A DNA stretch of 48,075 nt, counting the filler, from Jimgerdemannia flammicorona (lineage: Eukaryota), in the NCBI GenBank assembly GCA_003990765.1. It is 2 parts of 2 records of this genome, joined end to end, with 100 filler letters (N's around TTAATTAATTAA, not from the genome) between each part and the next. Parts side by side here need not be neighbours in the genome. Positions count along the whole stretch, not along the records: positions 1 to 23,988 come from RBNJ01001036.1; 1 more part is not named here. One strand, 5' to 3'. Numbering within the stretch: the stretch's first letter is position 1; each line of letters starts with the position of its first letter. The translations under genes and the position numbers were made by a program. Below, piece by piece: positions 1 through 48,075 of the stretch. Below the pieces are notes generated by a model. The model saw only the letters and a list, made by a program, of their open reading frames with translations. It had not been told where the DNA came from and made no database searches.

Positions 1-31
<31 letters not shown>

Positions 32-34
<3 letters not shown>

Positions 35-124
35 GAGGGGGACCCAAGGGGCATCGGTTAAGGTGGAGGGAGGCATTTATGTATTATCTATAGAGAGTGC
101 GTAATAAAGGGAAGTCCAAGTAAC

Positions 125-192
<68 letters not shown>
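32..192 (+). mobile_element. Severely 5'-truncated LINE 3' end (about 96 nt plus poly(A) 128-192), preceded by another poly(A) tract (1-31)
   Basis: Ends AATAAAGGGAAGTCCAAGTAACTAT-(A)n, nearly identical to the 3' end of the LINE at 2667-8537 read on the minus strand (AATAAAGAAAGGAGTCCAAGTGACTAT-(A)n). Directly abuts a Gypsy RT. Confidence 0.75.
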
Positions 193-194
<2 letters not shown>

Positions 195-2466
195 AGAATA
201 TCTCAAACATATTCAAATAGTCCTGGAAATCCTGTAAAAACACAAGCTCTATACCAAGCTCAAGAAGTGTGAATTCTTCAAAGAGCAAGTTAAATACCTT
301 GGCCACATTATCTCTATACAAGGAATTCAAGTAGACCTATACAAGATAGAAGCAATTAAAGAATGTCCCATTCCATTGAATCTTACAGAACTCCAATCCT
401 TCCTTGGTCTAGCTAGCTATTATTACCACTTTGTCAGAAACTTCTCTGGCATTGCTGAGCCACTGACTAACCTCATGAGGAAGGCCCCACACTCAGACCA
501 CTATGTACCCTACATCTGAGACATCTTTTGTCAATAAGTCTTTTAAGAACTCAAGAACTACCTGATCCATGCTCCAGTCCTGTATAATGTAGATCAAAGT
601 CTAAAATTCATAGTCACTACTGATGTATCAAATTTTACTATTGGAGCAGTTCTGTCACAAGATGATGGCAAAGAATATCATCCTATTGCTTTTGAGTCTT
701 GCAAGTTGACCCCAGCTAAACAAAAGCTAGCCATCCATGAGAAGGAACTACTAGCAATAATATATATACTAGACCACTAGTAATGCTATCTAGAAGGTGT
801 TGAGTTTGATGTCATTCCTGATCATCAATCTCTCAAATACATCAACACCCAACCAACTCTGTCACATCTATAAGCCAAGTGGAGCCTCAAGCTTCAAACC
901 TTCAACTCAATGATCATCTACAAGTCTGGAAAGACACTTATAGTACCAGATACCTTATTAAGATACCCTGACCTCATTACAATCATACAGGTCACCTTAG
1001 TATCAGAATTTCTAGACCAAATCAGACAAGCTTATAAAGAAGATATAGTTGCTACTAGAGTTTCTCAAATGAGCTTAAGGATATATATACTGTTAAGAAC
1101 AATCTGATCTATCATCAAGACCAAGTCTACCTATCTAAAAACATTAACCTATACTATAAGATTTTGTAAGAATACTATAACTCTCCTCTTGCCAGTTACC
1201 TGGAAATTGAGAAGACTGTTAAGAACATCTAATACTACTACTATTAGCCAAGTATGGTCAAGAAAATCAAGAACTATATTGCCAGCTGTGATCTATACCA
1301 GTACAATAAGTCTACCAACCAAGTGCCTGCTAGTTTGCTACAACTACTGCTAATTCCTACTAAGAAATTTGAGCAAGTTACTATGAACTTTATACATAAC
1401 TCAACTGCTATGAACTCAATCTGGTGCTGATGCTATCATCATATTTGTTGACTATCTGATTAAGATTATAGTTACTGAACTAACCACTACCAATACTACT
1501 GCACCTGAGATTGCAAGAATCTTCTTCAAGTCCATCTTCTATCACTATGGCCTACCACAAGTAATTATCAGTAATTATGATCCCAAGTTCACCAGTCACT
1601 TCTGGCAATCTCTCTTCAAGACTCTGGGAACCCAATTGGCTATATCTACTGCTTTTTATCTACAAACTAATGGACAAACTGAGTGCATGAACAGAACTCT
1701 AGAACAAATGCTTAGAAACTATGTTTCTTATGAACAAGATGATTGGGATCACTACTTGACTTATGTAGAGTTTGTATATAACAATGCTGTCCAATCATCT
1801 ACTGGTCTTTCTCCTTTCTGGTTACTCCATGGTCAAGATCCTGAGACCCCTGCAAGTCTATTCTCTTTCAAGAAAAGCAGTCAAATAAAAGTCTCTACCA
1901 TCAAGAGCCTTACAGACAAAATAAATGAACTACTCAAGATTGCTACCATAAATCTTCAGAAGGCTCAATAGTATCAAGCCAAGTATGCTGATAAGAAATA
2001 CCATGATGTCACTTATACTATTAGAGATTAAGTCCTACTACATATCTACTGAGAACCTCAAGATATAATCTCAAGTCAATCACCCTTCAAACAAGTTCCA
2101 ACTCAAGTATATTGGACCTTTCAAGATCACTGAACAAGTCTCTGCATCCTTCTACCACCTCAAGCTATCTAAAACCATAAGAGTATATCCAGTCTTTTAT
2201 ATATCATACCTTAAGATCTGGAACCAGTCACCATCCTACCCTGGTCAAATTCCTAAGCCATCTGCCCCTGTGATTATGAAAGACCATATTGAGTATAAAG
2301 CTGAGAAAATCCTTGATAAATGAGTCCACTACCACCATCTTGAATACCTAGTTAAGTAGATAGGTTACCCTAAATATGATGCTATCTGGGAACCACTGAT
2401 TAATGTCAAGAATGCTCAAGATCTAGTTCAAGACTTTGAGGCAAAATGTATTACCCAATCCCTGTA
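193..2466 (+). pseudogene. Decayed Ty3/Gypsy (chromovirus) pol: RT C-terminus, RNase H, integrase, chromodomain
   Basis: Manual translation: KLKKCEFFKEQVKYLGHII (RT), TTDVSNFTIGAVLSQ and HEKELLAII (RNase H), integrase core ISTAFYLQTNGQTECMNRTLEQMLRNY (ORF 1636-1971), chromodomain EYKAEKILDK..YLVK*IGYPKYDAIWEP at ~2291-2450. Many stops and frameshifts. Confidence 0.93.
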
Positions 2467-2849
2467 GTGACTTCCTTAAATTGTTGATGATATATGGTAA
2501 TGACTAGTGCCTTATGTATCAGAAGTTTACTTTGGGACTCTGGAACCAGCAAAATATTTAATAAATAAGAAGTCCACTGAAATGAAGCTACTAGCTGAGT
2601 TTGAACCTCTCTCAGTTAGTTAGTCTGATAATAAGCTCTCTGCCTTATATGAGGATGAACAATCTCTTTTTTTTTTTTTTTTTTTTTTTTATAGTCACTT
2701 GGACTCCTTTCTTTATTAATACACCCATCTATCCTCTATAAAATACACTGTACCCACCCCTATCTGATCCCCCTAGGGCCCCCCCACTCTCTCTCAATAA
2801 AAGACCACCTGCCCACCACTCTATTTACAGATCCCTTCTACCAGATGAC

Positions 2850-5800
2850 AATGTCACCCACCCTGGGGACCCAACTAACCTACCACTCTGTCAGCAAATC
2901 TTCTATCAACCCCTCTCATCTTAACAACTTCTCCTGTATACTCATCTGTTATCCCTCCTCAAAAACAAAGAGCTGGTGTTCAGCCAGCCCTACCCATACA
3001 GCTAAAACCCACCCTATCATAAGCCATCCATTGTCCACACCACCCACTAACTGAGATTTCAAATCCTCCCAGTGATCTCTCTCTCCATCTGATCTCTTCT
3101 TCACATCTAGCCAGTCCCCTACTGCTATCCAAAAGTCCCCCATAACCTTACACTCTCCCAGCCAATATTCTGGCATCTATTCAAATCCCCCAACTTGCCC
3201 CACATTGTAGCACTCCTCACAATCTAATTGTCTACCCTCTACCAGATACCCAGCATGGAAATTCAACATGACATTTCTCCATAGTATCTGCCACCATACC
3301 ACCCAGAACTTGAGAGGAAGCCACCTCTATACCTCAGTACTCCATAACCAGACTCCTGCCCAGTCCCACTCTTTACCAATCCTCACAGTCTGCCAACTAC
3401 TTGGCCAAAGATCCTGACCAAGTCTCTGCTGACACTCCACTCTATTACTAATACTAAACTTAGCAAGTGAAACACCCCCTAGAAGCAGTCTGTCCTACTG
3501 CTGGACCCCACAGCATCTTCTCCTCATTGCTTTGCTAGTACAGACCTATTCAGTATGCTCTATCTATCACTCTCTACCAGAAGCCCTTATACTGAAGTTG
3601 TCAGCTCCCATCCAGATCCACTAGAGATAGCAAATCTCTTGAAGACTCTTGTGGAGAGAATCTCATCTCCTACACCTTCTGTATCAGTGGCACCCAATCT
3701 CCTCCCTACAGTTCAACAGCTCTTTTTAACCACCAAGCTCACAGGCAATACAGTCTTTTAGGAAAATCTACTAGGCCTAGTCCTCTCTAAACCACCAGTG
3801 TTGCAAGAGTGTCCCAACTGATCTGAGACCACCTCCCTGCCCAAATATAATCTCTAGCCAGTTTCATCAGTCTCTTCACCACCTAAGCTGGAAAGTCCAA
3901 ATGATAAGCAACATACTATAGCTTGGGGAACTAGTAGACATTCAGGATTGATACCTGGCCAGCTAGAGAGATGTGGCGATCTCTCTACCCTCTAAGAGCC
4001 TCCCCCCAAATGGCCACTCTCCTCTCCCACCATACTTGTGGTAAGACAGAACTATATATAGAAAGAAAGATACCCAGATACTACACTGCCTCTCCTGTAG
4101 GGACAATTGTTTCAATGATATCCCCTCCCACTAGTCTGTTTCTCAGCATCATTGTCTCACACTTATACCAGTTAAGTTTCACTCTAGAGTATGCCTTATA
4201 CCATTCCACTGCCTCCTTAAGTACCTCAAAATCCACTACTGAGCCAAGTCCAACCACCATATCATCTGCAAAGGCCCCCACCTTCTACACCACACTATAT
4301 ATAGAAAGCCCTGCCACCTTCTGTCATATCCTATCTATTAAAGATTCTAATAAAAGGGCATAAAGAATAGAAGACAGTGGATCTTCCTGAGAAACTCTTC
4401 TTCTCAAAGGAAATGCCAGACCCTGGTAATCATTACACATCAGTACTGCCCTACTGCCCACCAACAAACTCAATATAGAAGCTCAAAATCATGAAGGAAT
4501 ACCAATTCTATCCAGTACCTTGCCCAGCCACACCTGCCAAACTCAGTCATAGGCCTTCTCCTGGTTCAAAAAGACCAGTCTTCCATCCAATCTACAAGCC
4601 CATGCCCCTTCAATGATGCCATAAACCCAGGCTGTTCCATTTCTGATAAGCCTGTCTTCCATAAAGTCCCACTGCTCCTCACCCAGCACCTGTTGGGCAA
4701 TCTTCTGTAGTTTTGCAACAATCACCTTAGTCACCATCTTCCTGTCTATATCCAGAAGCATAATTGGCCTCCAGTTCTTCTAGTCCTCCCTCCTCCTCTT
4801 GTCTTTGTATAACAATGCCATCAACCCCAAGTCCTGCTCTCCAACCCACTCACTCTTCAGAAGAACATGGTCACAGAGGGCTGCTATCTCTCCTAACACT
4901 TCAGAGACCTTTGCCATCTTCTTCCAAAAGTCCCAAGGTAATCCATTCTCTCCTAGTGTTGTTCCAAGCTTAGTTGCTACAAGGACTCTCTGGATTTCCT
5001 CCTCCTGGACTGGTAGGACCAAGTCACCAAGGCCCTCTACTTGTGGCAGTTCCCAATCCTCCAGCATATCTCCAATCACCTCTTCATCTACACCCCCTTC
5101 CTCCTTACTCCACAAGCTCCTCTACCTCTCCTTCAGTATCCCAAGATCTGTTATATACTATACACTATTTCCCCTTCAGCACCAAGGACCCCATTCCATC
5201 AATGTCACACTCTCCTAGCCTAGAGGAGTCTTGATAAGTGCCAAGTAGGCCTCTCTCTCTCCTCAAGCCCCTGCTACCTCAGCCTAGCTGCCATTCCTTT
5301 CATATATATCTCCTTCTCCTCTCTCAGTACCTGTTGTAGCTTTACTATCTTCAATTTTGCACACTCCAACCTCCAATCACCCACCTCTTCAGAAGATATC
5401 AAATCTGCCCATTCCATCTATAATCTAATCAACTGATTTGAAGCATACCTTACTCTTTTCCTTCACTATCTCCCAGTATCCCTACCCACTCCTTCTCAAT
5501 AAACCCTCACAGCCTCTTTCAACTTCATCTACCAGATATCCACTGATGAACCCTCATGTATCCAGCTGGCAATCTTTACCTGGATGTCCTCAATCCACAG
5601 ATTCCACAATACTTTCTCAGCCAGCAGAGAGGAGTTAAGGTGACAATGTCTGGGTCTGTCCCCACTCTCTACAAACTGCCCCTATCCCAATAGCCCCCAG
5701 TGATAAGACTACAGGCACCACTCTACCTCCAGAGTCTTCCAGACATCTATGCCCCAGTATTCAGCTATCAGAATCCAGTCAATCCTCATACTCAGTCTAT

Positions 5801-6375
5801 TCACTCAGTGTGTATAGACCCTCTTTTCTCCCCACTGTGATCTGCCTATATCTCCTAAGGAGCAAAGGGTCTCCACCTCCTCCCAAGTATCCAGACTACC
5901 ACTCCTCCCACCCACACTCCTCCCTCCATCAGTTCTATCCAACTTAAGATTCCCCACTATATTAAAGTCACCTCCCAGAATATCTACTCCTTCCTCTAAG
6001 AGAATGCCCTCCTCCAAAAGATCTCTAATCCATACAATCTACTTACCCCTAGCTGTAGGGCAGTAGTAAGAGCCTACTCTCACTGGCTCTCACTCAGGTT
6101 GATGCCATTCTCCCTAGACCAAACAGTTCCCCCAGCTCCTAATTCCACCCAAATCTCCTCTACCTCTCTTCACCAGAATCACCACTTTGCTAATTCAAGC
6201 TATAGCTTCTCTCCATTCTCTAGTTCACTCTGCCTGATTCTCTTCATCCTCACACTATACATTCTGCAGTAGAAAGAGATCAGCCTCCAATTCTTTAAGC
6301 TAAGTAAAAATGTTCTTATGCCACCCAGATCCCCTTAACTCATTTACATTTAGAGAGAAAATATTAATTGTACTG
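2850..6375 (-). pseudogene. LINE-A ORF2: AP endonuclease, reverse transcriptase and C-terminal Cys-rich region (boundaries approximate)
   Basis: APE motifs SLNVNEL, ILGGDFN (5805-6017) and RIDWIL; RT motifs WRPIMLLDIDRK, FLNQEKAYD (4543-4761), QEDPLSSILYAL and GAFADDMVV (4081-4281). Confidence 0.9.
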
Positions 6376-6411
6376 TTTATAAAGAATAATGTTAATTATC
6401 AAGCCCATCCT

Positions 6412-8350
6412 CTACAAATCTGCATTCAACCTCTCCTGCACCAAGTCCAAGTTACATTCAGTAGCCAGTTCCTCCTCTTTAGCTATCTTTGCCTCCAGCC
6501 CAACCAGAAGCTTAGCCATCTCCCCATCCTCTTTTTCCTCAAAGTCCTCATGATACTCCAGGCATGCCTCCTGCCAGAGTTGCAAACCATGTCTCTCTGC
6601 CCAACAGTAGGCAGCCAACTCACCAGCAACAACTGCCAGCTCAGCCTTCCTCTTCTCATCAACCTCATATCTCTCCTTCTTCAGAAAAATAGCAAATATC
6701 TCCACCTTCAATATTTCTACTACTCCATCTTTATGCAGAATCTGCACTCAATACTTCTCACTCATTACTCTCAGGTCCACTTCCCCCAACTCCTCAGCTG
6801 CAAGATTATCCATCACTTGGCTCATCTACAGCAGGTTTCCCACCTTCTTCTCTCTTGGCATCCCTGGCCTTCCCACATCTAGTATCATGGTATCTACCTC
6901 TACACTTGCAGTCTTATTCTACCCCTCCTCTGGGACATTCATCAGCTCATCCTCACCTACCACCACTACCTGTCCTCCTTTTGCCATGCCAGGAACTCCA
7001 AAGTGTACTCACTGAGTACCCTGTATCAGCTCATCCTCAGCTACCTGACCCCTTACAGTAGGGCCTTACCTGACTAGAGGAGGAGTGTCTTCCAAGACTG
7101 GCTCTCAGATCTTGAATGTACCATTAGCAAATGGGTCTTTGTGCATTATCTTCTCAGCCCCATCCAGGCCCTCCTCTGTATCTCCTCCTCCCTTACTAGT
7201 CCAAACACTTACCTCTACACTTCCAGACTTCTCAGTGCTCTCAGAATTCATCTTCACCCCTCCTTCCATGCTTACTAGTAGCTCTCTCTACCTCTTGTAC
7301 CCTTGAGCTCTCTCCCACTGCCTCTTGTTAGTGCAAATATATTTCCCATCTACAATCTCCAAATGTATTGACTATATATACAACTTCCAGGCCTTTGCCC
7401 TCTGCTCTACTGCTCTACTTATCTCCTCTAGAGTCTCTAACAAGTTTTCCTCCTTCTCTTCACTCTCTTTCACTCTCAATATCTTACAGATGAAAGCCCC
7501 CCACATTATCACCAAAGGTCAGTCACTTGTCTTCCCCATAGCCTCTCTCCCAGTTAGTCTAATCCTGATGTCCACATCTCCTATCCTGAAAGTAGTCCCC
7601 TCCCATATCTGGAAACCAATATTGATCATGTTGCCATACTCTGCCATCACCTCCTCCACCCTTCTCCTAGTCTCAACCTTCATCACCACAGGCACCCCCT
7701 TTACTAGTAACTGAACCACCCTAGGGTTCTACCTCAAACACCATACCATAGAGACCACCACCTTGCCAACAGCCACTCCAGATTTTAATACTTCCTCTAG
7801 TAGACCCATCTCCTCAAAATCCACTTCAACTTCCTTCAGTCTCTTCAAGAACTTCACTGAGGCAGCCCTAGCCACCTACTCTATGATAATCCCCAGAACC
7901 ATTCTTGCCATCACAGCTAAGCCCTGAAAGCATAAGGTTGCTACAAACTCCAAGATTGACTTCTTGAGTAATGGTGCCACTGCCAGTCCTGTCACACTAT
8001 CAGCCAGGTCTTCCTTTCACTTTGGGCCCATCTGCACAGCCTCTCTATCAATAGTCACATCTGGATTTTTTTTCCAGATTCCCAGTCATACCACCATCAG
8101 CAGTCCTACCTCTACTCCCATCAGCTACTCCACCAGCCCTTCTTCCTGCCAGCTGAGATCCAGCACCTCCAACTCCTTCTTCCTTCTGCTTCCTCTTCCC
8201 TCTTGTCTGCCCACTATGAGCTCCTACTGACCAATCTCCAGCCTTCAGCATATCTATAAAACTTCTTCCCTTCTGCTCTCTGACCCCTCTACCAGTGCTG
8301 CTTCCACTGCCCAAGCTGCCCTGCCCACTTAGACCACTGAAAGACCCCAT
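6412..8350 (-). pseudogene. LINE-A ORF1 (gag-like, RRM-like core)
   Basis: ORF fragments 8048-8350, 7519-7719 (VQLLVKGVP..VMAEYGNMINIGFQIWEGT) and 6412-6747 lie upstream of ORF2. Homologous to the ORF1 of the LINE at 10547-15420. Confidence 0.7.
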
Positions 8351-8655
8351 CTTAAGCCCATACCCTCATCTGACATATTGCTAGTTGAAGGCCCCAGGTC
8401 TACCCAACCTGGTACACATGTCTGCTTGCTTGTTAATTGCTATAACCTTAGTATCTTTCTCCAATAAATGGGTCAAAAGTATATTTTGAAGTTTGTGTTA
8501 TATGAGTGGTAGTGGAGAAAGATGCTGTCCTACTCTGGAGGATAGACAATCTCCACCAATACACTAATACAAGTTTGAGAAATTTTGATTAAGTATATCT
8601 AGTCTGGTGTTACCTAAGAACTCAATAAGAATGTTAATTCTTAAAGAGAGAGAGA

Positions 8656-9118
8656 TATAACAATTTTGCAGTTATGTTTAGTCTTAGTACATTTTTACAT
8701 CTTTTTAGTTAGTCTTTTCTTGTCATTTCTTGAATATTCTACTATGTTCTGCCACCTTCTACTTACTTAGAAACCTTTTCTCAGTGCCCAGACACCACTA
8801 GAACACTCTTGTCTTTTCTTGATACTAAGTATCTTATCATAGCTAAATAGAACTTCTTAGAACATTATAGAACTATATTAGTCAGCTTTGCCAAGAACCT
8901 ATTTCTTGGCATTTCTCTTTCTTTCCAAGATCCTTCCAGATCTTTCTTTGAGATAATGTATAAATATCCTTATTCTCTATCTGAATAAAGCTCAGAATAT
9001 TTTCTCTCAGAAATCCTTCAAGAACACTTGAACCTCTAAGTATCTCTTTGAGCTACTTTAGGCCAACCAGAACTTCCAGATTTAGCCACTTTCTCTTAAA
9101 GAAACTAGAACTGTTACA
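8656..9118 (+). repeat. 3' LTR (~460 bp) of the chromovirus whose pol is at 193-2466
   Basis: Preceded by a polypurine tract AAAGAGAGAGAGA (8643-8655); termini TATAAC (decayed TGTAAC)..GTTACA; contains TATAAATA and AATAAA; homologous to 37710-38164. Confidence 0.8.
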
Positions 9119-10300
9119 GATAGTATCTATCAGATATAATCCACTTAGTAGCTACTGCTCTTACTACAGGGGGTGAGATATAGTCTAGAAATCCTGAGTG
9201 ACTATAGTAGTAGATTTTTAGATCCTAGTGGTTCCAAGATAGTATAATGTACCTGGCTCAATGGAGGCAAATTACAAGGTTGGAGATTGATATAGTTTAG
9301 CTTGAGCCCTCAGTTCCTTTGTCAAAAGCAATAAAATGTTCTTGGTGTTCAGTAGTATAATGATCAAAGCTGGATATCTGTAAGTGATTTGGGTATCAAT
9401 TTTCTAATTAAGATGGTTCTCTGGATATAGTGGTGATTTGGATGTAGCATGGTCTGACAATTTAACAGCTTTCCTTCTTGAGTAGTGAGTGATTTCTCTG
9501 TGTAGCATGATGATCTTAGCATAATGATCTTGGTTCCAAAAGTATGTAATTTCTGTATAATGATCTTTGTATAGTATGACAATCTCTATATAGTATGGTG
9601 GATTCCTTATGCAGGATGATCTTAGTAATATTCTTTATATAGATTTGGTGGATAACTTGATTTGGTACAGATTCTCCTAAATTGGCAGACTTCTTGAATG
9701 TTATAGATTCTTCTATACTAGGCTTACTAGGAATAGAAGATGGTGCAGGTTTTTCCTGAATCAGCAGCTTACTGGAAATAATACTGACAGTGGGTTCTCT
9801 AAATTGGGCTTACTGGGAATAAACTAATAATTCAGATATCATAAATTCTTAGCAAGTTATATTAAAGACTGGCTTTATTTATATGGAGTCATATTGTAGA
9901 CTAACTCTACTATAAAGTTGCATCAATAGACTGGCTTTGGTGATAAGATTTCTATAAGTTCTTTGAGAATGCAGATAACTTGAAATGGTGGCAAAGCTCT
10001 TTCTTAAACTTTGGTGGCAAACTTAGATTCTTCAGACTTATCTGACAAGTGAACCAAAAATATAACAAACTCTTCTTTGTATTAAAAAGTGGACTAGAGT
10101 AGAAAGGAATGCTTTGCTCAAAATCTCCTAGCAGTGACTGTAGAGTTCCTCTCAAAGTATAGTAGGCAGACTTGACTTTTGCTTTGGATTCAATTTAGAC
10201 TAAGGTTTATTCACTCTTATCTCTGGGGTATTTTATACAGTTATAGTTGCTACTGGTTACTATGTTACTAACTATAGATTGCTATCTATAGCAAATATTC

Positions 10301-10372
10301 CTTGAGGGTATAGTGTACCTTGAGAGTATGGTATACCTTAAGAGTACAGTATATCTTGAGAGTACAGGTAAA
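10301..10372. repeat. 18-bp tandem repeat, about 4 units
   Basis: CTTGAGGGTATAGTGTAC / CTTGAGAGTATGGTATAC / CTTAAGAGTACAGTATAT / CTTGAGAGTACAGGTAAA. Confidence 0.8.
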
Positions 10373-10546
10373 CAGAGACTTCTTTTGCTCAAACCACTCA
10401 GAGTAAGCTAAGCTACATAGACATCTTTCAGTGAAAGACAATATGTTTTCAAGTTTTTATTTTGATTATACTGATGTATATCATATGGTGGGAGTTTATC
10501 TACAAGACACATCAAGTTTCAGCAAAAACCATCAAGTTTTGGTGAA

Positions 10547-13500
10547 ATGGCTAGTTAAGGTTTCTCTAGCTCTGAGTATCTAGAGAGGAGGAGGCCTGGT
10601 CTGGGCCTTCTTAAGAGCTTTGCAGCTGCTGCAGAGACTGATGTGGCTGCTGGAGGGACTGGTGGTCAGGGGAGATCTGGTGAAATTGAGGCCTGGTGTA
10701 CTGTGGTGAGAAGCAGGAGGACTGCAGCCAGGCCCTTGGAGGTGAGACAGGGGGGGGTGTAGTGTTGACAGGAGGAGGGGTCAGGTGATAGATCAGGTGA
10801 TGGGTCAGGTGTCTGGCAGGAGGCAGGGGGTCTGGTGGTGTGATGTTGGGAACTGGTTCTTCTAGGGCTGGGCCAGTAACTGGGGAGAGGGCTGCTGGTG
10901 ATACAGTGATAGCTGGTGAGGCAACTGCTGATATTTCTGGGATCAAGAAGAAGGTAACTCTGGTAGCTGGGATAAGTGAGCTGGTGGTAAAGCACTTCTT
11001 TCATAAGTCAGTATCAACATGGGCAGTTTTGGTGAACTTCCTGAGATTGGCAATATCAGCTAGGGAGGTTCTGAGACTGGTGGGGGAGAAAGTGGCTGGG
11101 GCTGAATCCTTGAAGTTCATCTCTTTGGTAGAGGCAGTGGAAATTGGATTTGTGGAGGAGGACACAATGATTAAGGCACTAGAGAAAGGACTGACTGTCA
11201 AGAGTGTCCAAATTGAGATAGTGAGGTGTTTGAGGTAGGACCTGCATACTGTTCAGCTGGTAGTAGAGGGGCTGCTAACTCTGGGCAGACAGAAGACCAA
11301 GAAGATGGTGGTAGAGGTACTGAGTAGCTATGGTGAGATAGTGGATTTTGGGTTCATATTCTGGGAGGGTACCAAATTGAGGTATGGTAACTGTGAGATG
11401 ATGCTGTAACTAGAAGGCAAGGAGGCAACTGGGCTGAGATGAGATTGGCCTGAGGGGATTTGAGTTAGAGGGCAAGAGTGCAAGGTGTGGAGGAGGAAAG
11501 GAGTAGAACAGAAGGAGAAAGAGTTGGCAATTACTCTAGAGGAGAGAGAGGCTGCAAAGAAGTTGCATAAGAGGAAGTGGGAAGAGTTTACCAAGGATTG
11601 GGTCTAGATTCAGGCAGATGGCAAGCAGAAGAGATAGAGGAAAGAGAATTGGGAGCATCTGCAGGCAGCCCTTTAGAGGGCAGTAGTGGAAGAGAAGGTG
11701 AGAGTAAAGGTGGCCAAGAATCAGATAGAAGGAGTGGAAGCAGCAGAGGTGTCCTTCTCTTAGCTGGGTGGTATGGAGAGCTCAGCATATATACCAGTGA
11801 GAGAGAAGTGGGCAGATAAGGAGGAGGTGGGAGAAGGGGGCTTTGAGGATGATATCAAAGTGATGCCAGAGACTCAGGTAAAGGACACCCATATGGCTAG
11901 AGTGGCAAATGTCCATTGGGAGTACTCTGAGGCTAGTGAGGTAGTATATTTGGAGAAAGTTGCAGAGGAGGATGAGCTGGTGGATGTGGCTTCAGATGTG
12001 TCAGCAGATAGAGAGCAACTGCAAGAGTTGAGTAGGACCCCCAGGTTATTGACTCCAGGGCCCCTGGTAATGACAGCAGAGAGCTGGTATCAGGCAGTAC
12101 TTGAGGAACTTGCAGAGAAGGACATCAAGGAAGTGGATGTATTTCATGGATCTCTGGAGGCATGGGAAGGATTTCTCAATATTGTAATATAGAGGCCTAA
12201 GTTGGTGATAGCAATAGTAGCAGCTTTCTAGATGATAAAGGATATAATGTTGATGAGAGCAGGATAGTAGACATCAGAAAGGTGGCAGCAGAAAGAGTGG
12301 ACCTTTTCTGTAGTAGTATAAATAGTAATTGAATCTGAAGGGCAATTTGCAAAGACTAGCAAGAGATCATTAGAGGAAGGGCCAAGAATATGGTGGCAGT
12401 TCCAGCAGAGCTTTAAACAATTTCTTTGATGATGATGAACAGTTTATATATCTTATCAATCAATATTAATGGATTGCATGATGGTATTAAGAGATAGAGG
12501 CTGTTTTTATGGCTTAAAGTCAGAAGATATGATATTATTTTTCTTCAGGATATTTGGGCTTATGGGGAGTAAGACTATGAGATATGGAGTAAAGAATAGT
12601 ATGGTAGTATGGGTTGGAACAAGTAGATGGACATCTTGGTTGGTATAGGCAAAGGTGAGCTGGTGGAGGTAAAGGCCTATAGTGACAGATTGGTATGGGG
12701 AAGACTAAAAGGAGGGGCTGGTGATGGTTTAGCAGTGGGCTTGGTTTATCTCCCTATAGTTAGCAGAGAGCAAAAGCAATGGGTTGAGAACTGGTGGGCT
12801 TGGGAAGGTCAGGAGGTAGTTGCACTAGACATTCTGGGGAAGGACTTTAATATGGTATGAAATTGGACACTGGATAGGTCAGATAGTGGGGCAGGTATAG
12901 TAGTATCCTCTGGACTGTCTTGATGGCTTCAGGTGGAGTGTGATATGAGACTGGTGGATAGTATCCATCAGTATCAGGTAGATGAGTCAGGACCTTTCAC
13001 CTAGTGGCACCCAGTTGGTAATGGATTAGTTGGAACATGAATTGATTGAGTGCTAGTAGTGGAGTATTGGGGCAAATTCTGGATATTGCAGAGGTATGTT
13101 GGTGCCCTTGGTCAGATTATTGGGGAGTGGAGGTATGTGGTAGATTCCAGACAGCAGGCTGTAGTGGAGAGTACTGGTGCCTCAATATGGCTTTTCTCAG
13201 GAGGAAGAAAGAGAGAGAACAGTTTGTGGACATTGTGAGACAGAAAGTAGTATGTTGGCAGAGTGATGGGCAGCTGATAGTGGAGTAGTGGGGTAAATTC
13301 AAACATTTGGCTGGTACTTACTGGCAGGATGTTGGAGAAGTGGCTGGGAAGGAGCAGAAGGACAAGGAAAGGAGGGTAGAGAAGGGGCTGCAATAGTGAT
13401 TGAAGCTAATGAAAGGGGGAAACTTATCTGGAGAGATATGCCACTAGCTGGCTGTGGAGGTGGCAGAGTTGTAGGCAGATTTGAAGGCAGCTGAGGACAG

Positions 13501-15420
13501 AACAGTAGATGGCCTGCTAGCCAGACTAAGAGCTAGGCAGTTGGAGGAAGGAGAGAGACCAACTAAATATCTGTCTGGCATTTTGAAGGCCAGAAAGATT
13601 TGATACAGCTGGGCCTCAGTATTGTATGAAGATAGAGTAGAGGTCTCTGAGATTACCAATATGTTGGGAAAGGTCTCAGAACAATAGCAGGCTCTCTGAT
13701 AGGATAGAAGAGAGTATGCTGAGAATGTGGTGCTTTGGAAGAATGATGACAATATGGTGAACAATTGGCCAATGATAGTAATACCTGAGATAGAGGGGGT
13801 AGTGATGAATGAGGTGTCTTTGGATGAAGTTTTGGATGGAGATATTGAGAAAGACATAGTCTGGCTCATCACCTGGAGAGAATGGGTTGCCCTAGAAATT
13901 CTGGAAGGAGTTTCAGACAGAGTTTGGTAGCTGATTGGTAGAGATGATCAACTCTATTCTAAAGGAGGGCAGCTGGATTGGCAATGACTTCTTGAGATTA
14001 GTTTCCCTACTATATAAGGAAAAAGGTGATCAGTGGGTGTGGCAGAATTGGCAACCCATTATACTGCTGAATGTAGATAGAAAGCTGATCTCAAAGATTC
14101 TAGTAGAGAGGATGCAGCAGTATATTGGCATACTGGTGGGTGAGGAGTAGTGAGGTTTTGTCAAGAGAAGATAGATTAGAGATAGTATGACTTAGATGCA
14201 GAATGTCTTAGAAGGCTATAGGAGCTGGCAAGTAGATGGTAGGATGGTCTTTCTGAACCAAGAGAAAGCCTATAACAGAGTACAGTGGAATTACTTAAAG
14301 ACTATTCTAAGGAGGATGAGATTTGATATAGTAAAAGTAAGATAATTGATGAGCTTAGTATGGGGATACAGAGCAGCAGTTATGATGAATGGTTAGAGTG
14401 GCCCAGAGTTTTCTTTGGGACAAGGTATGCTATAGGGAGACCCTCTCTTTCTCCTCCTTTATATACTCTCTCTAGAGCCATTGCTGGTATGGCTAAAGGG
14501 GCAGCTTTCTGAACTATAGATGGGTGATATGGTCTGGAAGCTAAGTGCCTTCACAGATGACATGGTGGTAGAGTTGAGTAGTATGGAGGATGTAGACCTC
14601 TTATAGGAAGAGATTGGATAGTATGAGAGACTAGCAGGAGCTAAGCTGAATTAGGCAAGTATGAGACAATAGAACTTAGTGCTGGCCTGGGAGAATATGG
14701 ATAATTTGGACAATTGGTAGCCATTGAGAGTACTGTTTGGTATCTAAGTATTTGGTTCTCAGTATATGAGACAGTCCTGCCAAAGGAGTGGTGGAGTGGT
14801 ATGATTCAGAAGTTAGAAGGCACCTTGACTGGCTGGTCTGGAAGGAGTTTCTCCTTGATTGGCAGAATTGTGATCTTGAATATATATTGATTGCCCAAAT
14901 TGTGGTATCTAGGGTATCACTTGGATTTTCCAGGGTGGGTAGTGTAGCAGCTGAAGAAGATTGTAAAAGGCTGGTTAGATATTGAAAGCAGCCACAGGTT
15001 GGGTGAGATATATTGGTAATATAGACAACTGATGGTGGCCTGGAGTTGGTGGACTTCAGGTGATGGCTAAAAGTACTTAGAGGCTAGTAGGGGTACTGGC
15101 TGGCTGAACTAAGTGAGGGGGGCTGGGGCAGGCTGGCTATGGACAATTGAGAGGTTTGGTTCTACTCTCATGATGAGGTTTGGAAGAATATGTGGGGTCT
15201 GCTTCAGGTTAGAAATGTCTATTGATTATGGTATAAGGGGTTTTGGTGGGATATAGTAGAGACCTGGCTGGTCATGGGGTTGGTAGGGCTAGAGATAGAG
15301 GTTGGTGAGAACTCTGAGCAGAGATGATGATAATTGAGAGATCTCTATATTGGTGACTATAGTCTGAAGGAGTACTTACTGATTGAGGCAATAAAGTAGA
15401 TCAGGTCTGACTCTCTGGAG
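10547..15420 (+). mobile_element. Decayed, 3'-truncated L1/Tx1-type LINE (LINE-B): ORF1 ~10547-12430, ORF2 ~12430-15420
   Basis: ORF2 starts MMMNSLYILSININGL (APE); ILGKDFN; RT motifs WQPIILLNVDRKLISKIL, FLNQEKAYNRV, GDPLFLLLY and AFTDDMVV; ORF1 RRM-like EVLSSYGEIVDFGFIFWEGT. No poly(A) or TSD seen. Confidence 0.88.
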
Positions 15421-16689
15421 AGAGCTAATAGAAGTCAAAATAAATTCAGAGTAGATGAGTAAAGAACTATATACAAGATCTCCTCAAAAGGACTAATATA
15501 TAGTCTAAGGCTTAAAAAAGCTCTACTCTTATTCTCTGAATCTATAAGCCTTGATTATATTACTATATTAGCTCTTGATTTCAGTTGGATACTACTAAAT
15601 AAAGAAGGTTCCACTTTCTAAACTTGTAGGCCTTGATCATATTACTGCATCAGCTTCTGGTTCTAGTTGGGTACAGTCAGAATGCTAGTCTTTATATGAT
15701 TCTACTCTCTGCCAGCTAATTAAAAAGTCTTACTGAGATAATACCTACCTTAACTCTGATAACTATTCCCAGTCTAATACTCTATTAATCTATTATTATT
15801 ACTCTTCTATCTATCTATAATAACTATTTCCTCTCTTATCCCAACTCTATCCAAAAAGAGATTATCTATATTAGAACTATATTTATTAAAAAGCTTACCA
15901 AAACTTAGAGAATTTTACTATAGATACTGAGAACCTATAGATAACCTATACTAGTACTTGATGTCCAAGGTCAGCTAACTCTATATGTAGTCTGTGATAT
16001 ATCAAATGACATTTTGTTAATAACAACAAAAGGAAGAAGATACTATATCAAAATAAGTATACTTTAGATACAGGCAAAGATATTAGAAACTATAAAAAAG
16101 TAGAGAAGATATCAATTCAATACTATTACCTCTCTCTTACTATACTTTTACAAATATAGCAAATCAATTCAAGATAGAGAAGATAATAATAGAGAAAAGA
16201 AAACTTAAAAAATTATCTACTAAACTTTATAACTAGTAAAATAACAAAAAAAGAGACCTCAGAAAACTTCACTATTATTACTTTAGAAATAAAAAATAAC
16301 CAACTAGAATAAAAACTAAAAACTCTATAATATGTATAAGAGAAAAGATAGCTAAGTTTCTTTAAAATAATTCAGAGAAAAAGAAAAATATTTTAAAAGT
16401 TACAAGTAAACCAATAGTGAAAATAAATCAAAACTAATTTCCAAGTAACATTAATATTTACTTTGTCTGATTTTATTATAGCATACCCCATATCACCTTT
16501 CAACTTATCTACTTAAAGAAGTTCTTTGCTATAATTCTGACTCCTGTTCTTGAGATATAAACATCTTGCTAAATTGTAACAAATGACCACCACTCACAAT
16601 ATTCTTTGGAACTTTTTTCTTTGAAAGAAAAACATAAAAAAACTCAGTTCCATAAGAAGTAACTTACTATAGTAACCATTAACATACTA

Positions 16690-17184
16690 ATTTATACAAG
16701 CAGTTGTATGCTGGCTATCCATACGGAATCAGCCATGTCTCTGAAGCCCCTATGGCTAAAGAGATTGTCCTGAACTCGAACTGCTATACAATGCAGTATT
16801 CATGCCAGTAAGATAAGAAAGAACTCTAACCACTCACCATACTTTTACAAAGTTGAGTTGCTGACTTCAGCGCAGTTGCAACAAAAGATGGCGAGTTCTT
16901 GCACCGATCTATGATCGTATCTAGTAATTTCTTGAAACGGAGGTACCACCTATTCTGTCTGTCATGAACGAGAAAGTTTCCTGTCATCCTTCTTGTTCAG
17001 CCATGACAAAAGGTCAACTTCTTTCCACTCATCCGGCTTCTTTTCTATGACGTACTCCATGAACTCTGCAAACACAGATATAGAGAGCGACAAGAGTTAG
17101 GAAGATTCTGACTCTCCACGAACAACGTAAACCTTTACCTACCAAAAGGTTTTCTGAGAATAACTCTTTTGCAAGGTTTGCCAT
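16690..17184 (-). pseudogene. Spliced gene relic of unknown function (frameshifted, decays into the TE zone)
   Basis: ATG at 17184 (MANLAKELFSENLLV), GT..AG introns near 17138-17066 and 16837-16784, exon FMEYVIEKKPDEWKEVDLLSWLNKK, then a frameshift to NRWYLRFKKLLDTII. CpG is retained. Confidence 0.45.
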
Positions 17185-17232
17185 CGTGCGGTGCGTTTTT
17201 TGTCAGGTGACGCCACCATATGAGCCACATCA

Positions 17233-17270
17233 CATGTTCACTTTGTCTGGTTTTGTTGCAGCACGCCCCA
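17233..17270. repeat. ~38-bp dispersed direct repeat (copies at ~16454-16490, 17233-17270 and ~23788-23821)
   Basis: CATGTTCACTTTGTCTGGTTTTGTTGCAGCACGCCCCA vs ATATTTACTTTGTCTGATTTTATTATAGCATACCCCA vs ATATTCACTTTTAGTTTTGTTGCAGCATGC. Confidence 0.75.
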
Positions 17271-17774
17271 AATATTCTTAATAATTTAAACTAGCTATTA
17301 ATTTAAATCATTTGAGTTTTCCGGTGGAGCTGCCTATATAGGACTCGTACTACTTGGGCCACCCAATTTTTTGATCCCATAACAACTCTACTCATAGACG
17401 GTGAACCACTTTCATTCCCGAATTGGAGTATCACCAATATCCCAAACGTCGGCCGGATCATTCATGGATACGTTCATTCCACCGAATGTACAAACGAGAT
17501 TGGGTGTTTTATCCGATCTCCTTTGCTTGCCAAACTCAGGCGGCGTTTAGACTGATCGTGATATCATAGTACGCTGAGAGAGCATCCTCATTTCATCATG
17601 TAGGGTAGAACCTTTCCAGTGTCTCCAATCGTTCACTACATCTTGCTAACAAACATGATATATATTTTTTTTTTTTTTTGGACCCTGTCCAATCATCGCA
17701 CGATCACAAACAAGCCACCCAATTTTCTTAACATTCCGGCTTTCCCTTCATCGCGAACCACTCACCATAACATT

Positions 17775-20003
17775 ATGAGCAAGTCCCTTGCTGACAAGCT
17801 GGCGGAGATGGATTCATCCGCTCCCGCAGGTGTTTTATCATTCGGCTGTCCACTGAAGTTCCTCTTTTATCTTCGTTGCAACCTCTAAGCGAACCGTTAC
17901 TTACCACCTTCGCAGACTTCGACCCTGAAGACTTCGGTGAGTCAGTCTTTAACGATATGCCCGACCGTGACTCTGGAGGCTCGGACGACGAGGCGCTGGA
18001 TAACTCTGTAGCAGCACGAGAGCACTATATACAAGTGGGCAAGAGCGCAATCCGGAGAAAGCAGCAATTCTTAATGGACGATCCGAAATATTCAGGCAAG
18101 CGGAGCAGCAGGCAGGCAATTTTCGATCAAGGAGAAGACGATGAAGTAAAGGAGGGGCAGGGGCAAGAGGAAGATGAATTCAGGGAGGAGGATGAGGGAA
18201 GCGAGGATCACAACCTGTCTGAAGGTGATGGTACGGAAGATGACGAATTCCGCCGCAATGGCAACGATGAGAATACTTTCGAGGAGCCTGAAGCATTAAA
18301 AAATGAGTTGGCGAAAATTGAGGAAGAAGAAAGGTAGGCAAGACACAACGTATCCAAGGTGGTTGATATGACTCCGGTATATTCATACCTGTTATTTTTG
18401 TTATTTCACAGGATCTTAATCCGAAACATGTCGCAAAGCGCTAAGGCTGATGTTGAAAAAGGCCAACACGTGAAGACGCAGCTGGTCAGTTCACTTTTTT
18501 ACCGCTCACATTTGGATTGAATGTGACCATCGTAGCTGAAAAACGCCGCCCTTCCGGTGAAATTTGGCCATGGCAGGGTCTATGGGATACCTTTTTGGAC
18601 ACTCGTATCCGTATCCAGAAGGCAGTTGTGATTGCGAACCAGCTACCACAGGTGTGTTGTACTTCTTTATTTTCATTATCGTTTCTCCCTTCTCCGTCTT
18701 TAGGCAGGATTCACAAGCCGTCTAAGGCATGTGTGCTCACTACTTTGGATACCACATTGTTTAGTGGGACACCATGCCAGTTTTTTTGACGCAGAATGAT
18801 AGGGCCACCTCGGTACTAGATGACGCCAAATCAGAGTTACGCGGGCTCATTGATTCAATACTTGACGTACGGGTGGTAGGACTCGTTTTACATTTACTTA
18901 CCGACAGTTCTTGAGGTTTTCTAAGACAATGCTTTACTCATCGCATGGCACTGTACGTACTCAAAAGGGATTATGCCACGACAACGATGTCATTGTGCTG
19001 CCCAAGGGCGCCGCGACAAGTCGAAAGCGCCACTTTAATAATGATGACGAATACATTGATCACCTTTGGCAAGATATCCGGGAATTGGACGATATGTGAG
19101 TTCTTTCCTTGTCTGGATATATCGGGTTCATCTTCAAAACTGTTTCCATCGCAAATGGGCATATATATTTATCTTTTCTACGTTACATTTACACCAATAG
19201 ATTCTTGCCATATCGGAATCAAACGGTCGAGAAATGGGGCAATAAGATGCAAATTGCATCCGGCATTCCACTGAACAAGAAATTCAAAGCGTTTGATCAG
19301 GTTGGCAGTACCTACTACTGAATTTCCTGTTTTACGAGGTGAATAAATACCGATTGGTTGCTACTATTGAAAATCGCCGGGGAACAATCGGGGATCGCAA
19401 TAGGCCCAATATACTTCGGATCTTCCATATCGAATCCAAAGACTAATAGTTGAGCCACCCTCCATTGATTTACGGTCAACCATTCTGTCGTTTTATTGGC
19501 CAATGCTCGTTTTTAGAGCATTCTGACACAAATGAATAGCATACTCGCCGATAGGGAGCGGTTGGTCAAAAGAACCCAGCTGAAACGTTCAGAGTTCAGA
19601 TCATTGGGCAAGGTAAACCACCTTTTGTGTGTATGTGCGGGGTCTGGCTGGAGTGGAATGCATGACTTTTCTGTCGAGTTTAGTGCTCCATATCTTTCTT
19701 ACCGGTTCTGTAACCCGTCATAGCTCGTAACAGATCCCAGCAATGCTATCGCCGTTGACCCTCCAACAGACTACCATCTTACACACCATGACCCCGAAAT
19801 CTTCGACGATACCGATTTCTATGGCCAACTACTACGTGAGCTGATCGAGTCGCGCATGGTGGACGCGACAGATGATCCAGCGGCCGCTGGGTTGCGCTGG
19901 GCAGCCTTGAAGCAGAGCAAACAACGAAAAAAGATAGTAGACACGAAAGCGAGTAAAGGAAGGAGATTACGGTAAGTGATGCTCAATCCGAAGGTTTGTG
20001 AGC

Positions 20004-20046
<43 letters not shown>

Positions 20047-20381
20047 CTCGACTACGCTGATTGCTCAAGTGAAAAGCTGAATCATGTAGTCTATCCTATA
20101 TTAGCTACGAATTCAGTAATGTTAATAATGTTATCTCCTTATTATATGTTTATTATATATACTTCCTATGCAGATACCACGTTCATGAAAAGTTGCAAAA
20201 TTTCATGGCCCCGGTACCCGCCGGTACTTGGCATGAGGAAATGACGGATGAGCTATACGCGTCACTGCTGGGTAAGTCAGGCCGTTCGATGGATGAGGGG
20301 AGCAAGGATGAGGCGGAGGAAGAAACAAAGTCGATGGACGTGAATGGAGCGGCAATTGATGGATTGCGGATTTTCGGTTAA
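17775..20381 (+). CDS. BFR2: Protein BFR2/AATF (Che-1), SSU processome factor; 10 exons
   Basis: Exons joined at GT-AG give [50 protein letters not shown], an acidic tract, [28 protein letters not shown] (AATF-Che1 domain), [18 protein letters not shown] and [25 protein letters not shown] (TRAUB domain). Stop TAA at 20379-20381. Confidence 0.93.
20007..20043. repeat. (TA)n microsatellite in the last BFR2 intron
   Basis: Perfect TA run. Confidence 0.9.
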
Positions 20382-20805
20382 CATATTGTTAGTAGAGGTT
20401 TTATGGTTACTATTGAATGATGCATTTTATTTTCGTGGACGGTAATAACCAGTGTCATCATATGAAGTAATGATGATTGACTGGGAATGTATACACATCA
20501 TAAACTTGATTTCGACCACACCGTTGCATGTAACTGTCCTTGGATTTGTTTACTAAATATTTACAGTTGTGGTTTTGTGAGTCAAAGAGTTTAACTACAG
20601 GACAATGATGGCAATGAACACCGATTTCCAAATTATACGTCTTCAGCATCGTCATCACCGTATTCAACGCTGACCAACGATGTTAACGAAAATGATGGTT
20701 GGTGATGAAAATCTATGAGGTGTAAAAGAGTGTAAGCGACATTGCATCGCGATTATCCATCATAAGAGCACACATAAAAATTCATGCGAGTTCAAAGATG
20801 AGATT

Positions 20806-22438
20806 CTAACCCTTGCTTTTGTTGACTCCGTCTTTGTCCACTATGTCCGTGCGTGGGTTTGTAACTCGTGTCTTTGCCAATGCTTTCGTCTCGGCTTTCT
20901 CCTTCACCCTCACCAAACCCACCAAACCGCCTGCTGCATCCGCTGCCACATTTCCCGTGTCGCCATCCCGAACCGCCTGAGCAACACGACCGAACCCAAC
21001 AGTAGACAGAAACGGATCGATCTTCAATTTAGTGTGCACGGTAGCCAAGACCCCCAGCTCCTTGACAACCGAACGCGGAGTAGTGCCGCTGCGCACGTCG
21101 TCTAATGGTCCACTGGTACGTCGTCGCTTTTTGTCCTGGTTGAAGATGGACGAAGCGGCGATCTCGAGCTTGCGTTTTTCGGCTTGTTCGAGGACATGGT
21201 CTATAGTCGAACGCACGGGTAAAATTAGAAAAGTCAACGGTGAGTTTCTACGGAAGGAGTTGATATCATGGCATTCAATTTAAACTATAAGTGCGTGGTG
21301 TATGGCCACGTCAAAGTTTTCTCTTATCGATAATACTGCCCACCTGCAAATTCCGTCGTCTTAGCCTTGATTTCATCCTCCTCCGATTTCGGCAACAATG
21401 GTATATGTAGTGAATTCCTGTCTCTGATCTCCTCGGCTACGCGCTCTTCCATCTTGGCCAGCATCTTGTCTTCTCTGAATTTTTTCCTGAGTTTCTGAGA
21501 TAACGCGTATGGGTCAGACCACTGTGTTTCGTTGAGCCGTTGCAGACGAGTGAGTGCGGGTAATGCTTCTTCGCGCTTTTTCTCGTCGGTAACGGTGTGT
21601 TCGAGACGGTAAAAGGCGTCGGCAGCGAGCTTTTCAGCGGTCTCTTCGTCTAAGAGCACGATGCAAGGGAGTCGACGGTATTGATGACTGAATTATTCAA
21701 TCGAGCTGCAATGGTAAAAATGGCATCTTACTCATTGTCAACATACCTTTGAGCTTGATAACCTCGCTATCTTCTGGCTCCCATTCCTCTATTTTCTTAC
21801 GCGCCCCACTAATCACGAGATACTGAGTGGTCTGAAAGCGCCCATAAATACGAGCAAGTGATGTGGCAAGTTCCCGACGACGATTCAAACGTAAATTTTC
21901 GCCCGTGGCAATCGCCTTTATTCCAACTCAACCCGCAGCCTACATATCTATAAGAATCTGAAAACATAAAAGAATGTGTTACCTTCGGATCGGTGTGTAT
22001 CTCAATCCAGTTATCGCAGAGGTGGCATTTCATTCGAAACTGCCATATGGATGTGCTATGGTACATGCCAATTTTCTTTTTTTCGGCATTAAAGCGAACA
22101 CCTGCAGTCAAACAAACATTTAGTGTGCGATCTATTTTGTACCAAAAACAAACAGAAGAGTAAACATACCCATCGCTATATGTTCCCCGCAACCATCGCA
22201 CCAAATATTAAAAGGTAACTCGAATCTTTGGCGGGGAGCACACGAAAAACGTCTTGAGCACCCAGTAGCTTAGGGTAGCAAAGGTTAGGGCCAATAGTTC
22301 TCTGACGCACCTTAAGATGAGAATGCCTTTATCGATCTTGCGGGCCCGGCTACCCAGCGGGTGCTTTCCGACGAAAGAGTTGACGGTACCCTTGTCTGGA
22401 GTCCAGTCTGGGGGGTAGTACTTATTGAAGGGCTGCAT
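20806..22438 (-). CDS. YJU2B: Saf4/Yju2-family (DUF572) splicing factor, CCDC130/YJU2B-like; multi-exon
   Basis: MQPFNKYYPPDW..HPLGSRARKIDKGILILR-FELPFNIWCDGCGEHIAM-GVRFNAEKKKIGMYHSTSIWQFRMKCHLCDNWIEIHTDPK-TTQYLVISGARKK..DAFYRLEH..WSDPYALSQKLRKKFR. Two CxxC zinc pairs and canonical introns. Confidence 0.9.
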
Positions 22439-22623
22439 TGGATGTCGAAGTGGAGCAAGTGTAAGTACAAATGCGATTGTGTTCATACTCATCGCTGTAT
22501 CACATGACCAGGCAAACGTGATGTCATTCCGGCTATAACAATGAGAACATGTGATAAAAACACAAAAACACCGTCGGAAATCGTAGCGCATTACACGAAG
22601 AACTATCCTAAAGCCTCCTCTCG

Positions 22624-23672
22624 ATGGCGCGCCTACGAAAACACCTCGAAATTTTGTCCAAGTCAACCTCTTTCACCTTGACAATACGACTGAAAGCCAC
22701 GAGGCTTCTGGAAACGTGGAAGGTAATGTTGAATTGTTTCTTTCCGCGCGTGGATAAGGACCGTGTTCATACAAGGGACTACGCCTCGCCTTGTATGGGA
22801 TTGGTTCGAAGAAAACTGGGTCAGACTTCGCATTCTTTGGCCACAGCAGTTTTCAGCAGCACACTAGGGACTGCTTCTCGTCTGGTGTCGAACTGCGACT
22901 TCGCTGCTCCATGCTTTAGCTGTTCCGAGTCCTTTCAGGCGCATGTATTTGTAATCAGTGCTAGACTAATGTCAACAAAGCGAAGCTCAGAAAAGAAGAC
23001 GAACTTGCCGATATGATCATCAACTACGTCGCAAATAAAAAGAACGCGAACTCATTATGGTTCGTTGGGGCAAGGTTTTGTTATTGTCTTTGTGCTGAAA
23101 TATTGCGGCAGATGTTAGTAAGTGATCCTTGCACAATCCAGGAAGAGCAGCAAAAAACAACCGGGGTTACGAGGATCGTTACGAGAAGCAGGTGGAGGTA
23201 AAGTCCAAGAGGAGGGATATTTCATTGAGGTGAGTAGTTCCTTCTTTTTTTTTTAGCAATGCAAGAAAAGGTCGTTAATATTTTTATGTTCTGATCCTTG
23301 GGATAAAGAATCGCACATTGGTACGGAAGTAAAGAATATAGATGTTTGTACATATTTCATGCTTATTGTCTCATCGCTTATTGTTTGCACAAACTCAGAG
23401 TAAATCCCATGTGGCGGATTTAAACAAAAAGGTAAGGGCGCTATCGCTTCTCTAACTTCATCCAATGCTTCAGATTCATGGCGATTCACCATTGGTTTGC
23501 AGATGAGATTGGATTCTCTGAACGAAGAAGAATATGAGGAAGATGAATTCGTAGACATTCCAGCCATCACCAAAGATCCCAACCTATATGTGGATGGCCT
23601 GAATATACGCTCGCCAATCAACATGTGACGTCAATCGGCAAAATATGTCTCTGAGATAAGCAAACAAAAGTA
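22624..23672 (+). pseudogene. Probable spliced gene relic of unknown function, divergent from YJU2B
   Basis: Exon-like blocks with donors or acceptors: MARLRKHLEILSK..LLETWK|GTAATG; TNVNKAKLRKEDELADMII; EEGYFIE|GTGAGT; LDSLNEEEYEEDEFVDIPAITKDPNLYVDGLNIRSPINM*RQSAKYVSEI (internal stop). Confidence 0.4.
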
Positions 23673-23988
23673 GGTCCTTTATGATCCATTTATTGCACCG
23701 AGCGTGTTTGAGCGTGTTTGAGCGGTAAAATAACTTTTATGTTCATTTTTCAGACATTATCATTGATACTATCAAGTGTGACACCAAATATTCACTTTTA
23801 GTTTTGTTGCAGCATGCTTTATATATAAACAAATTTAGCTTTTGAAGTTTAACTAAAACTAAAGTTTTATTTTTTAATAAATTAAGTTATATTTTTAATA
23901 AAAATTATATTTTAAAATAAAAATTATCTGTTTAGTTATATTCTCAGTTATAGACTAACAGATGAGTTATTTATATCGGATGGGGGGG

Positions 23989-24088
23989 NNNNNNNNNNNN
24001 NNNNNNNNNNNNNNNNNNNNNNNNNNNNNNNNTTAATTAATTAANNNNNNNNNNNNNNNNNNNNNNNNNNNNNNNNNNNNNNNNNNNN
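23989..24088. other. Assembly gap with artificial six-frame stop linker
   Basis: N44-TTAATTAATTAA-N44. Confidence 0.97.
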
Positions 24089-24891
24089 CTGTCCTACGAG
24101 ACATATGGTCACAGAGCACACATTTTACCCCAAGAGAGCTGCTCTTCGGAGAAGAAGATTCTGATGGAACCTCAGCCACAAATCTAGACCTAACTTGGAG
24201 ATGGGTTGATGCAGAGATCCGGAGACTACACCAAATCAGGAAGAAGGCTGAAGATTATATCACCAAGTCACAAGCACTGACAAGGAAGAATGCGGAAAAG
24301 AATCACAAGACCCTAGAACCCATCCGAATTGGAGAAAAGGTTCTACTGTATCGAAATATGGTAGAAGCCTCATGGTCACGAAAACTGGAGCCCAAATGGG
24401 AAGGACCCTTCTATGTACAAGATATCAAGGGAACTACCTTCTGGCTTAGAAAAATCTCAGGGACCATACTGCCTACCATGGTACATAGGAACAGACTCAA
24501 GAAGTACCATGAACCTATACAAGAGAAGCAAGATGTGATGACCGCTCGTGAGGTTCTAGTCCGCGAATCGTAACAGCATGTCCCGTGACCAGCAGGCTAT
24601 CTGTCTGGACCATTCTCTAAGGGATACGGCACTGGCAACTACATACTCATCCGTGAAGACTTTCGCAGACAGAGGAGTTCGAACCGTCAACTGATTGGTC
24701 AGGATCAGAATCAGGCCCTTGCTCTATATGAAGGGAGCGACCCTTCACCATCACGCCAAAATACAAAGGGAAGACGCCAGCCCATAAACACCAGTTTTCG
24801 ACCCCTTGCCAGAGGTTATGGGATCAGCAAATTTTTCGGGACTGGACCAATGAATAAGGATGCTCAGGAAGATCCTTATTCAGAAGGAAGA

Positions 24892-26392
24892 TGTAACAAT
24901 GACCCCAGAATGATGACATCAGCACAGGAGACAGCCTTTCTTTACAAGCCACCAGATCAGAGTACAAGAAGATCATACGGCATGTGAGATGAGCAACAAT
25001 GACCAACTGTGAGTCATCGTGACCACAGCACAAGCATCCTGAAGAATATAAAAGAAGGATCAAGGAACTGCAGTAGCAGCAACCAACAAGAACCCCAATC
25101 CCAAAATAGCTCAAAGACTTACCACAAATAAAATGCCTGCTGCCCGCCAAACCTCAAGGTCAAGGAATCATCAAGGTATCTCAGTCGAGGAAAGGATGTT
25201 TCAAGACATCAGAAGAGCCATGAGGACCCATTCAAGAAGGACTCCTAGCGCCAACCTGGGTACTGCAGACCCTTATCACTTTATCCTCTACCGCTGTGAA
25301 ATGGAAACAAGGATCACCATCACTACCGAATACCTCCAAATGTGGCAGGAGTACGAAATAGGAAACCTCCTCTGCCAGGAGTTCCCACAGGCCAGCCCTC
25401 AAGAGCTACAAGATGCCACTCCCATGGACTTACGTGAGGCAAGGACAGCAAAGAAGATCCATCAGATCTTCAGGCATGCACCATGGTCAATCCCCAACTT
25501 GAAGTATGTTAGAGTCTCAGACTTCAGAGACCTGTCATCCCATCAAATCAATGCACTAGAAGCCAGGGTGGCTACAGAAGCCCGGTCCACTATCACCCTC
25601 AACAGTGAAGAAGTTGAAGACTTCTGGCACCCTATCCTTCAGGACAACCCAGACTAGTTCCTGCAAGGGTTGATCTCAGTATTCCAAGGCCCAAGCATCT
25701 AGGTCAGACCTCCCCAGGACCCCACATTTGTCCCTTACTTTGTGGAAGAGAACCTCATAGACTGGAGAGCTCCAGATCTTGTCCCCGATTTCCCCGCCGA
25801 ACGTGATGATGTCATTGGCGATGACGTCATCCCGCGCGACATACCCGAAGCACGTGAACCGTGTGACGAAGTACGCGAAACGCGCGACCTGCATGAAGAG
25901 TTCGCAGATCTCATCTCCTTCAGTGATGATGATGATGATGATGATGAAGCTCCCATGATCCTGAACTTTCTGCTCTAAAAAGTTCTTTGTTACACTGGAT
26001 AATGCCAGCACTGGTATTCTGAGGTGATGCGAAATTGTTCCAGCTCCGGCATTTTGATGTGATACTAAATAATGCCAGCCTTGGAACTTAGTAGTTTTAG
26101 TTATTGGAATTTATATTTAGCTTTATATCTTAGCAACCGTTGAATTATATTTTGTATAAATACCCCTCTTATTTCCTTTGAAATAAAGTCAGTTCTATCC
26201 GGTTCACTTATACACTTCCTTACAAGCAATCTAAGAGATAACAAGACAGTTAAAGATAAGAAGTTTGAGGACTATAAGACCTTGGGAAGGCACTCCAATA
26301 AGAACTTGCTTATAACAACTTGAGTTAGTCTAAGAGATACACCTTGAAGAGAATCTGGTATATTTGAAGAACTCAGCGACCACTACGTGACA
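24892..26392 (+). repeat. 1.5 kb LTR of family G2
   Basis: TGTAAC..TGACA termini; TATAAATA at 26155-26162 and AATAAA at 26182-26187; matches 26676-28226 and 33922-35480. Confidence 0.92.
25133..25978 (+). pseudogene. LTR (U3)-encoded ORF of unknown function, ~280 aa, with two internal TAG stops in this copy
   Basis: ORFs 25133-25657 and 25742-25978 are in the same frame. The two TAG stops read CAA/CAG (Gln) in the copy at 27995-27150. Confidence 0.7.
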
Positions 26393-26675
26393 CTATATTC
26401 AAACTTATATTACTTAAAATACTTTTTGTAATTGATATAGTATATAATCTCAAAATCTATCAAATGAATGTTAAGACAGTATTTCTGAATAGTGATATAG
26501 ATACTGAACTATATATCCATTAACTATAAGGATACAAAAATAGTAAGCTCATATATAGATTATATAAGAGACTATATAATATTAAGTAAGTAGTATAATT
26601 ATAGAATAAAAGAATTAATAAACATCTTCTTAATAATTGATTCACATATTGTGAAGCAAACAATTGTATATATAT
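26393..26675 (+). pseudogene. Ty1/Copia RT fragment (5' part)
   Basis: IYQMNVKTVFLNSDI (decayed QMDVKTAFLNG)..RLYKRLYNIK..CEANNCIYI; continues in frame after 35484. Confidence 0.85.
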
Positions 26676-28226
26676 TGTCATGTAGTGGTTTCTGAGTCCT
26701 TCAAATATACCAGATTCTCTTCAAGGTATATCTCTTAGACTAACTCAAGTTTATTATAAGCAAGTTCTTATTGGGGTGCCTTTCCAAGGTCTTATAGTCC
26801 TCAAACTTCTTATCTTAAACTATCTTGTTATCTCTTAGATTGCTTGTAAGAGATTGTATGTAAGTGAACCAGAATTGACTTTATTTCAAAAAAAATAAGA
26901 GAGATATTTATACAAAATATAATTCAATGATTGCTAAGATATAAAGCTAAATATAAATTCCAATAACTAAAATAAAATACCAGAACATAGAGAACTGCCA
27001 AGTTTCAGTATCAGTACTGATAGTTGTACAAGTTCAGAATACTGGTATAATTTCAGTAATATAGGAAAATAGTACTGGAATAATTCTGAGTCACATCAGA
27101 ATGCTAGTAGTGGAATAGCTATTATATAGGAAAAGAGTGCTGGTATAATTCAGTATAACCAAAAGACTTTTTGGAGTAGAATATTCAGGACCATAGGGGC
27201 TTCATCCTCATCTGAGGTCAGAATGTCTTCAAAGAAGATAAGGTCTGTAAATTCATCATTATTACATAGGTCATGCATTTTGCATATGTTGTGTAAGATG
27301 ATATTATCACTGATGATGTTATCACATTCAGCAGTAGTGGGAACAAGGAGGTCTGGAGCTCTCCAGTCTATAAGGTTCTCTTCCACAAAATAGAGAACAA
27401 ATGTGGGGTCTTGGGAAGGTCTAACCTGGATGCTTGAGCCTTAGAATACTGAGATCAATCCTTGCAGAAATTGATCTGGGTTGTCCTGAAGGATGGGATA
27501 CTAGAAGTCTTCTACTTTATCATTATTAAGAGTGATAGTGGACTAAGCTTCTGTAGCCACCCTGGCTTCTAGTGTATTGATATAGTGGGCTGATAGGTCT
27601 CTGAAGTCTGAGACTCTAATATACTCCAAGTTGGGGATTGACCATAGTGCATGCCTGAAGATCTGATGAATCTTCTTAGCTGTTCTTGCTTCTTATATAT
27701 CTATGGAAGTAGCATCTTATAACTCTTGGGGGCTGATCTGTGGGAACTCCTGTCAGAGGAGGTTTCCTATTTCATACTCCTGCCATATTTGGAGACATTC
27801 AGTAGCAATAGTGATCCTTGTTTCCATTTTATAACAGTAGATGATATAATGATAAGAGTCATCAGTTCTCAGGTTAACACTAGGAGTCCTTCTTGAGTAG
27901 GTCCTCATGGCTCTTCTGATGTCTTAGAATATCATTTTTTTAACTGAGGTGTCTTAGTGGTTCCTTGATCTTGAGGTTTGACAAGCAGCAAGCATTTATT
28001 TATAGTAAGTCTTTGAGCTATTTTGGGATTAGTGGGTCTTGTTGGTTGCTGCTACTATGGTTTCTTGATTCTTCTTTTATCTTCTTCAAGATACCTATAC
28101 TATGATCACAGTTGGTCATCATTGCTCATCTTGTATACCATATGATCTTCTTGTACTCCGATCTGATAGCTAGTAAGGAAAGGCTGTCTCCTGTACTGAT
28201 GTTATCATTTTGGAGTCATCATTACA
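26676..28226 (-). repeat. 3' LTR of the G2 element (contains the U3 ORF copy 27995-27150)
   Basis: Direct repeat of 33922-35480 with TG..CA termini. Confidence 0.92.
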
Positions 28227-28539
28227 TCTTCCTCCTAAATAAGGATCTTCTTGAATGTCCATATTCATTGGTCTAGTTCTGAAAAATTTGCTGATCTCAT
28301 AACCTCTGGTAAGGGGTCAAAAAGTAGTATTTATGGGCTGGTGTCTTCTCTATATATTTTGGCATGATGGTGAAGAGTTACTCCCTTTATATAGAGCAAG
28401 GGCCTGATTCTGATCTTAATTAATCAGTTGATAGTTCAAACTTCTCTGGCTTCAAAAGTCTCATAGATGAGTAGTTACTGGTATTATATCCCTTAGAGAA
28501 TGGTCCAGATAGATAGCCTACTGGTCATGGGATATGCTG

Positions 28540-31500
28540 TTACAATTCATGGACTAGAACCTTGCAGGTAGTCATCACATTTTGCTTCTCATATATAGGT
28601 TCATGGTACTTCTTGAGTCTGTTCCTGTATACTGTAGTAGGCAGTATAGTTCCTGAGATTTTTCTAAGCCAGAAGATAGTTCCTTATATAGAAGGGTCCT
28701 TCCCATTTGGGCTCCAGTTTTTGTAACCATGAGACTTCTATTATATTTTAATATAGTAGGATCTTTTCTCCAATTTGGATGGGTTCTAGGGTCTTGTGAT
28801 TCTTTTTTGCATTCTTTCTTATCAGTACTTGTGACTTGATAATGTAATCTTCAGCCTTCTTCCTGATTTTATGTAGTCTCCAGACTTCTACATCAACCCA
28901 TCTCCAAGTTAGATCTAGATTTGTGGCTGAGGTTCCATCAGAATCTTTTCTCCAAAGAGCAGTTCTCTTGAGGTAAAGTGTGTACTCTGTGATCATATAT
29001 CTTATAAGACAGAGAGGACAGTTGGGAGGTAGTTATGTTATTCCAATTCTCATATGTATATGTCTGAGATCTTCACCAGAATATTCTTGAGAGTCTTGTT
29101 GGTTCTCTCTATCTGTCCATTTCCTTAAAAGTGGTATGCAGTGGTCTTGATGTACTGAATCTTATATTTCTGATACATTATCTTGTGGAATCCATTGATA
29201 AATTCTGTACTATGGTCTGTAGTGATTTGCTTTAGTATCTTGTAGCAGCAGATGATTTCTCAATGCAGGAAGTCAGCTATAGAGAGGGCATTGGCTTCTT
29301 GTAATGCTCCTGCTTCTATCCATTTGGTAAAGAGATCTATAATAACTATGATGTAGTAGTTTTCTAATAGTATTACTGGTAGTAGCCCAATGATATCTAT
29401 TGTGATGTGGTAGAAGAAGATAGGCTTAATTTTTGATAATCTGGGTACCTGGTCTTACTGATCTTATTTCTGTTTTTGGAACTTGTCACACCCTTTGACA
29501 AATTGGCACAGGTCTTCTTCTATCTTGAGCCACTATATAGTTCTTCTTGCCTTATCATATGTATGTATTGGTTCCTCCTAGGTGTTCTTATTTGTGTACT
29601 TCTTTCATTACTTGATACTTCTTATGTTTAGGTATTATGAGCTTTTCTCTTTTTCTAAGTATGGTATTGTCTAGTTCAAACTGTTTCTAAGTCCAGTTGA
29701 TGATAGTAATTGTCCAGGGTTCAAGGTAGTTGGATATCTTCTACTGCCCAAGGTAGCTAATTAATCTATAGTATAACTCCTTATTCATGTTAAATAGTCT
29801 TGATGGGAGTATTTTGGAGTGTTCTTGAGAGTGTATCAGCATTGGTGTTGGTTCTTCCTGAGCAGTGCTTGACAGTACAGTCATACTCTTACAGCCTGTA
29901 GATCTATCTGGCATATATTCCTTTTGGATTCAGAGTATAGAATAGTCAGACAAGAGCAGAATGGTCTGTTTGAATAGTGAAGTGTTTTCTGGCTAAATAG
30001 TAGTGGAATTTGTCTACTGCCCAAACTACTGCTAAGCATTTGAGCTTATATGACTCATAGTTTTGTTCTGCTCTGCAGATACCTTGGTTTGCATAGAAGA
30101 TGACATATTCATATCTATCTTTCTTCTGAGCTAGGACTGCTCCAAGCTCTATAGTACTTGTATCTGTCTACAGGATGAACTCTAGGTTCCAATCTGGTCT
30201 TCTGAGGATGGGTGCTTGGGTCAACCAGGTCTTGAGTTCATTGAAGGTTTCTTAGCATTCCTTGGTTTATTCGAATTTAGTATTCTTCTTGAGTAGCTTA
30301 TAGATAGGTATTGTAATGTTGGAGTATCCTTTGATAAATCTCCTATAATAGCTGGCCAGTCTAAGGAAGACATGGACTTCTGTGGTTGTTCTGGGTCTTG
30401 GGTAGGCTGCAATAGCCTCAATCTTCATAGGATCTGTATAGATTCCAGTCTGGTTGATGAGATGTCCTAGGTAGGTGATTTCCTGAGCCAAGAACTTGCA
30501 TTTCTTAGGCTTGATATAGAGGCCATGCTTCTTGAGCTTCTTGAGGGCTAGCTGTATATGGTTGACATGTTCCCATATAGTGTTGCTAAAGATGATCACA
30601 TCATCAATATAGACAAAGAGCCATTTTCCAATCTCATTGCTGAAGACTCTATTCATTATTCACTGAAAACTTGCTGGGGTATTGTACATTCCAAATGGAA
30701 TTTGCAGATAGATATAGGTGGCATCAGATATGATAAAGGCTGATTTCTCACTGACATCTTGAGTGAGACCAATCTGATGGAAGTCTGAGAACAGATCCAA
30801 GGTAGTATAGTATTTGGCTTCACTTCTAAGGGTGGTAAGGATTTCTTGAATATTTGGCAAGGGCTACCTATCCTTCTTGGTAATTGTATTGAGCTTCCTA
30901 TAGTCAATGCAGAGTCTTGGCACAAACTCTCTAGGCTTACTTCCTTTCTTTAGAGCAAGGATAATGGGTGAAACCCAGGGACTGATAGCTTGCTTGATAA
31001 TTCTAGCTTCTTCTATTTCCTTGAGTTCTGCTTACAGTCATTCTTTGTAGGCAGATAGTATAGGTCTGGCTTTCTGGTAGATGAGCTTGGTATTGCCAGT
31101 GTCAACTTCATGATAGTACTTGAGTTCTTGATTGTGGATATCCCTGAAGTCTGTAGTAAGTACTTCTTTGTTCTGGTATAGGATCTTAAGAAGTTGTTCT
31201 TCCAGGGGAAAGTTTTCTCCAATAGTATATATGTGCTTGTTCTGGTCCTTATCTTTCTTGTGCTCAAGTTCAGTAATCTTGGTGGTAGCATAGACTCCTC
31301 TTCCAGTAGATCCAAAGCCTTGTTCTTCTCTCTTGATCTTTATAAGTTTGATGGCTTCAGTGATCTTAGGCTTCTTGATTTCGTGGATCAGCATCTGGCC
31401 AATCCTGTCATACTTCTTGACTTCAAATAGGGTGGTGGGGTTGTGATTTCTAACTATGAGAAAGATCTTGCCAGTGTAATCAGGATCAATTACTCCTCCT

Positions 31501-32430
31501 TTAACTGAGATTTCACTTTTGGCCAGACTGCTCCTGGTCTTGATAATTCCAACATAGTTCTCTGGCAACTTGACTCCAAGTCTGGTGCCAAGTAGGGTGG
31601 TGGTCTATAGTTCAAGAGTTATATCTTAAATGCTGGCAAGGTCCATTTTTATGACTCCTTCAGTTTTGTATTCTGGGATCTTAGCTTTGGGGTGAAACTT
31701 CTTGACCTTGAGGGTGATGTCTGATTCTTATTCCTCCTCATCATCACTATTAGCTTGAAGCTCTGGAGGCTGGTTATCTTCTTCAGCTTTCTTTTTTGCT
31801 TCAGCAGCTTCTTGCTCATGCTTCTGTTGGCAGATTTTCCTGACTTCACTGATATAGGACCAGTAGTTATTCAGGTGTTCAGAGCAGTACATCCTAGTAC
31901 TATGGGGATATCTTTCTTGAGGGGCATAGCTATTGATGATCTTGTTATACCACTGCTCATCTGTGAGCTTGGGTGTCTTGTTCTTATTCTTGTTTACCAA
32001 GTATATGAAGACTTCTGTATCCACTTCATCTTCTTCCTCTATATCTGATAGGACTCCTTTGTGGATATTGATAGAGACTCATACCTTTCTTCCTCTATAG
32101 TTGATCTGCATCTTCTGGGCATTGAGGTCAATGGAGGCCTTGGTCTTGTGAAGCTATTGGTTGCTAATAAGGATATTATAGTTAGTGGCACTTGTAATAA
32201 TCACATCTACTGGAATGGTAGCTCCTCTTATCTTAATGGGGACTTCTCAGATTTTACCAAGAGGGGTAGCTTGTATACTATCTGCTATAATATAGACTAT
32301 CTTGGTGGACTCTTCAATGTCCCAGCCTAGATGGTCAATTGTCTTCTTACTCATAAGGCATTCTCCAGCATCAGTATCAATGATGGCATTAAAGATATAA
32401 TCTTTGATCTGACATAGGGTATAGGCTGAT
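28540..32430 (-). pseudogene. G2 pol: protease, Cys/His module, dUTPase, RT, RNase H, integrase
   Basis: PR AIIDTDAG (~32370); RT LCIDYRKLN, TLDLFSDFHQI, PFGMYNTPASFQ, VYIDDVIIFS; RH ENYESYKLKCLAVVWAV; INT IDIIGLLP, IDLFTKWIEA and TTDHSTEF. Confidence 0.92.
31302..31712 (-). pseudogene. dUTPase domain located between protease and RT
   Basis: Trimeric dUTPase motifs KTRSSLA, GGVIDPDYTG, DRIGQML and REEQGFGSTG. Confidence 0.92.
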
Positions 32431-33801
32431 GTCTTGCACTGGTCTTTGGATTCTTTGCCTAAGTTTTCAGATTCTTCCTGTATATTGTGAGCTTTTACAA
32501 TCTTGTACTCTTAATTCTTGATAGTAGTTGTAAGTCCTACTCTCAACTGCTGTCTGAAGGCAGAGACTTTGGCTAGCTGTCCAAAAGTAGCATTGATCTT
32601 CTGTTCCTTAAGATCCTTGTAGATATTATACTGGTGGATCTTAGTCTTATACAGCTTCTGTTTCTTCTTACTTTTACTTTCTCCTGAGACTGGAGTAGTG
32701 CCTTCAATAATTTGGTGGACAGCTTTATCTAACTCTATATCTTGATCAATCTCCTTGGGTTGGGTCTTGCTTTAGATAGTGACAGCTAAAGTCTTCTTTG
32801 GTCTTCTAACTAGCTTGCTATTGCTCTTCTTGTCATAGGGCTTGGACTGGGTTCTGATATCTATCAGAGTAGAATTTGAACTTCTCATAGTATTCTTCAT
32901 CATCAGTATCACCAATCTCTTCGATGACTACTACATTGGTTTGTTCTCTGGTTCTGCTAGCATTGCTTAGTTGGGCTTTGTGTCTTGTTTCAGTCATGCA
33001 ACTCTTTGTATAGTGACCTTCTTCTCTGCATCTGAAGCATGTGATATTATATTCTTCTATAGTAGCTGCAAATCTCTGTACTGGTCTCCTATTGGTGCTT
33101 TGGACTTCTTTAACAATATCACCAAGATGTATAGTTATCTCAGCGAACTGCTTGGTGAGTTCCTCTACTGGGTCAGCTTTGGCTACCTTGGGGGTAGGTG
33201 GGGATGGTTATCTGTTTACAACTGTAGCAGATATGATATTGGTTGGTTTTGATGGCTCTATCTTGATACCAGTTATTTTCTCCATTAAGTGTTCAGCAGA
33301 GTATCTGGTAGTCCAATATCTCTATGCAAAGACTACTTTCTAATCAAGAATCAGTGTAGCTGGGGTAGACTAGATTGCTAGGGCAATTTCAGGGTGAATT
33401 CCTTTGAGAAAGGTTTAATCCACTATTTGTTCCTTAAGGTAGTCATCATAGTCAGCTAAGACAATCTGGTGGCAGATTTGGATATAGAATGAGTTGGAAT
33501 CTTCGCTGAGTCCCTAGCAGATAGTATTGAGTTAATCCTTGAGAGCTTGCTTGATCTCTTCAGTATAGTATGTTGTTCTGAGAAAGGCCTTCATGTTGGC
33601 AAGTTTGGCTGCACCAGTATCAGTAATGGTAGCTATATTGAACTTGTCTCTGGCAGGTCCTCTGAGGCTGACAGATAGAAGAGCTAATTGTGCATCCACA
33701 CTAAGGGCTTATACAGCAGCAAATTGTTCAAAGTCTTTAATAAATGTCAGGATTGACTCTTTGGTAGTATATCTATAGAATGTGGGAAGATATATTTCCA
33801 T
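32430..33801 (-). pseudogene. G2 gag (boundaries approximate)
   Basis: CCHC knuckle CFRCREEGHYTKSC at ~32998-33040; retrotrans_gag-like helical region upstream. Confidence 0.8.
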
Positions 33802-33921
33802 CTTATCTTAAATTCTTGCAGGGGTGACTCTTGTAGTCAAGGTAGTTGTTGTGGTAGTTGTTCATTTTTCAGCTTGAAAGTGAGGGATTCATCTTGAATC
33901 ATCAGCCAATAGGTACCAAGT

Positions 33922-35480
33922 TGTCATATAGTAGTTGTTGAGTCCTTCAAATATGCCAGATTCTCTTCAAGATATATCTCTTAGACTAACTCAAGTTTGT
34001 TATAAGCAAGTTCTTATTGGAGTGCCTTCCCAAGGTCTTATAATCCTCAAACTTCTTATCTTAAACTATCTTATTATCTCTTAGATTACTTGTAAGAGAT
34101 TGTGTATAAGTAAACCAGAACTGACTTTATTTCAAAAGAAATAAGAGGAGTATTTATACAAAATATAATTCAATAGTTGCTAAGATATAAAGCCAAATAT
34201 AAATTCTAATAACTAAAATAAAATACTAGAACATGGAGAACTACTAAGTTCCAGTGTTGGTACTGATGGTTGCATAGGTTCAGGATACTGGTATAATTTC
34301 AGTGATATAGGAAAATAGTACTGGAATAATTCTGAGTTATATCAGAATACTAGTGGTGGAATAGCTATTATACAGGAAAAGAGTGCTGGTATAATTCAGT
34401 ATAACTAAAGGACTTTTTAGAGCAGAATATTTAGAACTATAGAGGCTTCATCCTTATCTGAGGTCAGGATATCTTTGAAGGAGATGAGGTCTATGAATTC
34501 ATTGTTATTGCATAGATCACATATTTCACATATATCACATGGGATGACATCATCACTAATGATGTCATCACATTTGGCAGTGGCAGGAATAAGGAGGTCT
34601 GGAGCTCTCCAGTCTATGAGGTTCTCTTCTATGAAATAGGGGACAAATGTAGGGTCTTGGAGAGGTCTAATCTGGATGCTTGGGCCTTGGAATACTGAGA
34701 TCAATCTTTATAGGAATTGATCTGGGTTGTCCTAGAGGATGGGATACCAGAAGTCTTCTACTTTATCACTATTGAGGGTGATAGTAGACTGGACTTCTGT
34801 TGCCACCCTGGCTTCTAGTATATTGATATGGTAGGCTGAGAGGTCTCTGAAGTCTGAGACTCTAACATACTCCAAGTTAGAGATCAACCATAGTATATAT
34901 CTGAAGATCTGATAAATCTTAGCTGTCCTTACTTCACATATATCTATAGGAGTGGCATCTTGTAACTCTTGGGGGCTGGGCTGTGGGAACTCCTAACAGA
35001 GGAGGTTTCTTATTTCATACTTCTGCCACATTTGGAGGTATTCAGTAGTAATAGTGATCTTTGTTTCCATTTTATAGCAATAGAGGATATAATGATAAGG
35101 GTTACTAGTTCCCAGGTTGGCACTAGGAGTTCTTCTTGAGCAGGTCCTCATGGCTCTTCTGATGTCTTGGAATATTCTTTCTTTGATTGAGGTACCTTAG
35201 TAGTTCCTTGATCTTAAGATTTGGTGAGCAGTAGATATTTTATTTATAGTAAGTCTTTGAGCTATTTTGAGATTGATGGGTCTTATTGGTTGCTGCTACT
35301 ACAGTTTCTTGATCCTTCTTTTATATTCCTCAAGATACCCATACTGTGGTCATAATGACTCACAGTTGGTCATCATTGCTCATCTTATATGTCATATGAT
35401 CTTCTTGTACTCTGATCTAGTAGCTTGCAAGAAAAGGCTGTCTTCTATGCTGATGTCATCATTCTGGAGTCACCATTACA
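33922..35480 (-). repeat. 5' LTR of the G2 element (contains the U3 ORF copy ~35238-34417)
   Basis: Direct repeat of 26676-28226; followed by a PBS-like sequence. Confidence 0.92.
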
Positions 35481-35484
35481 ATAT

Positions 35485-36750
35485 TTAGCATTATAAGAAT
35501 AGAAGTATAGTATTTATCAGAATTTGAGTTAATGATATAATTATTATTAGAAATAAGAATAAGCTTAATAGAGTTAAAGAAGCTCTATACTAAGAATTTA
35601 AGATAATAGATATAGGTGATGTATCCTTCTTTTTAGAGATATCTATTATATATAATAGAAATACATATATTATATATCTCTTATAAATAATATATACTCA
35701 AATAATTCTCAAATATTTCAATATAAGTAAATACAAGCCCATTGATACTTCTATAAATACTTCTGTAAAATTAAGAAAGCTGAATACTATACTTGAGAAT
35801 GATGACAATATATTTACCAAAAATAGCACCAAAGACAATAATAGTGGAAATATTCTCTATTGGTAAGTGGTTAGTATTTTTTTTTTTTATTTTTATTTTT
35901 TTTTTTTTAATAGACTTAAAGTTCTGCAGATTTTTATTAGAAGAGAACCTAGACTATATAGGCTAAAACTCTCTCCTACCATCCACTGAGCATTATATCT
36001 CTATTAAATCTAGGCTAGCTATTGTTCAGTAGCTTGACTATATCTAGTATAATAGGAGTGATTAGTTCTCTTATATATCTTATATTAGAAATGAGACCTG
36101 ATATATTATATATTATAAATAAGATAGCACAGTATTTCTTTTGCTATAATAATTTACATTGGAGCACTATTAAGAGGATCTTTAGATACTTAAAGAGATC
36201 AATATATTATATACTTATATTAGATAATAGTAATATTAGATTAAGTAGAAGTAATAGCAAGAGTAATGAGATCTGGCTATCTAGTATATATAATGTTAAT
36301 TGAGTGGGAGATCTCAATGACTGCTGATCTATAACTGGATATCTCTTCTATATTGATAGAAGTAATAACAAAAAAGTCATTTTATGATAAATATACAAGT
36401 AATCATCTATGACAATATCATCAATATAGACAGAGTATCAAGTATTATTAAATATGATAAAGGAAGCTATTTGGCTTTATGAGTTATTAAAGAACTTAGA
36501 TTCACTTAAAAATAGAGTACTATACTATATCAGGATAACTAATCTATGATTGTACTTATTAAGTATCTAGTATACATATTATAGTAAAATAAAATATATT
36601 AATATATAGTATTATTTTATATGAGAATATATAGAAAATGACATTATATACTTGGAATATATCTCCATAGAGTATATGGTCACTAATTCACTTATGAAAG
36701 CCCTTTTAAAGCTAAGGTTTAAGCAATATATTAAAGAAATGAGTCTTATG
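35485..36750 (+). pseudogene. Ty1/Copia RT (3' part) and RNase H, very AT-shifted
   Basis: I*VNDIII (decayed VDD motif), VISSLIYLILEMRPDI, HWSTIKRIFRYLK, NVN*VGDLNDC*SITGY (DADWAGD..STTGY) and KYINI*YYFI*E (KHIDIRYHFIRE). Confidence 0.87.
35876..36056 (-). mobile_element. ~180-bp poly(A)-tailed retroposed insert (SINE or truncated LINE) in the Copia RT
   Basis: T-rich tract at 35877-35908; TSD AGTGGTTAGT (35866-35875) / AGTGATTAGT (36057-36066). Removing it restores the Copia PY..VVGSL motif. Confidence 0.75.
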
Positions 36751-37046
36751 AGCAGTATGCTAATATTTGGTTAATTTTGAAATACTTCTCAGGCTATAAA
36801 AAGCCTCCCTTATTATATTATGCATTTAATATTTATATTGGTTACATTCCTTATTTACAAGTAGATTATATAAGTATTTCAGATATTTCAGATATTTCAG
36901 AATACTTTTTGACCTATGAAAATTCCTTAGATATAGGATTATATATAGTTCTTTAGATTATATATAGTTCTAGTTTTTGCATATATTGTATTGTTTTTTA
37001 CTCTAGTTTATATTCTTTTTGGATTATATATTTCATTGAGTAGAAG

Positions 37047-37168
37047 TATTAGAATGGCAACTCAATATATCAGTATGTGACTTATATCATTCTATTAGTT
37101 TTACATTATTCTTCAGTAATATATAAAATATATAAAATATAACTTTAATAAAATTATCTCTCTTTCAC
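37047..37168 (+). repeat. Possible short 3' LTR of the Copia element
   Basis: Purine run followed by TATTAGAAT (decayed TGTTGGAAT)..TATAAA..AATAAA..TTTCACA. No second copy in the window. Confidence 0.4.
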
Positions 37169-37709
37169 AATAGTAAATTCAAATTTCTGAATACTGATCA
37201 GATAGTGTTCTCTGATTTGAATTTCTAGAATAGTGAATAAGAAATAATAACTATGTAATATATTTGACAATAGAGAGCAAGCTGATAATCTAATAATAGA
37301 GGATAGTTTAGTAAGAATAGAGAGTGAACTAATAATATATCAATAAAGAATAATCTGACAAAATTAGAATAGAGTGAACTAGCAAGCAAGAATAGAGGAC
37401 AAATTGTAATTTAATAAAATAGGATAATTTAGAAATAGAGGATGATTTAATAAAGAGTAATTTGATAATTTCAATTTGATAATAGAGAAAGATATTGAGT
37501 ATATTGAAGAGGATAAAGATTGGACATTAATAGTTATTGAGTAATATTTTGAAGGTATAATTATTGACCAGATTGTAATATGAATAATTAGAACAAAAAG
37601 CAGTCTTTATTTAGAATTTTAATAAAGTATACTTACAAGAAGCTTTTATAATAGAGGATAACTATATATAATATAAACTATTATTATACTTAATAAAAGA
37701 GATATTAGT

Positions 37710-38164
37710 TATAATAATCTTATAGTTATATTTTAGTTTTAATACTTTTTTACATCTTTTTACTAGTATTTTCTTATTTTTTCTTAAATATTCTACTATA
37801 TTCTAATATCTTCTAAGTACTTAAAAATCTTCTCTTAGTATTAAGATATTATTAGAATATTTTTGTCTTTTTTCAACACTAAGTAGTACTAAATATCTAA
37901 TTATAGAACCTTTTGAAACATTGTTAGTCATCTTTGCTGAGAATCTATTTCTTGATCTTTCTATTCTTTTCCAAGATCTTTTCAGATATTTCTTTCAGAT
38001 CTTATATAAATATCCTTATTCTCTACTTGAATAAAGTTTAGAATATTTACTTCTAGAATTCCTTTAAGAATACTTAAACCTACAAGTATCTCTTCAAGCT
38101 ACTTTAGATCTACTAAAATTACTAGACTTAACTACTTTCTTTTAAAGAAACTAAAACTATTATA
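37710..38164 (+). repeat. 5' LTR of a Gypsy element from the same family as 8656-9118
   Basis: Colinear similarity with 8656-9118 (e.g. TATAAATATCCTTATTCTCTA); followed by PBS-like TAGTAGCAG (decayed TGGTAGCAG, initiator-tRNA-Met type). Confidence 0.8.
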
Positions 38165-41100
38165 CTTAGTAGCAGTAGTATCATTATATCTTATCTTATT
38201 AAGAAATCTCATATAAATTTAGAAACTAGTCAAAACTAGTCACTGTAAGTCCAAATAAATTGTAAAGAACCAGTCTACTGCCTAGATCTCTCTGTAAGTG
38301 TACAATCTCCAAGCCACCAAAATTACATATCATCCTCAGAACCAATTTGAAAACCAAATGCAAGACTACAAAACAAGTTACTGAAGAGATCATCTAGTTA
38401 CACAAAATATGCCAGCAAGCATGAGAACCTATCACTAAGACACAAAAATACTAAAAGAAGTACTACAACCATAAGACTGACTCTGAACCTCTATAACTAG
38501 TTTAGTATACTATACTATTACAAAAGAAAACCAAAAGTACCAAAATAAAACCAAGATAAGAAGAACCCTATCTCATCTATCAAAGATTCATAAACTGCAC
38601 TTATTAACTCAAGACTAAGATATACTGCAACTATACAAGACCTCACTACTTAGCAGAAGTAAAATATATTTGAATAACTCTATTTGCTCTATCTGTATCA
38701 CATCTGTTGGAGAGTGATGGATGCTTCATCTGAACTCAAGAAAGCTGACATCATTGAAACCAATCTTAAGCCATCCATATGATAGATATTACTACTAGAA
38801 ATTGTCTTAGATTATAGAAAATATCATTTCTGAGAGATTTGAACTCCCCAGCCATGACATTGGGAGTTCTTGCCCTAGATAAGGATGGCCAGTCCTCGCA
38901 AATGCACCTGAAGTCTAAAAAAAAAAAGAGAACCAAGACCTGTTATCCTTGTACAACCACCACCACCAAGGATAGTCTTAATCTTACAAGAGATAGAAGT
39001 GACAATACCTTTGAAATTGATGATATCAGAAGTCAGAAAACTGCTCAGACTTTGTCAGAGATAATGTCATTGATGGTGATATTATTGAAAACTATTCAGA
39101 CAACATATAAACCTATAAATAGCTTAGCAGTCATAGCATAGTTAGATTAGCCTTATATAATATGACTGTGAACTGACTCAGCAGTCAGATGATCTCTTGA
39201 CATATCAGATCACACTTGTACTATATGACTGCATTCTGGCTCAGCAAGGCACTAAGTACTACATCTATATCTAGCATAGTTCAGAACTTCCAGAAACCCC
39301 TTCTAGAACTATATAATGGTTACCCTAACAAGTATCTCTCTTATAACTTAGTAACAGCAGTTTACAATTCAATTCTGCTTCAAGATACTTCCTCACCCCA
39401 CTATAAACCTCTCTGAGAATTCCTACAAGTTGATATAAAGCCCAACCTCTGAACTGGAATTTATCCTAAACTATCTGACAATCTGGAGAGAATTGAACCT
39501 GATGTACAAGAACAATTTGACCTCTATACCTACAACAAGTGGGACTAACTTCATTCAAAGAAAGAAGTACTCTGATTAAATTAGCAGATAGGTGAAGCTC
39601 TATTTACTGCTCCTTGCTCTACACCCCACAAGTCAAGACAAAGAAGGTCTTATAGAAGCCTTCTTTACTCTTCTCAACAAGAGTTTTGTCAACTCTACAA
39701 ATCTGAGCAACCTAGGACAATCAGTAGCAGTCTTTCTAGTCTTAGTTCCTCATGAAGCCTAAGCCTCTGTAGCCAAGTAGCTCAACTCTACTGACTTTCA
39801 CCATACCAGAACCAAGACCACATTATACTACTGATTTCAGAACAACAAGGCCTGCCATATTCTTAAGAAAGAAGCAAGAGAAACCCTTTGTCAACAATCT
39901 GACCCTGAACCAGAAGCAGGCTCTACCATAGCTCTATCTGAACCTGAAACCAATACCAAACCAGAACTTGACTTTGAATTAAGTCCATCTGAAATCAGAT
40001 ATACAACTAATTCTGTCTACTTTGATACTAAGTAAACCCAATTACATGGGGACCAAACTGAAGAGAAAGAGGAGTATCTCAGTGAATTCAATTCCAGATA
40101 TACTACTGAAGGAGACATACCTCCATCAGAACAGAATACACCTATATAGTAACAGATAGCTATCTATTGAGCCCTCACTCCAGACCCACAACTACTACTC
40201 CAATAACTTACACAGACTCAAAGAACTCTATCACACTCTGCACCAGTATCTCAAGTAGTACTAGTAACACTACTACTAGCAGCCTAACCACCTCCAGCAA
40301 ACAATATGGCAAATCAACAGATTCTAGACCTTACAGCCCAGATAGCAATAATGGTAGCAACTATTACTACCTTAGCTGAACAGGTCTGATCTACCAAAAA
40401 TCTGAGCCTACCTACCTTCAATGGTATTGCACAAGAAGTTCAAAGCTTCATTAGTATAGTTGACACCAACTTTGAAGCCAATCAATAGACCAATGAGCAA
40501 ATTACTAACTACCTTCTGACAAACAATCAAGACCACACTCTGGAACAACTCTTTGCTATAACTACAGCCTATGTCTGCTAAGTTGTTACATTCTTCCAAG
40601 GACCTGCCAAAGAATAGTGGCAAACCCTTCCTAAAAAACCCCTCACATGGGATACCCAACCTGCAGTAGTTGCTCAAAATACAGCAAACAATGCCCCAGG
40701 ATATAGAGCCCATCCTGCAGCCCCTGGACTAAAATAGCTTATGATTGCTCAATACTATAGTGAGATCATGATTGCTGAATCTTGAGTAAAACTCTGCAAC
40801 CTCAAATTTGATATACATAGCAAGAAAGAATTTGAAACCTTCTGTACAAAACTTAAGTTACTTCTGAACACTATTAGTCTAGGATATATTGCCAATGATG
40901 AAGCACAAAATGGTACAAGAGCAGACCATCTATTTGATGTACTATCTGAATGGCTTATAAGAAAAATCCAAGAACAAAAATGCCCAGTTGGTTGTGATCA
41001 CCAACAATAGTACCTGACAAGAATCAAGACTATGGTCAAGCAAATCCTAACAGCTGGACCAATTCTGCCCTGAAGACAATTCAACAACAAGAAAAAGACT

Positions 41101-41370
41101 TGGACCAAGAAAGAAGAATCCAAGCATGAAGCATCCCAAGCTCCCTCAACATCCACCTTATAGACACCCAGAAATCATGAACTCACTCAGCCAAGTACCT
41201 TCAAGAAACTCACTGAAGGAGAAAGAAATGAACTTTGAAGAAGTGGAGCATACTTCTATTGCTGAAAGACAGGACATATAGCCAGTGCTTGCCCCAACTG
41301 AAAACCCTGAACAGCAACATGAGCAACTATTACTACTCTGTACCACCTCAATAACCTGACCACCAGAATA

Positions 41371-41778
41371 CTAAACTTTATCAAGTTAAGACAAACTGCC
41401 AAGACCCCAACCAAAGGAAGTCAAAAGGCAGCTGGATATGACCTGTATATAGCCAAAGAAGCTACAGTTTCCAACCAAGAAGTCAAGTAAGTCTACATAG
41501 GAATCAGCATCCAAATTCCTAAAGGATATGTTGGAAGAATATACTGTTGCAGCAGCCTAGCTTTGAAAGAACTCTCAGTAGAAGGAGGAGTCATTGATGA
41601 AGATTATACAGGTGAAATTATTGTCCTCATCCGAAACCATAGTTGGACACTCTTCAAGATCTTCATTGACTTCTGTATTGCCCAGATCCTATTTGAGAAA
41701 ATTGAATCAACTCTGACAGTCAAAGAAGTCTCTGAACTACTACCCACCATCTGAGGATCCAAAGAATTTGGCTCATCA
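41371..41778 (+). pseudogene. dUTPase domain located between gag and protease
   Basis: AAGYDLY, CCSSLA (decayed RSSLA), GGVIDEDYTGEI, IAQIL and *GSKEFGSS. Confidence 0.9.
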
Positions 41779-42736
41779 AACAAGGCCCCAGCCCAACCTA
41801 CCATGAGCAAAGAAGAACAATTCTATAAGAAAATCAAAGATGGATATGTACCAAGTGGCTGATGTCTCCATGGCATTGGAATGTACTCTTTCTGAATAAT
41901 TGATAATTACTTCTCTTGTGTCAATGAACTGGCTCAAAGAAGAACTAACAGAAGGAAAGCTCCTACAATCGAAATCACTACCATTGAATCAGACAAACTA
42001 CTTATACTTCAAGCTTTTGTCAACCAAGCACTTGTCAAGATTATGATAGACAGTGGTATCTCAGGTAACTTCATCAATGAAGAAACAGCCAACAGACTCA
42101 AGGTCTTCACCTCTCTAGTATAACAAACTCAAGCAGTTACTACAGCTGATAGAATCTCACATGTTATTAGCAAAGAAGTCTGCAATCTACCCTTATGAAT
42201 TGGTGACTACTGAGTATATGTTACCCTCCAGATCATATCACTTTCTGACAATGAAATCATCCTTGGGACTCCATGGTCGAAATAAGAGAACTCTATGATC
42301 AATTGGGTAAACCATTCTCTGACCATCAAGAAAGGACACCACAACTTCAAACTGCAAGGTAAAAAGGACCCACTCAGCTCCAGTGATCCTGGACCAAAGA
42401 TCACCCATATCAATAAGCTACAGCTCAAGAAATTGGCCAAGAAATGCCCTCTCTTTGCTATTGCCATCTGCCTATCCAAAGAAGAACCTGAGAACTCTGA
42501 AGAAGATTTTTCCAAAGTTGACAGCTATGTCAAACTCTTACTCCAGAAAGTCCAAAACATATTTCTGAACTGAACCACAGAACCACCTGCATCTGTCATT
42601 ATTAATAATTAAGAAGAATACAAAGTTGAACAAATCCTCAACAAATATAGCTACAAGAATCATCCAAATAATACAATAACACTAGAACAAATTAGAAGGC
42701 CCTGATGAGGATGTCAAAAGCTAAGAAGGAGAGAGT

Positions 42737-44229
42737 TATAAGCACACAACCTCCAAGCCACTAAAATCACATGTCATCCTCAGAACCAATTTGGAAACCA
42801 CATGCAAAACTACAAAACAAGTTACTAAAGAGATCATCTGGTTATACAAAATATGCCAGTAAGCATGAGAACCTACCACCAAGACACAAGAATACCAGAA
42901 GAAGTACTATAACCATAAGACTGACTCTGAACCTCTATAACTAGTTTGGTATACTATACTATTACAAAAGAAAACTGAAAGTACCAAAATCAAACCAAGA
43001 CAAAAAGAACCCTATCTCATCCATCAAAGATTTATGAACTGCACTTATCAACTCAAGACCAAGATACACCATGACTATATAAGACCTCACTACTTAGCAG
43101 AAGTAAAACATATTTGAATAACTCTATTTGCTCTATCTGTGTCATCTCTGTTGGAGAGTGATAGACTCTTCATCTGAACTCAAGAAAGCCAACATCATTG
43201 AAACTAATCTCAAGTCATTTATATGATAGATATTACTACTAGAAATTGTCTCAAATTATAGAAAATATTATTTCTGAGAGGTTTGAACTCCCAGCCATGA
43301 CATTGGGAGCCCTTACCCTAGACAAGGATGGCCAGTCCTTGCAAATGTACCAGAAGTCCAAAAAAAAAAAAAAACCAAGACCTGTTATTCTTGTACAACC
43401 ACTGCTACCAAGGACAGTCTTAATCTTGCAAGAGATAAAAGTAATGATATCTTTTGAAACTACTGATATCAGAAGTCAGAAAACTACTCAGACTTTGTCA
43501 GAAATAATATCATTGATGATGATGTCATCAAAGACTACCCAGACAGTATCTAAACCTATAAATAGCTTAGCAGTCATAGTATAGTTAGATTAGTCTTGTA
43601 TGATATGACTGTGAACTAACTCAGCAGTCAGATGATCTCTTGACATATCAGATCATACTTGTACTATGTGACTACATTTCAACTCAGCAAGGTACTAAGT
43701 ACTATATCCATATCTAGTATAGTCTAGATAGCCCCTCACTAGTATAAATACCCCCTCTCCCAGACCTCAGAATCTCAGACTTGAATACATAAGAACACTC
43801 CTGAACACTTTTCCACAATACTCCTTTATACAACTACTCCTAGTATAGCAATATTATGAATAGTGAATAAACCTATTTAATAATCCACAAACCACTCTTA
43901 AGTAAATCCACTCTCTGTTAGGTCCCACTCCTAACCCCATCATGAAATTTCCTAATTGGGTATTGTCTACAGTGATATGTCAATTCAACTAAGCTGGTCT
44001 TAGTTTCTTGAACTTCTTGAAATACAGAAAATCCTGAATATCCAGAACTAGTCCAAAAAAGGACTTTGGTAGAGACATTAACATAATCTAGAAATCAATA
44101 AGCATAAAAGATGTACTCTATATAAAATTGATCTTGACCTTAAGAAAATAGTCTTTCAGAATATCCAGAACTTCTAGAAAACTCTTCCAGAACTATATAA
44201 TGGTTACTCTAATAAGTAATCCTCTTATA
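42737..44229 (+). repeat. 3' LTR of G3 (1.49 kb); the 5' LTR 38293-39345 lacks ~440 bp
   Basis: Direct repeat; segment ~43725-44160 is absent from the 5' copy. Confidence 0.9.
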
Positions 44230-44234
44230 CTCTC

Positions 44235-45400
44235 TGTCACAGAAGAAGCAGATAGTGCAGAACTATAAGTCAATCTGGAGAAAATGATTATCTCCATGAT
44301 CTATCAGATCTAACTACTTCAAGTATAAGTAAAATACCAGAAAATAACAACTATAGCTATGTTACATCCTACTATTGCAATAGTCAGCTTTAAGCTACTT
44401 AAGTCAGATATCTTTAATAATTAGTAAGAAAGACTAATCATAGATATATATATAGATCTTCCAGTTAGACCAATACTTTGAACTTACAAGAATGGAAGAA
44501 GATATATAAGTTCAATTTACTACTATACTTTTCTAAGAAAATATAGCTATCTGATAATATAATTATAATATAACTACTTCTACTTATTCAGATATAAGAC
44601 ATCTTTCAAGGAGACCCTCTACAAGTAGTTTAAGTATATTAATACTACTAAGCTAGTCTGAGATAAGCTAGCAAACATCAAGCAACTTAAGTTTATACAA
44701 AGTTACAATATATAATTTCTGTCAATTCTACTTAAACTACTAGCAATAGCTGAAAATAAAAGATAGATTACTATATCTAAGACCTGAAAGGAAATATATG
44801 AGTTAAGGTTAAGCTGAAGGAGCTACAGACTCTTAATAAAGCCATGAGAATTGCTGATAGGTTTTATATCATTATCTTTAGCAACTACTTTGAACCAAAG
44901 TACTATAAGAAGAATTACTTTGAGAACTATCACAAGAACTAACTCAAAGCAGTTGGCTCAATACTAATAGATCTAGATATTATAAATAAGAAAAATACCA
45001 AGCTTACCCTAGAAGAAAAAGATCATCTGAAGAAATCTAGAGCTTGTTTCTATTGTTATCAAATAGAATACATTGCAACCAAATATCCTAAGAAGATCAG
45101 TAAATCTTCAAGACTAGTCTCTATGTTGTCCAAAGAAATATCTACTAATCTCACTACTAGTCAATCTAAACTCAAGATTAAGAAACTTCATATGAAGGCC
45201 CAGATCTCTCAATATTAATTAGAAGAAGTCATTAGTCTTAACCTATACTCTATCAAGCAAGTCACTATTTCAGCATATAGCTAAACTCTAGTACTTATTG
45301 GAATTATAGTCCAATATCCTAAAGGATATTTTGCTAGAATTATACCACTTAGATGTTAGTACTGGTGTCATTGATTCAGACTATATTAGTGAGACCAAAT
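44235..45400 (+). pseudogene. Gag and truncated dUTPase of the Gypsy element that begins at LTR 37710
   Basis: Continues after the G3 insertion; decayed PMDLD motif, knuckle CFYCYQIEYIATKY (~45045-45086) and dUTPase start LKIKKLHMKAQI..LNLYS..GVIDSDY (45171-45390). Confidence 0.78.
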
Positions 45401-47790
45401 AGCATAACTAAAAATTTCCATAGACTATATTATATCTTGAAAGCAGTCTTAAAAATATCTTCTTTCTTAATATAGACTTAATAATAACTGGTATAAAGGT
45501 CTAATTTAGAAAAGACCTTAGTATATAGGAGTCTATTTAAAATTTTATCTATTCTTAGTAGTAGATACTAGTTCTTGACTATAATCTTATTGAGAGCATA
45601 GTAGTCAATATATATTTATATAGTACTATCTTTTTTCTTAACAAAAGAATAGATACACCATAGGGTGATTTGCTTGGTTGAATGTGTCCTTTGATAGCTA
45701 GGTCTTCTAGTTCCTTTCAAAGGAGTTCTAGTTCAGATTATAATATAAAATATAGTGACTTGTATAGAGGTTCAGAGTCTGAGAGAATTTCAATTTCATA
45801 GTTATACTTCTTTTGAGTAGCAGTTCTATGGACAGATTATCTGAAAAAATGTTTTTGAATTTTTGATCCAAGAGTTGAACTGTCTTTGGAAGATCTTTTC
45901 TTATTTCTGACTTAGAGGATTATATAATTATCAAAAATGCTTATTTATACTTTTTGAAAAGCTTTTTGAATTAGATTATAGAAATAATTTCTACTAGTAC
46001 TTTTATGAGCTTCTTTATTTTCAGTGTGACATTCTTTTCTTTTTTATTTAAAGTGAGTTTGGTTTCTCTCTAATTAATATCAAAGTTGTATAGTGCTAAC
46101 TAGAATTTTTTCAGAATAATATAGTGTCCTTACAGAGGTAAAATATAGAGATTCCATTTTTTGAAGTACTCTTGTATTATATAAAGTAACTTGGCTACTA
46201 TTCTATTAACTTTGTATTCTTTTCCATTAGCTACAGAAATATTGAACTCTACTTATTATGGTAAACTGATAAAAATAACCTTCAGTTCTTTTACTAGCTC
46301 TTTACTAATGAAATTATCAGATATACTACTATTAATAAGAATATCTATTTCTCATTCTTTGACTTTTTCTTTAAATAGTAGTAGGCTGATATTGATGGTA
46401 CTGATATTCTCCTTATAGCTTATACTTTCTATACTTCTAAATCCTTCAGTATCTCAAGTAGTTTCTTCTAAGTTTATAAATTTCTTAATTGTCAATATCT
46501 TGACTTATTCTAGAATTAGTTATACAATCCAGTCTTACTTCTTAATTTCAAAGAGTTGTATATCATTATTGATTAGAAGTACTTTGATTTCTCTATAATA
46601 ATCTGGATCAATTATCTCTATACTTAGATCAATATAGTATTTGGTACTAAGATCTGATCATAGTATAATTCTTCTATAATATCCTTCAGGTATCTGTATG
46701 GCTAGCCTAATAGCTATAAGTTATTACTATCCTACAGAGATTATTATATCTTGAATAGCTGCTAGGTCTAATCCAATTGCTCTTGAGGTTTTTGCTTCTA
46801 GTATAATAGTATTAGAATGTATTTTTTAAATTATCAGATATACTTCTTCAGTTTGAGTAATAGATATTACTATATATTTTTTTAGTAATAGCCAGAGCCT
46901 TCTTTGTTTCTGTCTTATCCTTAGTCTTCTTTAGATATTTAGCAGTGATGTATCCTTCTTCTCAGTAGTAGAAATAGGCTTTGCCTTTATATAATTTTTC
47001 CTTTTTCTCTAATATATGTCTTGATTTGATAATGATATCTAAATCTATTAGAGTGGGTCCTATAATCTTTCTAGATTATCCATATTCTTGTTGGGGCTTC
47101 TTGGGTTATTTAGAGAAATAGTTTCTTCTAAAAGAGATTATATTAAAATAGTCAGTAATCAATATTACTTCTTCAATAGATTTTGAATCTTATAGTTCTA
47201 CTTCTTACCTAGTATAATTCTTGAGTTCTTACATATATCTGTCAAGTTTTTCAGCTTTGCTGATATCATTGATCTTTAAGACTATACTCATAAAGATAGT
47301 AGTATAAGTCTTGACTAATTCTATTTATTGTAGAGATGTCAATTTATCTCTAGTCATCTTTTTTGAGTTGATAGACTTAAACTACTATATAAGTTATTCT
47401 TGAAACTTATTTCAATCTAGGAGGTCTTTCTTCCCTTCTCTGACTACTTGGAATTTTATTTTTCATCAAATAGCTATATCTCCTTATAATAGTACTCCTA
47501 TATAAGCAACTGACTTATTATTTGATATATTTATTATTACCAAATACTAATTTATATTGAAGAGCTAGATTTCAACATTACTACTTCTTTCATTGTAGAG
47601 TTCAGATAGTAATAACTTGAGGTGAGTCTTCTTGATTATAGCAGAGAGATCTACTATTAATTGTTTGTTTTTAGAATCTAATACCTTCTCTATTGCCTAT
47701 ATCTTTACTTATATCTCTTGATAGACCTATATCAGCTGTGCTATTTTTTCTTGGAGCTATTATATATATATCTTCTATAGTAGTCATAAT
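45401..47790 (-). pseudogene. Heavily decayed Gypsy fragment: gag-dUTPase-protease-RT N-terminus
   Basis: Knuckle AYFYY*EEGYITAKY (~46936-46980); dUTPase AIGLDLAA..IIDPDYYREI (~46430-46850); PR ILINSSISDNFIS (~46300-46345); RT HIQPSKSPYG (~45660-45690). Confidence 0.8.
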
Positions 47791-48075
47791 GTTGAAAAGA
47801 GTTTATATATACTATTAAGAGGGTGATATTTAACTTTTCCACTACTATTAATTATAATAATATATATATTATAGAGAAAAATTATACGCGGCGAGGGTAG
47901 TGTGCTGGGAATGGTTAACATTAGACACTTTGAATGGTTGGTGGTGAGGATGGGGAGAGGGTGGGGGGAGTCGCCAGAAATTGGTGGAATGTATCTGTAA
48001 GAAGAGTGAGGGGAGAATTAGGGTGGTGGGTAGGTGGGTTGTCCTTCGGCAGAGAGAGATAGAGAGAAAGGAGAG

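Follow-up and report, generated by a model that had tools for sequence, protein, structure and literature searches.

We found that transposons in part of the genome of the early-diverging mycorrhizal fungus Jimgerdemannia flammicorona carry a RIP-like genome defence signature. In the single stretch of DNA that we analysed (48,075 nucleotides, hereafter the window; it offers two pairs of LTRs and a single outgroup copy), C>T change is restricted to transposons with sharp borders, arose after insertion, affects both strands, follows a definite order of sequence contexts and ran far ahead of the transversion clock. The best reading of these observations, and in our judgement a reasonably probable one, is a transposon-targeted C>T mutator that is linked to a methyltransferase and independent of RID; the enzyme, the methylated intermediate, targeting through heterochromatin and the mode of deamination (spontaneous or promoted by an enzyme) are the parts of this mechanism that we infer.

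Against numbers expected from base composition, CpG was almost absent from two long tracts, as had been noticed by eye in the original prediction. The left tract (193-16720) retained one CpG, at position 3977, where 705.8 were expected (o/e 0.001), and the right tract (26393-47885) retained 10 where 613.4 were expected (o/e 0.016); the Poisson log10 P for the deficit was about -304 and -245, respectively. The gene island between them had the ordinary CpG content ascribed to it (362 CpGs, o/e 1.04), and 23751-26392 had 59 CpGs (o/e 0.51). GpC o/e remained at 0.82-0.88 within both erased tracts, indicating that the loss is specific to CpG rather than an effect of GC content. Across the 28 250-bp windows of the island (starts 16751-23501) CpG o/e was 0.68-1.51; since none fell below 0.68, introns and spacers escape erasure as well. 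The borders are sharp to the base: 16724 is the first CpG past the left tract, whose start at 193 directly follows a poly(A) run, and the right tract stops at 47886, the start of CGCGGCG. The change had been described as confined to repeats. This can be judged only in part: about 5.2 kb of the erased tracts is without recognisable transposon homology and has no CpG against 151 expected, so that 'transposon-targeted' could really be 'domain-wide'.

Table 1. Features of the window (positions along the whole stretch).
Feature	Coordinates	Strand	Details
CpG-erased tract 1	193..16723		1 CpG vs 706 expected
5'-truncated Ty3/Gypsy fragment (RT tail, RNase H, Tf2-type SH3)	193..2320	+	0 CpG vs 67.7 expected
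LINE-like non-LTR retroelement	3934..8061	-	GC 0.459; 1 CpG vs 171 expected
Second LINE-like element, diverged relative of 3934..8061	10801..14887	+	GC 0.448; 0 CpG vs 163.7 expected
Unclassified AT-rich stretch adjoining genes	15084..16723		GC 0.31; 0 CpG vs 39.6 expected
Gene island, ordinary CpG	16724..23750		362 CpG vs 348.8 expected
AATF/BFR2-type gene (exon ORFs)	17795..20378	+	Pfam AATF-Che1 1.2e-7; TRAUB 2.7e-12, 1.3e-12
YJU2/CWC16-type splicing factor gene	20809..22672	-	Pfam Saf4_Yju2 1.2e-18, 8.5e-15
Two runs of N	23989..24088		Element A truncated by them on its 5' side
Element A: 3' part and LTR (about 24892-26398), Gypsy family of B	24089..26398	+	blastn
Element B, full Ty3/Gypsy	26670..35480	-	6 CpG vs 314 expected
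Element B 3' LTR	26675..28226	-	86% identical to 5' LTR 33921-35480
Element B 5' LTR	33921..35480	-	blastn and alignment with A and 3' LTR
Copia-like relic	35481..38300	+	GC 0.231; 0 CpG vs 37.4 expected
Element C, LTR element with dUTPase	38302..43723	+	Pfam dUTPase 5.3e-17; 4 CpG vs 184 expected
Element C LTRs	38302-39280, 42746-43723	+	89% identical to each other (blastn)
Extreme Ty3/Gypsy relic with dUTPase	43750..47885	-	GC 0.281; 0 CpG vs 81.3 expected
End of window, with CpG present again	47886..48075		5 CpG in 190 bases, GC 0.53

The YJU2 exon at 21327-21692 matched a J. flammicorona protein at 100% identity, with Mortierella following at 49-52%; this places the window in the Endogonales, Mucoromycota. 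The case that the original prediction had called notable, an early-diverging fungus as host, was thus borne out, and the host is not an ascomycete with canonical RIP. In the left tract, the Gypsy fragment matched Pfam RT_RNaseH_2 (1.4e-23, 547-777) and SH3_Tf2-1 (2.6e-11, 2069-2320), and its positions 196-483 matched the RT of element B in tblastn. The first LINE-like element had a weak, below-cutoff match to RVT_1 (2.1e-4, 4546-4779); it is collinear in protein homology with the plus-strand LINE, with tblastn matches 30-47% identical. A read-through scan of 15000-16723 on both strands, in six frames, found no Pfam family.

Right of the genes, element A is half decayed (58 CpGs, o/e 0.48) and matched element B in blastn (81% to 29012-27136, 80% to 35480-34382). 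Element B has Pfam matches to dUTPase (9.3e-19), RVT_1 (2e-13) and RT_RNaseH (4.7e-22). Extreme non-CpG change had been attributed to a Copia element. The RVT_2 match of the Copia-like relic, at about 35.5 kb, is sub-threshold (1.1e-5; 25.6 bits where the cutoff is 31.6), and the AT-rich relic at 43750-47885 is Ty3/Gypsy, with a dUTPase in a read-through frame (Pfam 2.5e-16) that matches the dUTPases of B and C in tblastn; on the plus strand, the read-through Pfam scan of 43750-47888 gave no match. A metagenome scan with a 26-base LTR word gave no matches, and one with a 201-amino-acid LTR ORF gave one weak locus (47% over 30 residues).

The two LTRs of an element are identical when it integrates, and their differences therefore date from after insertion. 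We aligned the LTRs of element B (B5 and B3) with A as the outgroup copy (1330 columns) and found 173 transitions and 11 transversions between B5 and B3 (ts/tv 15.7). Over 998 columns, the LTRs of element C showed 108 transitions against 8 transversions (ts/tv 13.5), together with 9 TG/CA double differences. Transversion divergence between the LTRs of one element was 0.8%, or 0.0041 per site per lineage by arithmetic on the LTR counts. The 40 ancestral CpGs that can be inferred in the trio were retained at 24 sites in A, none in B5 and one in B3, so that 79 of 80 are gone from the LTRs of B. The copy comparison of the original prediction was reproduced: where A (25794-25840) has CCGCCGAACGTG..GGCGATGACGTCATCCCGCGCGAC, the aligned 5' LTR of B reads CTGCCAAATGTG..AGTGATGATGTCATCCCATGTGAT. 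Outcomes at former CpGs in B5/B3 were TG/TG at 11 sites, TG/CA at 6, CA/TG at 5 and mixed with TA at 14; these independent outcomes indicate that element B still had CpGs when it inserted. The C>T change thus happened in place, after insertion, in two independent LTR pairs.

Polarisation of 177 of the 184 differing columns in B gave 141 C>T changes, at most 28 T>C changes and 8 transversions. Both strands were mutated: read along the sense strand, 90 changes were C>T and 51 were G>A (0.248 per C vs 0.183 per G, P 0.07), and a runs test found no significant strand-run clustering of C>T or G>A (P 0.22 and 0.10). Relative to transversions, turnover was about 500-fold for CpG, 40-60-fold for CpA and 7-11-fold for CpT by our own arithmetic. 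In an older repeat pair, D, we counted 75 transitions and 34 transversions (ts/tv 2.2); extrapolation of the B rates to this pair suggests a slow-down, to which we give little weight, the starting composition of D not being fixed. Compared with 24089-44088, contigs of two sequencing runs, X1 and X2, whose independence from the assembly is uncertain, showed 586 and 321 differences, 540 and 287 of them transitions.

The rate of C>T depended strongly on the base 3' of the cytosine. Per lineage-site it was 0.48 for CpG (ceiling 0.5), 0.219 for CpA, 0.150 for CpC and 0.037 for CpT in pair B, and 0.475, 0.177, 0.132 and 0.044 in pair C, giving the same order in both: CpG (saturated) >> CpA > CpC >> CpT. 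The assignment to CpC or CpT hangs on reconstruction of the neighbour (polarised CpC 45/176; copy-based CC 39, CT 27), and the C>T excess was set against composition only as a bound for the species' neutral spectrum outside transposons. The 5' base had a small effect (C>T 0.11-0.18; TpC 0.107-0.12), and the CpG counts by 5' base, which are small, were TCG 7, GCG 6, CCG 6 and ACG 4. The non-CpG layer that had been predicted is real and larger than claimed, with 173 transitions against only 40 inferable CpGs in the 1330 columns, although the CAG>TAG and TGG>TAG changes offered as examples may also stem from a second mutation at a site that was once CpG. Remaining cytosines are concentrated in CpT/ApG (o/e 1.45-1.88 and 1.43-1.72). 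Judged by customary RIP-index thresholds, (CpA+TpG)/(ApC+GpT) was not lowered in the LINEs, B, C or the Gypsy fragment (1.26-1.52); in the two AT-rich relics alone did it come down to 0.93-0.95, at a TpA/ApT of 1.11-1.18. With CpG converted first, CpA and CpC more slowly and CpT mostly spared, the elements form a series from the half-decayed A through the CpG-free LINEs, B and C to relics of 23-28% GC.

Long-standing dense CpG methylation with light non-CpG methylation, followed by ordinary spontaneous 5mC deamination at an unraised per-site rate, might have produced such a pattern passively. CpG as the main target fits 5mC, the decay series appears continuous and strand-run clustering was not significant. 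Passages of reports on Mucoromycota relatives also favour passive decay, as they describe CpG methylation of transposons in Rhizophagus (PMC8647823) and Gigaspora (PMC13443276), and CG and CHH methylation of transposons in Phycomyces, which encodes DIM2 and DNMT1 (PMC11258239); unlike our window, those passages deal with methylation rather than with a footprint of mutation. However, the few transversions between their LTRs (11/1330 and 8/998) mark B and C as young, and yet 79 of 80 inferable CpGs are lost at 0.8% transversion divergence, about 15-22% of CpA cytosines per lineage are already mutated, and the implied CpG/transversion ratio is about 500. In the mammalian germline this ratio is a few tens. 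The drop in ts/tv from 13.5-16.8 to 2.2 in the older pair suggests a fast early phase, and the counts do not fit vertebrate-type decay, in which CpG alone would be raised and its loss would scale with age, CpA and CpC being raised too. Slow 5mCpG decay in proportion to age cannot by itself account for a change this fast, and we consider the passive explanation rather unlikely. A process that senses homology, in which duplicates would be recognised, perhaps premeiotically in the zygospore, and a DIM-2-class paralogue would introduce bursts of mutations into them, would resemble the DIM-2 branch of RIP in Neurospora, where DIM-2 is reportedly able to mediate RIP (bioRxiv 10.1101/115501 and 10.1101/2021.04.05.438447). 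Both LTR pairs stand at 86-89% identity, ts/tv collapses in the older pair as expected of a self-limiting process, A is only half decayed though it lies 270 bases from B and belongs to the same family, and three DIM2-class paralogues are on record for the species in the entries of PMC9963178 Dataset S1. Nevertheless, decay continues to 23-28% GC, well beyond recognisable likeness of copies, 5.2 kb of CpG-free sequence is without a detectable repeat partner, and the strand-coordinated runs were not seen in the runs test, all of which make homology sensing distinctly improbable.

Copies might also have landed already mutated, if an APOBEC-like deaminase had edited their cDNA or reverse transcriptase had made errors; the affected elements are all retroelements, and three of them have a dUTPase, which limits uracil in cDNA. 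This reading is already contradicted by the LTR-pair comparison, in which LTRs identical at integration are now 173 and 108 transitions apart and the same former CpGs reached TG or CA independently. Mutation of both strands and dependence on the 3' but not the 5' base also oppose it, and we regard it as very improbable. An assembly or sequencing artefact is hardly credible: the window does contain N gaps, but genes on the same contig have normal CpG, the pattern tracks element borders, and X1 and X2 show the same families with mostly transition differences. A RIP-like or methylation-driven genome defence, as originally proposed, is supported, and neither of the two conditions named for refuting it holds; the window separates the RIP-like from the methylation-driven reading only in part.

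The pattern shares several features with canonical RIP as described for Neurospora crassa and further members of the Pezizomycotina, namely directional C:G to T:A transitions on both strands of repeat and transposon DNA, sparing of nearby genes, dependence on the 3' neighbour, and AT-rich end products with raised TpA/ApT. It differs in that CpA is hit first there and CpG here, in that (CpA+TpG)/(ApC+GpT) does not fall in most elements, and in that the host belongs to Mucoromycota, not Ascomycota, with RID not among the J. flammicorona enzymes in the entries of PMC9963178 Dataset S1 that we examined. With both taxon and context wrong, and RID-1 found only in Pezizomycotina in that survey, this is not canonical RIP. 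The CpG/TpCpG pattern of basidiomycetes (Horns et al. 2012, PMC3318451; Amselem et al. 2015, PMC4352252) likewise shows, in the sections concerned, an excess of CpG transitions in TE copies without RID, and those authors too could not tell a mutator from 5mC deamination. In contrast to that pattern in Pucciniomycotina, beyond which Horns et al. state that it was not seen, we found near-complete erasure (o/e 0.001-0.02), clearly raised CpA and CpC, and no 5' T preference. In Zymoseptoria tritici, the relevant results of Moller et al. 2021 (PMC8016269) implicate Dim2, a DIM-2-class enzyme, in promoting mitotic C>T focused on methylated transposons, with CpA targeted and RID in principle unnecessary. 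There, however, more than 98% of C>T is at CpA and CpG is spared though methylated; in our window CpG is the earliest target and CpC mutates too, so that the analogy is incomplete.

The dependence on the 3' neighbour, together with the DIM2-class enzymes on record, points to a methyltransferase-linked process without RID. In the mechanism that we propose, directional C>T hypermutation would act on J. flammicorona transposons at this locus in place after insertion. The mutator would read the base 3' of the cytosine, converting CpG nearly completely and CpA and CpC more slowly, while mostly sparing CpT. DIM-2-class DNA methyltransferases, the most likely agent, would methylate cytosines of transposon chromatin, and the modified cytosines would then become thymine; the outcome would be RIP-like but RID-independent, with its own context rule. 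The relevant part of PMC9963178 reports DIM-2-like homologs in Endogonales, and its Dataset S1 lists for isolate AD002, from which the isolate of the window may differ, three DIM2-class proteins (1187, 1038 and 1085 aa; BAH and C5-methyltransferase) and two HP1. The AD002 entries stand at row 9055, then 9427-9440, then 10264; the first rows among those listed are 9179 for DNMT1, 9389 for DIM2 and 9546 for DNMT5, and DIM2 is the only DNA methyltransferase class among occurrences 111-140 of 184 for Jimgerdemannia.

Repeat-directed C>T hypermutation is regarded as a trait of Dikarya, chiefly of ascomycetes. Our literature search, which did not extend to Chang et al. 2019, where the genome was published, or to Venice et al. 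2020, found no paper on such a pattern in Endogonales or Mucoromycota. Gigaspora margarita is described as lacking RIP (PMC7082362), and PMC8647823, with reference to Venice et al. 2020, reports no detection of RIP signatures in either Gigaspora or Mucoromycotina. A 2025 kingdom-wide screen concluded, in the portion concerned, that RIP-like signatures are unique to ascomycetes (PMC12543289), but as described there it scored k-mer enrichment and would thus be blind to CpG loss. As a tentative possibility, Endogonales may have a RID-independent mutator that consists of expanded DIM-2-class enzymes with the rule CpG >> CpA > CpC >> CpT; methyltransferase-driven hypermutation of TEs would then be older than the Mucoromycota/Dikarya split, and RID-based RIP would have arisen afterwards, when ascomycetes specialised a more ancient DIM-2-type defence. 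The locus gives a handle on whether DIM-2-type enzymes mutate unaided, and on the age of that function. Such a defence did not stop massive expansion of the host genome, given as 240 Mb with >77% repeats in the passage concerned (PMC10386755).

Counting of dinucleotides revealed one CpG in 193–16720 (observed/expected ratio, o/e, 0.001) and 10 in 26393–47885 (o/e 0.016), where 705.8 and 613.4 would be expected on base composition (Poisson log10 P about −304 and −245, respectively), against 362 in the gene island, 16724–23750 (o/e 1.04). The near-total CpG erasure described in the original prediction is thus borne out. The stretch 23751–26392 is intermediate (59 CpGs, o/e 0.51), and GpC is not depleted (o/e 0.82–0.88). 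In all 28 windows of 250 bp across the island (starts 16751–23501) CpG o/e was 0.68–1.51, indicating that introns and intergenic spacers are also spared. The borders of the erased tracts are sharp to the base: the left tract follows a poly(A) run, starting at 193 and stopping at 16723, and the right one ends with base 47885, immediately followed by CGCGGCG. Poly(A) runs at 1–31 (31 bases) and 128–192 (65 bases) enclose a short G-rich segment that has 2 CpGs, and this poly(A)-bounded segment (1–192) directly adjoins the truncated Gypsy fragment.

The island carries two genes. The YJU2 exon at 21327–21692 shows 100% identity to a protein that NCBI assigns to Jimgerdemannia flammicorona (Mortierella alpina is next, at 49–52%), which places the locus in Endogonales, Mucoromycota, an early-diverging lineage. 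The idea that erasure is confined to repeats holds for most of the CpG-free DNA but not for about 5.2 kb of the erased tracts that has no recognisable transposon identity and contains 0 CpGs against 151 expected; within 15000–16723, six read-through frames matched no Pfam family.

Genes and mobile elements of the locus, with CpG counts
Feature	Position	Strand	GC	CpG observed	CpG expected	Remark
AATF/BFR2-type gene	in gene island	+				Pfam
YJU2/CWC16-type gene	in gene island	-				Pfam
Truncated Ty3/Gypsy	193-2320	+	0.367	0	67.7	
LINE-like	3934-8061	-	0.459	1	171	
LINE-like	10801-14887	+	0.448	0	163.7	diverged relative of the other LINE
Element A, 3′ part and LTR	24089-26398	+	0.458	58	120.4	o/e 0.48
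Element B, full Gypsy	26670-35480	-	0.380	6	314.4	with dUTPase
Copia-like relic	35481-38300	+	0.231	0	37.4	RVT_2 match sub-threshold
Element C, LTR element	38302-43723	+	0.376	4	184	with dUTPase
Gypsy relic	43750-47885	-	0.281	0	81.3	with dUTPase

Element A belongs to element B's family and is represented by its 3′ part with the LTR; an N gap truncates it (two N runs of 44 bases, 23989–24032 and 24045–24088, with 12 bases between them; A begins directly after), and its 5′ part, as well as an age estimate from its own LTR pair, is therefore lost. A and B lie tail to tail, 271 bases apart (26399–26669). Since these near neighbours differ in CpG content, the state of decay goes with the element, not with its surroundings. 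Three separate Ty3/Gypsy-type elements encode dUTPase (31041–31604, minus strand, Pfam E-value 9.3e-19; 41491–41841, plus strand, 5.3e-17; 46433–46720, minus strand, 2.5e-16), a uracil-limiting enzyme found here in retroelements of a cytosine-destroying host. The LTR of A holds an open frame of 201 amino acids (25052–25654, plus strand) with counterparts in both LTRs of B (27474–28076 and 34720–35274; 71–74% protein identity); it belongs to no Pfam family and has a single weak metagenome relative (L001). Metagenome scans beyond the window gave no usable match.

The two LTRs of a single element are identical upon integration, and their differences record what happened afterwards. We aligned the LTR of A with the two LTRs of B, obtaining 1330 well-aligned columns out of 1615. 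The copy comparison quoted in the original prediction (25794–25840 against the 5′ LTR copy) was correct. Between the 5′ and 3′ LTRs of B there are 173 transitions and 11 transversions (ts/tv 15.7). Of 40 inferable ancestral CpGs, 24 are kept in A, none in the 5′ LTR and one in the 3′ LTR of B, and the outcomes in the two LTRs were TG/TG at 11 sites, TG/CA at 6, CA/TG at 5, CA/CA at 2, involved TA at 14 and were otherwise at 2. These outcomes are independent, indicating that the CpGs were present in B at insertion and were lost later in each LTR separately; by arithmetic from the trio, B had a CpG o/e of at least about 0.5 when it inserted. The LTR pair of element C reproduces this: its 998 columns contain 108 transitions and 8 transversions, along with 9 TG/CA double differences. 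The internal parts of A and B differ by 95 transitions and 7 transversions (742 columns). Editing of cDNA prior to integration was ruled out by the LTR comparison.

With A as outgroup, polarity could be assigned at 177 of the 184 positions where the B LTRs differ, giving 141 C>T (strands collapsed), 8 transversions and 28 T>C, the last an upper bound, because a parallel C>T in A looks like T>C. The rate of C>T per lineage-site depended upon the 3′ base. At CpG it was 0.481 for pair B and 0.475 for pair C, where the ceiling of the method is 0.5, and at CpA 0.219 and 0.177; CpC (0.150 and 0.132) and CpT (0.037 and 0.044) followed, a split that is sensitive to reconstruction of the neighbouring base. 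The 5′ base had a small effect (0.107–0.181). A 3′-neighbour rule is typical of DNA methyltransferase-type enzymes; APOBEC-type deaminases read the 5′ base. Composition agrees with this hierarchy: CpT (o/e 1.45–1.88) and ApG (1.43–1.72) are enriched in the erased tracts, and in the relics CpA and TpG are down to 0.71–0.81 and TpA is up to 1.09–1.17. TA makes up 14 of 80 outcomes at former CpGs, matching the rate of CpA>TpA at native sites (54/183 over two lineages), which makes changes of the TGG>TAG type second hits belonging to this slower layer. That the layers can be separated is shown by the LINEs, which have 1 CpG against about 335 expected, yet keep a GC content of 45–46% and a TpA/ApT ratio of 0.93–0.96.

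Both strands of the B LTRs are affected (on the sense strand, 90 changes are C>T and 51 are G>A; 0.248 per C versus 0.183 per G, P=0.07). Neither C>T nor G>A changes were significantly clustered into runs (P=0.22 and 0.10), so nothing points to a handful of strand-coordinated bursts. The TpG/CpA excess is asymmetric and flips by element type (3001–8000 and 11001–14000 versus 27001–34000 and 40001–43000); on the sense strand CpA is in excess in the LINEs (o/e up to 1.56) and TpG in the LTR elements (up to 1.58). Either deamination biased to one strand or the starting composition could account for this.

Transversions in pair B amount to 11/(2×1330)=0.0041 per site per lineage. By arithmetic, C>T ran about 500 times faster than this at CpG cytosines, 40–60 times at CpA and 7–11 times at CpT, and T>C at most about 5 times. 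In the mammalian germline the CpG-to-transversion ratio is a few tens, so slow, age-proportional decay of 5mCpG, the alternative that the original prediction had set against itself, is insufficient. An old dispersed repeat common to both erased tracts (8640–9130 and 37690–38175, 76% identity) differs by 75 transitions and 34 transversions, a spectrum that may hint at a fast early phase. At 28159 the 3′ LTR of B reads GATCGGAG, against GATCAGAG in A and in the 5′ LTR; the A>G change made a new CpG, among the few left in B and still unerased. Half-decayed A and this new CpG point in different directions on whether the process still runs.

Contigs from two coded runs (X1 and X2, organism A; likeness at least 85%) differed from 24089–44088 at 586 and 321 positions, of which 540 and 287 were transitions. 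As these contigs may share the source material of the assembly, we take them to be consistent with the pattern but not to support it independently. The evidence comes from one 48-kb window, in which two pairs of LTRs and a single outgroup copy were compared.

Canonical RIP does not match the locus in taxon or context and, judging from print, probably not in RID either: RID-1 is given as exclusive to Pezizomycotina and DIM-2-like homologs as present in Endogonales and Glomeromycota (PMC9963178). An inventory from a published table of one isolate, J. flammicorona AD002, includes three DIM2-class proteins (BAH and C5-methyltransferase) and two HP1 (PMC9963178 Dataset S1); Jimgerdemannia entries stand there at row 9055, then rows 9427–9440, then row 10264, and among the rows available the first labelled DNMT1, DIM2 and DNMT5 are 9179, 9389 and 9546 (PMC9963178). 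The pattern belongs neither with the TpCpG pattern of Pucciniomycotina nor with CpA-only mutagenesis of the Zymoseptoria type, described as Dim2-dependent mitotic C>T at CpA in transposons with CpG spared (PMC8016269). In Phycomyces, transposon methylation is reported in CG and CHH, with DIM2 and DNMT1 present (PMC11258239). Earlier papers report RIP signatures as undetected in Gigaspora or Mucoromycotina (PMC8647823), Gigaspora as without RIP (PMC7082362) and RIP-like signatures in ascomycetes only (PMC12543289); the last scored k-mers enriched >2-fold in repeats, and its main text is silent on CpG. Horns et al. 2012 covers basidiomycetes only (PMC3318451). The literature searched, with the genome paper outside its coverage, held no description of such a pattern in Endogonales.

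The best-supported reading of these sequences is that cytosines would be converted to thymines by a transposon- or heterochromatin-targeted, methyltransferase-linked process for which RID would be dispensable. Such a process would act in a fast layer at CpG and a slower one at CpA and CpC, of which the AT-rich relics may be the end product.

Follow-up and report, generated by a model that had tools for sequence, protein, structure and literature searches.

A candidate accessory gene inside the U3 region of a Ty3/Gypsy long terminal repeat in Jimgerdemannia flammicorona

The window considered here is a stretch of 48,075 nucleotides from the genome of Jimgerdemannia flammicorona, in which self-blastn and a three-way alignment reveal a 1.5-kb long terminal repeat (LTR) present three times, once on the plus strand (copy A) and twice on the minus strand (copies B and C). 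Copy A (24892-26392, plus) is 1501 nt long, runs from TGTAAC to GTGACA and is the least decayed of the three. Copy B (28226-26676, minus) and copy C (35480-33922, minus) are, respectively, the 3′ and the 5′ LTR of a minus-strand element. All three copies start with TGTAA and end with TGACA. Copies A and B have a purine tract (AGAAGGAAGA or AGGAGGAAGA) directly at their 5′ end, and a sequence beginning with TGGTACC, PBS-like in appearance, starts 3 nt past copy C, with gag next to it. The LTRs B and C (26675-28226 and 33921-35480) align in self-blastn over 1563 nt at 86.2% identity; the flanks of the minus-strand element share just four nucleotides, ATAT, in AT-rich DNA.

Since LTRs B and C flank a region bearing dUTPase, RVT_1, and RNase H, the minus-strand unit is a Ty3/Gypsy element of 8.8 kb whose dUTPase lies between the protease (PR) and the reverse transcriptase (RT). 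Its internal region (28227-33921, minus) comprises gag, with a CCHC knuckle visible in the frame, followed by PR, dUTPase, RT, RNase H, and integrase (IN), all of them decayed. When stops are read through, Pfam recognizes RVT_1 (7e-29), RNase H (3.6e-28), and dUTPase (9.4e-23) in this region, while Asp_protease (E 2.9e-4, 21.4 bits) and rve (26.3 bits) stay below the Pfam cutoffs. A search with pol gave 556 matches, none above 43% identity among the matches listed, scattered over animals, plants, and metagenome contigs. Of the plus-strand element, to which LTR A belongs, the upstream part is missing because of assembly gaps (N runs at 23989-24032 and 24045-24088), and what remains of this second pol is its last ~800 nt (24089-24891, plus). 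This remnant includes the integrase C-terminus, the end of the ORF at 24573, a spacer, and a polypurine tract at 24882-24891, and it is 81% identical to the stretch 29012-27136 in self-blastn. Past the N runs, a Pfam scan that included 13 single ORFs places the host genes AATF/TRAUB (plus strand) and Saf4/Yju2 (minus strand). Diverged LTR copies are also numerous in the contigs of two sequencing runs (X1 and X2, probably DNA, with word shares of 0.06 and 0.05). Loose contig ends fall at 24892 and 26392, most bins on the pol side (24400-24868) have little or no cover, and the contigs are uninformative on expression and copy number.

Each of the three LTRs carries a long frame. In copy A it occupies 25133-25978 on the plus strand, starts with ATG, counts 282 codons and ends with TAA (25976-25978); 241 nt of the LTR precede it and 414 nt follow it. 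Two in-frame TAG codons (25655-25657 and 25700-25702) leave an uninterrupted ATG-initiated ORF of just 174 aa. The frame of copy B (27995-27150, minus) is interrupted by 8 internal stops and no longer has its terminal stop; in that of copy C (35238-34417, minus), there are 4 internal stops, the ATG has become ATA, and a single 3-nt deletion is present. An earlier note on this DNA, made from the sequence alone, had claimed that the same ~280-codon frame lies within all three LTRs, upstream of a pair of TATA and poly(A) signals, and that stops in one copy are sense Gln codons in another. The alignment bears this out at every point: the in-frame stops (2 in A, 8 in B, and 4 in C) fall at differing places among the copies, both stops of copy A are Gln codons (CAA/CAG) in B and C, and the frame of copy A ends at 25978, before TATAAATA at 26155 and AATAAA at 26182. 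The indels between the copies within the frame are 3, 24, and 3 nt long, all multiples of three.

All three window copies are broken, and hence none is functional today. They were killed by C>T/G>A hypermutation of a RIP-like kind: 73 of the 99 changes private to B and 75 of the 103 private to C are C>T or G>A, with no strict CpG or CpA context among these private changes. The GC content is ~0.46 in copy A and ~0.33 in the other copies.

The order of signals along the LTR can be followed best in copy A and in a metagenome contig of 1345 nt (L001), which carries an intact relative of the frame. The first element is TGAGTCA at 25010-25016 (plus), a putative AP-1/Gcn4-type site; copy C retains it, and in B it is deleted. 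Thirty-one nt further on lies an upstream TATA box, TATAAAAG (25047-25054, plus), 86 nt 5′ of the ATG, which is a candidate promoter of the LTR gene. Copy C and L001 have the identical TATAAAAG, copy B has GATAAAAG, and AATATAAAAG, where the L001 contig begins, matches between A and L001 at 10 of 10 positions. The ORF is followed by a spacer (25979-26154, plus) that separates the stop codon from the core promoter. It is rich in indels and not conserved, with large indels in A vs. B and C; between A and L001 its identity is 44%, which makes it effectively unalignable. Next come the core LTR signals (26155-26187, plus), i.e., TATAAATA at 26155-26162 and AATAAA at 26182-26187, where the U3/R boundary is probably located. 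TGTATAAATACCCCTC is found exactly in L001, with AATAAA again ~20 nt on. The nucleotide identity of A and L001 is 0.67 in the ORF and 0.70 in the TATA/AATAAA island, the latter with an exact 16-mer. Retroelements whose R is very short show such a spacing, with the poly(A) signal ~20 nt past the TATA box and in effect still part of U3. The remainder of the LTR (26188-26392, plus) would then be a short R plus U5. It is the best conserved LTR part among the window copies, with 90-91% identity (26095-26398), and in self-blastn the ORF-bearing part of the LTR is ~80% identical vs. 90-91% for the 3′ 300 nt. If U3 is taken as 24892 to ~26187, with the boundary placed at these signals, the frame would sit wholly in U3.

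The pattern of substitutions points to a coding function. Over 25133-25780, copy A differs from the state shared by B and C at 15, 5, and 38 first, second, and third codon positions (chi-square p 3.7e-7), with 33 synonymous and 25 non-synonymous differences. Changes private to B or to C, which arose after the divergence of the two and serve as an internal control, are without periodicity in the same interval (15, 10, and 16 in B; 19, 11, and 15 in C) and comprise 29 synonymous and 57 non-synonymous changes taken together (Fisher test vs. the A/B=C contrast, p 0.0065). Between A and the intact ORF of L001, differences at the three codon positions number 98, 70, and 149, with pN 0.286 and pS 0.728. 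The resulting dN/dS ratio of 0.14 is not near 1, and it is soft because dS is saturated (2.65) and the method is blind to transition bias. A similar caution comes from the B-C pair, which should be neutral and gives an NG86 dN/dS of 0.37, probably because C>T transitions inflate the synonymous counts, so that the absolute ratios are soft. The selection estimate rests on few sequences, L001 being the sole DNA locus outside the window. Given the third-position bias between lineages, its absence from the private decay changes, the intact relatives, and the in-frame indels, the LTR frame is, as judged from sequence, a genuine protein-coding gene that was under purifying selection while the element family was active.

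The relatives of the window protein are few. A profile search of 1,835,955,588 protein representatives found only 5 clusters (at 50% identity), a word-index search found 6 clusters, and in the ESM Atlas one cluster appeared at 0.91, probably the own family, with all others at 0.87 or below. A metagenome scan confirmed 1 locus, L001, among 380 pattern matches; its ORF has 323 codons and encodes a protein of 323 aa. The homologues are all metagenome proteins from contigs of 540-4848 nt. They are 27-90% identical to the window protein, and many are intact, with lengths of 200-342 aa. They share the start MP[AP], an acidic tail, and the motifs WxEYEI, HQIFRHAPW, NPILQDNPDQ, FxGP, PYF, and IDWR. 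Wherever DNA is visible (the window, L001, and the X1/X2 contigs), the homologue lies in the same LTR context. Among 8000 scored candidates there was none that was longer or fused, and no host-type homologue was among the 5 clusters of the profile search. The protein belongs to a very small family without a known domain.

In copy A, the first 45 residues carry a net charge of +6 and the last 70 residues a net charge of -20. The N-terminus is arginine-rich (RQTSRSRNH..RRAMRTHSRRTPS). The acidic tail is disordered. In 11 of 12 members the net charge of the tail ranges from -9 to -27 and the D+E fraction from 0.20 to 0.36, the twelfth member (P0017) ending before the tail; the majority of these tails carry the motifs F-x-[DN]-L-I-x-F and P-x-x-L-N-F, and a C-terminal P-x-x-L-N-F-L-L is conserved. 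A helical core appears in two AlphaFold2 models, with a pLDDT of 87-90 in the best block and poor mean values of 51.3 and 56.5, and a short beta hairpin at PYFVEENLIDWR appears in the first model. No TM-like segment was detected in 6 of 6 members (maximal Kyte-Doolittle mean over 19 residues 0.44-1.05; 0.44 in the window protein), nor was a hydrophobic N-terminus or signal peptide (mean of the first 20 residues -0.63 to -1.64, again in 6 of 6), and for this reason the protein is neither Env-like nor Sag-like. An Env-like ORF3 is ruled out by the hydrophilic N-terminus, the lack of a TM segment, and the position in the LTR, including the 5′ LTR.

Comparisons with described domains gave little. 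Pfam assigned 0 families to the window protein and, among 14 members, only sub-threshold matches to ATG5_HBR (3 members, best E 0.028) and GAE_BBS1 (1 member, E 0.23). PDB sequences gave 0 matches at E <= 10, and Foldseek gave 0 at E <= 0.001 against the PDB and the viral models of BFVD. In a wide fold comparison, the best Z values were 4.4 and 5.0, the latter for a single 51-residue helix. Since the models are weak, these blanks in the fold searches are no argument for a new fold, nor do they speak against a known one. The earlier note had described a protein with a basic N-terminus, a helical core, and an acidic C-terminus that is not Env-like, and this portrait holds as far as the sequences and the low-confidence structure models go.

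Taken together, our best account, with a probability of roughly 0.55 as a whole, is that the LTR carries a bona fide accessory gene in U3, to which two more tentative parts are added, a self-contained LTR unit and a soluble regulator as the product. In the proposed scheme, each LTR would comprise a promoter, the ORF, and the shared poly(A) signal: an mRNA of ~1.1 kb would be transcribed from the upstream promoter (TGAGTCA plus TATAAAAG, 25010-25054) and polyadenylated by way of the AATAAA of the LTR. The protein could then come from any LTR, whether 5′, 3′, or solo, and the RNA would have its 3′ end in common with the genomic RNA. The idea of a self-contained transcription unit derives from the conserved TATAAAAG 86 nt upstream of the ATG, and we give it somewhat less than an even chance. 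The product may be a regulator that is soluble and probably nuclear. Binding to nucleic acid or to a host factor would fall to its basic N-terminus and helical core, and its conserved acidic-hydrophobic tail (F-x-[DN]-L-I-x-F ... L-N-F) might be an activation or recruitment module for the host machinery. Such a regulator would boost the LTR promoter of its own element, working in the manner of foamy-virus Tas or of further trans-activators from complex retroviruses, with no kinship to them. A nuclear trans-activator feeding back on the LTR promoter is a tentative proposal by analogy, on the doubtful side, and the activator reading is a guess from two things, the charge layout and the acidic-hydrophobic tail. 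An acidic stretch with many bulky hydrophobic residues is a trait that these tails share with acidic trans-activators, but acidic-hydrophobic tails occur in non-activators too. In Pfam, no recognizable DNA-binding domain was found in the window protein and 14 members. The furthest-reaching form of the proposal, in which every LTR, solo LTRs included, is an autonomous Pol II cassette for a trans-acting regulator of a new family, is likewise possible but rather unlikely.

As to the transcript, the gene might instead be expressed only from the 3′ LTR by means of a spliced or subgenomic RNA of the main promoter, the upstream TATAAAAG being incidental; a reading from the 3′ LTR is what the earlier note had proposed. 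This is the standard retroviral solution, used in the manner of MMTV sag and nef; the U3 of the 3′ LTR is on every genomic RNA, and an AG (in ..AAAATAG) is situated 24 nt 5′ of the ATG. However, the upstream TATA, the start context, and TGAGTCA are conserved, and a pure acceptor model needs none of them, which makes expression by this route alone improbable, if worth keeping in mind.

As to the function, a post-transcriptional or anti-defence role has been weighed against trans-activation: the protein might be a Rev/Rex-like RNA export adaptor or a suppressor of silencing by RNAi, heterochromatin, or a RIP-type process. The arginine-rich N-terminus and the conserved C-terminal P-x-x-L-N-F-L-L would fit such a role, and the element family has visibly been hit by C>T hypermutation. 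In Caenorhabditis elegans, the CERV protein of an LTR element is reported to be needed for the export of genomic RNA (PMC10309623). On the other side, the PDB, Foldseek, and fold searches revealed no similarity to such factors, the motifs do not match the export-signal consensus neatly, and the copies in the window were left unprotected from hypermutation. An export or anti-silencing role is therefore also unlikely, to about the same degree as the spliced-RNA route.

The frame could also be a passively transduced host gene or gene fragment that became fixed in the LTR without any role for the element. The lack of a TE-typical domain is compatible with such an origin, and the contrast between the 3′ 300 nt of the LTR (90-91%) and its ORF part (~80%) would suit a core LTR to which sequence was added. 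There is also a precedent, as LTR retrotransposons capture host sequence; yet, in the part of the review available, the transduced genes are described as usually present in one or a few copies only (PMC7264820). The present case differs in that the ORF is complete, with its start and stop conserved, purifying selection is seen across lineages at 27-45% identity, the LTR context is constant wherever DNA is visible, and no host-type, longer, or differently built homologue is found among the 5 clusters and 8000 candidates. Passive capture is thus quite improbable. A chance open frame in a non-coding U3, to which stops in all three window copies and the absence of known domains might point, is refuted for practical purposes by the codon bias (p 3.7e-7 between lineages and none in private decay changes), the intact relatives of 200-342 aa down to 27% identity, and the purely in-frame indels.

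The LTRs of retrotransposons are usually regarded as non-coding control regions, and U3-borne genes are known from a few retroviruses: sag of MMTV, and nef and bel, which overlap U3. MMTV sag resembles the gene described here in that it encodes a ~300-aa protein inside U3, 5′ of the TATA box of the LTR, so that the gene is present in both LTRs. However, Sag is a type II membrane glycoprotein, whereas the LTR protein is without a TM-like segment and has no detected similarity in sequence or fold to solved proteins (its models being of low confidence); moreover, the carrier is a Ty3/Gypsy retrotransposon of a microbial eukaryote and not a retrovirus. In foamy viruses, Tas/Bel1 and bel2/bet are 3′ accessory genes with an internal promoter and an overlap with U3. 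Tas is similar to the proposed model in being a ~300-aa regulator with an acidic C-terminal activation domain and a second promoter upstream, in the 3′ end that its RNA has in common with genomic RNA, and in the feedback on the LTR. The difference is that Tas lies mostly in the internal region, and the LTR protein has 0 matches to viral models at E <= 0.001.

Among other elements, the Cassandra TRIM has a 5S RNA gene in each LTR. Like the unit proposed here, this gene would be transcribed independently from a promoter of its own inside the LTR and is retained by solo LTRs, but it is a Pol III RNA gene, in contrast to a putative Pol II protein-coding unit. Additional ORFs (aORFs) of Grande, RIRE2, Retand, and Boty lie past pol and ahead of the 3′ LTR, within the internal region, and are frequently antisense; the available part of the review describes them as conserved extra ORFs of obscure function, found in most copies of a family and without a non-TE homologue, in all of which they resemble the present frame (PMC7264820). 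The LTR gene is sense and within the LTR, unlike the aORFs as described there (PMC7264820), and a gene inside the LTR is thereby also in the 5′ LTR. With its ends 241 nt and 414 nt from those of the LTR, the frame falls outside the internal-region aORF class. As for the carrier, PosPlaTy3-5 of Postia placenta is a fungal Gypsy element with a dUTPase between PR and RT, and the order PR-dUTPase-RT-RH-IN of such elements is that of the carrier in the window; an 'add. ORF' of obscure function is mentioned, and in the part of the paper available none is placed in an LTR (PMC2864245). Together with the RIP-like C>T decay, a Gypsy carrier of this dUTPase-bearing kind makes a fungal host likely.

We found no report of a protein ORF inside a retrotransposon LTR in the full-text literature outside subscription journals; papers that matched use 'within the LTR' with different meanings. 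Accessory ORFs of retroelements as such are known, and it is the location in the LTR that is unusual and the protein family that is undescribed, which we regard as a lead. Annotation masks LTRs, and the dating of insertions assumes that LTRs are neutral; an LTR gene under selection breaks both practices. Such a gene would also turn solo LTRs into potential sources of protein. If, moreover, every LTR is an autonomous cassette, the element would scatter hundreds of copies of an activator or anti-defence gene, whose expression would outlive the loss of the coding body. The compact protein family without a known domain offers a testable idea, self-activation or defence against silencing. If true, U3-borne accessory genes, which typify a few complex retroviruses, would have arisen in Ty3/Gypsy elements of microbial eukaryotes too, independently of those retroviruses.

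The minus-strand Gypsy element, which consists of LTR copy B (28226-26676) at its 3′ end, an internal region (28227-33921), and LTR copy C (35480-33922) at its 5′ end, encodes a dUTPase domain (31302-31688, minus strand; PF00692, E 9.4e-23) placed between the protease and the RT. In Postia placenta, the element PosPlaTy3-5 has its dUTPase in the same place (PMC2864245). Among the matches listed, PF00692 was found in 0 of 120 long pol relatives.

When compared with copy A (24892-26392, plus strand), the region 26676-35480 exhibits RIP-like decay. B and C, the two LTRs of one element, have diverged by 14%, and C>T/G>A substitutions account for most of the changes found in only one of the two copies (73 of 99 in B, 75 of 103 in C). 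A strict CpA or CpG preference was not found in these private C>T/G>A changes, the 3′ neighbors being distributed (B/C) as CA 24/38, CC 29/21, CG 12/8, and CT 7/8.

In copy A, the ~280-codon gene carried within each LTR (25133-25978) is overlapped on the opposite strand by two ATG-initiated ORFs of 72 and 73 aa (25676-25956), which lie opposite the part encoding the acidic C-terminal tail. One of them is Ser-rich, and since such a composition is expected opposite GAT/GAA repeats, the antisense ORFs are probably incidental.

Copy A belongs to a plus-strand element that is reduced to the last ~800 nt of pol (24089-24891) and the LTR because it is cut by two N runs of 44 nt each (23989-24032 and 24045-24088); these were read as assembly gaps and coincide with the non-genomic filler joining the two records. 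The join between this element and the upstream host genes may be an assembly artefact. As arranged in the window, the element cluster is adjoined by an intron-containing AATF/Che1-TRAUB gene (17795-20381, plus strand; PF13339, PF08164) and a Saf4/Yju2 splicing-factor gene (21324-22672, minus strand; PF04502, E 1.2e-18 and 8.5e-15).

Further repeats include a 980-nt direct pair with 89% identity (38302-39280 and 42746-43723; start-to-start spacing ~4444 nt), which probably represents the two LTRs of an element that is small or non-autonomous, and a 480-nt direct repeat with 76% identity whose copies (8643-9125 and 37696-38171) are 29 kb apart. None of the seven stop-to-stop ORFs scanned within 1414-15083, six of them inside 2001-8000 or 10001-14000, gave a Pfam match. 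Both of these stretches have a GC content of ~0.43-0.46 and a very strong GC skew of opposite sign (-0.38 to -0.48 in 2001-8000 versus +0.41 to +0.45 in 10001-14000), a pattern that would be expected if a single strand-asymmetric sequence occurred here in both orientations.
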